Source: a virus. From it: DNA of 64,000 nt. Location of the stretch: the IMG/VR virus record IMGVR_UViG_3300034101_003424, positions 1-64,000 of that record; one strand, given 5' to 3'. Position numbers and translations under genes: made by a program. Below, piece by piece: positions 1-64,000 of the stretch; positions within the stretch are counted from its first letter, which is position 1, and every line of letters begins with the position of its first letter. The notes beneath the pieces are model-generated. The model was not told the DNA's origin. It did not search any database and worked only from the letters and a program-made list of their open reading frames with translations.

Positions 1-260
1 CTCCGGTAGTACCCTGTAGTCCAGTAGGGCCTTGATTACCTTGCGGTCCTTGATTGCCTTGGAAACCTTGAGTTCCTACTGTTCCTTGAATACCTGTCGG
101 ACCTTGATTTCCCTGTAAGCCTATAGTTCCTTGTAAACCTGTTGGTCCTTGATTGCCTTGTGTGCCAATTATTCCTTGAATACCTGTCGGACCTTGATTT
201 CCCTGTGAGCCTATAGTTCCTTGTAAACCTATTGGTCCTTGATTGCCTTGAGAGCCTTTG
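1..260 (-). repeat. Collagen G-X-Q/T coding repeat array (9-nt periodicity), inverted relative to the homologous arrays at 35.6, 48.6 and 51.1 kb
   Basis: Reverse complement reads ...caaggtttccaaggcaatcaaggaccgcaaggtaatcaaggccc..., near-identical to plus-strand arrays. Confidence 0.9.
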
Positions 261-2629
261 AAGTTTCCTTTTTCTCCTTTCGGCCCTTTTTCACCACCGC
301 CAGCTATAGAAACAAATCCTTTAAAACATTCTCCAAAAGTTATTTCTATAGTATTTTCGTCTATGGCAGTATAATTTTCGGGGATAACGGAGTTCCCGTC
401 ATAGGAGTATATAGTAAATACAGGGTATTGTATACCTGTACCGTGGTTAATTGTAATAACATTACAACTATTTAAAGAACCAGTAAATACGGTATCTCCT
501 AATTCACCTTTAGACCCACTTATTCCCTTAAGCCCTTCCTCCCCCTTCTGTCCTTTACTCCCTTTGAAATCTCCTTTTTCTCCTTTGTCACCCTTTCCTG
601 AGGAGCTTGCTATTAAAGCCTGAAATGCAGGACTACTATTAAAAGTGTTTATTAAAAGTTGTTCGTCGATAGTAACATCAACATTAACTTTAACTCCGTA
701 AACACTTGTAGAAAAATTAGCAGAAACTCCATTAGCATTTAAATACTCTATTTCAAAAATATATTCCGTATCTATTTTTGCTATTGGTAAATTATCCAAT
801 GGAATATCAATACAAAATTCATTAGGAGTTCCTCCGTCTGATGCACTTGGAAATATATCAATGTCAGAAACATTCCATTGCCCTGCATTTATAATAAAAT
901 TAGGCTTTATATTATCTTCTGATGTAGCTTTAAATGTAAAAGTCTTTTTTATTTCAGACTTATTATTACCACCTATTAAAGATCCTAAAAAGGTGCCAAA
1001 TGAATTTTTTTCCGCTGTGCCAGATGGAGAGGATGCATTTACTTTATTTACAGACAATGGAGATTTTTCTACATCCGGTCCTTGAATGTATATATCAAGT
1101 TGTGGAGTTTTTCCATTAGCGTCTTTTTCGGAAAATGCGGATATTTGTACAGTGTATTCGGTATCCGGAACCGATTTAGAAATAAAAGAATCTTTTACTG
1201 TTATATTTACTACTTCATTTTCTTGCTTATTGTGTTGTACATCTAAGGCGTTTATTATATTCCCGCTATTTGCAGAGGTAGTTATTCCGCCAGTTCCTAT
1301 GTTTTCATAAGAAGAACTCTGTTTTCTAAACTTATTAATATCAAAATAGTTAGATATATCAGAGCTGTCTTTTATATTACCTACTTTCTTATTCTCTATG
1401 CCTCCATTAGCGGAAAAATCATAAGAAGAATTATCCGTTAATTTACTTGTCTTAGGTATTTTAAATTCTCCTAAATTAACCGGGCTTCCTACCCCTCCGG
1501 CGGCTTTTGCGGAAACTTTTACTCTGTCAACATCTCCGGAAACAGGTTTAGCATTTTTAACACATATTTTAGCATACCCGGTCTTCTTTTGTCCATCACT
1601 TGTATCAGGGCTTTTAAAATAGTCTATACATATATTGGATGAATCGAATCTTGTAATGTAAATTTCAGATGATTCTCTTTTTTTATTTACATAAGACTCT
1701 CTATAGAAAAATTGTTTATCTACTTTTATTTGAGTGTTACTAATAACCTCTACAATTGTTGCGGTATAAGAGGGAACTGTTGGAGAATATCCGGAAGGTA
1801 AATCACCGGGTAAATACTTAGAAATATCGGGAGTTAAAGATATAGTACCTTTCTCCATTTCTTTTTTAAACGGAGCACCTGTGTTAGCTACTATTGTGCT
1901 AAGATTATTTGCGTCTGTTGTTATAGAAACATTCCCCGAATTAGCTAAACTTCCGGATGTATTTACCGTAGGAGTAGATTCTATAGGTTTCCCATCAAAT
2001 AATTCAGGTATATTAGATGAATAATTAGAAGAGTATTGTGAAGGAGGTGCGGAGGATACATAAGATAAACTAACTGCATGACAACTTCCTGTAGCCCTAC
2101 TCCCGGAAAAGTTTTGAAAAGCTCTTGTTTCGGGGGTTAAATCTACTTTAGGAGGTATGGTATATTTTATATCTCCTATTGTTTTTTTCTTAGTATTGCA
2201 CAGTAATTTACCTACCCATATAATATTAGGGAAAGATATATTTGTTACTCGTCTATTTCTTAGTACATCAAAATTAGCTGTGCCTGCTATATAGATTTCG
2301 CAATTTCCTATGGGTACCTTATCTCCTATGGTAACAGTTACAATAGCGGATCCATTAGAATTTGCAACATTTTTTATTTCGTGTGGAATTAAGTTGCCCT
2401 CCGAATCATAGACTTCAACAAAAACTTGAGTTCCTTTAACTAAGTTTTGCGTTGGGTTGATTCCTATTTCATTAGACCCTTTTAAAAATTCCGCAGGTAG
2501 AGATAAGCCAAAATAATTAGCACTTAAAGCATCTCCATCGAAAAGCGTAAATTCATTTATATAGCTCTTTATCCCGGAGCTAATTAATTTTTTATTATTT
2601 TCAGATGATGATGTTACTCCAGAAGCCAT
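2..2629 (-). CDS. Tail fibre/virion protein with collagen-like C-terminal region (partial; runs off the left edge of the window)
   Basis: Not in ORF track because it has no stop in the window. Manual translation from ATG 2629 (MASGVTSSSENNKKL...) is open to base 2. It contains GDKGEKG triplets, an 'ITINHGTGIQYPVFTIY..VIP..NTIEITFG' module shared with other fibres, then ([18 protein letters not shown])-type collagen. Confidence 0.85.
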   Translation of the reverse strand, partial: MASGVTSSSENNKKLISSGIKSYINEFTLFDGDALSANYFGLSLPAEFLKGSNEIGINPTQNLVKGTQVFVEVYDSEGNLIPHEIKNVANSNGSAIVTVTIGDKVPIGNCEIYIAGTANFDVLRNRRVTNISFPNIIWVGKLLCNTKKKTIGDIKYTIPPKVDLTPETRAFQNFSGSRATGSCHAVSLSYVSSAPPSQYSSNYSSNIPELFDGKPIESTPTVNTSGSLANSGNVSITTDANNLSTIVANTGAPFKKEMEKGTISLTPDISKYLPGDLPSGYSPTVPSYTATIVEVISNTQIKVDKQFFYRESYVNKKRESSEIYITRFDSSNICIDYFKSPDTSDGQKKTGYAKICVKNAKPVSGDVDRVKVSAKAAGGVGSPVNLGEFKIPKTSKLTDNSSYDFSANGGIENKKVGNIKDSSDISNYFDINKFRKQSSSYENIGTGGITTSANSGNIINALDVQHNKQENEVVNITVKDSFISKSVPDTEYTVQISAFSEKDANGKTPQLDIYIQGPDVEKSPLSVNKVNASSPSGTAEKNSFGTFLGSLIGGNNKSEIKKTFTFKATSEDNIKPNFIINAGQWNVSDIDIFPSASDGGTPNEFCIDIPLDNLPIAKIDTEYIFEIEYLNANGVSANFSTSVYGVKVNVDVTIDEQLLINTFNSSPAFQALIASSSGKGDKGEKGDFKGSKGQKGEEGLKGISGSKGELGDTVFTGSLNSCNVITINHGTGIQYPVFTIYSYDGNSVIPENYTAIDENTIEITFGECFKGFVSIAGGGEKGPKGEKGNFKGSQGNQGPIGLQGTIGSQGNQGPTGIQGIIGTQGNQGPTGLQGTIGLQGNQGPTGIQGTVGTQGFQGNQGPQGNQGPTGLQGTTG

Positions 2630-2632
2630 TTA

Positions 2633-5600
2633 TTATGATATTAATTGGGAATGTCCGTTATCCTTTACAATAAATAGTTCCTTTGCTACATAATCTTTAA
2701 CTACATCTAAATGTGATATGCATAATATAAATCTAAAATATGAAGTAAGTTCTTCTAAGAATAATCCTACGTTAGCAATATTATCAGAATCTAATACACC
2801 AAATCCTTCATCTATAAAAAAGAAGTCAGGTTTTGGGAGTACAGTAACATGATTTAATGCTGCTCTTATGGCTAAGGATGATATAAATCTTTCCATGCCA
2901 GATGCTAAAGATAGAGGCCATTTAGGTCCATTTACATAAGATATAAATACTTCCAATGTTTTATCAGATAACTCAAATTGAACATTGAATGCTGCTACAT
3001 TTTTTAGAGCATCATTGACAACATTTTCTAATACAGGTAAATAATTTTTAATAATGAAAAGAGGGATTCCATCTCTTCTAGTTGCCTTCTCAAAAACAAA
3101 ATAATTATTATAAGTTAAAGTGTCGTCCTTAAACTTTTTAATTTTTATTTTGATGTCTTTGATTTTTGATTCATTGCTAGTTATTGTAGATTTATGCCCT
3201 CCGATAGTATAAGCTAATTGATATACAGCATCATCTATTAATTTTTTCTCATCTAATAATTTGGCTATTTCGCTATCTATTTCAGCGTTTTTCTGCTCTA
3301 TGTCTTTGTAGGATTCTTGCTCTTTTAGCTTTTCGGAATAATCTAAAATCAAGTTTTTTGAGATTTGGATTTTCTCCTTAATAATATTTGCTTGGCTTTC
3401 TATATTGTCCAAGTTGGATTTTAATCTTTCTGTTTCATTTATCTTATCTTTGTACTTTTTATATAGAGAGTCTGCTGTTTCTAAATTCTTTACACTTTCT
3501 CCTAATTCTTTTTTACTTTGTTTGAGTTTATCTAGTTTGTTTAGTAACTCCGGATATTCTTTTTTAGCTTTTTCTCCCTCTAATGCGTACTTGTTGTTTT
3601 TTACGCAATACACACAGTTGGGATCATGCTCGTAACCTTGTAGATGGTCTATTAACTTACTACTAGATTTTATTTCAGATTCAGCTACTGCAATGTCCCT
3701 GTCAAAATCAGATAATGTTTTTCTTATCGTAACTAAATCAGAAGATACGTCAGCTACTTCTCCCATAGATTCTAATTCGGATAAATGCGTTTTAAGGGCA
3801 TTTCTAGCCTCTACAAACGACTTTCTCTTATCTTCTAAGGATGAACTAAGGGTTGCCTCATTTCTGCTCTCCTCGTCTATTTTTGTGGCGTAGTTTACAG
3901 ATTGCTTAGGGTATGGAGTAAGTTCCTTTCTTTTGTTTTCTATTTGTATGGACAGGACATCAGAACTCTTTTTATTTAACTCTAAGCTAGTTTCAACTTG
4001 TGTTAGCTTAGACTTTATATCTATTATGTTATTTTCATACTCCGTTACAGATTCGTTGTATTTTTGTTTTTGGTGATTCTCAATTTCATATTTTAATTGT
4101 TTGAGATGCTCTTTAGATGTATCATTTAATTTCTCAAAGATGTCTATATCAAAATACTTGTACAATAAATCTTTTTTGTCTTTTTGGGTCTTATCAATAA
4201 AGTCAGATTTATTATGTTGGTCATACATTGTTATAAGCATGAAATTCTCATAACTTCCTAGATACTTTCTAATGCTGTCATTTGTTTCATATCTTTGCTC
4301 GCCGTTTAAAGAAGTTCCATCCTCTTTATAGAAATTAACGATAACTTTTACTTTTCCATCTTTTCCTTTCTTGCCATTACGCTCTATAAAATAAGACTCT
4401 CCTGCAACGGATAATTCTAATTTACAGGAAAAGAAATCAGAAGATGTATTCATTACTTCGGCTCCACTACTTGTCTTACTACATTTATCAAAAATACAGT
4501 AAGTCATAGCGTCTAATAAAGTAGATTTTCCGGAAGCATTTGGTGAGAATAATCCAACCAGTCCTCCTAACTCTCCTAAATTAAATACATTACCCTCTCC
4601 GTAGGAAAACATATTAGAAAATTCAAATCGTATAGGCTTCCATGTTACGCCTATAAACTCGGAAGGCTCATCTAATTCTAAAGATGCTGTTTTGTGTATG
4701 TCTAAGAATTTATCCGCTTGGTATTCCTGTTTTAACTCGTTTTGAACATATCTTTCTAGCATTGAGTGTCTCCATTCAAAATCTCTTATTATGTTCTCTT
4801 TGTCTAGTGATACTTCTCCTTTACCATTGTCTATAATAAATTTAGTTACTTTTGGTTTTTTTATACGAAGAACATTATATTTTTTCTCTAAGGCTAAACA
4901 AAAGGAGTCTATAAATTCTTGAGTACAATTTTCCGCGGTGATAGCTACATTAAGATTATATGGTAAATCTCCAGGTATTTTTTCAGCTACTTTATCATTT
5001 TTCAATTTGAATGTATAATAACCATTTGAAGATGCTATCTTAATGAACTCACTTGTATTCTTATTTAAATCCCATTCTATAATTCCATGTGTTAAATCTT
5101 CTCCAAAGTTCTGTTGTATTAGACTAGATGGATAAGCTGCTGTTTTTTCTAAATTGAGATATTGATGTTTATGAATGTCTCCCAATAAGATGTAATCATA
5201 ATCTGCATGTTCTAATACATCTAAATAATTTCCTTCTAATAGATATCCGTATGCTGTTGCCGAGTTCTTTACCGGTCCATGGTACATTAATATCTTTGTT
5301 TCCGCATCAAAAGATTTCGCGGGGATTACATTTTCAATTTTATCTTTGACATGTAATAAACTAAATCCTATTTGTTCATATTGATATACATTTGTTTCAT
5401 TCAAGAAATGTAATGTAGGTAAATTTAAACTATTTATAATGGGAGTTAATGCATCTAATCTTGTTTTATTATTTAGATTTAAGTCATGGTTTCCTAATAT
5501 TACTATGGTAGGAAGCATGTTACATAATGTAGATAATAGATTAGATACTACTGAGAATAATTCTGGAGACATGTTTGTTTTTGAATGTACTATATCCCCG

Positions 5601-5764
5601 CCCAAAAATATAATAGAATTAGGCGTCATTCTCTCCTCAATTATTTTATACAATTTTTCAAACACTTCTATGTATTCCTCATGTCTTTGATAATTGTAAA
5701 CATGAATGTCTGAAATGTGAAAAATCTTATCCACTTTTCTTCCTGTGTTCTTTATTAGAATCAT
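2633..5764 (-). CDS. Fused Mre11/SbcD nuclease - Rad50/SbcC ATPase (T4 gp47-gp46-like) recombination/repair protein
   Basis: N-terminal phosphoesterase motifs DIH, GGDIVH, GNHD, YHG, GDIHKHQ; Walker A SPNASGKST; long coiled coil with CVYC zinc hook; signature ASGME; Walker B FFIDEGFGVLD; H-loop ISH. Confidence 0.93.
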   Translation of the reverse strand: MILIKNTGRKVDKIFHISDIHVYNYQRHEEYIEVFEKLYKIIEERMTPNSIIFLGGDIVHSKTNMSPELFSVVSNLLSTLCNMLPTIVILGNHDLNLNNKTRLDALTPIINSLNLPTLHFLNETNVYQYEQIGFSLLHVKDKIENVIPAKSFDAETKILMYHGPVKNSATAYGYLLEGNYLDVLEHADYDYILLGDIHKHQYLNLEKTAAYPSSLIQQNFGEDLTHGIIEWDLNKNTSEFIKIASSNGYYTFKLKNDKVAEKIPGDLPYNLNVAITAENCTQEFIDSFCLALEKKYNVLRIKKPKVTKFIIDNGKGEVSLDKENIIRDFEWRHSMLERYVQNELKQEYQADKFLDIHKTASLELDEPSEFIGVTWKPIRFEFSNMFSYGEGNVFNLGELGGLVGLFSPNASGKSTLLDAMTYCIFDKCSKTSSGAEVMNTSSDFFSCKLELSVAGESYFIERNGKKGKDGKVKVIVNFYKEDGTSLNGEQRYETNDSIRKYLGSYENFMLITMYDQHNKSDFIDKTQKDKKDLLYKYFDIDIFEKLNDTSKEHLKQLKYEIENHQKQKYNESVTEYENNIIDIKSKLTQVETSLELNKKSSDVLSIQIENKRKELTPYPKQSVNYATKIDEESRNEATLSSSLEDKRKSFVEARNALKTHLSELESMGEVADVSSDLVTIRKTLSDFDRDIAVAESEIKSSSKLIDHLQGYEHDPNCVYCVKNNKYALEGEKAKKEYPELLNKLDKLKQSKKELGESVKNLETADSLYKKYKDKINETERLKSNLDNIESQANIIKEKIQISKNLILDYSEKLKEQESYKDIEQKNAEIDSEIAKLLDEKKLIDDAVYQLAYTIGGHKSTITSNESKIKDIKIKIKKFKDDTLTYNNYFVFEKATRRDGIPLFIIKNYLPVLENVVNDALKNVAAFNVQFELSDKTLEVFISYVNGPKWPLSLASGMERFISSLAIRAALNHVTVLPKPDFFFIDEGFGVLDSDNIANVGLFLEELTSYFRFILCISHLDVVKDYVAKELFIVKDNGHSQLIS

Positions 5765-6669
5765 AGTAAATTTGTTATTGCTGAATACTCATTAATTTCA
5801 ACTGCTCCTTCTATAGCATGCCATGTATCATCATATCCTAAATCACTAGGATCTTTTGTCCCCAAGTCAACTAGTTTGGTAGGAATACCGATGGCTCCTA
5901 ATTCCAAACAATACTTTATCGCTTGTTTCTTTTTATCCGGGTCAATAGCAATATATACTAAAGGAGTTTCTTCCATGAGTAGTCTATGTTTTAACTTCTC
6001 TGATATTATACTTCCTGTTAAATAAGTCACATTCCTTTTTACCGATACGCTGTCGAAAAAGCCCTCTACGATAACTATGGGGAATTTAAAATCTAGGAAA
6101 AATTCATTGACTATAATATCATTTATCTTGACAGGGGCGCCTAAATATTTGTAAGGAGAAAGACCTGTAAAATCTCTCCCTTCAAAAAAATTAAGTGTAC
6201 CATTTTTATCATAGGACGGCAAAATAATTCTTCCTGCGTACTTGCCTGTTAAGCAGTACCCAACCTTATGTCTTACTATGTCGTGAGTTGTGAAGGAGGG
6301 CTTAAACCTCCTTAAGAAGTTCAATACGGATTTGTGAGGCACCTTGTGTAGTGATACATATTCATCGGGCAACTTCAATAAAGTATTGGCGATTTCTTCG
6401 TTAGTATCATCTTTCATTTGATAATACTCTAAAACATTCCTAAGTTGATCAATTTGATTCTTTGTTGCACCATATTTGTAGAAAAGGTTAGTTATACTTC
6501 TCCCTTTAGTTTCGCAAATCCAACAATGGTACTTCTGATTGGTTAAATTTACACTTAACTTCTTTTTGTGGTGATTACAGAAGGGGCAGTGAAATACAAT
6601 GTCTGATTTACCCGCTGATTCCGAAGAACCTAGCACTTCCTCTAAAACCGATAATAATCTAAAACGCAT
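5761..6669 (-). CDS. DNA primase (zinc finger + TOPRIM)
   Basis: CPFC...CWIC zinc finger, GRIILP, FEGR, VEGFFD and IDPD TOPRIM acidic motifs, KDPSD; stop overlaps the Mre11-Rad50 start (ATGA). Confidence 0.9.
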   Translation of the reverse strand: MRFRLLSVLEEVLGSSESAGKSDIVFHCPFCNHHKKKLSVNLTNQKYHCWICETKGRSITNLFYKYGATKNQIDQLRNVLEYYQMKDDTNEEIANTLLKLPDEYVSLHKVPHKSVLNFLRRFKPSFTTHDIVRHKVGYCLTGKYAGRIILPSYDKNGTLNFFEGRDFTGLSPYKYLGAPVKINDIIVNEFFLDFKFPIVIVEGFFDSVSVKRNVTYLTGSIISEKLKHRLLMEETPLVYIAIDPDKKKQAIKYCLELGAIGIPTKLVDLGTKDPSDLGYDDTWHAIEGAVEINEYSAITNLL

Positions 6670-6675
6670 ATATAG

Positions 6676-7101
6676 TTATTTTTTTTCTTCAAACCATTGC
6701 TTAGGTATCGAATAAGCCGCCCATTTTATATTGTGTTTATTGCACCACTCGGCGTAAGTAGTCTTAGCTCCTTTTGAAATTCTAACATGGGGATCCTGGA
6801 ATACAATCCTAATATCTAAATGAGGGTTACATGAAATAATGTCCATCATCTTTTTTCGTTCCTCTAAAGTCCATCTTCCTTTAGCTTCTATGATGATATT
6901 ATTAGGTAACTCAAAATCTGCTAAATAAGTTCTAGGAGTTTCTGGTTTTATATACTTAATAACTTTTTTCTCATATAAATCTTTAGGGTCTACTCCCAAA
7001 GATCCTGATATTTGTAAAGCAATTGACTTCTCGAAATTAGATCTATAACCTTCTTTCTGTGCTAGTCTAGTCTTAAATGAATTGTTAAAAAATCCCGCCA
7101 T
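6676..7101 (-). CDS. T7 endonuclease I-like Holliday junction resolvase
   Basis: YRSNFE, YLADF..PN.IIIEAKG, DIRIVF, TTYAEWC.K motifs; start reassigned to ATG 7101 (MAGFF). Confidence 0.85.
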   Translation of the reverse strand: MAGFFNNSFKTRLAQKEGYRSNFEKSIALQISGSLGVDPKDLYEKKVIKYIKPETPRTYLADFELPNNIIIEAKGRWTLEERKKMMDIISCNPHLDIRIVFQDPHVRISKGAKTTYAEWCNKHNIKWAAYSIPKQWFEEKK

Positions 7102-7102
7102 A

Positions 7103-8758
7103 TCAATAATCAAATTTTACAATAACATTTAAATCTACATCATCTCTTTTCTTTATCGCTTGTCCCATTTTACCTACTGCAATTAGTTCGTTAGATTTGT
7201 TATACAAGCCGATGGTAGTTATGTAAGGAGATAAAGAACCTGTGAAATCATCTAAATACTCTGCACTCTTAACAGTTTTAGTAGAGGAAGGGTTCAATGT
7301 TAGATTAAAATCACCTCTCTTAATTCTACATAACATCTCAAACTCATACAAAGTTAAGCTATTTTTATAATATAGCAACCAATTATTAGATAAAATTTCA
7401 TGATATTTTTTATCTAAACTTGTAATTACTAAGTTACCTGTTCTATAAAATACGTTTCCTACTCTACTTGTCTGATAACATGAGATAGAAGATGTATTGT
7501 AAAGACTTGCTACATTTTGAGATGTTGCTGCTTTATTATAAAATCTTAATTCATCAATAAGTCCTGTATATCCATTTCTTCCATCAAAAGAAGATGCTCC
7601 TATCATTATATCACTTACATTGACAGTTTCATCTTTGACATCTGCTCTCGATGAATTTAATGCTCCATCAACATATAATCTAACATTTGAACCTGTTTTT
7701 ACTAAGCATACATGATGAAAATTATTATCTAAAATGGAATTGGAAGATGTTAATTGCAATGTTGAAAACCCATCTGATCTACTAAAAGATAGTTTTCCTG
7801 GTTGTGGATGGGTGTGATTATGTACCGAAAACTCATAAGGGTAGTAATCTACTGGGTAGTATTTAAAGGAAGAAGATGAAAAAACATCGGTTACTACTAG
7901 ATTCCCTTTATTTACTCTTTTTAATCTTCCGAATTCTTCTCTGTATAATATGGATTTTTTGTCAAGTATTGTATTTTTATTACTAGTTAATACGCTTTGA
8001 GATACCGGTGCCTTTAACCAAAAACTTATGGTGAAATTGTCTGCTGACTCAAAGCTAACCGTGTCAAAGTTTTTAGTGTGAATATAACCATCCCCATAAA
8101 ATTCCGCAGCTAATCCTGTTCTAGTTCCGTTAATAGGAATACCACTTGAATAGGCTACTTGATATGATTTTGATTTTTCTTGTGGTTCAATTACTTCGCT
8201 TTCGTATCTTATAAACAAAGTCTTTTTTCCTCCTCTGCCGTACCTATAAACTTTATGCGCATCCTGGAATCCCCAATATCCACATAGGTTATTTGAGTCT
8301 AAGAAAGAGCCTGTGTTTATATTCTTGTCATATAAGTTATTGTGTCCATCGTCTACTAAAAGTACATTGTTGTTTAGTCCTTTTAAATATAATGTGGTTT
8401 CTTTAATCTTGTCTCCGTAATTTAAAGAAGGAATAGAAAGTAAACTAGCTGTTAAAAATAAATTCTTAGTAGTTCTATTTCTGTCCCATCCCTCTAAAGA
8501 ATTAGCCCATGCAAAACCTCTCTTATAATACAAGTGGTTTAGTGAATTATAAACAATATACTTATAAGACCCATCTGTATTTTTAGGATAAGTGATATCT
8601 TTTGATGAACTGATATGAATAGGGCCTTTATAGTAAAGACCTTGCTGTACTTGATAACCTTGTTTTGAATAACTTCCGGTGAGGATATAATACTCCTTGT
8701 TTACTTCAAACGGGGCAATATTAAAATCCTCACCTCTTATTGGCGCGAATGTACTCAT
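7103..8758 (-). CDS. Virion/baseplate protein with LamG (concanavalin-like) domain
   Basis: FTISFWLK, FHHVCLVK.GS.VRLYVDG, G.IDELRFYNKA; C-terminal YITTIGLYN..ELIAVGK module shared with the two upstream genes. Confidence 0.75.
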   Translation of the reverse strand: MSTFAPIRGEDFNIAPFEVNKEYYILTGSYSKQGYQVQQGLYYKGPIHISSSKDITYPKNTDGSYKYIVYNSLNHLYYKRGFAWANSLEGWDRNRTTKNLFLTASLLSIPSLNYGDKIKETTLYLKGLNNNVLLVDDGHNNLYDKNINTGSFLDSNNLCGYWGFQDAHKVYRYGRGGKKTLFIRYESEVIEPQEKSKSYQVAYSSGIPINGTRTGLAAEFYGDGYIHTKNFDTVSFESADNFTISFWLKAPVSQSVLTSNKNTILDKKSILYREEFGRLKRVNKGNLVVTDVFSSSSFKYYPVDYYPYEFSVHNHTHPQPGKLSFSRSDGFSTLQLTSSNSILDNNFHHVCLVKTGSNVRLYVDGALNSSRADVKDETVNVSDIMIGASSFDGRNGYTGLIDELRFYNKAATSQNVASLYNTSSISCYQTSRVGNVFYRTGNLVITSLDKKYHEILSNNWLLYYKNSLTLYEFEMLCRIKRGDFNLTLNPSSTKTVKSAEYLDDFTGSLSPYITTIGLYNKSNELIAVGKMGQAIKKRDDVDLNVIVKFDY

Positions 8759-8759
8759 A

Positions 8760-11700
8760 TTAATACTTAAGTTTTACAGTAAATATAGATTCTTCTGTAA
8801 AGTTTTTTAGTATGGGTTTAGCTAATTTACCTACTGCAACAAGTTCTCTTTGAGCATTATAAAGACCTACTGTAGTGATATAAACTTGAGGATTATTTAC
8901 AAAATTCTCATAAATTTCTCCATTGGTTTCTGTAAGTCTTTTGGTAAGTTCCATACCTTCTGGTGAATTAGGGTCTAATGGCATAGATAAGTCTCCCGGT
9001 CTTCTAGAATCCTCTTTCTTATTGTAAATAAAGTAACTGTTATTATTTGTAAAATTAAATTCTTTGTTATTGATTCGGATAAAATAGTAATCGTTGTATT
9101 CTCTGATTACTCTTCTAGCTTTCATTCCTAAATAATCCCCGCTAATATCTTGTACTAATGCAGATCCGGAAAATGATTTATATAACTTAATTGCATTATA
9201 TCCTTCAATTTCCGATGCATTAGATGTTGCAAAAGATGCAGATAAGTCTAATTTATTTCCGTCCAAAATAGCTATACCTAGAGATGGAATTAGTTTGCCG
9301 TAATAATGAGGATTAGATTCATTATAAACTCCTGTTTCTAAAGTTCCTGAAACTATATTATAAGAATATCCTACATCTGTATAGTCTGGATTTATATTTA
9401 TTTTAGAATCGTCTATCAATCTAAGAACTCTATTAGTACCTGCTAATTTTACATTAGAGCCGGTGTGTGTAGCTCTAGTTCCTCCACCTGCCAAGAATCT
9501 AGATCCGGATAGATGTGCAATATTTAGTTCTAAAACACCTGCATCTAACCTATCTTTCAATCTCTTCGACTGATAATTTATAACATATATACTATCAGTT
9601 TCTTTTCCTGTAAGATTAAATTTAACATCAGGTTTACCTAAAACTAAATTTCTATACTGGCTATAAATAGCTCTAGTAGGAGTTATATTAATTTTATTCC
9701 CTTCGTCTAAAGATCCGGAACCTCCACTATGACCATAGGCTATGCTAAATTGAATAGATGATGTTAATGATGTTTTAGGATTTTCATCATATACATGTGT
9801 ATAATATCTACTATAATTCTCAGAAGTACTACCTGTAAAGAAAGTAACTAAATTTCTTACATTATTAGAAAATAAACCTTCTGTAATATCAAATACATAT
9901 TTTTTATTGTCTATTGGGTTTATCCTTTTTAGCCAATTAGAATCTGGAATCCTTAATGTCGTAGTAGTTGTAGTGGGAGGAGGGGGTGGAGTTGGACCGG
10001 GACCAGTTGGACCGGGACCAGTTGGGCCGGGACTAGTTGGGCCGGGGCCGGGAGGTACGGGAGGTGGTGGAGGGGGAGGTTCAGAACATCCGGCACGCAG
10101 ATATATCCTAATCGCTTCATTCCCTCCTTTAGACTCTTTATTTGAATTTAGCGTGAAAGATGCAGGATTTGGAGTTACCCAACCTAGAACGTCTCCAAAG
10201 TTTACAGTATACGTTCCTGGTGTTGAGTATATTAAACTAGTTAATTCTCGATATATATAGGCATTATCTCCTAGTATAAAGGATTCATAAGTTGTCGGAC
10301 CAAATCTATCTAATGGTAAATTTTTACCATTTATTGTCAGTGAGGGAGCGGGAGGTCTGTTAGAATTTCTTAAATTCAATATTGTACCATCACATTCTTG
10401 AAATTGTACAGCGGCTTGAATTTGAGCTATAGTTGTAGTTTCTACACAATTTAATCTCACATAAATTCCAGCTCCCGCATTTCCACCTCCGTATTCATTA
10501 ACTGAATTTAAATTAAATGTTACCGGAGAAGGAGTTTTCCAACCTGAAATGTTTCCAAAAGTTACAGTATATGTACCCGGTTTTGAAAATACAGTACTTG
10601 TAGCTGTTTTATAGGTGTACGCAAAATCTCCTAATATTCCTTTGTTTATTGTATCTAATGAAATTCCAATTCCGTTAATATTAACAGAAGGAGCAGGCGG
10701 GGCTATAGAATTACTTAGGTTAACGATAGATCCATCGCACTCTTGAAATTGTACGGCGGCTAATACTTGAGGTATTGCAGATGTTGTGTTATTATTTTCT
10801 GCTGTTGTACAATCTGAATCTTGCGGAAGGTTAGGGCTAGTTGTTATACTCAAATTAGTATAACCTTCGGTTAATAGTTGATTTCTAAATAATACAGTTT
10901 GAATAGATAGAAAATCTCTAAAAAATTCAGAAGTTTTAGTAGTTCCAGAAGCTGCTTCAATTTCAATTCTCTTAAAAGTTCTTCTAACCGCTCCATTTAA
11001 ACAGCCAGAAGCTCTTAGCTCTTCCGATAAAGTAATATTAGAGGGTGGTGAAGGAGGGAGTGGGCCTCCTCCTCCTCCACTAATAGAAGGACAATTAGTA
11101 GGTAATGGAGGGATAGAATCAAAAGCAGTTACTACACTAGTATTTCCGTTTCTTTCTAATTGTGCTTTATATGTAGCGGCAATGCTATCTCTAAACTGAA
11201 CATTAACTTGACCAAATGAAGAGCTATCAGGTCCCTGCGGACCGCAAAAAGAAGCATTTAACGTTACTGTAGAAGGACCTGGTCCAGTAGGTCCTCCCGG
11301 TGAGGGACCTGGTCCAGTAGGTCCTTCCGGTGGTGGGATTAGAGGTACACAAGAAGATGGGGATGCGGGAGATAAAGTTACAGATACTTCTGTAAAACCT
11401 AAATCTTCCAAAGATCTTTGTATGCCTCTTATCTTGACGGATCTGTCATTTAAATCTGTATAAGTTATAGTGTCTCTACTAAAAATTGGAGTTGTACCAT
11501 TACAGTATGTTATATATACAGTAGAAGTTGTAGATTGTACTATTTCTCCAATACCACCAAGATTTCCAAAGTCCGGAGTAAAGCATGTTAACAAAGGTGC
11601 GGGAGAATTTACTCCTACTGTATAAGGGATATTACCGTTCCTATAATTACTAGTAGCTTGATCAATAGCATTTTGTCTAGCACTAGGGTCGTTTGGATTT

Positions 11701-11930
11701 ATAGAATATGTAAAACTAATGTTATTTAAATTACTATTAACGCAGTAATTTATATTTATAATTAGACTATCCGTTCTTATAGTATTCGTTATAGGATTAT
11801 TAGGGTCATAGAACCATTGATCATAATTATTTTGATAATTTTGTCTATCAAAAAAAGATAGACTATTTAGAAAATTTTGTTGATCTTGTTCGGATAAGTA
11901 ATAAAATACTGCATAATCTATAAAATCCAT
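8760..11930 (-). CDS. Virion/baseplate protein: C-terminal paralogue of 11965-13062 with N-terminal Cys-bracketed modules and Pro/Gly linkers
   Basis: C-terminal ~390 aa aligns with the next ORF (QFSIAYG..GSGS.DEG, PTRAIY.QY, ELNIAHLSGS, LRLIDDSKIN, VYITTVG.Y); duplicated AAVQFQECDG...PGTYTV.FG...GW.TP domain. Confidence 0.75.
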   Translation of the reverse strand: MDFIDYAVFYYLSEQDQQNFLNSLSFFDRQNYQNNYDQWFYDPNNPITNTIRTDSLIININYCVNSNLNNISFTYSINPNDPSARQNAIDQATSNYRNGNIPYTVGVNSPAPLLTCFTPDFGNLGGIGEIVQSTTSTVYITYCNGTTPIFSRDTITYTDLNDRSVKIRGIQRSLEDLGFTEVSVTLSPASPSSCVPLIPPPEGPTGPGPSPGGPTGPGPSTVTLNASFCGPQGPDSSSFGQVNVQFRDSIAATYKAQLERNGNTSVVTAFDSIPPLPTNCPSISGGGGGPLPPSPPSNITLSEELRASGCLNGAVRRTFKRIEIEAASGTTKTSEFFRDFLSIQTVLFRNQLLTEGYTNLSITTSPNLPQDSDCTTAENNNTTSAIPQVLAAVQFQECDGSIVNLSNSIAPPAPSVNINGIGISLDTINKGILGDFAYTYKTATSTVFSKPGTYTVTFGNISGWKTPSPVTFNLNSVNEYGGGNAGAGIYVRLNCVETTTIAQIQAAVQFQECDGTILNLRNSNRPPAPSLTINGKNLPLDRFGPTTYESFILGDNAYIYRELTSLIYSTPGTYTVNFGDVLGWVTPNPASFTLNSNKESKGGNEAIRIYLRAGCSEPPPPPPPVPPGPGPTSPGPTGPGPTGPGPTPPPPPTTTTTTLRIPDSNWLKRINPIDNKKYVFDITEGLFSNNVRNLVTFFTGSTSENYSRYYTHVYDENPKTSLTSSIQFSIAYGHSGGSGSLDEGNKINITPTRAIYSQYRNLVLGKPDVKFNLTGKETDSIYVINYQSKRLKDRLDAGVLELNIAHLSGSRFLAGGGTRATHTGSNVKLAGTNRVLRLIDDSKININPDYTDVGYSYNIVSGTLETGVYNESNPHYYGKLIPSLGIAILDGNKLDLSASFATSNASEIEGYNAIKLYKSFSGSALVQDISGDYLGMKARRVIREYNDYYFIRINNKEFNFTNNNSYFIYNKKEDSRRPGDLSMPLDPNSPEGMELTKRLTETNGEIYENFVNNPQVYITTVGLYNAQRELVAVGKLAKPILKNFTEESIFTVKLKY

Positions 11931-11964
11931 TGCGCGCTATGTTTTTGCTATTAAATATTGGTTC

Positions 11965-13062
11965 TTAGAAATCCAATTTTACTTTTAAAAGAGCTTCTCT
12001 AGTAAAACTTTTTTGTAAAGGTTTTGATAGTTTAGCTACCGCAAGTAGTTCATAAGAATTAGAATACATACCTACTGTTGTAATATATACTTTAGGGTCA
12101 TTTATAAAAGTGGGCTGGGAAAAGTCGCCTTCAGAACCTGTTATAAATGTTGGATTGTTGCTAAAATTATATCTGTCGTTTCTTACTCTTACAAAATAAT
12201 GAGTAGATTTCACTTTTTCAGAACTTCTAGCTTGAAATCCTAATTTATCTCCCGATAAATCTTGGAACTTAGCAGAACCGGACATAGACCTATAAAGTTT
12301 AAAAGCGTTATCTCCTGCAACTTCAGAGCCAGATACTGTTCCAAACGAAGCAGATTTGTCAAGTGCTGTACCATCCATTACAACAATACCTAAGTTAGGA
12401 TACACTAAACCAAATTTTCTAGGATTTGCGGGATTATGTACACCTGATTCTAAGGAGCCGGAAACTAAATTATAAACTTTACCTGCCGTGGTTACGGACG
12501 CGGGATTAATTTTTGAATCATCAATTAATCTAAGACTTCTCCCATTTCCAGCTAGTCTAACATTAGATCCGGTATGCGTAGAATTTTGTCCAGGTCCATT
12601 AATAAATTGAGAGCCCGACAAATGAGCTATGTTAATTTCTAAAGTGCCTACATCTAAGGATTCTCTTAATCTAGCTCTATTTACATTAATTACATAAATA
12701 CTGTCTGTAGATTTTCCATTAATTGTAAATTTTCTCTCCCCGGGGTCTAAGCACAATTGCTTATATTGACCATAAATAGCTCGAGTAGGAGTATCATTTA
12801 TTTGACCTCCTTCATCAGCGGAGCCAGAGCCGTTGTATTGGCCGTAAGCAATACTAAATTGAGCTTCCGATCCTAGGGCGTTTGAAGAGCTATTAAAAAT
12901 TTCATAATAATACCTCTTTTGTGTAGCCGTTTGTCCGGAAGATGTAAAAAAGGTTGTTAAATTACCATCATTATTTGAAAATAGAGCTCTAGTAATTACC
13001 TCCTCTTGGTTAGGTACAATATCGGCTGTATTAAATGTAGTAAATATATCTGTATTTGCCAT
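11965..13062 (-). CDS. Conserved virion/baseplate structural protein
   Basis: Intact ORF in the structural cluster; paralogous to the C-terminus of 8760-11930; ends in VYITTVGMY...LLAVAKLSKP...KVKLDF. Confidence 0.75.
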   Translation of the reverse strand: MANTDIFTTFNTADIVPNQEEVITRALFSNNDGNLTTFFTSSGQTATQKRYYYEIFNSSSNALGSEAQFSIAYGQYNGSGSADEGGQINDTPTRAIYGQYKQLCLDPGERKFTINGKSTDSIYVINVNRARLRESLDVGTLEINIAHLSGSQFINGPGQNSTHTGSNVRLAGNGRSLRLIDDSKINPASVTTAGKVYNLVSGSLESGVHNPANPRKFGLVYPNLGIVVMDGTALDKSASFGTVSGSEVAGDNAFKLYRSMSGSAKFQDLSGDKLGFQARSSEKVKSTHYFVRVRNDRYNFSNNPTFITGSEGDFSQPTFINDPKVYITTVGMYSNSYELLAVAKLSKPLQKSFTREALLKVKLDF

Positions 13063-13076
13063 TTTTATTTTATTGT

Positions 13077-13760
13077 TTATTCAGTTATTCCAGCTCCAGG
13101 AGTTGTTCCTGTAGTAATTCTATTCACTGTTAAGCTAATCGATACTCTACCTCCTGTTTCGTTTCCTACTATTGCTAACGTAGCCTTTCTTTGATTTAGA
13201 GTAGAACCTTTTGCTTTTAAAGTAAATCCTAATCCAGTTACACTTATTGCCTGTGCGGCTTCCGTATCTGTAATTGTTCGAGGAGTTGAAGGGGCTACAT
13301 CCTGACCATTATTTTGTGCCGGAGTTCTAGTTACACCAACAAAGGAAGCAACATCGCTATCAGATAAAGTTGCGGTATATCCAAAAGTAGTATTTCCGCC
13401 TTCAAAATTTATAGTTCTTGGAGAGATTGTTATTTCTTCTCCGTTTGTTAGAGTCACTGCTGTTTGACCTACAGATATAATTGGTATTCTAACTGTTCTT
13501 TTAGGTAGTGTAACCAATTTATATTTCATCATTTGAGTTTCATCCACTACTGCTTCTGTTAATGGCATATTCTCTAAGGTAATTCCATAATATGCCGTAC
13601 CTAGTGGATGATCCGTATTCCATAATGAATAATCAATCTCATCGTCGGCTAATGCAAAATGTGTAATTTGGAATTCATTTCTTCCTCGTGCAAGTAATTC
13701 CCGTCCTCTGCGGGTTAAAATAGCATCTACTGTTATTTGGTTATTGTTTAGGTATCCCAT
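13077..13760 (-). CDS. Virion structural protein (N-terminus resembles the tail-collar/DUF3751 start)
   Basis: AILTRRGRELLA.G...ITHFALADD motif; preceded by a TATTTATT late-promoter motif. Confidence 0.7.
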   Translation of the reverse strand: MGYLNNNQITVDAILTRRGRELLARGRNEFQITHFALADDEIDYSLWNTDHPLGTAYYGITLENMPLTEAVVDETQMMKYKLVTLPKRTVRIPIISVGQTAVTLTNGEEITISPRTINFEGGNTTFGYTATLSDSDVASFVGVTRTPAQNNGQDVAPSTPRTITDTEAAQAISVTGLGFTLKAKGSTLNQRKATLAIVGNETGGRVSISLTVNRITTGTTPGAGITE

Positions 13761-13774
13761 TTTGTTTGTTTTAT

Positions 13775-13782
13775 AATAAATA
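13775..13782 (-). promoter_or_regulatory. Putative late promoter TATTTATT
   Basis: gTATTTATTataaaacaaacaaaATG; same motif as about 10 other intergenic sites. Confidence 0.65.
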
Positions 13783-13799
13783 CTTTGAAATATAATATT

Positions 13800-16700
13800 T
13801 TACACTATTATTTGATTTGCGCTAACCTCTCTGTATTCTACAACAGGTCCGCCGTCAATAGTGTCCGTTGTATCCACATTAAAATCTAATCCGGTTAATT
13901 TACAGCCAGTGAATCTAAGTCTATTAGGTACAGAGTCTTCAACGTATTGATAGTTAGTAGGAACTAGAGAAGATGAATAGTAATTTTTTGTGTTTATCAA
14001 TGTCGCCAGGTTTAAATTTTTTTGGTATTGTGAAGAATAATTTACGGCGGTGCTAGATGAGTAATGATATACTACTTTTTTATATGCTAAATTAGTTTTT
14101 TCAGATTCTATAATAGATTGAGTAACATACAATTTATTCCTATAAATATTTCCAGCATCATTTATTACATATTCATTCTTATATAAATATTCTTTTAGTT
14201 GCAATTTAGTTAGTGTAGAATTAAAATTATGGAAACTAGATGACAAAACATAACTATATGCATTGTTGGCATTGTAAAAATTATTGATATTGAAATTAGT
14301 AACTTTACCCACTATATTTTCTATCTTATAACATGATGAATCCAATTTAAAATCATTTGATATTACATTTGTGTTTCCATCATAAAAATTAATCTTTCTT
14401 CTATTTAATATTCTATCTTTGTATGTTCCATTTCTCTTAAATCTATAAGCAATGTTTTCTTCTGTAGATCCGCTAACATGCAACACATTTCCTATAAACG
14501 ATAAATGCCTGTTTAAAGTTGCGTATGTTTCAATTAAATTCCTTTCATCATCAAAATAGTATAATGATTCCATGTTTGAGTCAATACCATTTTCTTCATT
14601 TATACTGAATAGATTTATATTACCTTTTACATGTTCTAATGTTCCTAAATCTGAAATAGAGTATATCTTTGACAAATCTCTATTAATTTCTAAGTTATCT
14701 ATTAAATTTTCATATTTGTATAAGTAAGTTTCCCCGCCGAATTCATATAATTTTCCACTTTGATTAACTTTATGAGAATCTAAATCTGAAAATAGTAAAG
14801 AATATCCATCATAATAATCTAAAGTGGATGTTATTTTTTCATGCTTAAAGTCGGGAGTTACAGTTACAGGCAATTCTGATTTATACTTCCTGTACTCTAA
14901 TTCTATGTCAGGAGGCATTTCCGTACTTGTGCTATATTTTATTTGTTCAAAATCAGGTAATAGGTTAAAATCTAAGGATGCTGTATATTTTTTATGTGAT
15001 ATTTCTACCGGAGGTGCGTAGCTTATAGAACCTGTATACAAGATATATTCTCCTACTTGACTATCAGTTTTTATGATTGTTTTTTCATATTGTGGATTAG
15101 TCATAGAAGGGTTTTTTCTTGCGACTTTAGCCCTTTCTAATATATTTTCCTCTAATAAAATACCTGCAATAAGATTTGCTCTAGCTGGAACTAATTGCTT
15201 TATCTGCTCGAATATAGAATAATCGTACAGTGAAAATATTTCTATGTATTTGTTATAATTGTTTCTATTTTTATACTTCTTCCAATAATTTTCTCTGTTT
15301 ATTCTAAGATTATTGTATTCATCTCTATACAAATCAGAAGGGTCTCCAATCAAATTATCCAAATCTATACCTCCATATTGATTTGCTATATCTCTATTTA
15401 CTTGATCCGTTGGGCTAAATACTACGGCTAACTTATTTGAATCAACAGGGTCTGTATCAAAAGTGTTTATCTGTACTCTTTTTTCCGGGGATAATTGATT
15501 AGTATAAAAAGATTCTTCTATTCGTATCTTATCGCTTTTTATGACACTTGCTCCTATGGAAGGTGAGTAACTGTAATAAATTTCTGAATAAGGTTTATAT
15601 TGATTTTCTTGAGACCCTGTAAATCCTCTAAAACTAGCTGTAGTGTATTGTGATTTTATTCTATTAGGATGACTAGAAGATACAAATATATAAGTAGAAT
15701 GGTCATATCTAAGAGCATCTACACCCATTGGATAGAATCTATTTAATGTGTCAAAAGATGATGTATAAGAAGAACCATTATAAGCCGCTGGATTTAGTGT
15801 ATGTTCTTCAAATACTTTTTCTGAATATATATCACTGTAGTCCTTATATGCTTGTAAAAATCCTCTATATCTACTTGCTCTAACTCCTGCGTGTTGACTA
15901 CCCGTAGATCCTCCTAATATGATATTGTGAGGAGTAGACAAAGAACTTGTAGAGCCCCAAGAAAATGCTATATCAGAAGATGCTGTAACAACCATGGAAC
16001 CGGAAAAACTAATCCAATTTTCAAAATTACCGCTAGATTTTTTCCATTCTATATGTATAGAGCCAGTTTTTTTGGTATTTGTTATATTTCTATCTGTGTA
16101 TATCCTAACATTCCAAGCGTCTCCATCAAAAAATGGATAATATTGGGATCTGATTGTTTTTATAGAAAAAGAAGATGTTGAATTAGATGTGCTTTGTGCG
16201 TTCCTATATCTTAAAAAGCCGTAAGCATAACTTCCACTCCTAGATGAAGTTGAAAAAGCTCTGTAACTCACTAATTCTAAATTACTATATACTTTATTAC
16301 TATTTTTAGAATCCTCTATAGACCATAAACTCATACTAAGACTAGATGAATTTGATGTATTGAATCTAAATTCTGAAACTCTAGGGGCGGATACTTGATT
16401 TTCGTTAGGGGATATAGATTGTCCCCACGGAATTTTAACGAATTGATTTCCGTCAAATTTTAACAAGTATTGATACCTATAACTTTTATGCGTAGGATTA
16501 TATTTAGGAGGTCTTGCTCCACCATACTCCTTAATACTAATTAATGTTTGAGGGATACCATATATAGATAACAAAGATTTTAAACTTCGTTCCGTACCTT
16601 TTGTTTTTAGAAGAGTAGGTATATTATTTACTATTCTCCTCCAAATCTGATGTGTTAAGTATTCATGGGCCTGAGAAGCTAAAGTTCCTGTCTCTAAAAA

Positions 16701-18257
16701 ACTTCCTGTATTGTCCGTGCCTAATTTATATAACCAGAGATTGCTAAGTTGATACCCATTATTTACCTCCCAACCTAAAGATTTAGCATAAGTCTTAAGA
16801 AGTTCATTAGGAATGCCTCTTTTTGGATGTTCATCTCTTCTGTGAATAGAAGTTAATTCTTTAGTAAAAGCATACAAATTATCAAAATGCTGACCAATCA
16901 TATCAAGAAAGACAAGGTATTCTGAGTTGTCCGAATCATTCACAATATGACCTGGGGTGGCTTCATATAATGTGTTGTAATTTGTGCTGTCAAACTTTCT
17001 AGCTTTAGACAAAGATGATGAATACCAATAATTGTATGCAGAAGATGTTATATGATAATTGTAATATTTATTTTGAGCTATATACTTTGGCGCCGGAGTA
17101 ATACTACCTGTTATGTCGTAGGAAAAAATACTTCCAGAAGAATAATATAAATAATTTTCAAATTCGTCGAAACTATTTTTAACTTGATAAGATCTTTTCA
17201 CTATTTTATTATGGTCGGCAATACCAAAATTACTTCCTGAAGAATTGCTTAATTTTATTGCATTACTTTGACTATTGTAAAATTCAATTAATTGTAGTTT
17301 GTAATTATAGTTTTTTAACCTTTCTTGTGCCGATCCGTAAAATACAAAATTAGAAAATGTAGAGTAATCTATATTTAAAGGAACGGAAGCTGATGAAGAT
17401 ATAACTCTATTTATAATTGTATTAGCTGTCTCATAATTTGAATCTAGTAGAGTATCCCAATAATGGTAAATGTTTTCGTCTTTAGAAGGCAGTAAGCTAT
17501 TCCATGTACTATAATTAGTAGATTCACCACTTGGAGTATTTACAGAATAATTAGGTGTTAAAGTCCTAGGCTCACTAACTATTTCAGGAGAAGTAACTGT
17601 AAAAGAATCAAAATAGTCTTCTGCTACTTTATAGCAAATGTGTAATAAATTTCCTGTTTTTAAATTTTCTATAGGCCTTAACAATTTAACATAAATAACA
17701 TACTCATTATCACAATCAACTTTTATGTTTATAATTGAGTAAATTTTATTCTCTCCTAAATTTAATACAATGTTATTAATAAACCCCAAAGTTCTTAAAT
17801 AAGAAACTTTATTTTTGAATAATTTTAGTTTACTTATTACGTCCGGATTGTTTTTTAAATAGGTCGGCCGAATAGCTAATTTTAATTCTAACTCATCTGG
17901 GCTAATCTCTTGAATATAAAAATACTGATTATCTATGTTTCCAAAAATGTTATAAAGAAAGTTAAAACAAATTTTATAAGTTCCCTCAAATATTTCTGAA
18001 TCAAAAAATAATTTACATACATCAAAATTTATATCATCGTAAGTAGAATCAAAATCATTTCTTACATTATAAGCTGACTTAACTAAATCATAACTTGTAT
18101 TATAAACATGGGAATCTATGGAGAATGGATTTTTTATTTCATCTACTATTGCTTTTGATATGTCCAAACTCATGAATGGCTCATAATCGAATGATACTCC
18201 TTCAATTAATGATGACGAATCTTTTATCTTATCTTTATTTACGAATCTATCTATCAT
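13800..18257 (-). CDS. Large baseplate wedge/tail protein (gp7 / P2-I-like segment)
   Basis: FLDMIGQHFD..LLKTYAKSLGW..LLKTKGTERSLKSLLSIYGIP segment typical of wedge proteins; lies in the baseplate cluster. Confidence 0.7.
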   Translation of the reverse strand: MIDRFVNKDKIKDSSSLIEGVSFDYEPFMSLDISKAIVDEIKNPFSIDSHVYNTSYDLVKSAYNVRNDFDSTYDDINFDVCKLFFDSEIFEGTYKICFNFLYNIFGNIDNQYFYIQEISPDELELKLAIRPTYLKNNPDVISKLKLFKNKVSYLRTLGFINNIVLNLGENKIYSIINIKVDCDNEYVIYVKLLRPIENLKTGNLLHICYKVAEDYFDSFTVTSPEIVSEPRTLTPNYSVNTPSGESTNYSTWNSLLPSKDENIYHYWDTLLDSNYETANTIINRVISSSASVPLNIDYSTFSNFVFYGSAQERLKNYNYKLQLIEFYNSQSNAIKLSNSSGSNFGIADHNKIVKRSYQVKNSFDEFENYLYYSSGSIFSYDITGSITPAPKYIAQNKYYNYHITSSAYNYWYSSSLSKARKFDSTNYNTLYEATPGHIVNDSDNSEYLVFLDMIGQHFDNLYAFTKELTSIHRRDEHPKRGIPNELLKTYAKSLGWEVNNGYQLSNLWLYKLGTDNTGSFLETGTLASQAHEYLTHQIWRRIVNNIPTLLKTKGTERSLKSLLSIYGIPQTLISIKEYGGARPPKYNPTHKSYRYQYLLKFDGNQFVKIPWGQSISPNENQVSAPRVSEFRFNTSNSSSLSMSLWSIEDSKNSNKVYSNLELVSYRAFSTSSRSGSYAYGFLRYRNAQSTSNSTSSFSIKTIRSQYYPFFDGDAWNVRIYTDRNITNTKKTGSIHIEWKKSSGNFENWISFSGSMVVTASSDIAFSWGSTSSLSTPHNIILGGSTGSQHAGVRASRYRGFLQAYKDYSDIYSEKVFEEHTLNPAAYNGSSYTSSFDTLNRFYPMGVDALRYDHSTYIFVSSSHPNRIKSQYTTASFRGFTGSQENQYKPYSEIYYSYSPSIGASVIKSDKIRIEESFYTNQLSPEKRVQINTFDTDPVDSNKLAVVFSPTDQVNRDIANQYGGIDLDNLIGDPSDLYRDEYNNLRINRENYWKKYKNRNNYNKYIEIFSLYDYSIFEQIKQLVPARANLIAGILLEENILERAKVARKNPSMTNPQYEKTIIKTDSQVGEYILYTGSISYAPPVEISHKKYTASLDFNLLPDFEQIKYSTSTEMPPDIELEYRKYKSELPVTVTPDFKHEKITSTLDYYDGYSLLFSDLDSHKVNQSGKLYEFGGETYLYKYENLIDNLEINRDLSKIYSISDLGTLEHVKGNINLFSINEENGIDSNMESLYYFDDERNLIETYATLNRHLSFIGNVLHVSGSTEENIAYRFKRNGTYKDRILNRRKINFYDGNTNVISNDFKLDSSCYKIENIVGKVTNFNINNFYNANNAYSYVLSSSFHNFNSTLTKLQLKEYLYKNEYVINDAGNIYRNKLYVTQSIIESEKTNLAYKKVVYHYSSSTAVNYSSQYQKNLNLATLINTKNYYSSSLVPTNYQYVEDSVPNRLRFTGCKLTGLDFNVDTTDTIDGGPVVEYREVSANQIIV

Positions 18258-18277
18258 ATCTAATTATTGAAGTAATT

Positions 18278-20515
18278 TTAATTATTCTTTCGGGAGAATG
18301 GATCGTAAGGAGGATTACCTCTACTACCTCCTGTACCACTACTGCCACCTGTACTACGGCCATTCGTTCGCATGAATGGAATGGGTCCACCACCGCCCGT
18401 GCTACCACCACCTGTGCCACCACCACCTGTATTATCACCGCCTGTATTATTACCAATATTTTGATAACTTAGAAAGTCTATGGTATTTCCCGGAATGCCT
18501 CGTGTTAAATCTATGGAACTAGTATCTTGTCCTCCACTACCTCCCCCTCCGCCAGGAGTTTCTGTTGTAGGGCAGTTAAAATTATTTAAATCTATGAAAA
18601 CATTAACTAAAGGAGGAGCTTGATTTCTATCTATAAGAGTAGAATTACCTCTATATTGGTAACTCTTATTTCCGCTATTTAAAAATAAAGTGCAGATTTG
18701 ATTAATACTACCTATACTTAGAGAAGTGTATATTTTATCATTTTCGTCAGTACAAGATACAAGTTCATATATTACTATTTTAGTAGTATCTCCGCCGCCG
18801 CCTGAAGGGCCTCCACCTCCAATGCCCGGACAATTTGTAACTCCTTTTATTTCTAGTAAATCAGTAAGTATTGCTATAGCTAGTGTGGTGGGATAGAAAT
18901 TTGGTTCTAATTCATCCCAATAATAAGAAAGACGTTTTGTAACGCTATAATAAATTTGATTAGCTTTAGGTTGTGTGGCGATGTACCCAGGTATATCATT
19001 TGAATTACATGGAATCATTCTCCAGTATTTATTCCCTGCTCCTGTACTAGTACTACCTGTTCCTCCACCTGTATCTGTTCCTCCTCCGGTACTAGGACCT
19101 GTTCCTCCACCTGTATCTGTTCCTCCTCCGGTACTAGGACCTGTTCCTCCACCTGTATCTGTTCCTCCTCCGGTACTAGGGCCTGTTCCCCCACCTGTAT
19201 TATCTTTAGGACATTCAGGACAAAGAGAATTAGTTCCAGATGCTCCTGTAGGTCCAGCAGGTCCTTGCGGTCCTATTGGTCCTAGTCCACCAGGTTGACC
19301 ATTTTGTCCCGGCTGACCATTCTGTCCGGGTAATCCGTTAGTTCCATTCTGTCCATTAGCTCCCGCAGCTCCCGCAGGTCCGGCAGGTCCAGCAGGTCCA
19401 TTAGCTCCATCTTTACCATCTTTACCATCTTTACCGGAGGGTCCAGCAGGTCCTTGAGGTCCAGGTAAAGGTATTGAGCCTCCTCCGACTACATTTAATC
19501 CATCTTTACCATCTTTACCGGGTCTTCCTTCCGAGCCACTAACGATAATAACGAAAGGTTCGGCCGGAATGTTATTAATAATAGTAGATGGGATGTTATT
19601 AATAATTGGAACCATAGGATCAATAATGTTTCTCACTTTTTTCCTAACAGCAGGTGTCCAAGATGCAGATAATTCAATACAATTACCGTTATTATTAGTA
19701 TTTATAAAATAGTAAGTGTACCCTTCTAAAGGTCTTGCTCCAACTTCAGCAATTTTAACAAATGTACCTAATGGATAAGTAGCTAATTCAGAGAAATCCA
19801 CTCGTTCAATGGATATTACATCGTTATATGTTTTATTTCTTTCAAACATCATAACTTCTAATGTCTCATTATTAGGAATAAGACATACCGAAATATCTGT
19901 TAATGCTTGATTATTACCACCAATAAAATAATTAAAATTTGCGTCAATTATTTTAGAAAGTGTGAAATCAGAAACAATAACTTTTTCAGGTCTAATAAAA
20001 TAATAGCCAGGGTCTACAGATAAAGTAGTTCCTTGTAATTTGTAATTTATTGGAACGTATTTTATTCCTTTAAGATTTACTTTTAATTTTGGTTTATTGG
20101 CTTTTTTTATATCTTCAGTGGAATATCTATTTTTATTTTGTCCCTCTATTTCAGGCAATCTTTCATTTATTGTTCCGAAGATGACTTTTTCTACATTCCC
20201 TTCGTATCTTCTAACAATTTTATAATTTACATAATCATCGTTTTCACTAGATGTACTAATTTCATTTTTTGGGACGGGAAGAGATATTTCTAATTTATTA
20301 TTTACATCTAATGCATCTCCAATTTTTATTAATTCTTTGGACTCTTCCGTAGTAAATCTTCCGGACATGTATTTTTCATACTCATCCACATGATATTGAC
20401 CTTTATATATGTCTCCATTTAAATAAGTAAAATTTCCAGTGGATAAGTTAGGACCTGATCTTTTATTGTTTGGATCTGATAATCTATGTATATTTATGAT
20501 ATTATTCTCTTCCAC
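18278..20515 (-). CDS. Virion protein with collagen-like, Gly/Thr-repeat and Cys-paired modules
   Basis: GKDGKD/GPAGPA/GQNGQP collagen, (TGGGTGPSTGGGTD)x3, two Y...C...NCP modules; GTG start overlaps the upstream TAG. Confidence 0.7.
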   Translation of the reverse strand: MEENNIINIHRLSDPNNKRSGPNLSTGNFTYLNGDIYKGQYHVDEYEKYMSGRFTTEESKELIKIGDALDVNNKLEISLPVPKNEISTSSENDDYVNYKIVRRYEGNVEKVIFGTINERLPEIEGQNKNRYSTEDIKKANKPKLKVNLKGIKYVPINYKLQGTTLSVDPGYYFIRPEKVIVSDFTLSKIIDANFNYFIGGNNQALTDISVCLIPNNETLEVMMFERNKTYNDVISIERVDFSELATYPLGTFVKIAEVGARPLEGYTYYFINTNNNGNCIELSASWTPAVRKKVRNIIDPMVPIINNIPSTIINNIPAEPFVIIVSGSEGRPGKDGKDGLNVVGGGSIPLPGPQGPAGPSGKDGKDGKDGANGPAGPAGPAGAAGANGQNGTNGLPGQNGQPGQNGQPGGLGPIGPQGPAGPTGASGTNSLCPECPKDNTGGGTGPSTGGGTDTGGGTGPSTGGGTDTGGGTGPSTGGGTDTGGGTGSTSTGAGNKYWRMIPCNSNDIPGYIATQPKANQIYYSVTKRLSYYWDELEPNFYPTTLAIAILTDLLEIKGVTNCPGIGGGGPSGGGGDTTKIVIYELVSCTDENDKIYTSLSIGSINQICTLFLNSGNKSYQYRGNSTLIDRNQAPPLVNVFIDLNNFNCPTTETPGGGGGSGGQDTSSIDLTRGIPGNTIDFLSYQNIGNNTGGDNTGGGGTGGGSTGGGGPIPFMRTNGRSTGGSSGTGGSRGNPPYDPFSRKNN
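19055..19200. repeat. 42-bp tandem repeat, three perfect copies plus a partial copy
   Basis: acctgttcctccacctgtatctgttcctcctccggtactagg at 19055, 19097 and 19139. Confidence 0.95.
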
Positions 20516-21639
20516 TATTTACTAACTTTAAAATATATAGAATCATCAATTGTTTTTTCAATGTCTCCTCCATCCATCTTCACTTTAATTAGAACTTTAT
20601 AATATCGATTAGGAAGGAATGTATTAAAATCTAATTTGAAATAATTTCCTTTATTGTCACAACTTATTACATTTCTATCATCAAATGGAACAACATACAT
20701 AGATGTTTGTTCATCTTGTATTGCATAATAAGAAGATGTTGGTAATCTTTTACTTGACATGTAATTTGATGATGTAGAATATGTCTTAACTGGGATTCTA
20801 TCTCTTACTAAGAATCTAAACTTTGTTTTATCTGTTGGGTAGTAAGATGCTTTTTTATTTTTGAAATGTAGAATGAAATCTTCGTTTGGTACTTGAGAGA
20901 ATGATGAAGTTCCTGAGAAGTCTGCATCATTCCATACTATGTCTAATCTTGGAATGAATATAGTATTAGTTTCCCTGCTGAAAAATTTGACAGATCCCAT
21001 TACTTCACAACTTTTCTCATCGCTGTCACTTCTTTTTAAGATAAGACCATTATTCGGAATAGAGCCTGAAATCCATTTATGAACAATTCTAGTGATATCC
21101 ATTCTTAAATCTGGACTTTCTTGATCAAAAGATTGCGACGCTACGAAACCACTTTGATGATACCACGTACCACCTCCCTTTTGTGTTACGTATGAACCGG
21201 TAGTTCCTGCAACAAATGAGCCAGAAGTCCACCGTTTACCTGTCATATTAAAAGAGCCATTTCTATAAGTCCATGAAACACCCTCTTTAATTTGAGGAGA
21301 GGAGTTATAATAACCTTTTCCTTGACTCCAAGATTCACTGACAGGATATGCGTATAAAGAGTAAGTCAAAGCTAAATTATCAGCCTGTGCCGAGAATAAA
21401 TTTAAATAGTATTTGCTTGACTTTCCTATAGTTCCATTCTGAATTAATTTATTTATCTCAATGGAATCTATTTGGAGTAATATCCTAGAATTATAATTGT
21501 AATTATAGAAAATATCATTAGCATCTGCAACATTATGAGATATCTTTTCTAACTCTATTATTGAATCTAAACCTGAATTTAAATCAGGTTTCCCTTCATA
21601 TATAGTGGCGTCTCTTATTGGATATACTGAATACTGCAT
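20515..21639 (-). CDS. Virion protein with DNRLRE/CBM96-like domain
   Basis: DATIYE..P..N.G, SRILLQ, LYAYPVSESW.QG, DITRIV..W.SG..PNNGLILK, FFSRET...PRL motifs. Confidence 0.7.
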   Translation of the reverse strand: MQYSVYPIRDATIYEGKPDLNSGLDSIIELEKISHNVADANDIFYNYNYNSRILLQIDSIEINKLIQNGTIGKSSKYYLNLFSAQADNLALTYSLYAYPVSESWSQGKGYYNSSPQIKEGVSWTYRNGSFNMTGKRWTSGSFVAGTTGSYVTQKGGGTWYHQSGFVASQSFDQESPDLRMDITRIVHKWISGSIPNNGLILKRSDSDEKSCEVMGSVKFFSRETNTIFIPRLDIVWNDADFSGTSSFSQVPNEDFILHFKNKKASYYPTDKTKFRFLVRDRIPVKTYSTSSNYMSSKRLPTSSYYAIQDEQTSMYVVPFDDRNVISCDNKGNYFKLDFNTFLPNRYYKVLIKVKMDGGDIEKTIDDSIYFKVSK

Positions 21640-21640
21640 T

Positions 21641-23527
21641 TTATGTTAAATTTACTACTCTTCCTAATATGTCTCTGTTCTTATACTTAACTTCAAAAAT
21701 TGAAGGATCTAATGCGGGGTATAATATATTATTCCTAGTTGCTGTAGCTATATCATAGTAATTACCGGAATATCCTTCATCCTCCTTGTATTTATTATGT
21801 ATATCAAATGCTAGTATATTTTTCACTCCCTGTACATCTTTGATTAAGCACATAACTTCACTTATATAAATAGGTTGACCTATCTGCATTTTATCATTAG
21901 AAAAGTAATCTCTAAGATTAGATAAGCATTGTAAAAGAACTTCATTTGAATTATATGTAGCGGATGTTAATATTTCAAAACTTATAGCTATGTTTATAAT
22001 AAAAGCATCTCTTATATTTATAGCGTCAGTTAACATCCTGTATTGTAATAGATAATTTTTAAGATTCATTTTTACTGCCATATTTAAAGGGCTAAAGTTC
22101 TTATTATTATCGTATCCTAATAAATACAAATTAAGTGATAATGGATTTGGAATAAAATCAAATGTTCCATAAGCTCTAGTTTGAGCATCCCTTTCAATGT
22201 GAGCTTTAGCTACTGCTCCAAACTTCGGAGGCAAAGTGTAACATCTGACCATGTAGTCATCTTTTGTTACTGCTCTGTTCTGAGAAGCAAAGTGATTTAT
22301 AGCTTCTTCTCTTAATGTTTCTATTGGTTTATCTGATATACCTCCTCTAGCTGGTTCCGGATTGTTTATGACAAGGGAACCTATAGATGCATTATATAAA
22401 GTCGAGTCTAAAGCACCTAAAGGAGTTAGTACGTTTATTGATGATATAGTAGTTATTGAGTTTGCTGAAACGTTATCCGGAATACCTCCTCCGATGGCGT
22501 ATTGTACTGTAAGAGTGGTGTTAGAAGGAGCTGATCCGTAAGTTTTTGTGTATAAAAAATTTTCCGGGGATATACTTAAATCAACAACTCTTTCAAAATA
22601 ATTTAATCCAGACCCTACATTAAAAGGATTAGGAACAATTTCTTCATCGACTTCACTGCTAACGCCACCTCCAAATTGTATTTCAGTTCTATCATCTAAT
22701 CTAAGCCTAGTTACAAATCTTCTTTCTGTTTGTAAATAAGTTAATAAATAAGGTGCAGAATCTCTGTATTGCGACAAATTTTGGTCATTATGCGGTAAAT
22801 TTTGTACAGGAATTGGTATAGTATCTTGAGCTAAATAAGGCACTTCATACCACTTATTTCCATCTGAATCTGTTACGCTTAATATTTCAAGAACATTATT
22901 TTCAGGTAAGGTGATTTTATCATAAGGTTTAGGTGCTGCAAAACTAAACTGTCTTGATAAAATAGTTCCAGATACTGCTTTTACTTTTTTCCTAAATAGA
23001 TAATTTTCTACTTCTCCTGCATTATCAATAGAATAAACAGATATTTCGGTAGGGTCTAAAGAAGAACTGTACCTAAAATCGACAGATTCAATTGTTCTAA
23101 ATGTTATATTTTCTCCACTTGTAGCTACTAAACTAGAATCTATAGATAAAGCATACTTGAAATCAGGTTTGTTATTAGGTCCATTTCCGGTAGAAGGAAC
23201 TACTTGATAGATATCTAAATCTACTGATGCTCCTGTTATTAAAGATGGCTTAAATCCTAAAGAGTTAGCAATATTGTATAAATTTATTTTTTCTTGTACA
23301 GTGGATAATAATGATTCTCTTAACTGAATATCAGTGTAAAATGATAGAACATCTCCTACATAAGAAGCTAGTTCTATAAACATCATACCTGGAGAGGCTT
23401 CATTAAAATCATTATATGTATCAGGAAAGTAATTTTTAGAAAAATCTATTAAAGATTGTCTGAATTCTCCAAAATCTTTATTTACATATTTTACATCCTT
23501 ACTAATTAAATTACTTCTTTTACTCAT
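21641..23527 (-). CDS. Baseplate wedge subunit (T4 gp6 / baseplate J-like)
   Basis: KDFGEFRQSL, DFNEASPGMMFIELASYVGDVLSFY, EIQFG.G, Y..GGG, ARGG...ETLR, QNRAVTKDDY. Confidence 0.88.
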   Translation of the reverse strand: MSKRSNLISKDVKYVNKDFGEFRQSLIDFSKNYFPDTYNDFNEASPGMMFIELASYVGDVLSFYTDIQLRESLLSTVQEKINLYNIANSLGFKPSLITGASVDLDIYQVVPSTGNGPNNKPDFKYALSIDSSLVATSGENITFRTIESVDFRYSSSLDPTEISVYSIDNAGEVENYLFRKKVKAVSGTILSRQFSFAAPKPYDKITLPENNVLEILSVTDSDGNKWYEVPYLAQDTIPIPVQNLPHNDQNLSQYRDSAPYLLTYLQTERRFVTRLRLDDRTEIQFGGGVSSEVDEEIVPNPFNVGSGLNYFERVVDLSISPENFLYTKTYGSAPSNTTLTVQYAIGGGIPDNVSANSITTISSINVLTPLGALDSTLYNASIGSLVINNPEPARGGISDKPIETLREEAINHFASQNRAVTKDDYMVRCYTLPPKFGAVAKAHIERDAQTRAYGTFDFIPNPLSLNLYLLGYDNNKNFSPLNMAVKMNLKNYLLQYRMLTDAINIRDAFIINIAISFEILTSATYNSNEVLLQCLSNLRDYFSNDKMQIGQPIYISEVMCLIKDVQGVKNILAFDIHNKYKEDEGYSGNYYDIATATRNNILYPALDPSIFEVKYKNRDILGRVVNLT

Positions 23528-23529
23528 TT

Positions 23530-24042
23530 TTATAATATTTCAGCGGCTAAATCATTACCCGAATTATAGATTACTACTGTTCTATTGGCGCCTCGTTCTG
23601 TAACAGAAAATGTTATTCTCACATTAACTGAATTTTCTTGCTCTGAATACCCGTAGTTTTGATTACCTCCAATACCTACACTTAAATCTTTAAGAACTAT
23701 ATAAGGAAGCCAAAATCCTATATCTTCCTCTAGTGAAGACTCTAAAAAACCTCTATTAAACGAACTGTTTTGCTCAAAAACAAAATCTCTGAGAATTGTT
23801 CCAAAATTAGGTTGCATATATCGCTCACTTTTTCTAGTCATTAGTAAATTTATTAAATTACTAATTGCTTGCTCTTCGGTAGTGTAGGATAGTTTAAAAG
23901 GTCCTACATCTCTTGATGGTTTTTTGTTGTAAGCTTCTAAAGCACTTTTAACAAATGTATTTCTATTAAAAGGTAATAAAATTCCAACGGCTTTGTCTAA
24001 TTTCGTATCAGGCGGATATGCCTTGTATATTATTCTAGCCAT
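23530..24042 (-). CDS. Baseplate wedge protein gp25-like
   Basis: QAISNLINLLMTRKSERYMQPNFGTILRDFVFE...WLPYI; adjacent to the gp6-like gene. Confidence 0.88.
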   Translation of the reverse strand: MARIIYKAYPPDTKLDKAVGILLPFNRNTFVKSALEAYNKKPSRDVGPFKLSYTTEEQAISNLINLLMTRKSERYMQPNFGTILRDFVFEQNSSFNRGFLESSLEEDIGFWLPYIVLKDLSVGIGGNQNYGYSEQENSVNVRITFSVTERGANRTVVIYNSGNDLAAEIL

Positions 24043-24440
24043 TATTTTATTTTTTCTGCTTTTTTCAATACCGGTGTATAATTTCTAGAAAGTAATTTAC
24101 TCATTAGATTACCTCCTTCTGATGAGGGTAATACAACTTTTCCATCCATATCAACTAAAGGTTCGTGTGAATAGTTAGATATACTCATATTTTCAGTAGT
24201 TACTGAAGGACCATAATCCATATCCGAACTGTTAAAAGGCGTAGTTCCTGATAGAAGAGAGTCTAAAGAACTATTAGATTTAATTGGTCTTTGTTCTCTA
24301 GTATAAGTATTTTCTACTACCTTGCTTGTATTTTTACTATTTAAATTATTAAATTCTTCTCTAATTATAGATTTTATCTCCTTTTTTAATTCTTGAGATA
24401 TTTCTTTTACTAAGTATTTTATAAGTGAATTCTTGTCCAT
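24042..24440 (-). CDS. Hypothetical protein
   Basis: Intact ORF with late-promoter motif immediately upstream. Confidence 0.6.
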   Translation of the reverse strand: MDKNSLIKYLVKEISQELKKEIKSIIREEFNNLNSKNTSKVVENTYTREQRPIKSNSSLDSLLSGTTPFNSSDMDYGPSVTTENMSISNYSHEPLVDMDGKVVLPSSEGGNLMSKLLSRNYTPVLKKAEKIK

Positions 24441-24446
24441 GTTTAT

Positions 24447-24454
24447 AATAAATA
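24447..24454 (-). promoter_or_regulatory. Putative late promoter TATTTATT
   Basis: aTATTTATTataaacATG, only 6 nt before the ATG. Confidence 0.65.
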
Positions 24455-24473
24455 TTTAAACTGCATAATAAAT

Positions 24474-26492
24474 TTAAAAATTAACCTCTACTATTTTATT
24501 TAAGTCCACTAATTCGTGAGATAAATGAGCGTAATTATCTTCGTATAAAGTAACTTCTAGTTCTTTTCTTATACAATCTGAATTAACTAATATCTTTTTT
24601 TCTACAAGCATTGATTCTTCTAGTATAAACAAGTTGGTTGAAAGTAATTTTTCTATATCTGTATTATACTTGAATTTATCTCCTACTATATACCAACCAG
24701 GTTTACAATTTTCTTTTATAACTAATATCAAATAAACAACATCTGATACTATTGCTAAGGTTCTTTTACTTTTAAGAATAGAAACTATCTTAAATAAATG
24801 ACCATAGCATTTACCATCAGGGTATATGAAATCTACAGGTATATTAATTAAATCAGTTTCCGGATTAAAAGGAGTACCGGGAAATCCAGGTCCACCCGGT
24901 CCGTTAGGTCCTCCGGGTCCGCCGGGCTGTCCGGGAGCGCTATCCGGATTACCTGTTCCGGGTCCGCTAGGTCCTCCGGGTTCACCAGGTCCACTAGGAT
25001 TTCCGGGAGTTCCAGGTGGTATAGCTGTTCCTTCACCTTGAGGCGTATCGGGCAAATTAGCAGGAGAACCGTCCGGTTCCGTAGAGCTACCTGCGACTTC
25101 CGGAATAGGCTCTGTATTAGAATTACTAGCACCTTCAGGAGTTCCCGGCGGTTTCATTTTGGGGAGAGCGTTGTTAGGATTAATAGAAAAATTAGGTAAG
25201 TCGACAGATGGATTACCTATTGAATTTGCAATAGAATCGGTACCTCCGGGCATATCAGGAGATGCGGTTATAGAACCTCCTGTTTTGCCATCCATTCCCG
25301 GTATGCTATTTGTAAAGCTTGTAGGAGCTACCCTAGATAATCCGTCAGTTCCTAGTTTAAAATTCGAAGGTAATGAGGGAGGTTGTGGAAATCCTTGCGA
25401 ACATCCCCCACCCCAAACACCTCTGCTAGGATTTATAGTGTACTTGGGTCTTAATGATATAATACTAGGTAGTCGTGGGGAAACTAAAGAAGGCCCTCCA
25501 GTAGGAGATGTGGTTATACCTCCTGGGCCTGCTAATGCTTGTACTTCGCTATGTAAGCCTAAAACAAAATCTACAAGGTCATCAAAATCTACATCATGTT
25601 TATCTGTAGTTAGTCGTATTTTTGAAGCAGATAAATACATTGTTTTTTTTGCAATCAACATCATATTATCCGTCTTTGCTTGCATTACAATTCTATCTGC
25701 ATTTGTAGCCGATTGAGCTTTTCTAGAACTTGGAATACTAGATAAAGGAGAAGGACATGCTCTAACAGATACAAATCTTGATAAGGCTTGGTCAGAAGTC
25801 CAATAAGTAGTAGAGAAATCATTAGCTGCGTCTTCTATAGCGTAGGACAATGAATCTTTTATTTCTCTATTGGGTATATCTTTTACTTCATTGGGTAATG
25901 GTTTACTTGGTCCTATAGGTTTATTAGCCACTATAGTTATTGGATTTCCGGGAGTTCCAGACTTCCATGTCGGTTGTACCTCATGTTGTGGATGCGGGCC
26001 TGATCCAATACCTAGCCTTAGAGAAGAGCCGCCTCTACCAGTGAAAGTAGTATCTCCTTCAAAGGGTTGTATAAAGTTAGCGGTGTAGGGTCGTTTAGGG
26101 AAAGTATTTCCGGGAGTAACAAAAGGAGGTGCCGGTTTATTATCAGATGACTTAGATCTATTAGACGCGTGAGGTATTTGATTTATTACGGAATCATTAG
26201 TTGAATTAATAGGTAGAGGAATATAGTATAGTACTTTATCTAAATTTGGAGCATCTGTACCATCATATCCAGTAAGCTCAAAAACAACTACATGTTCTCC
26301 TCGTAAAGGTATATTTCTAAAGTTAGTGAATAAAGGTCTAGCATAGTGAGCGCGAACATTCCCTATTAAAGAATTGGGGTGTAACTTAATTTTTACAGAG
26401 CCTAATGGAAGTGTTCTACCTTTGTCATCTTTTTGATTTTTACCATACGCCTTAGAGGTCTCTATCACTTCCGCCGATACTAAATAGCCCAT
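24474..26492 (-). CDS. Baseplate hub/central spike (gp5/VgrG-like) with Pro/Gly-rich extension and extra C-terminal domain
   Basis: OB-fold-like ARPL.....[13 protein letters not shown]...GR.G.SLRLG, beta-helix-like [22 protein letters not shown]; positioned before gp25/gp6. Confidence 0.65.
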
Positions 26493-26904
26493 CTTCTAGT
26501 TGTTTATCTATGTCTTTAAATTCATCTAATAAGTTATCCTCCGCTTTTTGTAGCATCTTTAATTCAGTCAGCTCCTTTTGCGTTTCTTGTGATAACTCTT
26601 GAAGTAGCATTTCTTTTTCTTCTTCTGTTAAGTTAAAATCGCCACTTGATATAGATGAAGCTTTACTATACATTCTTTGTACAATAGCTGCCATTTTTAT
26701 AAGTTGATCGTCATTTTTAACCATCACATCAAAAAATTCTTTAACAACCGGTAGAATAACTACTGCATCATTTACACTTTGTACAACTCCATCTAATCCT
26801 TTTAATGTCTTATCTAATTCTTTTGATCTTTTTTTAGAATTGCCATAAATTTCTTTCAAGAGATTTGACATGCTAAAATCATCAAATAATTTTATATCTT
26901 CCAT
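26452..26904 (-). CDS. Hypothetical helical protein
   Basis: Intact ORF between the sigma-like and spike genes. Confidence 0.6.
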   Translation of the reverse strand: MEDIKLFDDFSMSNLLKEIYGNSKKRSKELDKTLKGLDGVVQSVNDAVVILPVVKEFFDVMVKNDDQLIKMAAIVQRMYSKASSISSGDFNLTEEEKEMLLQELSQETQKELTELKMLQKAEDNLLDEFKDIDKQLEDGLFSIGGSDRDL

Positions 26905-26905
26905 A

Positions 26906-27586
26906 TTATTTCTTCATGTATTTATTAAATTGCAAATCAAAATCTTCTTTAAATATTTTTACTATCTTAGTGATTCTGTTTGTATTTGTCATGGGAATAT
27001 TGGATCTTTCTCTTATTAATACATATAATGCTTTCTTATTAAATGCGTATAAAGATTTTCGATGCTTAAAAATGTCAATGATAGAATCTGCTATGGCTTT
27101 ATCTAAATTATTTTTAAAAGTGCATCTTAATTTTTCATATAATTCTTCGGTCCATAAATTCATAAAGTCATCTAAAGAATCTTTATAATGTCTAGTGACT
27201 ACTTCATTTATTATATCTCTTTCTTCATCTATTTCCCACAATTCCGCTTCTCCGACTCTATTCTTATACCCTTTCTTATTTTCCATGATAAGATAATTTA
27301 TAGCAATCCGGGTAAAAAAAGAATACGCTTTAGCCCTTTCTTCATTATATCTGTGCATTTTTATAGTCAGCATGGAAACTACTTGACAATGTAAATCCTC
27401 ATACGGTAAATCAATGTACATATATTTACCCATGTTTATTAAATTCTCAGCTAGTTTACAAAATGCAGGATATATATTTAATTCGTATAAGTTATTTTTT
27501 TCTTTTTGTGAATCTAGTTTATTATATTCTACTATTGCATTTTGTACTGTGTCATCAAAGTACATTTTTTTCTTTAATTTTTTCAT
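26906..27586 (-). CDS. Late-transcription sigma factor, T4 gp55-like
   Basis: AFCKLAENL, EDL.......L..KMHRYNEE..KAYSFFTRIAINYL resembles sigma region 2 of gp55; no region 4; start reassigned to ATG 27586 because upstream codons lie in a terminator. Confidence 0.7.
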   Translation of the reverse strand: MKKLKKKMYFDDTVQNAIVEYNKLDSQKEKNNLYELNIYPAFCKLAENLINMGKYMYIDLPYEDLHCQVVSMLTIKMHRYNEERAKAYSFFTRIAINYLIMENKKGYKNRVGEAELWEIDEERDIINEVVTRHYKDSLDDFMNLWTEELYEKLRCTFKNNLDKAIADSIIDIFKHRKSLYAFNKKALYVLIRERSNIPMTNTNRITKIVKIFKEDFDLQFNKYMKK

Positions 27587-27596
27587 ATTATATCTA

Positions 27597-27628
27597 TAAA
27601 AAAAAGCCATCTTAAAAGATGACTTTTT
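27597..27628 (-). terminator. Rho-independent terminator
   Basis: Minus strand AGTCATCT-TTTA-AGATGGCT followed by a T-run. Confidence 0.75.
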
Positions 27629-27634
27629 GTGTTA

Positions 27635-27937
27635 CTACTTCTTATCTGCTGTAAAAAGTAAATCTAGTTCCTCTATTGTATGACTTAATTGCTTAAATAC
27701 TGTTCCAACTTCATCGTCTGATTCAAATGCACCTATTCTATCTAAGGTTCTCATTGTGTCTAGCGAATCTCTTACTCTTGATCTTATGGATAGTATTATA
27801 TTAAAGTAATTATCATTTTCTTTTTCTAAATCATTTAAGTATTTCTCTGACTCAATTAGTAATTTTTCATTTTTAGAGAAGTTTACTATGGCTATGTATA
27901 AAAGTATTATGTTTATTATTATTGATAGTATTAGCAT
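27635..27937 (-). CDS. Small membrane-anchored coiled-coil protein
   Basis: N-terminal hydrophobic MLILSIIINIILLYIAIV then coiled coil; start reassigned to ATG 27937. Confidence 0.6.
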   Translation of the reverse strand: MLILSIIINIILLYIAIVNFSKNEKLLIESEKYLNDLEKENDNYFNIILSIRSRVRDSLDTMRTLDRIGAFESDDEVGTVFKQLSHTIEELDLLFTADKK

Positions 27938-27947
27938 GTTTTGTTTT

Positions 27948-28547
27948 TTATGAAGAAACCATTTGTCTTGCTGCATCTGTAGATGCCATGATGATAGATC
28001 CTAAAGTTACTTTTTTTGTTTCTGGGATTTGTAAATATTTGGATGCTGAATCATCGTAAAGCCCCGCTTGAATTTTTATTGCGACGTATTCATTGTATGA
28101 TAAAGTCACATATTTTTGAAGTAGGTATAAAGATTTATCGGACGCTACTAGGAATTTAGTTACATCGTTAAATTTATATCCTCTATTCATATTTTTCTTA
28201 TGCCAGTCAGAAGTTTCCTCTACAAAGAAAGGGTCTTCGTCTACTCCGCACAACCCGATAGAATTAAACAATGAAGCTATCGTAAATTCCTCTAAATTAA
28301 AATCTAATGCAATGTCGGTAGATTTATATAATTTACAAAGACCTAATCCAAAATTATAGGTATTAATTGAAAACTGTAATAACCCTCCTTGGTAACAATA
28401 GTTATTGTCTAAAAACATTGAAGCAGGAGCGCTTTTTAATGTAGTTTCATAGTCTGCTAGTAACTTTAGGAAATTTTCTTTTCTTCCGCTAGCTACGCGT
28501 AAATCTAATAAATCTGTAAATTCTTTAAACAATTCTTCCGATTTCAT
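27948..28547 (-). CDS. HD-domain (YhaM-like) protein with degenerate metal-binding motifs
   Basis: APAS...GGLL, SLFNSIG (for LHDLGK), DKSLYLLQ, AIKIQAGLY (for AI..HDG.Y). Confidence 0.6.
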   Translation of the reverse strand: MKSEELFKEFTDLLDLRVASGRKENFLKLLADYETTLKSAPASMFLDNNYCYQGGLLQFSINTYNFGLGLCKLYKSTDIALDFNLEEFTIASLFNSIGLCGVDEDPFFVEETSDWHKKNMNRGYKFNDVTKFLVASDKSLYLLQKYVTLSYNEYVAIKIQAGLYDDSASKYLQIPETKKVTLGSIIMASTDAARQMVSS

Positions 28548-28629
28548 AAAACTTTTTTTTGTGTAACAATTTATTATAAGATTTTGTTTATTTCATTCCA
28601 CTCTTTTATCTGAGCTGGAGACATGTTTC

Positions 28630-30135
28630 TTAGCTCCGATTCAGAAAGTTTTTTTTTACATTAGCTTTAGGCTCTCTATAATTTCTACTTTTTGATTTAT
28701 TTATAGAAGGTATTATTATAATTTCTTCTTCCGGTTCTCCTGAAGATATATCGTAATCTTCATCTATTGCCTCAAATGTAATATCTTCTACTACATCTGA
28801 TTCTATTTCTTCTTGTGTAATGTTTTCAAAACTTCCGGTAACTACTTCTTCCAATCTAACTTGTTCTGCAAGTGCTGTATCAGAATATGAGTAAACTTCA
28901 TTAAAAAATCCTTTTACTATGGTCATATCTTCAAATTCATTAATAGACTCTATACTATTATTTTTTACTTTATTCTTACTTCCTGTAGGTCTTCCTCTTC
29001 TTTTTGGTTTTGGAAATGCCTCCATGTACCTTGACCAGGAAAAATCACCTTGAAAGTTATTTGGATTTGTAGGAACTATTGAACCACTTACCAAGTGTTC
29101 AAAAGAGCTTGTAAATTCAGCAAAAGAACTAGTGATTTTTAACTTTTCATTAAAATCATCAATATACTTTGTATCTTCTTTTGTCAAATCATCCGAGTAA
29201 AATTCTGCTAAAGGGCTTCTCTCTTTCGGTTTTTCTGGAATAGGATTCTCTTCAATATTATCAGAATCTTTTTCATCTTCTTCTAGTATTACTTTTTGTG
29301 TGAAATGATAGGCGGTTAAAAGAGCAATAGCTAAGGGGTCCGCTAAAAATACAATAACCATTAGAAACCAAAATAGTACCTTGTCTAAACTTGTATTAGT
29401 AACTTCGGAAAGGTAAATTAGGGGACCAAGTTCTACAGCTACTTCATTACTTGATTTTATTTCTATAATCTTTGTTTCGTAACTAAATATGGAATCAGAA
29501 ATGTTTGTGATGTCCACATATACTCCGTCTCTTCTGCTCTCCATTTTTCCAATGTCAGAGTTAAGACCTTCTACTTGTTGTAAATAATCCTTTCTTGTAG
29601 ATGCATTTGATTTTGATGATGTTCTTCCCCTGCTATCTACATAAACATCTTTTGAATCACTCATCATTCCAGAAGATGTTGTGTTCCTTTGCAATCTTGT
29701 TTGAGCGATGTCAGAAATAATTTGCTTATATTCATTTTGCAGATCATTCTTTTTATCGATGAAGAATTTCTTTTTCTCTTCAACTAATGCAACTTCCGAT
29801 TTAGATGCCATGAGCTTATTCTTGTTCTCGGTATATGCTTGAGAAAGAATGCCATAGACTCCGGAAGATGTTACAAAAATGACAAGGAATAAGAAAATTA
29901 ATCCCCCCACTTTATATCCTAATGTTAGTTTATGCCAGTACCTATGAAGAAATGATGCGATGACAAGTTTTGATATTTCTATTCCGGCGCCTAAAAGAAT
30001 TATTGCCATGCCTGCTCCGGCGAAAACTTGGGCTAATCCTTTTACAGAGAAAAAACCTACAACGGAAGCTAGGAAAATAGCGCAGGTTAAAAGAAGATAA
30101 GATATTCTTTTTTGTGTTTTTAAGTCTTTGGTCAT
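28630..30135 (-). CDS. Multi-pass membrane protein with coiled coil, AT-hook and acidic tail
   Basis: Three N-terminal TM segments, coiled coil, ELGPLIYLS + TM ending ADPLAI, KPKRRGRPTGSKNK; start reassigned to ATG 30135 (after the promoter). Confidence 0.75.
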   Translation of the reverse strand: MTKDLKTQKRISYLLLTCAIFLASVVGFFSVKGLAQVFAGAGMAIILLGAGIEISKLVIASFLHRYWHKLTLGYKVGGLIFLFLVIFVTSSGVYGILSQAYTENKNKLMASKSEVALVEEKKKFFIDKKNDLQNEYKQIISDIAQTRLQRNTTSSGMMSDSKDVYVDSRGRTSSKSNASTRKDYLQQVEGLNSDIGKMESRRDGVYVDITNISDSIFSYETKIIEIKSSNEVAVELGPLIYLSEVTNTSLDKVLFWFLMVIVFLADPLAIALLTAYHFTQKVILEEDEKDSDNIEENPIPEKPKERSPLAEFYSDDLTKEDTKYIDDFNEKLKITSSFAEFTSSFEHLVSGSIVPTNPNNFQGDFSWSRYMEAFPKPKRRGRPTGSKNKVKNNSIESINEFEDMTIVKGFFNEVYSYSDTALAEQVRLEEVVTGSFENITQEEIESDVVEDITFEAIDEDYDISSGEPEEEIIIIPSINKSKSRNYREPKANVKKNFLNRS

Positions 30136-30148
30136 GTTATTTTTTTTA

Positions 30149-30179
30149 CAAAGGTAGTCAATTTTTTTGAACAATCAAC
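30149..30179 (-). promoter_or_regulatory. Bacteroidota-type primary-sigma promoter
   Basis: GTTG-N19-TACCTTTG matches the (T)TTG-N19-21-TAnnTTTG consensus. Confidence 0.75.
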
Positions 30180-30567
30180 TTTTTTTGCATTTTTTTTAGT
30201 ATCTACATGTTTTTACATGAATGCTATGTAATATAAAGAAAACAATTACATATATAATTATGTTAGATTTGCATGTTATTGATGTTATCATTTTGTTTTA
30301 AAGATATAAAAGAGCATTAAACATGAATATACATTTAGACATGGTGCATGTTAACATAATTTTTTTGACAATGGTTGAATGTTTAGATGTAATCATGAAA
30401 TTTTAACATTTTATTAACATGTAGATTTTTGGAGGGGATGCTAAAAGTAAAATCAAGCCCCCCAGTAAAATAAAAAAATTAAAAAAGACATGTAAAATCT
30501 ATTTATAGTAAAACATGTAACAAACATTTATTGATAATTGATTATAAATTAAAACACATTACACATT
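30180..30567. other. Divergent AT-rich intergenic region with 10 CATG sites; candidate replication origin/control region
   Basis: CATG at 30206, 30216, 30272, 30322, 30340, 30347, 30394, 30418, 30489, 30514; longest non-coding stretch in the window; located at the strand switch. Confidence 0.5.
30500..30507 (+). promoter_or_regulatory. Putative late promoter TATTTATA
   Basis: cTATTTATAgtaaa flanked by two ACATGT palindromes; 60 nt before ATG 30568. Confidence 0.5.
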
Positions 30568-30927
30568 ATGACAACAATGATAAAAGCATTATCAGATTTT
30601 GAACACATGGGCCACATGGTATATCTAAAAAAGATATTCCCGGAAGCATTCTTTAAAATAAAATCATTTACAGTACATTTTAAAGAGAAAGAAAATTTAA
30701 TACCCGTAGGAGGAGACGATGGAGAGGTTAGAGCAGAAATAACATTATGTCCATCTATAAAATGTCAATTCTACATTTATGCGAATAAAGATGTTTTTGA
30801 CAATAAGGGAAACGCCCTAGTACCGTACCTTATAGATTTGGATGTAGATGAGAACAATGATGTAGAAGATTTGTTAGATAAACTAAAACAAATGCTACAG
30901 GATGAATTTAAAGAAAAAATTGAATGA
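30568..30927 (+). CDS. Hypothetical protein
   Basis: Intact ORF, first gene of the right arm. Confidence 0.6.
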   Translation: MTTMIKALSDFEHMGHMVYLKKIFPEAFFKIKSFTVHFKEKENLIPVGGDDGEVRAEITLCPSIKCQFYIYANKDVFDNKGNALVPYLIDLDVDENNDVEDLLDKLKQMLQDEFKEKIE

Positions 30928-31462
30928 CACATTATCTTTCATGTCGGAGCATGATAGAGTATTGTTTCTTTACAACAACATCTTACTAAAAAATCCCGAC
31001 GAAAATTTTGATTTAAATAGGGAGACATTTAACATGCTATTTTCTGCTGATCCCGAGAATTCTGACATTTTTGACAACATGTCGGGAGATGCCACTGAAG
31101 CAGATGACTTTTTTACATTCTTAGACGACAATGAGGAGTCTTTTGATGCTTTCTCTTACTCTGATGAAGAACTAGATGGTTTTTTAGATGGGATGGATGA
31201 TGAATTAGATTATATAGAGTCCGAAGATGATGTACAAGTAGAAGTTTTAGTACATGGAAACATCTTGGTTTTGTTTTCCAATTCCGAAGATGACATAAAT
31301 TCATATATCTATAATTATTGCTTTTTAGAAGGGTATATTTTCACAAAGATAGCTGATTCTGAAGTAAAAAACATAAAGTCTTTTGATGTAGTAACCGGAT
31401 ACAAGCATAAAACAGTTTTAAAAGTACACGGAAAATTAGAAAATGATATATGTTACAATTAA
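30902..31462 (+). CDS. Hypothetical acidic protein
   Basis: Intact ORF with very D/E-rich middle. Confidence 0.6.
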   Translation: MNLKKKLNDTLSFMSEHDRVLFLYNNILLKNPDENFDLNRETFNMLFSADPENSDIFDNMSGDATEADDFFTFLDDNEESFDAFSYSDEELDGFLDGMDDELDYIESEDDVQVEVLVHGNILVLFSNSEDDINSYIYNYCFLEGYIFTKIADSEVKNIKSFDVVTGYKHKTVLKVHGKLENDICYN

Positions 31463-31534
31463 TTTAACATAAAATGGCATATAATTTGAACATCTCAATA
31501 TAGTTATTATTAGTTAACTCTTAAAATTAATAAA

Positions 31535-31915
31535 ATGGCAAATTTTGATGATTTAGGTTACGACGAAGTGGTAGACACTATCTGCGACGTAATTGACTTA
31601 GGAAAAAATGTAAAAAACGTATTTGCTGACGGATTCCAAGTAATTCCTGATCTTATCGCGTTGACTCCTGAATTCTTTAAAGTTCAAGAGATTATTTCTG
31701 ACGCTCCCTTGGCAATCAACCAACTTAAAAATTTGAGTGTGGAAGAAGCTAAAAAGGCACACGCAGAAATTTCAAAACGTACAGGTGTAGCTCAAGACAA
31801 AGTAGTTGATACAGTTACTAAGGGCTTCGGCATTGTAGTAGAATTGTATGAAGTATTCGCTTGGAATCAGGCGAAGTTCTATGCAATCAAGACAAAAATA
31901 CAGGACTTAGCTTAA
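31535..31915 (+). CDS. Hypothetical helical protein
   Basis: Intact ORF followed by a strong terminator. Confidence 0.65.
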   Translation: MANFDDLGYDEVVDTICDVIDLGKNVKNVFADGFQVIPDLIALTPEFFKVQEIISDAPLAINQLKNLSVEEAKKAHAEISKRTGVAQDKVVDTVTKGFGIVVELYEVFAWNQAKFYAIKTKIQDLA

Positions 31916-31933
31916 CCTAACGACTAACTTTAC

Positions 31934-31964
31934 GCCCCGCTAAAAAAATTTGGCGGGGCTTTTT
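31934..31964 (+). terminator. Rho-independent terminator
   Basis: GCCCCGCTAAA-loop-TTTGGCGGGGC followed by TTTTT. Confidence 0.88.
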
Positions 31965-31982
31965 AATTAATACATTATGCAA

Positions 31983-31990
31983 TATTTATA
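31983..31990 (+). promoter_or_regulatory. Putative late promoter TATTTATA
   Basis: Directly after the terminator and 13 nt before the fibre ATG. Confidence 0.7.
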
Positions 31991-32003
31991 CTAAAGGTTA
32001 ATC

Positions 32004-33140
32004 ATGCTAATTTACAGGCCTACTATTATTTCTGGTTCGGGATATTACTCCGGGTCTTTTGATGGAGACGGGTCTAGGTTATATAATATTCCATCATCTT
32101 CCTACGCTATAACTGCCTCCTATGCTTTAAATGGAGGAACCGGAGGTGGTGAAAAAGGTGATAAAGGAGAAATGGGAGATTCTGTTTTTACCTCCTCTTT
32201 ACAAGGAGTATTAGTAACAGTTAATCACAATTTAGATTTAGAATATCCTGTTTACAATATTTATGATAATTTAGGAAAAGAAGTAATACCTAAGGAATTT
32301 ACCATAATTAATCCAAATTCCGTACAAGTAAATTTCGGCATACCATTTACCGGCTCTATAAGTATTTCTGCCGGTCAACAAGGTTTTAAGGGACAAAAAG
32401 GAGGTAAAGGAGAAGTTGGTGTCAAGGGAAATAAAGGAGAATTAGGAGAAGCTGTTTATAGTTCTTCTATTCAAGGGAGTCTAATTTCCATATCCCATAA
32501 TTTAGATATTCAATATCCTGTTTTTACTATCTATGATAATTTAGGAGATAATATAATCCCTAAATCTTTTTCTGTAATAAATGATAATACTGTTGAAGTT
32601 GATTTTGGTATTGGATTTACTGGTTCTATAAGTATTGCAAGCGGTATAAAAGGACAAAAAGGAGAACCTTACAATGGATCTGTAATATATGAGAGCGGTA
32701 GTAAAATAGGTATAGGAATTCCAAATCCTACATTTCAATTACAATTATCTACAAATAGTGCAGGTAAACCAACTGGAGGATCTTGGTCGGATTCTTCGGA
32801 TATAAGGTTAAAGACAGATATAAAAGACATAGATAATCCACTACATATATTAAAAAAAATAAGAGGAGTTACTTTTAGATGGAAAGATGGTTTACGAGAT
32901 GATTTTAACTCCGGAGGTTTTATAGCAGATGAATTAGAGAATGTATTCCCCTCTTGGGTCACAATACAAGAGTCTTCTGAGAAAGAAAAACTGTATATAG
33001 AAGACAATAAAGTAAAAACTATCTCGCTACCCTTTTATTTTGATGCTATTATAGTTGAATCAATAAAAAAACAGCAAGAAGAAATAGAAATGCTAAAAAC
33101 TAGTATTTTAGAATTAGAACTACTTATTAAAAATAAATAA
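32004..33140 (+). CDS. Tail fibre with short collagen segments and C-terminal peptidase S74 intramolecular chaperone
   Basis: GEKGDKGE triplets, two HNLD..YPV..IYD modules, KIGIG..NP, SDIRLKTDI...GFIADELE.VFP, terminal coiled coil. Confidence 0.85.
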   Translation: MLIYRPTIISGSGYYSGSFDGDGSRLYNIPSSSYAITASYALNGGTGGGEKGDKGEMGDSVFTSSLQGVLVTVNHNLDLEYPVYNIYDNLGKEVIPKEFTIINPNSVQVNFGIPFTGSISISAGQQGFKGQKGGKGEVGVKGNKGELGEAVYSSSIQGSLISISHNLDIQYPVFTIYDNLGDNIIPKSFSVINDNTVEVDFGIGFTGSISIASGIKGQKGEPYNGSVIYESGSKIGIGIPNPTFQLQLSTNSAGKPTGGSWSDSSDIRLKTDIKDIDNPLHILKKIRGVTFRWKDGLRDDFNSGGFIADELENVFPSWVTIQESSEKEKLYIEDNKVKTISLPFYFDAIIVESIKKQQEEIEMLKTSILELELLIKNK

Positions 33141-33145
33141 TTATA

Positions 33146-33499
33146 ATGAGAATCCTATTCCCTACAATATTTTCTGGTTCTGGGTATTTTTCTGGTTCTT
33201 TTGATGGAAATGGGTCAAGACTTAAGGGTATATTGACATCTTCTATTGTTAATTTTAATCAAAACATAAAGAAAATAACTTTCCCTTACGCGGGTAAAGC
33301 TCAAATAACAGGTTCATTAATTATAAAAGGATCTACTACAAGTTCAGCGGATTTTTTTCTAATACAATCAGGATCTTTTAATTCCGTAAAAGTTAATAAT
33401 AAAGGAGTATTACAATTAGGTTCTTATGCTACAAAACCATCTGCTAGTGAAGGAGGAATTATATATAGCGATTATAGTTATTGGATTGGTTTAAATTAA
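33146..33499 (+). CDS. Small fibre-associated structural protein
   Basis: N-terminus paralogous to 32004 (PTI.SGSGY.SGSFDG.GSRL); FPYAGKAQITGSL. Confidence 0.65.
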   Translation: MRILFPTIFSGSGYFSGSFDGNGSRLKGILTSSIVNFNQNIKKITFPYAGKAQITGSLIIKGSTTSSADFFLIQSGSFNSVKVNNKGVLQLGSYATKPSASEGGIIYSDYSYWIGLN

Positions 33500-33514
33500 T
33501 CTTAATCAATAAGC

Positions 33515-33522
33515 TATTTATA
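33515..33522 (+). promoter_or_regulatory. Putative late promoter TATTTATA
   Basis: cTATTTATAtaaaa upstream of 33547. Confidence 0.7.
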
Positions 33523-33546
33523 TAAAAGAAACTTAAAAAAAATGAA

Positions 33547-34485
33547 ATGGCAACTTGGAAAAAAATACTAGTTAGTGGATCTAGCGCACATGTATCAGCT
33601 GTAACGGCATCAAATCTTACAGATACTAATATATTAATGTCCGGACCCGGTGGAAGGATAAAAAATACAGGATTTACTTATGGTTCCGGTAAACTTAACC
33701 TAGGAAATACTATCGTTTCCGGGTCTATTTTTTCTGGTTCTTTTGTTGGAAATGGTTCGGGATTAACAGGACTTGTAACTTCTTTGAAAATAAGCGGATC
33801 TACAGGTAATGATGTATTAGATTTAAAGGTAGATAAACTATCTGTATTAGGAGGCACAACTCCTATTACAACTACCGTAACAGATAATACCGTAACTATA
33901 AATATCGCTAATGCTGCTGCCGATGGAACAACAAAAGGTTTAGCTGCTTTTGATACAGATGATTTTGATGCTAGTAGCGGATTAATAACTCTTGGCAATT
34001 CTGCCAATGGTGCTGTACTACAAGTTTCAGGTACATTAAGCGAAATTGATATAACTAGAAGTAATGGTTTAGTTACCGTTGGTCTCCCTAATGATGTCGT
34101 TATAACTAATGATTTAACTGTAGGAGGAGACTTGGTTGTAAATGGAGATTTGACGTACCTTAATGTAGCTAACCTAGCTGTTGAGGATGCTTTTATACTA
34201 CTTAAATCCGGATCATCAACCGTAGGAGATTCAGGTATTATTTTTGGAGGTAGTACAGGTATAGCCCAGAGTGGTTCTGCTTTAGTATGGGATGGTAGTT
34301 ATAATACAAATGATGGTCGATTGTCTGTAGTAGGAAATCTAGGAGCTAATACAACTGGAACTGTTTCACCTTCTTATTATGTTGCTGGAGTTTATGAGGG
34401 TTCCGAAATTAATGCGGCAACAAATAAAGCAGACCATCCAGGAAATATAAGAATAGATAATTCAGAAATTTTTATATATGTTTAA
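33547..34485 (+). CDS. Tail fibre-like structural protein
   Basis: MATWKKILVSGS start (paralogous to [12 protein letters not shown]), DLTVGGDLVVNG..LAVEDAFILL fibre motif. Confidence 0.75.
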   Translation: MATWKKILVSGSSAHVSAVTASNLTDTNILMSGPGGRIKNTGFTYGSGKLNLGNTIVSGSIFSGSFVGNGSGLTGLVTSLKISGSTGNDVLDLKVDKLSVLGGTTPITTTVTDNTVTINIANAAADGTTKGLAAFDTDDFDASSGLITLGNSANGAVLQVSGTLSEIDITRSNGLVTVGLPNDVVITNDLTVGGDLVVNGDLTYLNVANLAVEDAFILLKSGSSTVGDSGIIFGGSTGIAQSGSALVWDGSYNTNDGRLSVVGNLGANTTGTVSPSYYVAGVYEGSEINAATNKADHPGNIRIDNSEIFIYV

Positions 34486-34495
34486 AAAATTAATA

Positions 34496-34723
34496 ATGGG
34501 TATTATTCAAAAAGTTTCAAACAGAACAAAAGAAATTAATTCTTCTTATGATTTATCTAAAAAAATTAATTCTACAGTATCTTTAACGACAAGAGAAGTA
34601 GAGTTTATTTTAACTACATTAGGAGAATCTAGTATGCAAATAAAACAAATAGACTTTGTTTATAGTTTAATATTAAAATTACAAAGTTATTACGAAGAAT
34701 TAAAAAATAATAATGTAAAATAA
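34496..34723 (+). CDS. Small hypothetical protein
   Basis: Intact ORF; probable start ATG 34496. Confidence 0.55.
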   Translation: MGIIQKVSNRTKEINSSYDLSKKINSTVSLTTREVEFILTTLGESSMQIKQIDFVYSLILKLQSYYEELKNNNVK

Positions 34724-34732
34724 TTATAAAAT

Positions 34733-34788
34733 TTATTATTGGCCCTATGGGGAAGTGGGCTTCGAATAGAAGTAACCAACCATAATAA
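34733..34788 (+). ncRNA. Candidate structured cis-regulatory RNA in the 5' leader of fibre gene 34800
   Basis: GC-rich island: CCC-TATG-GGG and GCTTC-GAATA-GAAGT hairpins enclosed by TTGG/CCAA and TTATTAT/ATAATAA; no U-tract. Confidence 0.4.
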
Positions 34789-34799
34789 AACATAAATAA

Positions 34800-36530
34800 A
34801 TGCCAAACTGGAAAAAAGTTTTAGTTAGTGGCTCAAACGCAGAGCTTAATAGATTAAATATATCTACATCTTTAACAGCAAGTGGTTTATTATATCCTGC
34901 ATCAGATGGAATTTCTGGACAAGTTTTAGGAACTGATGGTTTAGGTAATTTATCATTTAGTGATGTAACAATAGCCCAGGTGAGTACTGTGGCGGCATCT
35001 TTTGCATCTACGTCATCAATTACTGTACAGCATAATTTCAATTCTAAAAATGTAATAGTATCTGCTTATGATAATTCTGATTTTTACTTTGTTCCCGAAA
35101 CTATAAATTTACTTGATAATAATAGAGTAAAATTAACATTCTCTAACCCATCTACAGGACATGTTGTAGTGGCTAAGGGAGGTCATATAGTTAGTGCAAG
35201 TATGCAGGGAAACCAAGGACTTGTAGGCCCACAAGGATTTCAAGGACTTAGAGGTTTTCAAGGTTTTCAAGGTATTCAAGGTATTCAAGGTATTCAAGGC
35301 CCTATAAGAGAAGTTAGCGAGGTATCCACAGTATCTGCATCTTTTTCCGCTACCTCTTCCATAACAGTAACACACAATTTTAATTCAAAAAGTGTCGTTG
35401 TTTCTGCTTATGATGCTTCTGATTTTTACTTCGTACCTAACCAAATTAAATTACTAGACAATAATAGAGTAAAACTATCTTTTACTAGCCCATCAACAGG
35501 ATATGTAGTTGTAGCAAAAGGAGGACATATTGTTAGTGGTAGTTTATATATAGCCGGCCCACAAGGTCTACAAGGCACTACAGGAGCTCAAGGCTCACAA
35601 GGAAACCAAGGTATTCAAGGTATTCAAGGAACCAACGGAACAGTAGGCACACAGGGTTTTCAAGGCAATCAAGGCCCGCAGGGTAATCAAGGACCGCAAG
35701 GTAATCAAGGACCGCAAGGTAATCAGGGAATACAGGGCATACAAGGTACAGTAGGTACTCAAGGTTTCCAAGGCAATCAAGGACCACAGGGAAACCAAGG
35801 CCCAACAGGAATTCAAGGTACAGCAGGAACAAACGGAAACCAGGGTAATCAAGGCCCACAAGGTAATCAGGGAATACAGGGCATACAAGGGACAGTAGGT
35901 ACTCAAGGTTTCCAAGGCAATCAAGGACCACAGGGAAATCAAGGTATTCAAGGGACAGTAGGTACTCAAGGTTTCCAAGGCAATCAAGGACCACAGGGTA
36001 ATCAAGGCCCAACAGGAACTCAAGGTAATCAAGGAACATTCGGTATTAATGGATCATCAGGCCCTCCCGGCCCTTCCGGACCTCCCGGATCTTCCGGACC
36101 TCCCGGCCCTCCCGGACCTCCCGGATCAAGTGCAGGAATATCATCATATACAAACCCTGCTGACAACAGAGTTATAACATCTGTATCTTCAACAACTATA
36201 AATGCAGAATCTAATTTAACATTTGATGGTAGCGTATTAACAGTTACAGGAACTATAACAGAAACGTCATCAGAAAAAGTAAAAGAAAATATAGAAAAAC
36301 TGATAAATTCTTTAGATGTTGTAAAAAAGTTGCGGGGTGTTCAATATAATAAGAAAGGAAACAATATAAAGGAAATAGGTGTTATAGCAGAAGAGATAAA
36401 CGAAATACTTCCTCAAGTTGTTTCTATGGATTTAAACGGAAATCCTGCATCAGTATCTTACGGAAGATTAACAGCATTATTGATTGAAGCAATTAAGGAA
36501 TTAGATAACAAAATAAATAAATTAAAATGA
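34800..36530 (+). CDS. Collagen-like tail fibre with C-terminal S74-like chaperone
   Basis: Two HNFNSK.V.VSAYD modules, long G-X-Q collagen ending in GPP triplets, SSEKVKENI...IGVIAEE...[17 protein letters not shown]. Confidence 0.85.
35556..36124 (+). repeat. Collagen G-X-Q/T coding repeat array
   Basis: Recurrent caaggtttccaaggcaatcaaggacc blocks; GPP cap at about 36060-36124. Confidence 0.9.
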
Positions 36531-36769
36531 AAAAGTACTATCAAGTAGAGAATTATGGAAATGGGTTTATTACTCACCAAGAAAATGAAACGGCACATGT
36601 TGCAGGATATCCGGGCAATATTTGGGTGACCGAAAACACAACATGGGCTCAAAGAGTAAATGCTGTTGAAAAGACTAAAGCGGAGGCACAAGCCATTGTA
36701 GATGCTGCTGTTGCTGCTTCGTATGTCCCACCTAATAGCACAACACCTCCACCAATTGTATTACCTTAA
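36527..36769 (+). CDS. Small hypothetical protein (possible fibre assembly factor)
   Basis: ATGA-coupled to the fibre stop; function inferred from position only. Confidence 0.6.
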
Positions 36770-36778
36770 AAATTAAAT

Positions 36779-37462
36779 ATGAGTAAAGAGTTGCAGATTA
36801 CGGAAGATTTACGAGAGATTGTAAATGTTTTAAATGAAGAAGATGCTAATACTATTTTATCATTAAAAGATGAGTTAGTAGATAATTGGCACAAGAAACA
36901 GATTTTTAGAACAGAGACAGAAATGAGAGTATCTGTTTTAAATGACGCTAAACACCCTACAAATGCTTCTAAATATTGGCAATCAGTAAGAGAGATGTCA
37001 GCACATTTTGATGCATTGATGAATTTATCTTTTGATTTGAGAAAGAATACGGTAGAGAATTTAAGATATAATAGACAGATGGAAGAATTATTATCAGACC
37101 CTAATGCTAATAGATTTGACATCATGGAACTTGAAATTGATATTGACAGAAATTTATATGATAGGTCATGTATGTTACAGGTAGCTAAGGACAGGGTTAG
37201 AGAATTAAGTTTATGGAGTACTATTAAGAAAGAATTAGATGATAATTCTTTTGATGCAGAAAATGTAAACACTCACCAAGCAGAGTCTTTACATAGGTAT
37301 TTTGAGAATAGGGTTAAGTCTTTAAATGATTCTTCAGCTCCGGGAGAAATTATAAATGCCATGGGACCTTACTTATCTTTTAATCGTTTAAAGACAGATG
37401 ACGGTAAATTAAGAAACTTTTTGGGAGAGGTACCCGAAGATAAACAAAACAGATTACAATAG
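36779..37462 (+). CDS. Hypothetical coiled-coil protein
   Basis: Intact ORF, QIFRTETEM..SVLND..HPT.ASKYWQ. Confidence 0.65.
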   Translation: MSKELQITEDLREIVNVLNEEDANTILSLKDELVDNWHKKQIFRTETEMRVSVLNDAKHPTNASKYWQSVREMSAHFDALMNLSFDLRKNTVENLRYNRQMEELLSDPNANRFDIMELEIDIDRNLYDRSCMLQVAKDRVRELSLWSTIKKELDDNSFDAENVNTHQAESLHRYFENRVKSLNDSSAPGEIINAMGPYLSFNRLKTDDGKLRNFLGEVPEDKQNRLQ

Positions 37463-37466
37463 TTTT

Positions 37467-38051
37467 ATGACTAATTTTATCTACACTAAAAAAAATGCGT
37501 TATCAGCCAATACTTGTTATAATCTAATAAAAACTTTTGAAGGCTCTGATTTAAAACAAGCAGGTGTTCTTTATGGTCCTAACGGTATAAGCTCAGATAG
37601 CGATAAAAAATCAACAGATATAACCTTTGACCCATCCTTCCTAAAAAAAGAGGGATGGGCAATGTTGTTAGACGAGGTAATCATATCAATTCAGAATGGT
37701 GTTTCAGATTATCTAAATAGGCATTCTACCGCAATGTGTAAAATGGATCCTATTGATTTATACACTTACTTCAATATACAGAAATATGAACCTAATGAAG
37801 GATTCTATGGATGGCATTGTGAAAGAGCAGGTGTTAAACACTCGGATAGATTATTGGTTTGGATGATATATTTAAATACTGTAACGGACAGAGGAGAAAC
37901 AGAGTTCTTCTACCAGCAGCACTTTGAAGAACCAGAGAGAGGCAAGTTGGTTATTTGGCCTTCTGATTGGACTCATCTTCATCGAGGCGTTCCTTCACCA
38001 ACACAAACAAAGTATATTTTAACGGGATGGTTCACTCATAAAAATGTATAA
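37467..38051 (+). CDS. 2OG-Fe(II) oxygenase (prolyl-4-hydroxylase-like)
   Basis: IQKY.P..G...WHCE, WMIYLN, GETEF, GKLVIWP..WTHLHRG, KYILTGW. Confidence 0.88.
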   Translation: MTNFIYTKKNALSANTCYNLIKTFEGSDLKQAGVLYGPNGISSDSDKKSTDITFDPSFLKKEGWAMLLDEVIISIQNGVSDYLNRHSTAMCKMDPIDLYTYFNIQKYEPNEGFYGWHCERAGVKHSDRLLVWMIYLNTVTDRGETEFFYQQHFEEPERGKLVIWPSDWTHLHRGVPSPTQTKYILTGWFTHKNV

Positions 38052-38054
38052 GTT

Positions 38055-38651
38055 ATGGAATTTTCAGTACACGAAGAAACATGGTTTTCAACACCGGTTT
38101 GGGAATCAGAAGTTAAAAATATAAACAATGAAGAAATTAAAGATTATTGTTTGTATTTAAAAGCCAATACTAAAGGTGTAAATATTTCGAATAGAGGTGG
38201 ATGGCATAGTAGTGAAATATTATTACCAATGCCTCAAGATTTAAGAAATTTATTTAGCAATCTTGAAATCTTTGTTAACCAGAATTGTTTTAAACATATT
38301 GGAGTTCCTAATTTAAAGTTTGGTAATTTTTGGGTAAATATAAATACACCTAACTCTTATAACCTTGCACACGACCATCAAAACAGTGTATTATCAGGAG
38401 TGTATTATGTTTCTGTACCTTACGATAATATGGGTGATTTAGTTTTACATAGAGGAGATACAGCAGAATATTTTCTAAAATCAGATGTAGAGAGAATTGG
38501 TACAAAAACAAACTCTTTTGTAGCAGTAAAAAAACCTATAGAATCTGTTTTTTATATATTTCCATCATGGGTTAAGCATCATGTGGAATCGAATAATTCG
38601 CAGGGAGATAGAATATCAATAGCATTTAATTTCATCGCAGAGAATAAATAA
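38055..38651 (+). CDS. 2OG-Fe(II) oxygenase (TIGR02466-like)
   Basis: WVNIN...YN..HDH.NS.LSGVYYV, IFPSWVKHHV, RISIAFN. Confidence 0.88.
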   Translation: MEFSVHEETWFSTPVWESEVKNINNEEIKDYCLYLKANTKGVNISNRGGWHSSEILLPMPQDLRNLFSNLEIFVNQNCFKHIGVPNLKFGNFWVNINTPNSYNLAHDHQNSVLSGVYYVSVPYDNMGDLVLHRGDTAEYFLKSDVERIGTKTNSFVAVKKPIESVFYIFPSWVKHHVESNNSQGDRISIAFNFIAENK

Positions 38652-38655
38652 AGTT

Positions 38656-39294
38656 ATGAATGCACAAGTTTATCCCATATTTCCAACACCTCTATATGTT
38701 GCAAATTATGATAAAGATTTAAAAGATGTAATAGATTATTTTGACAGTTCAGAAATGCAAGATACTAAAGCAGGGTATGGAATGATATCTACTAATAGTT
38801 ACATTTTAGATAATCCTATATGCAATGAATTAAATACATTTCTTATGTCATGTTTTGAAGATTTTGCAACAAACATTATGAGATATAGATTTAAAGAATT
38901 AGGATTTGCACAATCATGGTTAACGTATAAGAATCCCAACCAAATTCATAAAGCACATACTCATCCAAATACAATATTGGCGGGAGTATTCTACTATGAC
39001 GCACATGAGGATGATGCTGCTATATGTTTTTCAAAAGATGTTAAATCATTTAATAGGTCATACTTTGAACCATCTTTACATGACGATTATCAAAATCATG
39101 TATTTTCACAAGAAGAGATTTACTACATGCCAAAGAAAAATGATTTCCTCATATTTCCATCATGGTTGACACATGGAGTACCTCCGAATAGAACAAACCG
39201 AGTGAGAAAAGCATTAGGAGTAAACGCATTAACGAAAGGAACATTAGGAGATAAAGAAACCATATCTGAAATAATTTTTGGAAGATACTCATGA
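38656..39294 (+). CDS. 2OG-Fe(II) oxygenase (TIGR02466-like)
   Basis: FPTP, SW.....H..HTHPN..LAGVFY, IFPSWLTHGV, RKALGVN. Confidence 0.85.
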   Translation: MNAQVYPIFPTPLYVANYDKDLKDVIDYFDSSEMQDTKAGYGMISTNSYILDNPICNELNTFLMSCFEDFATNIMRYRFKELGFAQSWLTYKNPNQIHKAHTHPNTILAGVFYYDAHEDDAAICFSKDVKSFNRSYFEPSLHDDYQNHVFSQEEIYYMPKKNDFLIFPSWLTHGVPPNRTNRVRKALGVNALTKGTLGDKETISEIIFGRYS

Positions 39295-40109
39295 AACAAA
39301 AGATATTTTTTAATTCCACATTACCTAGAAGTGGAAGTACATTATTACAAAATATAATGGGACAAAATCCTGAATTCTTTGTAACACCGACATCAGGTCT
39401 AATTGATTTGATGCTAGGAGCAAGAATAGGATACAATCAAAACTATGAATCTAAGGCAGGTGATACAGAAATGTGGAGAGAAGGATTCTATAAATTTTGC
39501 GGGGAAGGAATAAAAGCATATATAGCATCACAGACATCAAAACAATATTACTTAGATAAGAATAGAGTCTGGGCATTCTACTATAACCTATTATCAAACA
39601 TGGTAGAAAAACCAAAAGTATTATACATGGTTAGAGATTTACCATCCATATTTGCATCCATGGAAAAGAAGTTTAGAATGAATCCTGACAAAGATGATGG
39701 TACTATGGATAATGTAAAGATGAAAGGAACTACAACACATAAGAGAGTTGAATTATGGGCTCAATCACATCCTGTAGGTTATTCATTAGAAAAATTGTAT
39801 CAGACTTTGTTGGATGGTACAGCTTCCAACTTTTTATTTATTAGATATGAAGATTTGTGTAGTAATCCTGATAATGTAATGAAAAGCATCTATCAATATT
39901 TAGAGTTAGATGAATTTAAACATGATTTCCAACATATAAGTCAAGTCACCACCGAAAATGATGCAATACATGGAATATATGGAGACCATGTGATAAGACC
40001 ATATTTACAAATGTTGCCAAATGATTCAAAAGAGATATTAGGATTACATACCGTAGATTTGATTAAAGAGAATTATAAATGGTATTATGATTTCTTTGGG
40101 TATAAATAA
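39291..40109 (+). CDS. Sulfotransferase
   Basis: PAPS-binding LPRSGSTLL, DKNR.W, MVRD...I.AS, IRYEDL..NP. Confidence 0.88.
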   Translation: MKQKIFFNSTLPRSGSTLLQNIMGQNPEFFVTPTSGLIDLMLGARIGYNQNYESKAGDTEMWREGFYKFCGEGIKAYIASQTSKQYYLDKNRVWAFYYNLLSNMVEKPKVLYMVRDLPSIFASMEKKFRMNPDKDDGTMDNVKMKGTTTHKRVELWAQSHPVGYSLEKLYQTLLDGTASNFLFIRYEDLCSNPDNVMKSIYQYLELDEFKHDFQHISQVTTENDAIHGIYGDHVIRPYLQMLPNDSKEILGLHTVDLIKENYKWYYDFFGYK

Positions 40110-40122
40110 AGTTGGGAGAGGA

Positions 40123-40130
40123 TATTTATA
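40123..40130 (+). promoter_or_regulatory. Putative late promoter TATTTATA
   Basis: 10 nt before the first propeller gene ATG. Confidence 0.7.
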
Positions 40131-40140
40131 ATAAAATAAT

Positions 40141-41091
40141 ATGGCAAAATTACAGAGTACAGAGATAGTAGGTGTTGCAAATAGACCTGCAACAATATGT
40201 TCAAATACAATGTGCATTTGGTTTGACACAACTAATTTAAAAACGGTTATTTCGTATGTTCTTGGTACATCTTGGTCAGCAGGTGGTGCAATGATAACTG
40301 CAAGACTAAGTTTAGCAGGTGCAGGGTCACAAAACGAAGGACTTGCATTTGCGGGTTATGGAGGAACTAATTGCACAGAAGAATACAATGGTACATCTTG
40401 GTCAGTAGGTGGTACTTTGGCAATAGGAAGATACCCTTTGGGTAGTGCAGGTACACAGAATGCAGGACTTGCTTTTGGTGGGAATCCATTTGGTATGTGT
40501 ACAGAAGAATATAATGGCACAAGTTGGGCAGCAGGTGGTGCTTTAATAAGAAGTAGGCAATTATTAGCAGGAGCAGGAACGCAAAATGTAGGACTTGGAT
40601 TCGGAGGTTACCCCGATACTGCTTCAGTGTGTACAGAAGAATACAATGGCACATCTTGGGCAGCAGGTGGTGCACTTATAACAGGTAGAAATTCATTAGC
40701 AGGGGCAGGAACACAAAATGAAGGACTTGCTATAGGAGGGTACGCAGTAGGTTTTATTAGAGTATCTTGTACAGAAGAATACAACGGCACATCTTGGTCA
40801 GCAGGAGGTGCTTTAATAACTGCAAGAAAATCATTAGCAGGAGCAGGAACACAAAATGTAGGACTTGCCTTTGGGGGAACTACAGCTTCCCTTGTATCAT
40901 GCACAGAAGAATACAATGGCACATCTTGGTCAGCAGGAGTTCCGTTAATAACAGCAAGAGATAGATTAGCAGGAGCAGGAACACAGAATGAAGGACTTGC
41001 TATGGGTGGAGTAAACGGCCCTTCGATAGTTTCATGTACAGAAGAATATAATAAACCATTAACATCAGTAGTAGTAGATTCAATACAATAA
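40141..41091 (+). CDS. Six-bladed Kelch-like beta-propeller protein 1 (putative receptor-binding/adhesin)
   Basis: Six repeats WSAGGALITAR..LAGAGTQN.GLA.GG....CTEEYNG; N-terminal RPATIC..C.WFDTT module. Confidence 0.8.
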   Translation: MAKLQSTEIVGVANRPATICSNTMCIWFDTTNLKTVISYVLGTSWSAGGAMITARLSLAGAGSQNEGLAFAGYGGTNCTEEYNGTSWSVGGTLAIGRYPLGSAGTQNAGLAFGGNPFGMCTEEYNGTSWAAGGALIRSRQLLAGAGTQNVGLGFGGYPDTASVCTEEYNGTSWAAGGALITGRNSLAGAGTQNEGLAIGGYAVGFIRVSCTEEYNGTSWSAGGALITARKSLAGAGTQNVGLAFGGTTASLVSCTEEYNGTSWSAGVPLITARDRLAGAGTQNEGLAMGGVNGPSIVSCTEEYNKPLTSVVVDSIQ

Positions 41092-42977
41092 TATGGCAAA
41101 ATTACAAAGCACAGAGATAGTAGGTGTTGCAAATAGACCTGCAACAATATGTTCCAATAGTGTTTGTATTTGGTTTGATACGACTAATACTAAAATAGTT
41201 TATTCATATTGTGGGTATAGTGGTGCAGGTGTCTGGTCAGCAGGGGGTGCTTTGATAACGGCACGAAGATATTTAGCAGGTGCAGGGTCACAAAACGAAG
41301 GACTTGCAGCAGGAGGTTTTACAACTGTAGTGGTATCATGTACAGAAGAATACAATGGTACATCTTGGTCAGCAGGGGGTGCATTGATAGTAGCTAACTA
41401 TGCACATGAAAGTGTTGGTACACAAAATATAGGTCTTGTAATTGGTGGTTATAACGGAAGTATTAATTTAGCTTGTACCGAAGAATACAATGGCACATCT
41501 TGGTCAGTAGGGGGTGCGTTGATAACTGCAAGAAGGGCATCTGCAAGTGGAGGTGTACAAAATGAAGCCTTTGCCGCAGGAGGTCTTACAAGTGTTGGTG
41601 TATCTAATACAGAGGAATATAATGGGACATCTTGGTCAGCAGGAGGAGCATTGATAACAGCAAGATATGTTTTAGCAGGAGCAGGAACGCAAAATGTAGG
41701 ATTAGCTATGGGAGGTTTTACAAATGTGAATGTATCTTGTACGGAGGAATATAATGGTACATCTTGGTCAGCGGGAGGTGCAGTAATAGTAGCAAGGTCA
41801 AATTTAGCAGGAGCAGGTACGCAGAATGAAGCATTAGTTATGGCAGGTGAAATACCCGCAGCATCAAGTTGTACAGAAGAATATAATGGTACAAGTTGGT
41901 CAGTAGGTGGTGTTTTAATAACGGTAAGGACACATATACCTGCAAGTGGAGGTTCTCAGGGAGCTGCATTTTTAGCAGGTGGATGGACAGGAGCTGTTAC
42001 ATCTTGCACCGAAGAATACAATAAACCATTAGCAATAATAGACTGTATTAAATAGAATATACAATATGGCAAAATTACAGAGTAGTGAAGTTGTTGGAGT
42101 TGCAAATAGACCTGCAACAATATGTGTAAATACTGTTTGTTTATGGTTTGATACAACTACTCAAAAACCAATGGCATCTTATTGTGCAAGGAGTGGTGCA
42201 GGAGCTTGGTCAGCAGGAGGTGCGCTGATAACAGCAAGATTTTATTTAGCAGGAGCAGGAACACAAAATGCAGGACTTGTGGTTGGAGGGTATACAAATG
42301 CAAGTGTAGCAAATACAGAAGAATATAATGGTACGTCTTGGTCAGCAGGTGGTGCAATTATAACAGGTAGATATGATTTAGCAGGAGCAGGAACACAAAA
42401 TGAAGGACTTGCTATAGGAGGTTATACAAATGTATCTTTGTCTTGTACAGAAGAGTATAATGGAACATCGTGGACAACAGGAGGTGCTTTAATAACAGCA
42501 AGATGGGGATTAAGAGGTGCAGGTGAGCAGAATTCAGGACTTGTAACAGGCGGTTTTACGAATGTAACTGTTTCATGTACCGAAGAATATAATGGCACAT
42601 CTTGGTCAACAGGAGGTGTAATGATAGTAGGCAGACGCCCATCAATGTCAGCAGGATTTCAGAATGTAGGACTTGCAGCAGGAGGTTTTACGAATGTAAA
42701 TGTTTCATGTACCGAAGAATATAATGGCACATCTTGGTCAACAGGAGGTGTAATGATAATTGCACGATGTTATTCATCAGGAGCAGGAACACAAAATGAA
42801 GCCTTTGTTGCAGGAGGTTATACAAATGTATGTGTGTCTTGTACAGAAGAGTATAATGGAACATCGTGGACAACAGGAGGTGCTTTAATAACAGCAAGGC
42901 ATACTTTAGCAGGAGCAGGTACACAAGGGGCAGGACTTGTAATGGGAGGTTATATAATTTCTTGCACAGAAGAATAC
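40264..42977 (+). repeat. Propeller-blade coding repeats (about 126-138 nt unit), 18 blades in three tandem genes
   Basis: Conserved gaagaata(c/t)aatgg(c/t)acatcttggtcagcagg and ttagcaggagcaggaacacaaaatg frameworks separated by variable loops. Confidence 0.92.
41093..42055 (+). CDS. Six-bladed Kelch-like beta-propeller protein 2
   Basis: Same architecture; first ~60 nt nearly identical to 40141. Confidence 0.8.
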   Translation: MAKLQSTEIVGVANRPATICSNSVCIWFDTTNTKIVYSYCGYSGAGVWSAGGALITARRYLAGAGSQNEGLAAGGFTTVVVSCTEEYNGTSWSAGGALIVANYAHESVGTQNIGLVIGGYNGSINLACTEEYNGTSWSVGGALITARRASASGGVQNEAFAAGGLTSVGVSNTEEYNGTSWSAGGALITARYVLAGAGTQNVGLAMGGFTNVNVSCTEEYNGTSWSAGGAVIVARSNLAGAGTQNEALVMAGEIPAASSCTEEYNGTSWSVGGVLITVRTHIPASGGSQGAAFLAGGWTGAVTSCTEEYNKPLAIIDCIK

Positions 42978-43016
42978 CTAAAATCATCATACACAATAGT
43001 AAATTGTATCTTATAA
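42066..43016 (+). CDS. Six-bladed Kelch-like beta-propeller protein 3
   Basis: Same architecture; internal blade duplications at DNA level. Confidence 0.8.
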   Translation: MAKLQSSEVVGVANRPATICVNTVCLWFDTTTQKPMASYCARSGAGAWSAGGALITARFYLAGAGTQNAGLVVGGYTNASVANTEEYNGTSWSAGGAIITGRYDLAGAGTQNEGLAIGGYTNVSLSCTEEYNGTSWTTGGALITARWGLRGAGEQNSGLVTGGFTNVTVSCTEEYNGTSWSTGGVMIVGRRPSMSAGFQNVGLAAGGFTNVNVSCTEEYNGTSWSTGGVMIIARCYSSGAGTQNEAFVAGGYTNVCVSCTEEYNGTSWTTGGALITARHTLAGAGTQGAGLVMGGYIISCTEEYLKSSYTIVNCIL

Positions 43017-43044
43017 TTTACATATAACAAAAAATAGTTTTAAT

Positions 43045-43920
43045 ATGAATAAATACGTTATTTGGCACATTCAAGGAGGTTTAGGAAAAAATGTGGCAGC
43101 AACAGGATTACCAAAGACAATAAAAGAAGTATATAGTGACAGACAACTTATAATGGTTGTGTCATATCCCGAAGTTTTCCTAAACAATCCTTATGTTGAT
43201 AGGGTATATCCGTTAGGTAATTGCCCCTACTTTTACGAGGATTTTATAGAGAATAAGGATACCCTTGTTTTTAGGCATGAACCTTACAATCAAACAGGAC
43301 ATATTTTAAAGCATAAGCATTTAATTAATAATTGGTGTGACTTACTTGGAATAGAATACAGCAATCAAACCCCTCAATTATACCCCAACTACTCAGAGAA
43401 GATAAATGCGAAGAAATGGTTTAGAGATAAGCCTGTCGTAGTATTACAAACATCAGGTGGAGAGTTAGAATCAAAAAATGTATATTCATGGTGTAGAGAT
43501 ATGCCACAAGATATAGCACAGTTAATTGTAGATAAATATAAAGATTCATTTCATATATTTCATGTATCAAGGCAAGGAGGATATGTTTTAAATAATGTAG
43601 AAAGAATTGATACTAAATTATCTAACATGGAATTATTTAGCATGTTAACTGTATCATCTAAGAGATTTTTAATTGATTCATCTTTGCAACATGCAGCGGT
43701 AGCCATTAATTTACCATCTGTTGTATTTTGGATTGGGACATCTCCGCAAGTTTTTGGTTACGATATGCATACGAATATTGTGGCGAAGCAGATTAATAAT
43801 AAGAATCATTTAATTGGCTCTTACCTATTTGACTTTCAGTTTGATTACAATGTGCATGAATGTCCGTACAGTACCTTAGAGGAAATGTTTGATATAAATG
43901 ATGTAATAAATAAGATATAA
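43045..43920 (+). CDS. Glycosyltransferase, GT-B fold (GT9/heptosyltransferase-like)
   Basis: QGGLGKNV..T, VFLNNPYVD, IDSSLQHAA.A..LPSVVFW. Confidence 0.75.
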   Translation: MNKYVIWHIQGGLGKNVAATGLPKTIKEVYSDRQLIMVVSYPEVFLNNPYVDRVYPLGNCPYFYEDFIENKDTLVFRHEPYNQTGHILKHKHLINNWCDLLGIEYSNQTPQLYPNYSEKINAKKWFRDKPVVVLQTSGGELESKNVYSWCRDMPQDIAQLIVDKYKDSFHIFHVSRQGGYVLNNVERIDTKLSNMELFSMLTVSSKRFLIDSSLQHAAVAINLPSVVFWIGTSPQVFGYDMHTNIVAKQINNKNHLIGSYLFDFQFDYNVHECPYSTLEEMFDINDVINKI

Positions 43921-44838
43921 ATGAAATTTTGCATAGCTACATTGACTCATAGATATGAAGATAGAGATGTTTATTTAAGAAAGACTATAGAAAGTTTTAT
44001 AGATAATACAGAATTTGACGGCATGTTTGATTGGTACATTCATTGTAATGGTCAATATGATTTAATGGATGTTGTCATTAAAGAGATGGCTAGTAAATAT
44101 TGGGATAAGATTAACTTTTACTATTCCTCATCTCCTGATAACATGGGAGTAGGTGTTGGTATTAATTATTTGAATTCATTGGTTAGAGATTATGAGTATG
44201 TTTTATTTTTAGAAGGAGATTGGATTTGTTTGCCCGGCGAAATTTCTGGTCATAATGATTGGTTAAGAGATTGCCTTAATTACTTAGACGAAAACAAAAA
44301 CATCAGTCAAGTGTTACTAAGGAGATACATTAGTGATTTGGATGATAGGCAGTATGGATATGGGTATTGGATACGAGAAGATAATATAAAAAGTGTGGGG
44401 AAGTTAAAAAATACATATCTCCATTTACATAAGAAAGAATATACCAACAATCCATACATAAGAAGAAACAATGACTTTTATGATAAGAACATATTACCAT
44501 TAAATGAATTCTATGATGAAAATGGATTACCTAATGAAATTAAAGGTTTATCCATGTGGGGACAAGCTGAGATACAAGCAGAGTCAAAAGGATATGAAAT
44601 AGAATCATGTTATCTAGCATTTGGGAACATGGTACATTGTGAAGCATGGCATTATTATAAAGAGTATGATAAATTAATTGAGGAAGATATGACATGTAAA
44701 AAGTATTTAGATGTTGGTAAAGCAGGATGTAAATATGGATACTTCTTCCCCGCAAAAAAGTTCTGTGAAGTATGTGACCATTCTAAAAACTTCACGGATT
44801 TAGAAAGACACGAACAGGAATACGAAAGTAAATTATAA
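43921..44838 (+). CDS. Glycosyltransferase, GT-A-like
   Basis: YLRKTIESF, NMGVGVGIN, YEYVLFLEGDW; Cys-containing C-terminus. Confidence 0.65.
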   Translation: MKFCIATLTHRYEDRDVYLRKTIESFIDNTEFDGMFDWYIHCNGQYDLMDVVIKEMASKYWDKINFYYSSSPDNMGVGVGINYLNSLVRDYEYVLFLEGDWICLPGEISGHNDWLRDCLNYLDENKNISQVLLRRYISDLDDRQYGYGYWIREDNIKSVGKLKNTYLHLHKKEYTNNPYIRRNNDFYDKNILPLNEFYDENGLPNEIKGLSMWGQAEIQAESKGYEIESCYLAFGNMVHCEAWHYYKEYDKLIEEDMTCKKYLDVGKAGCKYGYFFPAKKFCEVCDHSKNFTDLERHEQEYESKL

Positions 44839-44842
44839 GGAT

Positions 44843-45772
44843 ATGACACATAAAAGTAATTTTGAGAATGTTTTTTGGCATATAGACAGTATGAGATTAA
44901 TTAGCAACGACTTATATGAAGTAAGCGGTTGGATTTTTAGTACAGAAGGAAGTGTTAAAAAAGTAATTATTGGAGACGTAGAATATGCGAATCTCCAAAA
45001 TGGATTGTACCCTAGAAAAGATGTCAAAGAGGTATATCCTGATTTACCTAATGATCTGGTGGGTTGGACTTTCATGGTTAAACCCTCTAATGTAAATGCT
45101 CCTATAGATATTATTTTGGATAACGAAGTGCAGGTTTCAAATATCGGCACCTTAGATTCCTGGCATGTCTTTAATTCCGGTTTTAATCCTCACGCTTCTA
45201 AAGATATTGTTGTTGTAGATAATTTTTACATGCAACCAGACTTAGTGAGAGACTATGCTATTCATAATCTAAAATATTCCGAATCTGATTACCACAGAGG
45301 CAGAAGAAGTGATACCTCTTTTATACTAAATGGAACACTAGAAAGATTTGAGGAGATATTAGGGAGACCTATCTATAATTGGAACCATCCGGAATATGCC
45401 AATGGGAGATTTCAATATTGTACTTCGACAGATCCTATTGTATATCATGTAGATTCTCAAAAGTATGCCGCCATGGTTTACTTAACGCCGGATGCACCTT
45501 TACAGAGTGGAACCGCAACATACAAAAGCATTCACACAAAAAAGACAAAGTTTGATGAAGCTAGTGGTAAAGATTACGAGAAAGCATTTAAGGGAAGAAG
45601 TAGCGAATTAAATTTTTATGATAAGACATCTTTTGAACTAGTTGATAATATAGCTAACGTATATAATAGATTAGTTTTGTTTGATGCTAAAAATATTCAT
45701 GCTGCTGTAAACTACTTCGGTGACACTAAAGAAAATAGTAGATTTTTCCATTTATTCTTTTTTGATATATGA
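44843..45772 (+). CDS. 2OG-Fe(II) oxygenase (DUF6445-like) with N-terminal Ig-like domain
   Basis: IVVVDNFY..PD.VR, YHVD, AAMVYLTP, NVYNRLVLFD...IH, RFFHLFFF; N-terminal VSGWIF...R.DV...YP. Confidence 0.8.
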   Translation: MTHKSNFENVFWHIDSMRLISNDLYEVSGWIFSTEGSVKKVIIGDVEYANLQNGLYPRKDVKEVYPDLPNDLVGWTFMVKPSNVNAPIDIILDNEVQVSNIGTLDSWHVFNSGFNPHASKDIVVVDNFYMQPDLVRDYAIHNLKYSESDYHRGRRSDTSFILNGTLERFEEILGRPIYNWNHPEYANGRFQYCTSTDPIVYHVDSQKYAAMVYLTPDAPLQSGTATYKSIHTKKTKFDEASGKDYEKAFKGRSSELNFYDKTSFELVDNIANVYNRLVLFDAKNIHAAVNYFGDTKENSRFFHLFFFDI

Positions 45773-47622
45773 AGACTAGATTCCAGGTTATAACAAGATG
45801 TACAAGACCTCAAAATCTTTTACAGATATATGATAGTTTTAATTATACTTCAACTAGCAATCATTTTGTAAATTGGCATGTGTTATTTGACACCTCGTCT
45901 TTGATTGATATTGATTCTAAATTACTTCAGGAATTATATAAGAGAGATGCCATTTTACATTTTTTAGAAAGTGATGGTACCGATTATCTATATCCTCAAA
46001 TAAGTGAACTTGTTAGTAATCTTGATGGAGGATGGGTTGTAATTATGGATGACGACAATATATGCTATCCTAATTATTTTGATGTCCTTAGTGATGAAAT
46101 AAAGAATAATAGCAAGTTGGCTTATGTTTACGAACAAGAAGTAAATGGTAGAGATTTCACCGGACTAGACATAAGGAAAGTCGGCCCGGAGCACATGAAG
46201 TTAAAACATATTGATTCAGCACAATATATCATACATACCTCTTTACATCAAAAATTAAAATATGAACCCGGATATGATGCTGATGGTAAATTTATAGAAA
46301 AATTATATGACGAACATTCTGATAAATTTGGTTTCATAGAAAAACCACTGTGTTATTATAATGCTTTAGCGGTAGAATCAAAAGCTAGAGTTCCTAAAGT
46401 TTTATATTTGGGACCAGATAAACCAGAATTAAAAAGTGTAAAGTATGCAGATTATGAAGACGATTCTCTAAATGTAAAATATATTGAGAACGATCAAAAC
46501 ATAAGTAAAGATATAGCTGATTTTAATCCTGATTCTATCATAAGCATTTCAGATGATTATTATAAAGAATATAAGAACCTATGCAACCAGCCATCCTATG
46601 TTAGAAATAGATGGATTAACTTAAATCCTCACCACGATAAAGAAACAGGGATATCTTATAATGTAGGAGAGATAGCATATAATTGCGCGATGAATAGCAT
46701 ACTTAGGTCTGACTACGATGCGGTGGTTTCTTTCTTTACACCAATTTACAACACGAAAGAAAAACTTTGGACAACTTATGACTCAGTAAAGAATCAGACA
46801 TTTCCGAACTGGGAATGGGTTATAGTTAATGACTCTTCTGACGGAGGTAAAACTTTAAAGATTGCCTTGGAAATAGCATCACAAGACCATCGAGTTAAGG
46901 TATATGACTTTAGAGAAAAATCAGGTGGTATTATAGGCGAATCTAAATACAGAGCAGCAACACTTACTAAAGGCAGATGGTTAGCAGAGTTAGATCATGA
47001 CGATTATCTTATGCCAGATTGCGCAAAGTACATAATAGAGGCAGCTAATAAGTTTCCAGATGCAGGATTCATATATACCGATAGCGTAGAACTAGATGAA
47101 TTTCACAACTCTATGACTTATCCGGATGGGTTTTGTTTTGGTTATGGTAAGTATCGAAAAGAGAATCATTATAGGAATACTTGGGATGTTGTAGATTCTC
47201 CGAACATCAATCCAAAAACAATTAGACACATAGTAGGCGTACCAAACCATGTTAGAGTATGGAGAAGAGATGTTTATTTTTCGGTGGGAGGACACAATAG
47301 AAATCTATCCATCGCAGATGACTATGAATTAATCGTCAGAACATTTCTAAAGACTAAGTTTGTAAAAATACCAAAATTAGGATATCTTCAATACATCTAT
47401 AATAATTCAAATGGAAGAAATACACATGACTTATCAAGAGCAGATATCCAGAGAAGAGTCAGATCAATCATGTATTTTTATAATGATGCAATAAATGAAA
47501 GATTTAAAGAATTAGGAGTGATTGATTATGCATATAAAGAAAATGAAAACAATCCTTTAAATGTAGAAAGTAGATTTGGAGAAGATGAAAACTATGTAAA
47601 TTATATATTCAATGACTTATAG
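45769..47622 (+). CDS. Two-domain GT2 glycosyltransferase
   Basis: N-terminal TRCTRPQNL...MDDDN; C-terminal FTPIYNT, SVKNQTFPNWEWVIVNDSSD, ELDHDD, ADDYEL. Confidence 0.88.
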   Translation: MKTRFQVITRCTRPQNLLQIYDSFNYTSTSNHFVNWHVLFDTSSLIDIDSKLLQELYKRDAILHFLESDGTDYLYPQISELVSNLDGGWVVIMDDDNICYPNYFDVLSDEIKNNSKLAYVYEQEVNGRDFTGLDIRKVGPEHMKLKHIDSAQYIIHTSLHQKLKYEPGYDADGKFIEKLYDEHSDKFGFIEKPLCYYNALAVESKARVPKVLYLGPDKPELKSVKYADYEDDSLNVKYIENDQNISKDIADFNPDSIISISDDYYKEYKNLCNQPSYVRNRWINLNPHHDKETGISYNVGEIAYNCAMNSILRSDYDAVVSFFTPIYNTKEKLWTTYDSVKNQTFPNWEWVIVNDSSDGGKTLKIALEIASQDHRVKVYDFREKSGGIIGESKYRAATLTKGRWLAELDHDDYLMPDCAKYIIEAANKFPDAGFIYTDSVELDEFHNSMTYPDGFCFGYGKYRKENHYRNTWDVVDSPNINPKTIRHIVGVPNHVRVWRRDVYFSVGGHNRNLSIADDYELIVRTFLKTKFVKIPKLGYLQYIYNNSNGRNTHDLSRADIQRRVRSIMYFYNDAINERFKELGVIDYAYKENENNPLNVESRFGEDENYVNYIFNDL

Positions 47623-48277
47623 TGTAATCATTCCTACATTATGGAGATGTAACTTAGAGGAATTTTATAATACCCTGCGAATTTTCTGCGGGGAACCTCA
47701 AATAAAAGAAATCATATTAATAGACAATGACATAACATTTAAACAAACAATAAAACAAAACATATTAAACATAAGCTATAAAATAAAATACTATCCACAA
47801 CAAGAAAATATATATGTAAACCCATCATGGAACTTAGGCGTATCAAAATCCAGCGGGGAACACTTAATGATAGTAAATGATGACTTCCACATAACATCTA
47901 AAAAAACATTAAAAAACATATTAAAAACACATCAAGATAATAAAGACATATTAAATAGCATATATGGAATATCAACATCATGCTACATAGAAGAACCAAC
48001 ATCAAATAAAATATACTTAACAGACAATGAAGGAAGAGGAACCGGGTGGGGATGCTTCTTCATATTACATAAAGATACATGGACAGACATCCCAAATGAA
48101 TTAAAAATATGGTTCGGAGATGACTACATAACAAAACATGTATTAAGAAATGGAGGAAAAGTCTATACATTCAAAAATATACATGCATATCCATTCTCAC
48201 AAACAATATCTCTACAAATATTTAATAGCATCCTAGATAATGACACTAAAATATACATGGAGAAATATGACATTTAA
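47612..48277 (+). CDS. GT2 glycosyltransferase
   Basis: SVIIPT, IILIDN, NIYVNPSWNLG, IVNDD, GWGC, IWFGDD. Confidence 0.85.
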   Translation: MTYSVIIPTLWRCNLEEFYNTLRIFCGEPQIKEIILIDNDITFKQTIKQNILNISYKIKYYPQQENIYVNPSWNLGVSKSSGEHLMIVNDDFHITSKKTLKNILKTHQDNKDILNSIYGISTSCYIEEPTSNKIYLTDNEGRGTGWGCFFILHKDTWTDIPNELKIWFGDDYITKHVLRNGGKVYTFKNIHAYPFSQTISLQIFNSILDNDTKIYMEKYDI

Positions 48278-48290
48278 CTTTGTTACTGCA

Positions 48291-48298
48291 TATTTATA
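48291..48298 (+). promoter_or_regulatory. Putative late promoter TATTTATA
   Basis: Upstream of fibre-propeller gene 48317. Confidence 0.7.
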
Positions 48299-48316
48299 AG
48301 TAATAACATGTAAGTA

Positions 48317-50737
48317 ATGAGAATAGACCAAATAGAATTATCAGGTTCGTTATTTGTCACAGCAAGTGCATCAATCATATTAGGACAGACTAAGATATCC
48401 TCTGACAACAACGGGTCAATATCTTTTACAAATGTCAGTAACCCAACGCAAAAAGTAATAGGTTCATATTCGGGTTCATTCACAGGTAGTATAAAATTAC
48501 CTACTATTCCACTTGGTACTTCCGAAACAAATATAGTATTGGTTAATGGTAGTGGAGGTCTAGTATATAGAAGCAACCTATCTTTAACGGGTGCTCAAGG
48601 TAGTCAAGGTGCAACAGGAGTACAAGGAACTAACGGCACTGTAGGTACACAAGGTTTTCAAGGCAATCAAGGTTCTCAAGGTAACCAAGGTATTCAAGGA
48701 ACAGTAGGAACACAAGGAACTAACGGCACTGTAGGTACACAAGGTTTCCAAGGCAATCAAGGAACAACGGGTTTACAAGGCACTACAGGAGCTCAAGGCA
48801 CTCAAGGATTTCAAGGTATTCAAGGAACAGTAGGTACACAAGGAAGTCAAGGAGCAAATATAGCATCCACTGAATCAAGACCATCTCCCATAAACGCAGA
48901 CCAAATGTGTTTATGGTTTGACACCACAAGTAAGATGCCAATGGTTTCTTATTGCATTAACACATCATTAGTGGGTTCTTGGTCAGCGGGAGGGGCATTG
49001 ATAACGGCAAGATTCGGTTTAGCAGGAGCAGGAACACAAAATGCGGGACTTGTAGCAGGAGGTTATATAAATGCAAACGTAGCCTGCACCGAAGAATATA
49101 ATGGCACATCTTGGTCAGCAGGTGGTGTATTGATAACAGCAAGACGTTATTTAGCAGGTTTAGGGACACAAAATGCAGGACTTGTAACAGGAGGCTATAC
49201 AAATGAAGTAGTAGCCTGCACCGAAGAATATAATGGCACATCTTGGTCAGTAGGTGGTGCATTAATAACACCAAGATATGGTTCAGCAGGAGCAGGAACA
49301 CAGAATGCAGGTCTTGCAACAGGAGGTTATTTTTCAGGAGGAGGTGTGTCTTGTACAGAAGAATACAATGGTTCATTATGGTCAGCAGGTGGTGCATTGA
49401 TAACAGCAAGACAAATATTAGCAGGTGCAGGTTCACAAAATGCAGGTCTTGTTGCAGGAGGTTATTTTTCAGGAGGAGGTGTGTCTTGTACAGAAGAATA
49501 TGATGGTACATCATGGTCAGCAGGAGGTACACTAATAACAGCAAGGTATGCTTTAGCAGGAGCGGGAACACAAAATGCTGGACTCGCATCAGGAGGATAC
49601 CCAACTGTATCCTGCACCGAAGAATACAATGGCACATCTTGGTCAGCAGGAGGTGCATTGATAACAGCAAGAGGTTATTTTGCGGGAGCAGGTACGCAAA
49701 ATGCAGGACTTGTAGCAGGAGGGATTGGAGGCACAGCATGTACAGAAGAATACAACGCACCAACCGAAATCGTTGACCGTAGTTTAGACTCATCTTACAA
49801 TACAGCACAATATCCAAATAGACCTGAGATACTTGAAACAGGAATGTGTATGTGGTTTGATTCTGTGAATAGAAAACCTATGGTATCTTACTATGGGTTT
49901 GGAGGTATTGGTTCTTGGTCAGCAGGTGGTGCATTGATAACTGCAAGAGGTTATTTAGCAGGAGCAGGGACACAAAATGAAGTATTTATAGCAGGAGGTT
50001 ATGCTGGAGCTAATGTATCATGCACAGAAGAATACAATGGCACATCTTGGTCAGCAGGAGGTGCATTGTCTACTGCAAGACATGTTTTAATAGGAGCAGG
50101 AACACAAAATGTAGGACTTGTAGCAGGAGGAAATAATGGTGCAAATGTTTCATGCACAGAAGAATACAATGGCACATCTTGGTCAGCAGGTGGTTCATTG
50201 ATAACAGCAAGAGGATATTTAGCAGGTACAGGAACACAAAATGAAGCATTTGCAGCAGGGGGTTCTTCAAATACAATTGTCTCATGCACAGAAGAATATA
50301 ATGGCACATCTTGGTCAGCAGGTGGTGCATTAATAACAGCAAGATATCGTTTCGCAGGAGCGGGAACACAGAATGCAGGTCTTGCTATGGGAGGTGACAC
50401 AGGTGCGGGGACTGCCCTTACTTGCACAGAAGAATACAATGGCATTGCATGGTCAGCAGAGAGTGCAATGACAGTTTCAAAATTTTATTTAGCAGCAGCA
50501 GGAACACAAAACGAAGGTATTGCTTTTGCATCATATACAAAGGAAACTTGTACTGAAGAGTACAACGGTATATCTTGGTCAGCAGGTGGAGCAATGTCAA
50601 ATTCAAGATACGGCCCACTTGCAGGAGCAGGTACACAAAATGCAGGACTTGCAGCAGGAGGTACAGGCGGTGGAGTTGCTCGTTCTTTCACAGAAGAATA
50701 TAATAAACTACTTCAAATAGTTGATTGCTGCTTATAA
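48317..50737 (+). CDS. Collagen-like tail fibre carrying two six-bladed Kelch-like propellers
   Basis: MRID.I.LSGSL start, G-X-Q collagen, then 2x [RP....MC.WFD...PMVSY + 6 blades]. Confidence 0.85.
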   Translation: MRIDQIELSGSLFVTASASIILGQTKISSDNNGSISFTNVSNPTQKVIGSYSGSFTGSIKLPTIPLGTSETNIVLVNGSGGLVYRSNLSLTGAQGSQGATGVQGTNGTVGTQGFQGNQGSQGNQGIQGTVGTQGTNGTVGTQGFQGNQGTTGLQGTTGAQGTQGFQGIQGTVGTQGSQGANIASTESRPSPINADQMCLWFDTTSKMPMVSYCINTSLVGSWSAGGALITARFGLAGAGTQNAGLVAGGYINANVACTEEYNGTSWSAGGVLITARRYLAGLGTQNAGLVTGGYTNEVVACTEEYNGTSWSVGGALITPRYGSAGAGTQNAGLATGGYFSGGGVSCTEEYNGSLWSAGGALITARQILAGAGSQNAGLVAGGYFSGGGVSCTEEYDGTSWSAGGTLITARYALAGAGTQNAGLASGGYPTVSCTEEYNGTSWSAGGALITARGYFAGAGTQNAGLVAGGIGGTACTEEYNAPTEIVDRSLDSSYNTAQYPNRPEILETGMCMWFDSVNRKPMVSYYGFGGIGSWSAGGALITARGYLAGAGTQNEVFIAGGYAGANVSCTEEYNGTSWSAGGALSTARHVLIGAGTQNVGLVAGGNNGANVSCTEEYNGTSWSAGGSLITARGYLAGTGTQNEAFAAGGSSNTIVSCTEEYNGTSWSAGGALITARYRFAGAGTQNAGLAMGGDTGAGTALTCTEEYNGIAWSAESAMTVSKFYLAAAGTQNEGIAFASYTKETCTEEYNGISWSAGGAMSNSRYGPLAGAGTQNAGLAAGGTGGGVARSFTEEYNKLLQIVDCCL

Positions 50738-50799
50738 AATTTTGCGGAGAAGAACCAACATAAAAAAACACATGTACAATATAAACAAAATAAAATGTC

Positions 50800-50807
50800 T
50801 ATTTATA
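50800..50807 (+). promoter_or_regulatory. Putative late promoter TATTTATA
   Basis: Upstream of fibre gene 50828. Confidence 0.7.
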
Positions 50808-50827
50808 ATTAATAAACTCTACATTTA

Positions 50828-52279
50828 ATGAGAATAGATAAAATCCAATTATCAGGGTCTTTACTAATATCTTCAAGTTTATCTCGAAGTCCTTTACGAA
50901 TAAATGATAACTATTTATATATAAACCCACAAGGTAACATAGGAATAGGAACTACAAATCCTACCTCAAAATTAGTAGTAACAGGTAGCATAGCAGTACA
51001 AGGACAATTAAGAGCAACAACATTATCAGGCTCATTCACAGGAAGCATTAAATTACCTACTATACCACTAGGAACATCGGAGACAAATATAGTATTGGTA
51101 GATGGTAGTGGTGGTTTAGTATATAGAAGTAACCTATCTTTAACAGGAGCTCAAGGAACACAGGGTACACAAGGAACACAGGGTACACAAGGAACACAAG
51201 GAACACAAGGTTTCCAAGGCAATCAAGGACCACAGGGAAACCAAGGTATTCAAGGAACTAACGGAACAGTAGGAACTCAAGGTTTACAAGGTAACCAAGG
51301 ACCTCAAGGTAATCAAGGACCTACCGGAATACAAGGTACAAACGGAGCTCAAGGTTTCCAAGGCAATCAAGGCCCACAGGGAAACCAAGGACCAACAGGT
51401 ATTCAAGGCACAGTAGGTACCAATGGAAACCAAGGCAATCAAGGACCTCAAGGTAATCAAGGACCTACCGGAATACAAGGTACAGCAGGAACAAACGGAA
51501 ACCAAGGTAATCAAGGACCTACCGGAATACAAGGTACAGTTGGCACACAAGGTTTTCAAGGCAGACAAGGACCACAGGGTAATCAAGGCCCAACAGGAGT
51601 ACAAGGTACAATAGGCTCTGCTGGTCCATCAGGCCCTCCCGGTCCTCCTGGCCCTCCCGGACCATCAGGAGGTACAGGTCCGCAAGGAGCAGTAGGACCA
51701 AATGGTAGAATTTCACCGAGTGGTATTACACAGGGATCTTATGGATCTATTTCTATATCTGGAACTACAAATACTTATGCCGGTATTAACTTTAGTGACC
51801 CTTACATAACATTAATGGTAAATGTAGGAGCAACTGGATTTTATGTTAATAATAATTCATGGAGAGCATATTGGGATGCAAATGCTACCTTACAAAATTA
51901 TGGCGACGTAATTGCTTATGCTTCTGACAAAAGATTAAAAAATAATATAAAAAATATTCCAAATGCTTTAAGTAAAGTATTAAGTATAAATGGTGTAAAT
52001 TATAATTGGGATTTAGTTGAATGTAATAAATGGGGTTTTAATCCAAATGAATCAGATGTTGGGGTTATAGCTCAAGAAGTACAAGAAGTATTACCCGAAG
52101 CAGTAAAATATGCTCCATTTGATAGAGACCCAATAAAAGGAACAGATAGTATATCGGGTAAAGATTATTTAACAGTACAATACGATAAACTAATCCCCTT
52201 ATTAATAGAAGCGATAAAAGAACAACAACAACAGATTAATGAGTTAAGTAGTGAAATAAAAATACTAAAAGAAAAATAA
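50828..52279 (+). CDS. Collagen-like tail fibre with C-terminal peptidase S74 chaperone
   Basis: GNIGIGTTNP, G-X-Q collagen with GPP cap, SDKRLKNNI...GVIAQEVQEVLPEAV...[16 protein letters not shown]. Confidence 0.9.
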   Translation: MRIDKIQLSGSLLISSSLSRSPLRINDNYLYINPQGNIGIGTTNPTSKLVVTGSIAVQGQLRATTLSGSFTGSIKLPTIPLGTSETNIVLVDGSGGLVYRSNLSLTGAQGTQGTQGTQGTQGTQGTQGFQGNQGPQGNQGIQGTNGTVGTQGLQGNQGPQGNQGPTGIQGTNGAQGFQGNQGPQGNQGPTGIQGTVGTNGNQGNQGPQGNQGPTGIQGTAGTNGNQGNQGPTGIQGTVGTQGFQGRQGPQGNQGPTGVQGTIGSAGPSGPPGPPGPPGPSGGTGPQGAVGPNGRISPSGITQGSYGSISISGTTNTYAGINFSDPYITLMVNVGATGFYVNNNSWRAYWDANATLQNYGDVIAYASDKRLKNNIKNIPNALSKVLSINGVNYNWDLVECNKWGFNPNESDVGVIAQEVQEVLPEAVKYAPFDRDPIKGTDSISGKDYLTVQYDKLIPLLIEAIKEQQQQINELSSEIKILKEK

Positions 52280-52280
52280 C

Positions 52281-53258
52281 ATGCCTTTACCAAGTAGCGG
52301 ACAAATATCATTTTCACAATTAGCAGCTGAATTAGGAAACGCATGTTCAAATGTAAGTCTTAGAAGTTATTCCGCTTGTGCAAATTTAACATCTCCTGAT
52401 GGTATTACTGAGTTGTATGGTAAATCTTGTATACCTACTTATGGAGCAGGTACTTGGTCGAGTGGGGGGGCAATGATAACGGCACGATTTTCTTTAGCAG
52501 GAGCAGGAACACAAAATGCAGGACTTGCAGTAGGAGGTACTACAGGTACTGATGTATCCTCTACCGAAGAATACAATGGCACATCTTGGTCAGCAGGAGG
52601 GGGATTGATAGTGGCAAGAAGATTTGTAGCAGGAGCAGGAACACAAAATGAAGGACTTGCGTTTGGGGGTTTTTCAAATGCAAATTTATCTTGTACAGAG
52701 GAGTATAACGGTACATCTTGGTCAACAGGTGGTGCATTAGCTACAGCACGATATGGCCTACTTGCAGGAGCAGGAACGCAAAATGCAGGACTTGTGGCGG
52801 GAGGAGGTGGCTGTCTAAGTAATACAGAAGAATACAATGGCACATCTTGGTCAGCAGGAGGGGGATTGATAGTGGGGAGAGGTTGTTTAGCAGGAGCAGG
52901 AACACAAAATGCAGGACTTGCGTTTGGGGGTTTTTCAAATGAAAATTTATCTTGTACAGAGGAGTATAACGGTACATCTTGGTCAACAGGTGGGGCATTG
53001 ATAAATGCAAGAAGAGTATTAGCAGGAGCAGGTACTCAAAATGAAGGTCTTGCAACAGGTGGTTTTCCAAGAACCTCTTCTACAGAAGAATACAATGGCA
53101 CATCATGGTCATCAGGAGGGGCATTAATTACGGCAAGAAATAATTTAGCGGGAGCAGGAACGCAAAATGCAGGACTTGCGTTTGGGGGTTTTAGTGGTGT
53201 CTATTCATCTTGCACCGAAGAATATACAAAATCAGTAATAAGTATATGTTTAGGATAA
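52281..53258 (+). CDS. Fibre-tip adhesin: gp38-like N-terminal attachment module + six-bladed Kelch-like propeller
   Basis: MPLPSSGQIS...ELG...SL....P..ITELYGKS, then six blades; directly follows the S74 fibre. Confidence 0.75.
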   Translation: MPLPSSGQISFSQLAAELGNACSNVSLRSYSACANLTSPDGITELYGKSCIPTYGAGTWSSGGAMITARFSLAGAGTQNAGLAVGGTTGTDVSSTEEYNGTSWSAGGGLIVARRFVAGAGTQNEGLAFGGFSNANLSCTEEYNGTSWSTGGALATARYGLLAGAGTQNAGLVAGGGGCLSNTEEYNGTSWSAGGGLIVGRGCLAGAGTQNAGLAFGGFSNENLSCTEEYNGTSWSTGGALINARRVLAGAGTQNEGLATGGFPRTSSTEEYNGTSWSSGGALITARNNLAGAGTQNAGLAFGGFSGVYSSCTEEYTKSVISICLG

Positions 53259-53279
53259 AAAATAATAAAACAAAACAAA

Positions 53280-53813
53280 ATGCCTTCAAAAACAGAAAAA
53301 CAACAAAAATTCTTTCAGATAGTAAAAGCCTATAAAGATAAGAAAATGTCAGCAGCGGAAGTAGGAAAAAATGTAGAAGATGCAGCTAAAGACATGTCAG
53401 ATAAAGAAGTGGACAAATATTCAAAATTGACAAAGGAAGATATTGATGAACTAAGAGAATTATTAAACATGAAAAAAGAAAATGTAATGCCTAATGTAAA
53501 ACCTAATGATGCAGAAAATGCAGAAGAAGGTAAGATGGCAAAAAATCAAGCTAAAGACATTATGAAATATGCTTTAGAGATTCACAAGATGATAAATGAA
53601 AGAGATGATTTACCAGAATGGGTTGAATCTAAAATAACAAAAGCTCACGATTACATGACAACCCTATGTCAATACATGTCAAATGAATTAGAAAAGGATT
53701 CTAATGCATTTAAAAAGACAGATGAGGCATATTACAGTAGAAAGCCTAAGAGTGGAAAAGTTGGAGGCATTGGTAGATTAGTAGGAGCTGCCATGTCGAT
53801 AGGAAAGAAATAA
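53280..53813 (+). CDS. Hypothetical protein (possible head-associated)
   Basis: MPSKTEKQQKFF and EGKMAK.Q...DDLPEWVESKITKA.DY segments that I associate with large myoviruses. Confidence 0.55.
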   Translation: MPSKTEKQQKFFQIVKAYKDKKMSAAEVGKNVEDAAKDMSDKEVDKYSKLTKEDIDELRELLNMKKENVMPNVKPNDAENAEEGKMAKNQAKDIMKYALEIHKMINERDDLPEWVESKITKAHDYMTTLCQYMSNELEKDSNAFKKTDEAYYSRKPKSGKVGGIGRLVGAAMSIGKK

Positions 53814-53854
53814 GATGTTTTATATATTTTTTTGGATTTAAACAATGTGATAAA

Positions 53855-54739
53855 ATGCAAGACATGGATTTAATAAAAAGAATTCAAGAGTTTTTTGGAT
53901 TTAATAAAACTGGGCAATATGATCCGTTAACAGAAGCTGCGGTAAAGAATGTTCAAAGAAGTAATGAAGTTTATCCCGACGGAAAATTAGATGATTATAC
54001 AGTCAATCTTATTTTTGAAGGAGAGCTTACAACTGATTTTTTAAGTAGAGTAGAGGTGTCTGGAGATTTAGTTATTGACCGGAGACACATGCCGGATAAA
54101 GAATACATAAAAACAGAAACAAAAAAAGAGTATATATTCTTACATCACACAGCAGGTTGGGATAATCCGTATAATGTTATTCATGGATGGGCTACTGATA
54201 CTCGAGGCAGAGTAGGAACCCAATATGTTATCGGAGGTCAGAATGTTACAAATGTTTCCCATAAGTACGATGGAGTAATTGTAGAGGCCTTCCCAAAAGA
54301 ATACTACGCATATCATTTAGGAATCGGAGCTACTTACATGCACTCTAGGTCTGTAGGCATAGAACTTTGCAACTTCGGATATTTAACAAAGGAAGGTACT
54401 AAATTCTACACCTACACAAAAAGAGAAGTTCACCCTAGCCAAGTAGTAACGCTAAAAAAAGACTTTAGAGGATTTAGACATTTTCATAGGTATTCTGACA
54501 ATCAAATATCTGCATTGAAAAAATTGCTTATAAAAATATCTAATGATCACTCTATCGACTTAAAAGGAGGACTATACACTTATTTTAATTCACAAGACCC
54601 ATTCGTAGCTTTAGACTATAAAGATGATGTGAAAAAAGGTCTTGTAAAAGGTGTATTCTCTCATACAAACGTTATCATGTCCGGTAAATGGGATATTTTC
54701 CCGCAGGATGAAATGATTGATATGATAAGAAGCATTTAA
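53855..54739 (+). CDS. Endolysin: peptidoglycan-binding domain + N-acetylmuramoyl-L-alanine amidase
   Basis: TGQYDPLTEAAVK..Q...DG; IFLHHTAG, AYHLG, SVGIELCN, SHT...KWD. Confidence 0.88.
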   Translation: MQDMDLIKRIQEFFGFNKTGQYDPLTEAAVKNVQRSNEVYPDGKLDDYTVNLIFEGELTTDFLSRVEVSGDLVIDRRHMPDKEYIKTETKKEYIFLHHTAGWDNPYNVIHGWATDTRGRVGTQYVIGGQNVTNVSHKYDGVIVEAFPKEYYAYHLGIGATYMHSRSVGIELCNFGYLTKEGTKFYTYTKREVHPSQVVTLKKDFRGFRHFHRYSDNQISALKKLLIKISNDHSIDLKGGLYTYFNSQDPFVALDYKDDVKKGLVKGVFSHTNVIMSGKWDIFPQDEMIDMIRSI

Positions 54740-55314
54740 TTAACTGGGTCATACGTTTCTGATTTTTTTGGATTTCTTATTTTTTTACTTGGTGGTAGGT
54801 AGAAATTATCTTCTTTACCATCTACTTCTTTTGATAGGTCATAAATATTTCCCATGACTTCAAAAGGGCATATCAAGTGAGTTAAATCTTCATTCGAGAA
54901 ATTATGTCCTATGATTTTTTGTATCTCCTTAAGTTTATCTTTTGTTATGTTACTAATAATGTTTAATCTTTTGAGTTCTTGATATCTGTATAATGGATAG
55001 TCCCCGCAGAAAAATTGCAGAGTAACCGGATTCCATCTTACCCTCTCGAGCTTCATATATAGCTTGTAATCAACTCCAAGGTATCTACTAAGTATGTTAT
55101 CATTTTCATAGATTCGATTCCCCAGGGAGTCTCTAAACCCCGTCCACGCATCACAGGACTCAAGAGAAAATCCTCGAGGAGTTCCAGCATAGACATATCC
55201 TAAATCCTTATTATCGGTATCAAATATGTTTTCAAATACTTCAATGATTTCACCTTTCTTTAATTCCGCAAAACTTTTTTCCGCTCTAAATCTCAGTCTA
55301 AAAATAGTCTCCAT
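54736..55314 (-). CDS. YopX-family protein
   Basis: LRFRA, WTGFRDSLGNRIYENDNI, FEVMGNIYD; start reassigned to ATG 55314. Confidence 0.75.
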   Translation of the reverse strand: METIFRLRFRAEKSFAELKKGEIIEVFENIFDTDNKDLGYVYAGTPRGFSLESCDAWTGFRDSLGNRIYENDNILSRYLGVDYKLYMKLERVRWNPVTLQFFCGDYPLYRYQELKRLNIISNITKDKLKEIQKIIGHNFSNEDLTHLICPFEVMGNIYDLSKEVDGKEDNFYLPPSKKIRNPKKSETYDPVN

Positions 55315-55347
55315 AGTATGTTCATGTTTTAAAATAAATAATAAGTG

Positions 55348-55379
55348 CGAATATAGTAAAAACAATTGACTTACGCAAC
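55348..55379 (-). promoter_or_regulatory. Bacteroidota-type promoter (variant)
   Basis: GTTG-N20-TATATTCG. Confidence 0.6.
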
Positions 55380-55426
55380 TATTTTATCATTTTTACGTTA
55401 AATAATTGTTTATAGACTTGTATATC

Positions 55427-56104
55427 ATGATTATATCTCATAAATATAAATGTATCTTCATAAGAATCCCCAAGACTGGTTCAACTAGCGTAGAGACCTA
55501 TTTGAAGGAAGTTGACCCGGATTGTATTTCATCAGATGACAAACCTCCGTATGGACACGAAACATGTTCACAGTTGATAGAAAAACATGGTCATACAATA
55601 TGGAACTCTTATTATAAATTTACCTTCATACGCGAACCTTATCAATGGTACAAATCATATTACTCAGATCTCTTAAATTATTCTTGGGATGAAGGTAGTG
55701 AATTAGCTAAAAAAAGTTTAGATTTATTTTTGACAGATTATAACACCTTACCGGAACCTGTCAATGGAACATTACATGAGAAGCACATCATGATAATCCA
55801 ATTACTAAATGATTTTTGGTTCTATCCTTCTATATACGATAAAATAATGGATAATCATGTGACTCAAATATCATGGATAGATAAGCCCATTAATTTCATA
55901 GGACGTACAGAATTTTTAGATGATGATTTCAAAGATGTATGCAACAAATTAAATATTCCGTTTACAGAACTAAAGAGATTAAATACATCAGATTCTCATA
56001 AATTAAATCATAGTGAAGGATCAAAAAGATTAATTAAATGTTTAGCAGAGAAGGACTTAGAATTATATTACAACATAAAACCGATAACAAATAATCGTTA
56101 TTAA
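55427..56104 (+). CDS. Sulfotransferase (family 2-like)
   Basis: MIISHKYKCIFIRIPKTGSTS, FTFIREP..W..SYY, FIGRTE.L.DDF; start reassigned to ATG 55427. Confidence 0.85.
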   Translation: MIISHKYKCIFIRIPKTGSTSVETYLKEVDPDCISSDDKPPYGHETCSQLIEKHGHTIWNSYYKFTFIREPYQWYKSYYSDLLNYSWDEGSELAKKSLDLFLTDYNTLPEPVNGTLHEKHIMIIQLLNDFWFYPSIYDKIMDNHVTQISWIDKPINFIGRTEFLDDDFKDVCNKLNIPFTELKRLNTSDSHKLNHSEGSKRLIKCLAEKDLELYYNIKPITNNRY

Positions 56105-56146
56105 TGTGTAATTATATAAAAAAGTAAATTTATAGCAAAATAACAC

Positions 56147-56154
56147 TATTTATA
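56147..56154 (+). promoter_or_regulatory. Putative late promoter TATTTATA
   Basis: Upstream of 56171. Confidence 0.65.
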
Positions 56155-56170
56155 ATAAAACGCTTTAATT

Positions 56171-56479
56171 ATGGGCAGACCTAGAAAAACAGAAATAGAT
56201 TCGAAAAAAGAAATAAAGACGAATCAAGAAGTTAAAAAGCAAAAGAAAGCACCCCCTGTAAATAAGACAAGAGAGGATGCATCGGGTTTTAGAACTACAT
56301 TCCCTCCGGAGCATGTGTATAAAATCAAGGTAACTACTTCTAAGGGAGAACAAGTAATAGTTACCGAAAATGTGTCACAGATAGTAGAGGCAATTAAAAA
56401 AGCAAAACAAGCAGAGAAATCTATATTACATAAATTAAAAGATGCTACACTAAGTTTTTTCAGAGGATTTAAAAAATAG
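56171..56479 (+). CDS. Basic hypothetical protein with AT-hook-like start
   Basis: MGRPRK; Lys-rich. Confidence 0.6.
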   Translation: MGRPRKTEIDSKKEIKTNQEVKKQKKAPPVNKTREDASGFRTTFPPEHVYKIKVTTSKGEQVIVTENVSQIVEAIKKAKQAEKSILHKLKDATLSFFRGFKK

Positions 56480-56485
56480 TTTTAC

Positions 56486-57010
56486 ATGAGTGGTATTATC
56501 ATTACCGATTATTTGAGAAGATATTTACGAAAAGATTTAGATAACTTTCATAAATACTTGCAGATTATAGCAGAGGAAGGAGCGAATTATAGTGACCGGT
56601 TAATTCGCCGCAGGGATAAATTACATCTAAATGCTATTAAAGGATTGTTTGCATTTGTCGTAGATTCTAAAACATTTAATGACATCTCTTCCGCAGATAG
56701 AATATATTTTCTAATTGATGCCATGTATTATTATTTCCCATTCGGAAGACATGAGAAGATGAAAAAAGATGAAGCATTCATTTATGATGTTTTTATCAAG
56801 GAATGTAGGAAAGAAGATGTATTGAGGAGACCGGAGTATGAAAAATGGTTAGTTAAAAAAAAGGGCGGGGATTATTGGAAATGGATGCATCAGATACTAG
56901 GAGCAGAGTGGGAAGAATCTAAAAATGAATCAATGAAAATGAAAAAAGCATATAAAGAAAGAGTAAAGAATAAAGATTTAAGAAACCAATCCATAAACCC
57001 AGAAACATGA
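56486..57010 (+). CDS. Hypothetical protein
   Basis: Intact ORF, ATGA-coupled to the next gene. Confidence 0.6.
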   Translation: MSGIIITDYLRRYLRKDLDNFHKYLQIIAEEGANYSDRLIRRRDKLHLNAIKGLFAFVVDSKTFNDISSADRIYFLIDAMYYYFPFGRHEKMKKDEAFIYDVFIKECRKEDVLRRPEYEKWLVKKKGGDYWKWMHQILGAEWEESKNESMKMKKAYKERVKNKDLRNQSINPET

Positions 57011-57324
57011 ATTATAATGATGAAGACTTTCTAAGAAGAATAGTAGGCGTAGGAACCTTAGGATACTCATTAGAAAAAATAATGAATGTATTAGATATTC
57101 CTACATCTGATATGAAATCATTTACAGATGAATTTTACAATAAGAACAGTGAAGTATATAGAGCATACAAGAAAGGAATAGACAAAGCAGATTACGTCAT
57201 AGATATGAAACTATTTGAAGAAGCTAAAAGTGGAAACATAAGAGCTTTAAAAAAATATGAAGAAAGAAAAGATAAAGAGATATATAGACAACGGAGAGCC
57301 CAAACATTAAAAGATGAAGAATAA
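57007..57324 (+). CDS. Terminase-small-subunit-like/HTH protein
   Basis: GYSLEKIMNVLDI HTH-like; AYKKG...A...I...LF..AKSGN..AL pattern. Confidence 0.5.
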   Translation: MNYNDEDFLRRIVGVGTLGYSLEKIMNVLDIPTSDMKSFTDEFYNKNSEVYRAYKKGIDKADYVIDMKLFEEAKSGNIRALKKYEERKDKEIYRQRRAQTLKDEE

Positions 57325-57928
57325 TATTACATACATAGACATAAATAAATTATCAGAGAATCCAAGAAACAGTAAGATACATCCGGATGAACAGATAGCA
57401 AAGTTAATGAAGAGCATCACAGAGTTCGGATTTAACATTCCTATCCTCATTGATAAGAAAAACATGATTATTGCTGGACATGCTCGATTCCTGGCAGCAA
57501 AAGCATTACATATAGATTCTATTCCTGCAATCCGTATTGAGAATTTAACTGATGATCAAATAAGAGCTTATTCCATAGCAGATAATAAGCTAACTGAATT
57601 AGGAGAATGGGACTATACAAAGTTAAGCGATGAATTAGAGTATCTCAATTCTGTTGACATAGATGCAATGGCCATGGGATTTGATTATGAAGATTTTGAA
57701 ATGCTAAATGAATCTTTCCAAAATGATGATGACATCTTATCTGCCACTAAATCAGAACCATCTTCTCCATCAAAAAATAAAAAAAGCATTGTCTTCTCTT
57801 ACAATATAGAAGATTATACAAACATGATGAAGAAATTCAAGACAGTAATGAATGAGAACGACATAAAAGCTAATGCAGAAGTTATAAGATTATTGATTGA
57901 ACACTATAATGAAAGACATGATGGGTAA
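57314..57928 (+). CDS. ParB/sulfiredoxin N-terminal domain protein 1
   Basis: NPRNSKIH..EQI..L..SI.EFGF..PILID....IIAGHAR, ADNKL.E.GEWD. Confidence 0.88.
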   Translation: MKNNITYIDINKLSENPRNSKIHPDEQIAKLMKSITEFGFNIPILIDKKNMIIAGHARFLAAKALHIDSIPAIRIENLTDDQIRAYSIADNKLTELGEWDYTKLSDELEYLNSVDIDAMAMGFDYEDFEMLNESFQNDDDILSATKSEPSSPSKNKKSIVFSYNIEDYTNMMKKFKTVMNENDIKANAEVIRLLIEHYNERHDG

Positions 57929-58496
57929 ATTAAATATAGAAATTGTTGACATTGATGATATAAAAGAATCTAATTATAACTCGAGAATACATAGCGAAGC
58001 TCAAGTAGAGAAGATTGCGAGTAGCATAGCAGAATTTGGCTTTGTTAACCCCATTATAATAGACGACGAAAATGAGATTATAGCAGGCCATGGTAGATTT
58101 ATGGCGGCCAAGCATTTAAATCTTAATGAGGTACCTACTATAAAACTTACCCACCTTACAGACGATAAAAAGAGAGCATTCATCATAGCAGACAATAAGA
58201 TAGCTCTTTCCGGAGAATGGGATTACGACATGCTGAAAGAAGAGTTCGATATTATACTAAAGAGCGAAATGGATATTGACTTACTAGGTTTTAACAGAAA
58301 GTTTATAGATTCCATGTTTAAAGAGAAAGATGCTGACGTTAAGGTCGTACATAAATTAAAGACGCTAAAAATAAACTTTGACGCAGATGATTATGACACT
58401 ACGCTAGATTCAATGAGAGATATTATGGATAAAGAAGGATGCGTAGACCATGAAGAAGTACTGGTTAGGTTATTAGATTTTTACCTAAGAAGTTAA
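57918..58496 (+). CDS. ParB/sulfiredoxin N-terminal domain protein 2
   Basis: NSRIHS..QV..IA.SI.EFGFVNPIIID...IIAGHGR, ADNKI...GEWD; probable start 57918 or 57921. Confidence 0.88.
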   Translation: MMGKLNIEIVDIDDIKESNYNSRIHSEAQVEKIASSIAEFGFVNPIIIDDENEIIAGHGRFMAAKHLNLNEVPTIKLTHLTDDKKRAFIIADNKIALSGEWDYDMLKEEFDIILKSEMDIDLLGFNRKFIDSMFKEKDADVKVVHKLKTLKINFDADDYDTTLDSMRDIMDKEGCVDHEEVLVRLLDFYLRS

Positions 58497-58515
58497 TTTT
58501 TACAACAAAGTACAA

Positions 58516-58523
58516 TATTTATA
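58516..58523 (+). promoter_or_regulatory. Putative late promoter TATTTATA
   Basis: 9 nt before ATG 58533. Confidence 0.7.
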
Positions 58524-58532
58524 TAAAAAGCT

Positions 58533-58898
58533 ATGATAAACGAATATATTGGATTTTTACTGCACTCAAGCACTCAAACAAGAGTATATCATTTACAAAC
58601 TTCTTCTTACGCCAAACATAAAGCACTCAATAAGTACTACGACAAAATATTAGATTTAGTAGATACATTAGCAGAAGCTTATCAAGGTAAATATGGTATA
58701 ATCAAAGATATTAAAGTACCTGGAAGTGTTGATAATATAAAAACAGATGAGGACATTGTAAAATACTTCGGCACTTTATCCAACTACGTAGATAACAAAG
58801 TAAAAGATTTACCTGAGGATACATATCTTAGAAACATTTGCGACGAAATTGCTACTCTAATATATCAAACGACTTACTTACTTAAGAATCTTGATTAA
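58533..58898 (+). CDS. Ferritin/Dps-like four-helix protein (DUF5856-like)
   Basis: HLQT.SYAKHKAL..YYD...D.LAEAYQG.YG...LRNI.DEI...YLL. Confidence 0.75.
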   Translation: MINEYIGFLLHSSTQTRVYHLQTSSYAKHKALNKYYDKILDLVDTLAEAYQGKYGIIKDIKVPGSVDNIKTDEDIVKYFGTLSNYVDNKVKDLPEDTYLRNICDEIATLIYQTTYLLKNLD

Positions 58899-59133
58899 AC
58901 AGGGATAGATAGTAGTGGCTTCCATTACCCTCACCTGTTTTACCATTTTCGTAAGCATTTTCAATCATTTCCTTTTCTTCTGGGAGTTGTTTGTATATAA
59001 TAGATACTAATTCTAACATTACATCTAATCTACCTAAATGGAAAGAAGGATCATTCGAGACCTCTGACAAAGCACTGTACTGATTTTTCTTTGTTTCTGC
59101 CCAATATAAAATATTCTCTAAAGGTGTTTTCAT
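58882..59133 (-). CDS. Hypothetical protein
   Basis: EKEMIENAYENG....YY motif. Confidence 0.55.
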   Translation of the reverse strand: MKTPLENILYWAETKKNQYSALSEVSNDPSFHLGRLDVMLELVSIIYKQLPEEKEMIENAYENGKTGEGNGSHYYLSLFNQDS

Positions 59134-59146
59134 AAAGATTAAATTG

Positions 59147-59171
59147 AAAAGGCCCGCTAAAAGCAGGCCTT
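59147..59171 (-). terminator. Rho-independent terminator
   Basis: AAGGCCTGCT-TTT-AGCGGGCCTT plus TT on the minus strand. Confidence 0.7.
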
Positions 59172-59175
59172 AGTG

Positions 59176-59619
59176 TTATTTAAAAATATTGTTATTTGGG
59201 TCATTTATTCTTTCCGGGAAAAAAGAAAATCCACTCATATCAAAAGGAGCTGCTGTAATAAAGGCATCACAAAAACCTGCTTTTTTTAGTTTATCTAAAT
59301 CTATGGCAGCTTTATTGTAAGAGTTATACATACGAGCATAATAGTAATAGTTCTGAATCCCTAACTTTATTTTAATTATTTCGGGACCCGATTTTACAGA
59401 CCTATCGTATAATCCTACTCTAATCATATAAATAGGAACTTCATAAGTATCCATTTCTATACTACAAGGAGCAGGAGCTCTTTTTTTGTACTCGATGGTC
59501 ACACATACAATACTGTCGATTGATTTTCTAACAGGATTATTAAAACTGAAATACTGAGAAAAACCTTTTACAGTAGAAAACAATAACATAAAAACAAATA
59601 ATCTCTTCATTTTAATCAT
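59176..59619 (-). CDS. Secreted SPOR-like (peptidoglycan-binding) protein
   Basis: Signal peptide MKRLFVFMLLFSTVKGFS-Q; Y.IRVG.Y...Y.SY..A...L.KLKKAGF.DAFI. Confidence 0.65.
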   Translation of the reverse strand: MIKMKRLFVFMLLFSTVKGFSQYFSFNNPVRKSIDSIVCVTIEYKKRAPAPCSIEMDTYEVPIYMIRVGLYDRSVKSGPEIIKIKLGIQNYYYYARMYNSYNKAAIDLDKLKKAGFCDAFITAAPFDMSGFSFFPERINDPNNNIFK

Positions 59620-59905
59620 TTTTTAACATATACAAATAAGCATTATCAAAATAAGGAACCTCCTTTTTTATACACACATAGGAACCAGAGGCATATAAAT
59701 TGACTACATCTTCTTTTGATTCCCAATTCTCATGCCCCCACCTTTTTGCCAATCCGGTTAATTCTTCAAGACCTCCCCATTTAACTGTTTTAGGATAACC
59801 TTTCACGTCCTCTGCTTCAAATATAAACGTTTCTTCCGCCAAGTAAGAAGTAGAAGCAATAATAAATTTAGGTAAATCCCTTTTTAAATCTGGTGATTGT
59901 AACAT
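59612..59905 (-). CDS. Hypothetical protein
   Basis: Intact ORF in operon. Confidence 0.55.
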   Translation of the reverse strand: MLQSPDLKRDLPKFIIASTSYLAEETFIFEAEDVKGYPKTVKWGGLEELTGLAKRWGHENWESKEDVVNLYASGSYVCIKKEVPYFDNAYLYMLKND

Positions 59906-60387
59906 AATAAATTTAAGTTTGTGAATTTATAACATTCTTTTACTTTTAGAGAAGTATCCATAAATAGACGAAGGTACTTTGAATCAAAAAATAACAAATC
60001 ATCTACATCATCCGGATCCTCCGAATCTAAATACTTAAAATCAAAAATAACTTGTTCCATTTCTCCTTGTTCATCCAAATGTACTTCACTGTCATACCAA
60101 CCCGTAGGAGGATATAAAAAATATACATTTTCTATTTTATCTGAAACAAGTCCAATTTTTGAAATTCCTTTGTTGTCAAATTCATTTTCCTGAATTATCT
60201 TAGCATCTTTTCCTGGATATACTAAAGATTCTATTCTTAGCTCTCCATTTATTTTATGCATGATTTCATCAAAAATTATGGTCTTGTCATAATTCTCTTT
60301 TCCGTACAAATTTTTTCTGAAAATAGAAGCATACTCTTCACTTCCAATAACTCCCTCAATATAAAAAACACCTTTAGATCTCTTCAT
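59884..60387 (-). CDS. Hypothetical protein
   Basis: Intact ORF in operon. Confidence 0.55.
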   Translation of the reverse strand: MKRSKGVFYIEGVIGSEEYASIFRKNLYGKENYDKTIIFDEIMHKINGELRIESLVYPGKDAKIIQENEFDNKGISKIGLVSDKIENVYFLYPPTGWYDSEVHLDEQGEMEQVIFDFKYLDSEDPDDVDDLLFFDSKYLRLFMDTSLKVKECYKFTNLNLLCYNHQI

Positions 60388-61237
60388 AACTTTCGTCTAA
60401 TTCCATTTTAGTAATAAATAATGTTTTCAAATTCTTCTGCAAAGATAAGGAGTTTTTATCATAAATCCAACCTTTAGGAGAGAAATCTTTTTTTAATTTG
60501 CGTAAACTAGTGAATGAAGCTAAAATATCTCCTTTAATGTCTGTTACGATAAACACTTGTTCCTTTCTTTCTAGTAGCTCTAAAGATTTCTTAAAAGGAT
60601 TACCCGGCATGTTTTTTACTTGCTCTAACATATCTGCAACTAAGTCTCTAGTTTCTTTCTGTACATCATTTTTGATTCTTAATTTAACTAAGTGCATGAA
60701 AGCTAAAAAACTCATAGTCCAAATAAAAGTTGTTTCTAAGGATAATGGAAGTACTGATCTAGCCTGTTCTTTACTTGTTCCTAATTCAAGTAACTTTTGA
60801 TAAGCTGTTTTAGCATTCTCTATTATTTCATCTTGAGTAATATTTGCTATTACATTATATAATTTACTTAAATCTTCGCCACTACCTTGTTTTGAATCTT
60901 TTGACTGAGACCTAAATGTTTGAATAGCATAGTAAGAATCCGAGAAATCTACATACCTTCCGGATATTGAATTTACAGACATATTCTCCATGGGTAAATT
61001 CACCTCAACGCCAATTTCGTGCTTTCTAAGCTGCCTTTCTACATATATTGGGCATGACAACCTAAATTGTAATTGCGCATGTCTGAAGGGAGATACGTGC
61101 CCTTCTTCCCATAAGAATTCTAATAGATTTTCATTTTGACTATCCGGATAATTTGATGCCTCTTTGTCATAAGAAACTCTAGCGACATTTGCAATTTTAA
61201 TATCGCTTCCCATAAAATCAATTAACTCTGCTTTCAT
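60374..61237 (-). CDS. thyX: FAD-dependent thymidylate synthase
   Basis: NVARVSY, GHVSPFRH, RQLRKH...SVNSISGRY, EQARSVLP, LR....VQKE; start reassigned to ATG 61237. Confidence 0.9.
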   Translation of the reverse strand: MKAELIDFMGSDIKIANVARVSYDKEASNYPDSQNENLLEFLWEEGHVSPFRHAQLQFRLSCPIYVERQLRKHEIGVEVNLPMENMSVNSISGRYVDFSDSYYAIQTFRSQSKDSKQGSGEDLSKLYNVIANITQDEIIENAKTAYQKLLELGTSKEQARSVLPLSLETTFIWTMSFLAFMHLVKLRIKNDVQKETRDLVADMLEQVKNMPGNPFKKSLELLERKEQVFIVTDIKGDILASFTSLRKLKKDFSPKGWIYDKNSLSLQKNLKTLFITKMELDESYEEI

Positions 61238-61295
61238 TGTTTGAAACTTTTTAGTAAACTTAATTTTGAACAATAAACCAGTCAAGTTTATTGTG

Positions 61296-61303
61296 CAAAT
61301 ATA
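61296..61303 (-). promoter_or_regulatory. Bacteroidota-type -7 element upstream of thyX
   Basis: TATATTTG (TAnnTTTG); -33 element imperfect. Confidence 0.6.
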
Positions 61304-61304
61304 A

Positions 61305-61958
61305 CTATATTATTTTATATTTTAGCATTAATTTAAATAATTCTTCACTTCCATCTCCATCCGAAGGATAATGAACTCCGGACAATTCTCTGACATCTTT
61401 TATCTTCTTATATAAATCTAAAAAATAATCTTTTGAAGATGGTTTTAGTTTCATTAATTGATAAATCATTACTAGGAAATCCATAGTGTGTCCCGAAGGA
61501 TAGGCAGCCGAATTTGCGTCCGTTCTAGTTACAGGATGTAATTTAGTTCTATATTCTCCAGCTAATTCATTAGGTCTTGGTCTGTTAAAATAATCTTTAA
61601 GATAATATACTATTGGATAAGCCTCATCAGACCAGGAATTAACTCTTTTTCTATCCACACCTTTAATCCCTAATTTTTCCGCTGTTTTAACAAAGAAATC
61701 TAAATGATGATGTTCCATATAAAAGCACATACTTTTTTCTTTGTCCGTAATATTATCCGAAATTTTTTTAAGATGCTCAAGTTCTTTTTTCGTAGTATCT
61801 GAAGAATTTTTTGGAGGAGGGAACTTTTTTATAAATTCATCTATCATACCTGAATCTTTTGCTTTTTCAAGAGTTCCGTATTTATCTTTTTCAATTTTTC
61901 TTACATACTCTTCTGGTTGATTTCCAAATTTAACAGAGTCTAACTTTTTATAATCCAT
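61305..61958 (-). CDS. PAP2/haloperoxidase-superfamily phosphatase
   Basis: KDYFNRPRP, YPSGH, RELSGVHYPSD; start reassigned to ATG 61958, after the late-promoter motif. Confidence 0.85.
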   Translation of the reverse strand: MDYKKLDSVKFGNQPEEYVRKIEKDKYGTLEKAKDSGMIDEFIKKFPPPKNSSDTTKKELEHLKKISDNITDKEKSMCFYMEHHHLDFFVKTAEKLGIKGVDRKRVNSWSDEAYPIVYYLKDYFNRPRPNELAGEYRTKLHPVTRTDANSAAYPSGHTMDFLVMIYQLMKLKPSSKDYFLDLYKKIKDVRELSGVHYPSDGDGSEELFKLMLKYKII

Positions 61959-61969
61959 AATATCTTTTA

Positions 61970-61977
61970 AATAAATA
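61970..61977 (-). promoter_or_regulatory. Putative late promoter TATTTATT
   Basis: 11 nt before ATG 61958; abuts a hairpin. Confidence 0.6.
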
Positions 61978-61978
61978 T

Positions 61979-62000
61979 GAGACCTTTGCAAAAAGGCCTC
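61979..62000 (-). terminator. Hairpin/terminator between genes
   Basis: GAGGCCTTT-TTGC-AAAGGTCTC followed by an AT-rich tail. Confidence 0.55.
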
Positions 62001-62013
62001 ATACTTGTTTATT

Positions 62014-62250
62014 TTATTCTTCTTTATCAGAATGCTCGGAGCTCTCTATTCTTATAGGATTATCTAAGATAATTCTTAACATGACATAGAATCCAAAAGA
62101 TTGAAGAAAGGTTATATCTTTCAATTCAAAATATTCTGCAATTGAAAAATTCCAACATACCATAACCATAAAAGATCCAATAGAAGTTGTTAATAAGAAA
62201 AAAAACAAAACCAATAAATTTACAAAAACTTTTTTCATACTTTGTGACAT
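62014..62250 (-). CDS. Small membrane protein
   Basis: Two hydrophobic segments, M.CWN.....F.L..ITFLQS. Confidence 0.6.
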   Translation of the reverse strand: MSQSMKKVFVNLLVLFFFLLTTSIGSFMVMVCWNFSIAEYFELKDITFLQSFGFYVMLRIILDNPIRIESSEHSDKEE

Positions 62251-62262
62251 AATTGTGATTGA

Positions 62263-63402
62263 TTAATGTGAATCCCCGACATTATTTTTTTCGCTGTATA
62301 TTAAGTAATCTGGGTTTATTACTTTAGCTACTTTTGATCTATTTCCATCGACAGCTTTTATAACAATACCTTCGTGAGGAACTTTAGTGTTGTTTATAAA
62401 ATTATTGAATACAAATTTATTTTTTACCTCTTCTGAATAAAGTCCTTTGTACAACACTTCAACGTATGGCAATTTTAAATAATCATTAACTACAAATTCA
62501 GCTGAGGTTAAATTAAAATACTTTTTGTTTAATTCAACATCAAAAATACAAAGCTGTATATCATCTAATCCGTACTCATAATTTTTTTGAATACCTTTAC
62601 CGTATATTTCTCCATAGATTATGAATCCACTACCTATAGAAGTATCGTTACCTTTAATACTTATGTTCTTTTTAACAAGATTCCAAAGCTTGTTTTTAAT
62701 GTCATATTTTTTTTCAATATCATACCAAACATTAGTATCATAAAAACCCTGAGTGTCTGATCCTTTTTCTACGTTATGAGAACCTACTACAAATTCATAC
62801 TCGCCCCAACCTAAATTAAAACCAAAGAACTTTTTAATTTTATCCCATAGAGATAATTTAGTTTTCTTAACAATTCCATACCTTGCATTTGTTCCATGTA
62901 TTTTCCTTGTTATTTCTACGTAATCATATTCATCAAAAATATTAGGAACATTTTTAAAATTAGGAAATTTGTAGTAAATATAAAAATTGGGATTTTCATG
63001 GTACCTTCTTTTTTTTCCACTAGCCAGGGTAATAAGTCTAGCTGGGGGTTCATACTTATATATTTTAAGTACGTCCATTAAATCCTCCCCATATTCCCTT
63101 TTATTCTTAGGAATTAAATCAATTGGCATTAATAGGCATTCGCTATAAACGCCTCTTAATTTAATTGTCCTAACTCTTTCTTTACTCCGGAGATAATTCG
63201 TTACCCCTAATTTTTCTGAAATTTCTAAAGGTATTACAGCATCTGTTGTAGCACAGACAACTAAATCTCCAATTGAGTGAGAACCTTTCTTTACAATACA
63301 AAACCATCCATTTACAACAGCTAGTTCTATATTATCAGCATCCGGAATATCTAGAATATTATTTATTGCGGACACAAAACAAACACTATTTTCATTTTTC
63401 AT
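62263..63402 (-). CDS. RNA ligase (DRB0094/Rnl5-like family)
   Basis: IPDADNIE..V.GW..IVKKG, LRGVYS, KIHGTN adenylation motif, GEIYG.GIQKN, FDV, EGIVIK, KVIN. Confidence 0.88.
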   Translation of the reverse strand: MKNENSVCFVSAINNILDIPDADNIELAVVNGWFCIVKKGSHSIGDLVVCATTDAVIPLEISEKLGVTNYLRSKERVRTIKLRGVYSECLLMPIDLIPKNKREYGEDLMDVLKIYKYEPPARLITLASGKKRRYHENPNFYIYYKFPNFKNVPNIFDEYDYVEITRKIHGTNARYGIVKKTKLSLWDKIKKFFGFNLGWGEYEFVVGSHNVEKGSDTQGFYDTNVWYDIEKKYDIKNKLWNLVKKNISIKGNDTSIGSGFIIYGEIYGKGIQKNYEYGLDDIQLCIFDVELNKKYFNLTSAEFVVNDYLKLPYVEVLYKGLYSEEVKNKFVFNNFINNTKVPHEGIVIKAVDGNRSKVAKVINPDYLIYSEKNNVGDSH

Positions 63403-63421
63403 AAACTATTATTTAATGACA

Positions 63422-63453
63422 CAAAGATAACTTAATTTTTTGTAATTTCCAAA
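63422..63453 (-). promoter_or_regulatory. Bacteroidota-type primary-sigma promoter
   Basis: TTTG-N20-TATCTTTG, exact consensus. Confidence 0.8.
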
Positions 63454-63734
63454 TTAATTAGAGATTTTTTTAATTCTCTTTCTTTTTTTCTCTTGTTCCT
63501 AGCGTACTCTACATATATTTCTCTTTTTTCCGCATAGTATTCTTTTTGCTTCTCAATTAGTTTTTCTTTATTTTCTATATAATACAACTGCCTTCTTTTT
63601 TTCTCTCTTTGTCTAGCGTATTCGGACATAGAATGGTAATCGGCTAACCTTTTTTTTCTATGTTCCTCCTTCTTTTCTTCCGATAAGTTAGCAAATCTAT
63701 TTTTAAGATATTCTTTTTTGTCTTTTGTAACCAT
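63432..63734 (-). CDS. Highly basic hypothetical protein
   Basis: K/R/E-rich with YY..NKE/K repeats. Confidence 0.55.
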   Translation of the reverse strand: MVTKDKKEYLKNRFANLSEEKKEEHRKKRLADYHSMSEYARQREKKRRQLYYIENKEKLIEKQKEYYAEKREIYVEYARNKRKKERELKKSLINLEITKN

Positions 63735-63735
63735 A

Positions 63736-63999
63736 TTAATAAGCCTCTAAGTGAGGATCAATTAAGTTTTCTAATTTTGTTAATTCGTCAGCAACTTCTT
63801 TATTAAAGGAGCCATAAACTCTTATTGTACCGTATTTTACTTTTATGTCTCTTATAAACAATCCACCTGTGATATGCGTAAAAGCAGATGCTAAGTGTAA
63901 ATCTCTACATCTAACTATTGAGTTATCGTTAGCAAATAAATGTAGAAGATTCAGTACAAATGTAGGGCACCACCAAGGTTTAGCTTTCTTCGCAACAAA
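63736..63999 (-). CDS. Hypothetical protein (partial; start outside the window)
   Basis: Manual translation FVAKKAKPWWCPTFVLNLLHLFANDNSIVR...IKVKYGTIRVYG...EAY*. Confidence 0.6.
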   Translation of the reverse strand, partial: FVAKKAKPWWCPTFVLNLLHLFANDNSIVRCRDLHLASAFTHITGGLFIRDIKVKYGTIRVYGSFNKEVADELTKLENLIDPHLEAY

Positions 64000-64000
64000 T

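Follow-up and report, generated by a model that had tools for sequence, protein, structure and literature searches.

Organization of the locus

A lake-water phage carries, between its tail-fibre and adhesin genes, a compact group of genes for oxygenases, sugar transferases and sulfate transferases, at positions 36779-48277 of the 64,000-nucleotide (nt) stretch of DNA analysed here (hereafter, the window). The plus strand of this interval encodes three 2OG-Fe(II) oxygenases recognized by Pfam, a DUF6445 protein, a sulfotransferase, a GT9-fold glycosyltransferase and three GT2-type genes, which alternate with three Kelch-propeller genes and are flanked on both sides by collagen-like fibres. Fibres, propellers, endolysin and enzyme genes form one co-oriented block, and the cassette sits in the structural block, outside the replication block. 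Its intergenic gaps range from -11 to +31 nt, and the sole plus-strand terminator-like site in the interval is weak and lies inside a coding region, at 46799; the first-pass annotation had likewise described the genes as tightly packed and co-oriented, with no terminator seen.

The upstream fibre (34800-36530; plus strand, as are all genes below) contains collagen runs of 64 and 11 triplets with mostly Gln at position Y and a GPP cap, together with a chaperone domain (Peptidase_S74). Two fibres lie downstream. One (48317-50737) combines a 30-triplet collagen run with C-terminal Kelch-like propeller repeats of the type that makes up the stand-alone propeller genes; the other (50828-52279) is collagen-like, with 63 triplets that end in a GPP cap, and again has an S74 chaperone domain. 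The main runs have Gln, Thr, Asn or Val at position Y and almost no Lys, which dominates this position only in the 9-triplet run of 32004. Gln accounts for 43/64 and 39/63 triplets, and GPT and GNQ triplets are present, as had been noted at first pass; the C-terminal GPP caps reported there close the collagen runs of 34800 and 50828 and are absent from that of 48317. The three propeller genes (40141-41091, 41093-42055 and 42066-43016, within 40141-43016) are paralogous, and a fourth stands alone at 52281-53258; a PDB search links the propeller products to Kelch proteins (E = 9e-9).

The ATGs of the fibre and propeller genes are preceded by a TATTTATA box at 9-24 nt, and none of the enzyme genes of the window has its own. 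A box at 33515-33522 (plus strand), 24 nt upstream of the ATG of 33547, is the predicted start of a unit spanning fibre 34800, the oxygenases and the sulfotransferase, and one at 40123-40130 (plus strand), 10 nt upstream of the ATG of the first propeller gene, is the predicted start of a unit covering 40141-48277. The fibres at 48317 and 50828 have boxes of their own, at 48291 and 50800, respectively. On this layout the enzyme genes are predicted to be co-transcribed with fibre genes, and in relatives the boxes are similarly placed, mostly upstream of fibre genes. The total count of boxes is not above chance (26 vs 17.8 ± 4.5), and it is their placement alone that is striking. AT-rich spacers favour matches of this type.

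Oxygenases and sulfotransferases

The first gene of the interval (36779-37462) does not encode an enzyme: its product is a 227-amino-acid (aa) coiled-coil protein, a long helical hairpin with no match to any known family or fold, in which 85 positions are invariant among relatives at 57-85% identity. Upstream, 36527-36769 encodes an 80-aa protein with a conserved N-terminal motif, which heads the oxygenase sub-module in relatives; its conserved part is an N-terminal domain, not a variable core peptide.

Pfam confirms all three of the oxygenases, and the sulfotransferase, that had been placed 3′ of fibre 34800. The first (37467-38051) is of the PF13640 (prolyl-hydroxylase) type (E = 1.9e-11; 45.2 bits, gathering cut-off 27) and has the iron triad HxD/E...H and a basic 2OG-binding residue, with H117, E119, H172 and K182 invariant in 11 homologues and a His-to-Lys spacing of 10 residues. 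Its six best PDB matches, prolyl 4-hydroxylases (P4Hs) of Chlamydomonas and Bacillus anthracis, are not significant (E = 0.03-0.05). The second (38055-38651) matches PF13759 (E = 2.9e-23; 82.6 bits, cut-off 27) and TIGR02466 (83.8 bits, cut-off 62.5), with H106, H108, H175 and R186 invariant, and the third (38656-39294) also belongs to PF13759 (E = 2.4e-18; 66.8 bits, cut-off 27), with a TIGR02466 score of 58.8 bits, under the cut-off of 62.5. Their conserved pattern is H-x-H...H...R, and no characterised member of PF13759 was found among papers and structures. The DUF6445 protein (44843-45772; E = 4e-10) contains YHVD...NIHAAV...SRFFH, an HxD...H...R pattern that bears out its earlier description as oxygenase-like, and has an additional 107-aa N-terminal domain with no family assignment.

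The sulfotransferase (39291-40109) matches PF13469/PF00685 (Sulfotransfer_3, Sulfotransfer_1; E = 1.3e-16, with 61.9 bits for PF13469, cut-off 27). Its PAPS-binding stretches, PRSGST and VRD...S, are conserved; P12, R13, G15, S16, T17, V114, R115 and S123 are invariant and align with the corresponding stretches of TPST1. Among solved structures the family profile comes closest to TPST1 (E = 1.4e-8) and TPST2 (E = 2e-5), and it also matches polyketide (PKS-type) and small-molecule sulfotransferases (4gox, CurM). A second sulfotransferase, first noticed near 55427, is indeed present at 55406-56104 (PF03567, Sulfotransfer_2; E = 2.3e-9), beyond the endolysin gene (53855-54739), and is kept in relatives.

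Glycosyltransferases

The GT-B enzyme (43045-43920) has no Pfam family at E 0.01, including PF01075, and its sole sequence lead comes from an Atlas cluster, 26% of whose members have PF01075. The first-pass call of a GT-B fold is instead borne out by its predicted structure (pLDDT 80), which in Foldseek resembles the GT9 heptosyltransferases 3tov (E = 2.3e-9), WaaF (1psw; 1.8e-8) and WaaC (1.8e-7), with TM scores of 0.55-0.65, as well as TibC (8e-8). This match does not separate lipopolysaccharide (LPS) from protein heptosyltransferases.

The GT-A and the two GT2 genes of the earlier reading stand as well. The product of 43921-44838 is a divergent GT2-type (GT-A) enzyme with an EGD motif, identified through homologues, since it has no Pfam match of its own and PF00535 is found in 7/24 homologues. 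The 617-aa product of 45769-47622 is GT2 in its C-terminal half (E = 7.9e-25); its N-terminal half is probably a second GT-A domain, with a DDD motif and a weak GT2/PF00535 match (E = 5e-4, below cut-off). A small GT2-type gene (47612-48277; E = 6.9e-7) completes the interval. Membrane and signal segments were looked for and found in none of the cassette products, all of which are predicted to be soluble.

A composite cassette in uncultured phages

Comparison with relatives shows that the cassette is composite, made up of three sub-modules that are able to occur apart. Sub-module 1 comprises the 80-aa protein, always at its head, the coiled-coil protein and 3-5 oxygenases (three here, five in relatives), and is found only in loci that also bear propeller adhesins. 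Sub-module 2 is a near-universal pair, the GT9-like gene followed by the sulfotransferase, which many IMG/VR contigs carry 3′ of a large fibre gene and which remains adjoining in nearly all relatives at 44-64% identity; in 42/80 sulfotransferase loci an APS kinase and a cytidylyltransferase-like (nucleotidyltransferase) gene are added, and no APS kinase lies within the 92.7 kb of this genome examined. Sub-module 3 is a block of three GT-A genes and the DUF6445 oxygenase. Both enzyme blocks are contiguous in one relative (L087), and gene order is kept over 44-98% identity and in differing genomic settings, with sheath and tube genes, or terminase and portal genes, as downstream structural neighbours; a tail fibre is also among the neighbours.

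An ORF of at least 600 aa ends no more than 3 kb upstream in 17/24 distinct loci, compared with 24% for the genes of three reference phage pieces; when the test is made strict and counts solely the directly adjoining upstream gene, large ORFs are not enriched (5/43 vs 53/587). The loci are often mutually related, and these counts are therefore not independent events. In several lineages the GT9-sulfotransferase pair has collagen-like proteins with (GTS)n repeats as neighbours, the longest reaching 474 triplets. Within relatives the enzymes are 80-98% identical, whereas propellers and collagens are just 55-72% identical.

At least 398 sulfotransferase relatives are found in IMG/VR. A pattern-based scan of 185,579 species genomes gave four full matches to the GT9-like gene, all on MAG contigs, three of which also have the sulfotransferase. 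Phage records with relatives of the PF13640 oxygenase number 443 and come mostly from cyanophages; the relatives examined are not beside fibres. The baseplate wedge gene of the phage is closest to that of Microcystis phage Mel-JY01 (49.7%), followed by Flavobacterium 'immuto' phages (41%), with no T4-like phage among the matches listed.

Candidate role in virion maturation

We favour, with a probability of about 45%, a role in which the cassette modifies the fibres or adhesins of the virion late and in the cytoplasm. Decoration of virion fibres is the most likely reading because relatives of the cassette adjoin fibre genes in many uncultured phages. It draws further support from the position in the fibre block, the packing, the shared TATTTATA signal and the soluble products; from the greater conservation of enzymes than adhesins, the adjacency of the pair, the donor genes and the fibre neighbours; from the TPST type of the sulfotransferase, the presence of TibC among the fold matches and the scarcity of cellular GT9-like homologues; and from the Ser/Thr-rich (GTS)n stalks beside the pair and precedents for virion modification in other viruses. 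It is weakened by the typical use of GT2, GT8, GT9 and GT25 enzymes to build LPS, the lack of conservation of the GPP caps, the non-significant P4H match, the ambiguous fold match, the chance-level box count, the adjacent-gene test and the lack of an APS kinase in the 92.7 kb examined.

We infer the timing, acceptor and chemistry as follows. The cassette would be a fibre-maturation module, its soluble enzymes produced late, along with the tail fibres and the Kelch-propeller adhesins, and acting on them in the cytoplasm, before or during assembly. The oxygenases of sub-module 1 would hydroxylate, and the 80-aa and coiled-coil proteins may be fibre chaperones or adaptors. In sub-module 2 the GT9-fold enzyme would add a sugar, possibly heptose, and the TPST-like sulfotransferase a sulfate, with donors supplied in most relatives by the APS kinase and nucleotidyltransferase; sub-module 3 would extend the glycan.

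The first-pass annotation had proposed such a hydroxylate-glycosylate-sulfate pathway on virion fibres. The fibre-gene block, predicted shared units, soluble products and TPST-like sulfotransferase speak for it, but its collagen-centred mechanism, a prolyl hydroxylase acting on GPP caps combined with glycosylation of Thr at position Y, is not supported. Close relatives with 90-97% identical oxygenases have homologous fibres without GPP caps, and distant ones at 52-65% identity have five oxygenases and no collagen run of at least 10 triplets within 10 kb flanks; the mechanism is also unsupported because phages holding only the GT9-sulfotransferase pair lack these oxygenases. Association with fibre genes is seen again in diverged phages. 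GPP caps are a less likely acceptor than the conserved framework of fibres or adhesins, or than collagen-like stalks rich in Ser/Thr.

If the enzymes decorate fibres, phage adsorption would hinge on post-translational chemistry that is invisible when receptor-binding proteins are predicted from sequence, and the known virion modifications of phages would extend from glycosylation to sulfation and hydroxylation. A broader picture, which we regard as rather doubtful, is that fibres and adhesins of many uncultured phages, including the present one, are hydroxylated, glycosylated and sulfated, 'proteoglycan-like', by a portable, self-sufficient cassette with its own PAPS supply (in most relatives) and TPST-like sulfotransferase. 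On that picture the cassette would yield the first sulfated phage virion protein, possibly tyrosine-sulfated or sulfo-glycosylated, and a new layer of host-range control. The GT9-like gene and sulfotransferase, often with the APS kinase and nucleotidyltransferase, form a compact marker unit.

Alternative substrates

The main competing explanation, rather unlikely, is that the cassette serves to make or change a glycan on the host surface (LPS core, O-chain or exopolysaccharide), for example by attaching a sulfated heptose, so that superinfection by other phages is blocked or progeny virions are kept off debris; the fibre neighbourhood would then merely reflect a hypervariable host-recognition island. 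In the host recognition cluster (HRC) of pelagimyophages and cyanomyophages, a hypervariable region, tail-fibre genes, some of them for proteins with collagen triple repeats, are interleaved with glycosyltransferases, which were interpreted as modifiers of the host O-chain (Zaragoza-Solas et al. 2020, PMC7029224). The present locus shares the interleaving and the hypervariable setting, but its phage backbone is not T4-like (Kyanoviridae/pelagimyophage), and oxygenases, sulfotransferases, APS kinase and Kelch propellers are not described in the HRC, for which that paper covers glycosyltransferases and sugar-precursor genes and does not use the word sulfotransferase (PMC7029224). GT9, GT2, GT8 and GT25 are classical LPS families, a cytidylyltransferase-like partner suits ADP-heptose synthesis for the LPS core, and in NCBIfam the GT2 genes score best against polysaccharide enzymes, in every case far under the cut-off. 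Against remodelling, the products include no membrane-associated component, the GT9-like gene has almost no cellular homologues in the pattern-based scan, and the sulfotransferase is closest to protein-tyrosine rather than carbohydrate enzymes. The enzymes also stay constant while receptor-binding proteins, and presumably receptors, vary, and predicted co-transcription with late structural genes and endolysin would leave little time for a pay-off. Were the host surface nevertheless the target, the cassette would represent a widespread phage-borne sulfation system for bacterial glycans, of which no description was found in the literature searched.

It is less likely still that the enzymes are auxiliary cargo parked in a plastic region. 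Their targets could in that case be host proteins or small molecules, as may hold for the 2OG oxygenases dispersed over cyanophage genomes, or they could mature the 80-aa protein along the lines of a modified-peptide pathway. The cyanophage-dominated distribution of PF13640 relatives, away from fibres in those examined, the lack of a characterised PF13759 member among papers and structures, the constant place of the 80-aa protein at the head of the oxygenases, and a Kyanoviridae relative (AG-345-L05) that has DUF6445 and GT9-like genes and no collagen run of at least 8 triplets in 49 kb are consistent with this idea. The conserved gene order across genomic settings, the contiguous blocks of L087, the large ORFs enriched within 3 kb upstream and the conserved N-terminal domain of the 80-aa protein argue against it.

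Phage glycosyltransferases and TET/JBP-type oxygenases modify DNA in other phages, and to our knowledge neither sulfotransferases nor APS kinases take part in such modification. Hydroxylation and glycosylation of phage bases against restriction, named as an option in the literature (PMC7029224) and at first pass, is highly improbable here, since the oxygenases fall in PF13640, PF13759 and DUF6445, Pfam scans of the cassette gave no match to TET/JBP-type or other DNA-base-modifying families, the genes sit in the structural rather than the replication block, and the sulfotransferase, with APS kinase in relatives, would have no known part in it.

Comparison with known systems

Modification of virion fibres by the cassette would have partial parallels elsewhere. 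Human TPST1/2 share the Sulfotransfer_3 family type and the aligned PAPS-binding stretches with the 39291 product, and RaxST is a bacterial protein-tyrosine sulfotransferase; however, PKS-type and small-molecule enzymes match the 39291 profile as well, and a tyrosine acceptor is only putative here. TibC/Aah (PDB 4rap, 4rb4) is a GT9-fold enzyme that heptosylates a repetitive adhesin in the cytoplasm; TibC, which has an iron site and forms a dodecamer, ranks high in the fold search with the 43045 product, although WaaF, WaaC and 3tov match equally or better and sequence identity is 14-15%.

Work on virion glycosylation in actinobacteriophages reportedly concerns capsid and tail-tube proteins. 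Mycobacteriophage glycosyltransferases are taken to suggest capsid glycosylation (PMC11256854), a case of phage-encoded enzymes taken to act on virion proteins that differs from the cassette in having no oxygenases or sulfotransferases known to be involved. Giant viruses likewise encode collagen-like proteins alongside their own hydroxylase and glycosyltransferases (PMC9546862, PMC12279948, PMC9614988), and Mimivirus modifies its own collagen (PMC9546862). The Mimivirus enzymes, however, hydroxylate Lys and glycosylate hydroxylysine, whereas the runs here are almost Lys-free at position Y, mostly Gln; Pfam scans of the cassette gave no match to a lysyl-hydroxylase or collagen glycosyltransferase family, and the host here is bacterial. 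A bacterial counterpart is BclA of the Bacillus exosporium, a Thr-rich collagen-like filament that is O-glycosylated in the bacterial cytoplasm, which differs in its enzymes, its GPT repeat and its location on the spore surface instead of a virion; prokaryotic collagens have been reviewed (PMC8968730).

Gene layout and enzymes of the cassette

Genes across 36779-48277 (+) are separated by -11 to +31 nt, and no convincing plus-strand terminator interrupts the block, bearing out the tight, co-oriented packing described in the first-pass annotation. The interval belongs to a longer stretch, 30568-58898, in which the plus strand carries nearly all genes; the window covers the opening 64 kb of a record 92.8 kb long, which CheckV rates as 51% complete. 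A near-identity DNA search found nothing close to the cassette among GenBank phages. The closest baseplate wedge gene is that of Microcystis phage Mel-JY01 (49.7%), followed by those of Flavobacterium 'immuto' phages (41%), so the backbone is not T4-like, and several cassette enzymes are similar to genes of cyanophages and pelagiphages. The reading that we find best supported, with a probability of about 0.45, is that the cassette would decorate virion fibres or adhesins.

Pfam confirms most of the enzyme names first given to these genes, all on the plus strand: a PF13640 2-oxoglutarate (2OG) oxygenase (37467), two PF13759 2OG oxygenases (38055-38651 and 38656-39294), a Sulfotransfer_3/1 enzyme (39291), a DUF6445 protein with an HxD...H...R pattern (44843), two GT2 genes (45769 and 47612) and a Sulfotransfer_2 enzyme (55406). 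The N-terminal half of the 617-aa GT2 protein gives a second, weak GT2 match, and the protein also contains a DDD motif. The PF13640 oxygenase retains H117, E119, H172 and K182, and its best PDB matches, which fall below significance, are prolyl 4-hydroxylases. Both PF13759 oxygenases have an H-x-H...H...R pattern (H106, H108, H175, R186) in place of the usual HxD/E...H triad, and it is conserved across 13 and 20 homologues. Among solved structures, the sulfotransferase profile comes closest to two human protein-tyrosine sulfotransferases, TPST1 (E 1.4e-8) and TPST2 (E 2e-5), with no carbohydrate sulfotransferase among the matches listed; its PAPS-binding stretches are conserved. No cassette protein has a hydrophobic segment.

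The genes first called GT-B (43045) and GT-A (43921) matched no family by themselves. For 43045, an alignment assembled from related loci was folded (pLDDT 80), and the model resembles the GT9 heptosyltransferases 3tov, WaaF, TibC and WaaC (E 2e-9 to 2e-7), which upholds the GT-B call. The sequence of 43921 found no match in Pfam, NCBIfam, PHROGs, the PDB or phage tblastn, and a PDB profile search was likewise empty; it has 93 metagenomic relatives, and 7 of the 24 aligned match PF00535, so that its GT-A assignment stands, as GT2, through homologues only. Counting 36779, which opens the interval, as an enzyme is not borne out: the model of this 227-aa coiled-coil protein is a long helical hairpin with no PDB or BFVD fold match, phage tblastn found no match and a PDB profile search gave just one weak match.

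The GT9 fold is common to LPS enzymes and to TibC, which heptosylates an adhesin protein. Remodelling of host surface glycans is a serious, if less likely, rival. In pelagimyophages and cyanomyophages, tail fibres interleaved with glycosyltransferases make up a 'host recognition cluster', whose glycosyltransferases have been read as modifiers of host O-chains (PMC7029224). Taken together, the sulfotransferase, oxygenase, GT9-fold and solubility features lead us to lean towards cytoplasmic protein substrates.

The cassette is a composite

Scanning IMG/VR with 43921, 43045 and the sulfotransferase profile yielded 114 loci, onto which the window proteins were mapped. Close relatives carry, in this order, the 80-aa gene 36527, 36779, the three oxygenases, the sulfotransferase, between one and four genes for propellers or collagens, and the GT9-like gene; identity to the window proteins is 80-98% for the enzymes and only 55-72% for the propellers and collagens. 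In relatives at 52-65% identity, 36527 and 36779 are accompanied by five oxygenases, of which two are PF13640 and three PF13759, and after these come the GT9-like gene, the propellers and the sulfotransferase; no collagen run of at least 10 triplets lies within the flanks examined. At 37-51%, the GT9-like gene is directly followed by the sulfotransferase and nothing else of the cassette is present; in five such records PF13759 is absent, and PF13640 occurs in one, more than 100 kb distant. Oxygenases were seen only where 36527, 36779 and Kelch propellers are also present, and in one locus (L087) both enzyme blocks are contiguous, with the genes for tail sheath and tube directly downstream. The cassette is therefore composite, and the GT9-sulfotransferase pair is its widespread core.

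At 42 of the 80 sulfotransferase loci, an APS kinase and a cytidylyltransferase-like gene come after this pair; they would provide PAPS and possibly an activated sugar, and both are absent from the 92.7 kb of this genome examined. The resulting four-gene unit of uncultured phage contigs (GT9-like glycosyltransferase, TPST-like sulfotransferase, PF01583 and PF01467) recurs at L035:9995-12495, L062:6079-11641, L114:9110-11666 and 39 more loci, usually downstream of large fibre-like genes. A pattern-based scan of 185,579 species genomes gave four full GT9-like matches (L119-L122), all on short MAG contigs, of which three have the sulfotransferase, two the APS kinase and one (L120) a (GTS)n protein. 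L120 was binned as Eubacteriales, which would give its carrier a host without LPS if the binning is right, on a 9.9 kb contig for which binning is unreliable.

Collagens, propellers and neighbouring fibres

The collagens largely fit their earlier description: Gln predominates at position Y, both GPT and GNQ triplets are present, and GPP caps terminate the runs of fibres 34800 and 50828; the run of the third fibre, 48317, is uncapped. The C terminus of 48317 is a repeat of the same kind as the stand-alone Kelch propellers, and for the three propeller genes (40141-43016) the PDB matches are indeed Kelch proteins (E 9e-9). The EEY or NGT of every Kelch blade was considered as a sulfation or glycosylation site and given no weight, as both are part of the Kelch structural motif itself. 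Two minus-strand genes, 2-2629 and 18278-20518, lying among and upstream of the baseplate genes, add collagen-like runs of 28 and 26 triplets, so that the phage has at least five such genes.

GPP caps are limited to the two window fibres and those of two related loci (L007 and L014). In L005 and L006 the homologous fibres end in GAT GAS, yet the oxygenases are 90-97% identical to those of the window, and caps accompanying a prolyl-hydroxylase-type gene therefore fail as a conserved rule. A collagen gene beside the Mel-JY01 prolyl hydroxylase was also rejected, its 792-aa neighbour having no GXY run. Decoration of virion fibres, as proposed in the first-pass annotation, is thus partly supported, whereas its focus on collagen and GPP is not: the caps are not conserved, and oxygenases persist in loci whose examined flanks contain no collagen run of at least 10 triplets.

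Several loci tie the module to fibre genes. The pair lies behind a collagen-like (GTS)n protein of about 3,000 aa in L035 and L038 and behind a 1,167-aa tail-fibre protein in L114, and in L029 the module has a 1,761-aa fibre on one side and terminase and portal genes on the other. A same-strand ORF of at least 600 aa ends within 3 kb upstream in 17 of the 24 distinct loci whose flanks are long enough, against 24% of genes in three reference phage pieces, a rough control for loci that are not independent. In a stricter test, a large ORF was not enriched as the immediately adjacent upstream gene (5/43 versus 53/587). Action on some other substrate, or carriage as plain cargo, ranks next in likelihood after remodelling of host glycans. 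Modification of phage DNA is very unlikely.

For decoration of fibres or adhesins, there are viral parallels: Mimivirus encodes modification of collagen (PMC9546862, PMC12279948), and glycosyltransferase genes of a mycobacteriophage were taken as a hint of capsid glycosylation (PMC11256854). We found no literature linking phage sulfotransferases or 2OG oxygenases to fibres, in a search confined largely to journals outside subscription. Very long Pro-free, collagen-like (Gly-Thr-Ser)n and (Gly-Ser-Ser)n runs occur in giant fibre proteins of related phages at L096:13775 (474 triplets, the length to which (GTS)n runs extend), L046:3634 (209) and L035:689-9568.

A candidate late-promoter element

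The T4 late box, TATAAATA, was uninformative on the coding strand; the word that precedes genes is its reverse complement, TATTTATA, with 10 plus-strand copies in the 30.5-58.5 kb block. Eight (30500, 31983, 33515, 40123, 48291, 50800, 56147 and 58516) lie in short spacers before ATGs, seven at 9-24 nt and one at 60 nt from the start codon; in four cases the gene that follows encodes a fibre or propeller (32004, 40141, 48317 and 50828). The total count is not above chance, and the information lies in placement only. The octamer is a candidate late-promoter element; sigma-70 promoter scans gave no excess over shuffles. No enzyme gene of the window has its own box, and therefore the oxygenases and sulfotransferase would be read with fibre 34800, and the GT9-like gene and GT-A block with the propellers. 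Boxes are similarly placed in four diverged relatives (L046, L053, L062 and L082), mostly ahead of large fibre genes: in L082 one box precedes the fibre and the entire module, and in L046 the 80-aa gene heading the module has its own.

The sole strong intrinsic-terminator-like hairpin of the plus-strand block, which has an 11-pair stem and a T run after it, lies at 31934-31959 (+), just before the box of 32004. Directly downstream of the second sulfotransferase, two neighbouring genes, 57314-57928 and 57897-58496 (+), each have a ParB N-terminal domain.

What the first reader, a model, noticed from the sequence alone, without database searches (positions are those of the whole stretch)
40141..53258. 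Antibody/VLR-like adhesin repertoire: 36 propeller blades with a fixed DNA framework and two hypervariable loops
Seen: five genes encode six 6-bladed Kelch-like propellers. Every blade is WSAGGALITAR-[xx]-LAGAGTQNxGLxxGG-[variable-length loop]-CTEEYNG. The frameworks are conserved even at synonymous sites. GAAGAATACAATGGCACATCTTGGTCAGCAGG occurs exactly at about 40906, 49619, 50027, 50159, 52567 and 52827; TTAGCAGGAGCAGGAACACAAAATG occurs at about 40834, 42247, 42378, 49019, 52494 and 52887. The two loops differ in almost every blade and are rich in R/Y/F/W. Established: in Kelch propellers such loops form the ligand-binding top face. Inference: the frameworks act as recombination handles so blades and loops can be shuffled within and between genes, giving a combinatorial receptor-binding library without a reverse transcriptase or invertase, possibly driven by the phage's own Mre11-Rad50/resolvase.
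Basis: partly seen in the sequence, partly recalled or inferred. Interest (0 to 1): 0.88.

Follow-up and report, generated by a model that had tools for sequence, protein, structure and literature searches.

The report
Phage Kelch-propeller fibre heads, recombining blades
Five genes of an uncultured lake-water phage encode six compact six-bladed Kelch propellers that are probably host-binding heads of tail fibres. Their 36 blades share a DNA scaffold that recombines over evolutionary time, while the loops on one face all differ; I found no sign of an antibody-like diversity machine.

Summary
Genes A (40141-41091), B (41093-42055), C (42066-43016), D (48317-50737) and F (52281-53258) contain 36 blades of about 44 aa, arranged as six 6-bladed propellers. 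AlphaFold2 (pLDDT 90.7), Foldseek and a PDB profile search all identify Kelch. The two variable sites are the D-A and B-C loops, which form the ligand-binding face in Kelch proteins.

Scaffold DNA is more alike than codon usage predicts (same-codon fraction 0.65 against 0.43). Blades share synonymous codons within a phage lineage but only at chance level between lineages, which is concerted evolution. Whole modules come and go between close relatives.

The antibody/VLR reading is not supported. All copies are complete genes, and there are no silent cassettes and no reverse transcriptase. Contigs with no synonymous change have no loop change. Seven contigs from different samples are identical over 20.9 kb. 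Loops evolve at roughly neutral to mildly positive rates.

Fusions to collagen stalks and S74 chaperone domains point to fibre-tip adhesins, but binding is untested. The closest analogues are the Podospora HNWD WD40 genes and T-even gp38. This scan had already reached the same verdict on two other phage contigs.

The parts
40141..41091 (+). Gene A, 316 aa. Short conserved N-terminal anchor (40141-40272) followed by one six-bladed Kelch propeller (blades 40273-41061).
   Evidence: ORF; blades; phrog_27227 match E 2e-44.
41093..42055 (+). Gene B, 320 aa. Anchor 41093-41233, blades 41234-42031. Recombination breakpoint at about 41230-41252.
   Evidence: Ortholog L010_5808 is 89% aa identical, and all six blades find their best match at the same position. 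Maximum chi-square test: 0 of 1000 permutations reach the observed value.
42066..43016 (+). Gene C, 316 aa. Anchor 42066-42206, blades 42207-42989. This is the protein that was modelled.
   Evidence: AF2 pLDDT 90.7, pTM 0.82, four strands per blade. Foldseek: KLHL17, KLHL12 and Keap1 at E about 1e-17 to 1e-15.
48317..50737 (+). Gene D, 806 aa. Fibre N-terminus and collagen triple-helix repeats (48317 to about 48853), propeller 1 (blades 48980-49765), linker (49766-49915), propeller 2 (blades 49916-50713).
   Evidence: Pfam Collagen E 7e-14; blades. Blades 10-12 are 87-94% nt identical to blades 16-18 of L017/L018.
50828..52279 (+). Gene E, 483 aa. Collagen-like fibre with a C-terminal S74 intramolecular chaperone and no propeller. 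It shares its N-terminus with D. Listed as context.
   Evidence: Pfam Collagen E 2e-29 and Peptidase_S74 E 6e-18; tail-fibre PHROGs.
52281..53258 (+). Gene F, 325 aa. A different N-terminal anchor (52281-52454) and one propeller (blades 52455-53237). Mosaic, with breakpoints at about 52488 and at 52838-52873.
   Evidence: The anchor is 86-93% nt identical to syntenic orthologs, but the blades are only 63-75%. Blades 4-6 are 91-95% identical to the A-type gene L001_1566. Breakpoints. Blades F2 and F4 are 94% identical.
48852..53265 (.). Replaceable module slot holding the D propellers, E and F. It is absent or replaced in the closest relatives.
   Evidence: L057 and L058 have flanks 93-98% identical but diverge at 48852 and rejoin at 53255-53261. 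L060, L066 and L010 join 48270 directly to 53265.
2633..5764 (-). Fused Mre11-Rad50-type nuclease/ATPase, 1043 aa. This is the phage's general recombination machinery and is listed as context only.
   Evidence: Pfam Metallophos, AAA_23 and SMC_N; phrog_77 SbcC-like.

Best explanation
The five genes encode six compact six-bladed Kelch propellers that most likely serve as receptor-binding heads of tail-fibre-like appendages. D is a collagen-stalked fibre carrying two propellers per chain. A, B, C and F are single propellers with short conserved N-terminal anchors that presumably dock them on the virion. In every blade the D-A loop (two residues after the conserved Arg) and the B-C loop (after GG) point to the same face and form the probable ligand site. 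The opposite face and the strands are held constant.

The family diversifies by ordinary evolutionary processes:
1. Blades are homogenised or re-amplified lineage by lineage (concerted evolution).
2. Homologous recombination in the conserved scaffold and anchor DNA swaps whole and half propellers between genes and between phages.
3. Whole gene modules are gained and lost.
4. Loop residues change at about the neutral rate or somewhat faster.

Shown here: the fold, loop topology, concerted evolution, breakpoints, module turnover and stability between samples. Inferred: virion location, adhesin function and the nature of the ligand.
For: Fold. AF2 gives pLDDT 90.7. Foldseek matches the KLHL17, KLHL12 and Keap1 Kelch domains at E about 1e-17 to 1e-15, TM 0.65-0.79. 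A profile search of the PDB hits Kelch at E 2e-15.

Loops on one face. The strand order D, A, B, C comes from DSSP on the model. In Kelch domains the substrate pocket is shaped by the DA and BC loops (PMC3597819).

Fibre context. D is fused to a collagen stalk, and E is a collagen fibre with an S74 chaperone. More than 3021 homologues were found, and many have the layout fibre N-terminus + one propeller + C-terminal S74 chaperone. Blade counts per ORF are multiples of six in all but a few short or contig-end ORFs. Kelch proteins of jumbo phages are annotated as virion structural proteins.

Concerted evolution. Codon choice is column-specific (Leu25 is CTT in 27 of 30 blades, although CTT is 12% of Leu codons elsewhere in the window). 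These choices are shared within the window's clade and differ in other lineages. The same-codon fraction is 0.61-0.69 within the clade and 0.34-0.52 between lineages (chance 0.35-0.45); it reaches 0.89 within L047. Long exact tracts are in excess: 27 pairs of at least 30 nt against 10.6 +/- 3.7 in shuffles.

Recombination. Maximum chi-square gives 0 of 1000 permutations, and one breakpoint lies inside the 32-mer. Scaffold dS is 0.4-1.3 against 0.10-0.48 in the N-terminal anchor of the same gene, in 15 of 16 syntenic pairs. One blade matches a different blade position in a different gene at 92% nt.

Turnover. The D/E/F slot is empty or different in relatives with 93-98% identical flanks. The sulfotransferase gene is followed by two to five small propeller genes where the whole array is on the contig.

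No programmed variation.
Against: There is no experimental or proteomic evidence that any of these proteins is in the virion or binds a host. The anchors' docking role is a guess. Loop dN exceeds scaffold dS only modestly and near saturation, so diversifying selection is not proven; relaxed constraint plus recombination would look similar. The N-terminal anchors offer few synonymous sites, so the dS contrast is noisy for any single pair. No near-identical relative of this window's own propeller genes could be found, and reads could not be mapped. Rare within-population mosaics therefore cannot be excluded.
Confidence: 0.66

Rival explanations
1. This is a high-frequency combinatorial shuffling system. 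Ectopic recombination between the 36 scaffolds during each infection cycle would routinely produce new blade and loop combinations, giving a standing receptor-binding library comparable to VLR or antibody repertoires.
For: Many exact 25-32 nt scaffold repeats are available as recombination substrates. Mosaic genes have breakpoints in the scaffold. Long shared tracts are in excess. The phage encodes its own Mre11-Rad50. F2 and F4 differ by 8 nt, all nonsynonymous, and 6 of them lie in codons 10-14.
Against: Every copy is a complete ORF, and there are no silent or partial cassettes anywhere in the record. Seven contigs from different samples are 100% identical over 20.9 kb, including four propeller genes. 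Contig pairs with zero synonymous differences have zero loop differences. Mean blade identity is only 70%, and a single pair exceeds 85%. The mosaic segments still differ by 5-9% from their partners, so those exchanges are old.
Confidence: 0.08
2. The propellers are virion or non-virion proteins with a role other than host-receptor binding. Examples would be decoration that makes particles stick to organic matter or mucus-like layers, scaffolds for the neighbouring glycosylation/sulfation enzymes, or enzymes. Loop variation would then reflect relaxed constraint.
For: No function is known for any member; all homologues are 'hypothetical' and phrog_27227 has unknown function. The genes sit among 2OG oxygenases, sulfotransferases and glycosyltransferases. 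Loop dN is about equal to dS, which is compatible with neutrality. The nearest relatives do without the D/E/F module.
Against: The propeller is repeatedly fused between fibre N-termini or collagen stalks and the S74 chaperone typical of fibre or spike tips. Variation is concentrated exactly on the Kelch ligand face. The pattern of a conserved anchor with a swapped head is typical of receptor-binding proteins. No catalytic family was matched.
Confidence: 0.18
3. This is a plain recent tandem duplication followed by divergence, with no recombination between copies. The scaffold similarity would be shared ancestry not yet erased.
For: Synonymous sites are substantially diverged (same-codon fraction 0.65; framework pS 0.45). 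There is only a weak signal for blade position or for propeller of origin.
Against: Blades within a lineage share synonymous states that differ between lineages, while syntenic blades in related phages are no closer than random blades. Breakpoints are significant. One blade matches a non-homologous position at 92% nt. Scaffold dS is well above the dS of the anchor in the same gene.
Confidence: 0.05

Closest known systems
Podospora anserina HNWD/NWD genes (het-d, het-e, het-r): WD40 propeller repeats in a multigene recognition family (Paoletti 2007, PMC1805685; Chevanne 2010, PMC2873952)
   Same: Both are beta-propeller repeats spread over several paralogous genes. In both, repeats evolve in concert within and between loci, a few positions on the interaction face are hypervariable, and recombination between repeats reshuffles recognition surfaces without a dedicated enzyme (abstracts read; matching patterns here).
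   Different: These are Kelch blades, not WD40, and the setting is a phage fibre protein, not a fungal NLR. Blade number here is fixed in sets of six, whereas HNWD repeat number varies freely. HNWD repeats are far more alike at DNA level. High-rate instability was shown experimentally for HNWD and has not been shown here. RIP is absent.
T-even phage gp38 adhesin: conserved glycine-rich motifs separating hypervariable segments (Trojet 2011, PMC3157838)
   Same: Both are phage host-range determinants in which conserved motifs form the structural core and short hypervariable segments carry specificity. [quoted passage not shown] A small adhesin gene follows a fibre gene in both cases (E then F here).
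   Different: The sequence and fold are unrelated (a six-bladed propeller here). There are 36 repeat units in five genes instead of one gene with four or five segments. Attachment of F to the tip of E is untested.
BTB-Kelch substrate adaptors (KLHL12, KLHL17, Keap1) and the Kelch superfamily
   Same: Both have a six-bladed Kelch fold with the GG doublet and conserved Tyr, Trp and Arg, and a ligand face built from DA and BC loops.
   Different: There is no BTB/BACK domain. The blades are shorter (about 44 aa) with B-C loops of 3-8 residues, against about 12 in KLHL proteins. Extra invariant GTQN and TEEY motifs are present. Pfam's Kelch models do not reach threshold.
Recently amplified, highly repetitive beta-propellers (Pereira and Lupas 2022, PMC9218822)
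   Same: That paper reports propellers with near-identical blades arising repeatedly by amplification from single blades, in the Kelch superfamily and in viruses among others. The lineage-specific blade homogeneity seen here, up to 0.89 same-codon fraction in L047, fits that process.
   Different: That work does not describe phage fibre heads, spread across several genes, or loop hypervariability. Here inter-gene and inter-phage exchange is shown in addition to amplification.

Membership tests
Kelch beta-propeller superfamily | Six (or seven) blades, each a four-stranded antiparallel sheet arranged around an axis | tested here: met
   The AF2 model of gene C has pLDDT 90.7 and four strands per 44-aa unit. 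Foldseek gives E 2e-17 to KLHL17, and the top 50 hits listed are all Kelch domains or Kelch-based designs.
Kelch beta-propeller superfamily | Kelch sequence signature: hydrophobic strand ending in GG, then conserved Tyr, Trp and Arg | tested here: met
   The relevant columns are G28 G29 (33 and 35 of 36 blades), Y44 (36/36), W1 (36/36) and R11 (34/36). The profile built from A1 hits PDB Kelch chains at E 2e-15 to 1e-8.
Kelch beta-propeller superfamily | Match to the curated Pfam Kelch models | tested here: not met
   No Pfam family at E <= 0.1 for A, B, C or F. The family is a divergent short-blade branch that is detected only by profile and by structure.
Diversity-generating retroelement target | Reverse transcriptase plus a template/variable repeat pair with adenine-specific differences | tested here: not met
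   No RVT_1 match in the 92.7 kb record, which is 51% complete. The closest repeat pair, F2/F4, differs by C>G, A>G, A>G, A>T, T>G, G>T, A>C and C>A, which is not adenine-specific.
VLR-like or silent-cassette gene-conversion system (VLR, pilE/pilS, vlsE) | One incomplete or expressed acceptor gene plus arrays of promoterless partial donor cassettes | tested here: not met
   All blade-like DNA in the record lies in five complete ORFs. Blade counts per ORF are multiples of six in all but a few short or contig-end ORFs.
HNWD-type concerted evolution of propeller repeats | Repeats more alike within a genome or lineage than between lineages, with exchange between loci | tested here: met
   Same-codon matrix. 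Blades 4-6 of gene F match an A-type gene of L001. A blade matches a different position at 92% nt.
HNWD-type concerted evolution of propeller repeats | Positive diversifying selection at a few surface positions | tested here: inconclusive
   Columns 12, 14, 27, 30 and 32-37 have pN 0.49-0.71 against a framework pS of 0.45. The ratio of loop dN to scaffold dS is 0.3-1.8 at low divergence. No likelihood site model was run.
HNWD-type concerted evolution of propeller repeats | Highly variable repeat number per gene and demonstrated genetic instability | tested here: not met
   Blade number is locked to multiples of six; it is gene and propeller copy number that varies. Independent samples gave identical contigs.
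Tail-fibre or tail-spike receptor-binding protein | Fibre or stalk module and/or a C-terminal S74 intramolecular chaperone in the same chain or the neighbouring gene | tested here: met
   D has a collagen stalk, and E has collagen plus S74. Relatives have the layout fibre N-terminus + propeller + S74.
Tail-fibre or tail-spike receptor-binding protein | Presence in the virion and binding to a host receptor | not testable with these tools
   This needs virion proteomics, cryo-EM and adsorption assays. The host is unknown.

The most novel reading that the evidence does not exclude
The multi-gene blade array could be a recombination-based host-range diversifier, a phage counterpart of the fungal HNWD system. 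During recombination-dependent replication, ectopic exchange between the 36 scaffolds would produce blade-mosaic propellers at a rate well above point mutation. A single burst would then contain rare variants with new binding faces, which consensus assemblies cannot reveal.
Probability: 0.15. Interest if true: 0.75.

Novelty: new variant of a known kind. Interest (0 to 1): 0.48.

Why it matters
This is a very large family (more than 3000 homologues, all unnamed) of probable host-recognition modules in freshwater phages, and I found no paper on it in the library. It shows a clear division of labour. A DNA-homogenised scaffold serves both as the structural core and as the place where recombination occurs. 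One face carries all the variation, and whole heads are exchanged on conserved anchors. If binding is confirmed, the family would add to the known folds of phage receptor-binding domains. It would also help predict host range from metagenomes, and it offers a naturally modular, compact scaffold for engineering binders. It is also a phage example of concerted evolution of propeller blades, a process best documented so far in fungal immune-type genes.

Tried and rejected
- **Database searches.** Megablast of the region against GenBank phages gave no match. tblastn found only one weak Paenibacillus phage hit. Pfam's Kelch models did not hit.
- **DGR mechanism.** Rejected: no reverse transcriptase and no adenine-specific differences.
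- **Silent-cassette or VLR mechanism.** Rejected: no partial copies outside the five ORFs.
- **Blade-position orthology inside the window.** Essentially absent: identity is 0.707 for the same position against 0.695 for different positions. A simple model of one ancient six-blade unit copied six times does not fit.
- **N-glycosylation sequon.** The E-x-N-G-T motif in 30 of 36 blades, next to glycosyltransferase genes, was considered as a sequon. In relatives Asn alternates freely with Asp, as in the ordinary Kelch Y-D/N turn, so it is probably structural.
- **Contig and cluster look-ups.** The exact proteins are not in the clustered collection.
- **Literature.** Searches for phage Kelch receptor-binding proteins returned only author-name hits or unrelated propellers.
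- **Complex prediction.** None was run, because the report does not claim a specific protein-protein contact.
- **Model coordinates.** These were not available, so the statement that both loops share a face rests on strand order and Kelch precedent, not on measured geometry.


Full report
**Observation**

The region holds five plus-strand genes with propeller repeats: A 40141-41091, B 41093-42055, C 42066-43016, D 48317-50737 and F 52281-53258. Anchoring on TEEY gives 36 units of 41-46 aa: six in each of A, B, C and F, and twelve in D.

The 25-mer is exact at six sites and present at 25. Shuffles give zero in both cases. Two of the quoted coordinates are off by one (52566 and 42246).

Column entropy is near zero for W1, G19, Q21 and T41-E42-E43-Y44. 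It is high only at the two residues after Arg11 and in the 3-8-residue stretch after G28-G29. All 36 loop combinations are unique. Aromatic/Arg enrichment applies to the first loop (41%) but not the second (15%).

**What the proteins are**

Pfam finds no Kelch domain. It finds only collagen repeats in D, and collagen plus the S74 endosialidase-type chaperone in the intervening gene E, 50828-52279. PHROGs places all five proteins in phrog_27227, function unknown.

A profile built from 46 single-propeller relatives hits solved Kelch domains at E 2e-15 to 1e-8. AlphaFold2 on that alignment gives gene C a pLDDT of 90.7 and pTM of 0.82, with four strands per repeat. Foldseek returns the KLHL17, KLHL12, NS1-BP and Keap1 Kelch domains at E about 1e-17 to 1e-15. 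In BFVD the model matches many phage Kelch proteins, some annotated as virion structural proteins of jumbo phages.

In the model each unit reads: strand D (WSAGGA), a loop containing the first variable pair, strand A (AGAGT), turn QN, strand B (hydrophobic residues ending in GG), the second variable loop, strand C (xTEEY), turn NGTS. By the antiparallel meander topology the D-A and B-C loops lie on one face, and the invariant A-B and C-D turns lie on the other. In BTB-Kelch proteins the substrate pocket is shaped by exactly these DA and BC loops (PMC3597819). I could not inspect coordinates, so the shared-face statement is inferred from topology.

**Context**

Around the propeller genes lie:
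- baseplate-wedge and tail-fibre genes;
- several collagen-like fibres with S74 chaperones;
- a fused Mre11-Rad50;
- 2OG-Fe(II) oxygenases, sulfotransferases and GT2 glycosyltransferases.

D shares its N-terminus with E and carries a collagen stalk followed by two propellers. The family is very large: more than 3021 proteins at E <= 1e-10, all unnamed, and 575 stretches in IMG/VR. Many members have the layout fibre-type N-terminus + one propeller + C-terminal S74 chaperone. That layout places the propeller at the distal end of a fibre.

Blade counts per ORF are 6, 12, 18, 24 or 30 in nearly all complete ORFs; the few exceptions are short or contig-end ORFs. I therefore read the propellers as fibre heads, most likely receptor-binding. 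This is inference from architecture and has not been tested.

**Is the scaffold conserved at DNA level?**

Yes, but only partly. At conserved residues the fraction of blade pairs using the same codon is 0.65, against 0.43 expected from codon usage in other genes of the window. Some choices are column-specific: Leu25 is CTT in 27 of 30 blades although CTT is 12% of Leu codons elsewhere, and Gly46 is GGC in 17 of 30. Mean blade-to-blade DNA identity is 70%, with almost no effect of blade position or of propeller.

The same column-specific codons recur in related contigs of the window's clade. More distant lineages use other codons uniformly: L047 has ATT, GCT and TTA, and L054 has CTC and GCT. 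A matrix of same-codon fractions gives 0.61-0.69 within the clade and 0.34-0.52 between lineages, which is about chance (0.35-0.45). L047 reaches 0.89 internally. Blades therefore coalesce within lineages. This is concerted evolution or repeated re-amplification, as described for repetitive propellers in general (PMC9218822).

Within the window, long exact tracts between blades exceed what codon shuffling within columns allows: 27 pairs of at least 30 nt against 10.6 +/- 3.7, and 8 pairs of at least 40 nt against 0.8 (0 of 300 shuffles reach the observed values).

**Recombination**

Syntenic genes in related phages keep their N-terminal anchors at 84-97% nt identity in most comparisons. Their blades mostly fall to 60-78%, which is the level of random blade pairs. 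Scaffold dS is 0.4-1.3 against 0.10-0.48 in the anchor of the same gene, in 15 of 16 pairs. Selection on protein cannot produce that contrast, whereas replacement by non-orthologous blades can.

Gene F shows the pattern most clearly:
- Its anchor is 86-93% identical to syntenic orthologs (L027, L034, L002), but its blades are only 63-75% identical to theirs.
- Its blades 4-6 are 91-95% identical to an A-type gene of L001, which has a different anchor and sits at a different locus.
- Maximum chi-square tests place breakpoints at about 52488 (F) and 41230-41252 (B), both in the first blade scaffold, with 0 of 1000 permutations reaching the observed value.
- The internal switch in F lies between 52838 and 52873, inside the exact 32-mer at 52827-52858.

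Blade 3 of B matches blade 5 of a C-type gene in L001 at 92% nt. Blades 10-12 of D match the last three blades of an 18-blade fibre in L017/L018 at 87-94%.

**Module turnover**

I sampled relatives by anchoring on the non-repeat glycosyltransferase gene at 47612-48277. The closest relatives (flanks 93-98% identical) lack the D propellers, E and F:
- L057 and L058 diverge at 48852, the end of the collagen repeats, and rejoin at 53255-53261.
- L060, L066 and L010 join 48270 directly to 53265.

Where the whole array is on the contig, two to five small propeller genes follow the sulfotransferase gene. L059 lacks the stretch from about 35.9 to 43.9 kb.

**Is it a programmed or fast diversity generator?**

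I found no support for that.
- All blade DNA lies in complete ORFs.
- No reverse transcriptase is present in the record.
- Seven contigs from different metagenome samples are identical over 20,942 bp, including four propeller genes.
- Every contig pair with no synonymous difference also has no loop difference.
- By the Nei-Gojobori method, scaffold dN/dS is about 0.1-0.25. Loop dN is about equal to loop dS. The ratio of loop dN to scaffold dS is 0.3-1.8 at low divergence and about 1-2.5, up to about 4, at higher divergence.
- Among the 36 blades, columns 12, 14, 27, 30 and 32-37 have pN 0.49-0.71 against a scaffold pS of 0.45.

This fits neutral to mildly diversifying evolution and is close to saturation. 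The youngest pair, F2/F4, differs at 8 nt. All eight are nonsynonymous, six lie in codons 10-14, and they are not adenine-specific. That is suggestive of selection on the loop, but the sample is too small to test.

**Comparison with what is known**

The closest mechanistic analogue is the Podospora HNWD family. There, WD40 propeller repeats in ten genes evolve in concert within and between loci, and four surface positions are under positive selection (PMC1805685, PMC2873952). The closest phage analogue is T-even gp38, where conserved glycine-rich motifs separate hypervariable segments and exchanges occur at the conserved motifs (PMC3157838).

This family differs from both. It has a Kelch fold, blade number is locked in sixes, the repeats are spread over fibre-fused and free-standing genes, and divergence between blades is much higher. 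I found no paper on Kelch propellers as phage receptor-binding domains.

This scan had already flagged the same family on two other phage contigs, and the follow-up agents reached the same verdict. I reached mine from independent analyses on this DNA. I took the HNWD papers as a lead from those notes and then read them myself.

**Limits**

Rare mosaics within this phage's own population therefore remain untested. Function, virion location and ligand are all inferred.

**Verdict**

This is a large, uncharacterised family of probable fibre-head Kelch propellers that evolve by concerted evolution, scaffold-mediated recombination and module turnover. It is a new variant of a known kind of system and not an antibody-like machine.

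Noticed in passing
window 48270-53265; L057, L058, L060, L066, L010: The whole D/E/F fibre module occupies a replaceable slot. The nearest relatives (flanks 93-98% identical) have the slot empty or filled with a shorter collagen fibre that has a different C-terminus.
   Followed up: yes
window about 35908-43920, compared with L059: A relative with about 90% identical flanks lacks the 8 kb block that carries the 2OG oxygenases, the sulfotransferase and propeller genes A-C. The modification enzymes and the small propellers may travel together as one accessory module.
   Followed up: partly
window, column 43-47 of each blade (for example 40906-40926): Thirty of 36 blades carry E-x-N-G-T, which matches the bacterial N-glycosylation sequon, and glycosyltransferase genes lie alongside. 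In relatives Asn alternates with Asp at this turn, so the motif is probably structural and not a glycosylation site.
   Followed up: partly
window, column 40 of each blade, and the N- and C-termini of A, B and C: There is one conserved Cys per blade (30 of 36, in S-C-T-E-E-Y), plus conserved Cys residues in the N-terminal closure segment and at the C-terminal end. These could be disulfide staples or a thiol ring in an extracellular protein.
   Followed up: no
window 2633-5764 (-): Mre11 (metallophosphoesterase) and Rad50 (AAA_23/SMC_N) are fused in a single 1043-aa protein.
   Followed up: partly
window 7103-8758 (-): A 551-aa protein with a concanavalin A-like/Laminin_G_3 lectin domain lies among the large structural genes. 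It is another candidate host-binding protein, unrelated to the propellers.
   Followed up: no
L011 compared with L012-L016, L020, L021 (locus coordinates about 1445-5404): Otherwise identical contigs differ by a 360-nt in-frame length change in a 1320-aa protein that ends in one propeller. This is probably repeat-number variation in its stalk.
   Followed up: partly
L047 (locus 9716-15448): The blades of this distant lineage share 89% of synonymous codons, so amplification or homogenisation was very recent there. It is the best place to look for ongoing conversion.
   Followed up: no
window 48957-49817 (-) and other minus-strand ORFs inside A-F: Long antisense ORFs (up to 286 aa, Leu-rich) run across the repeats. 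They appear to be by-products of the repeat composition and not genes.
   Followed up: no
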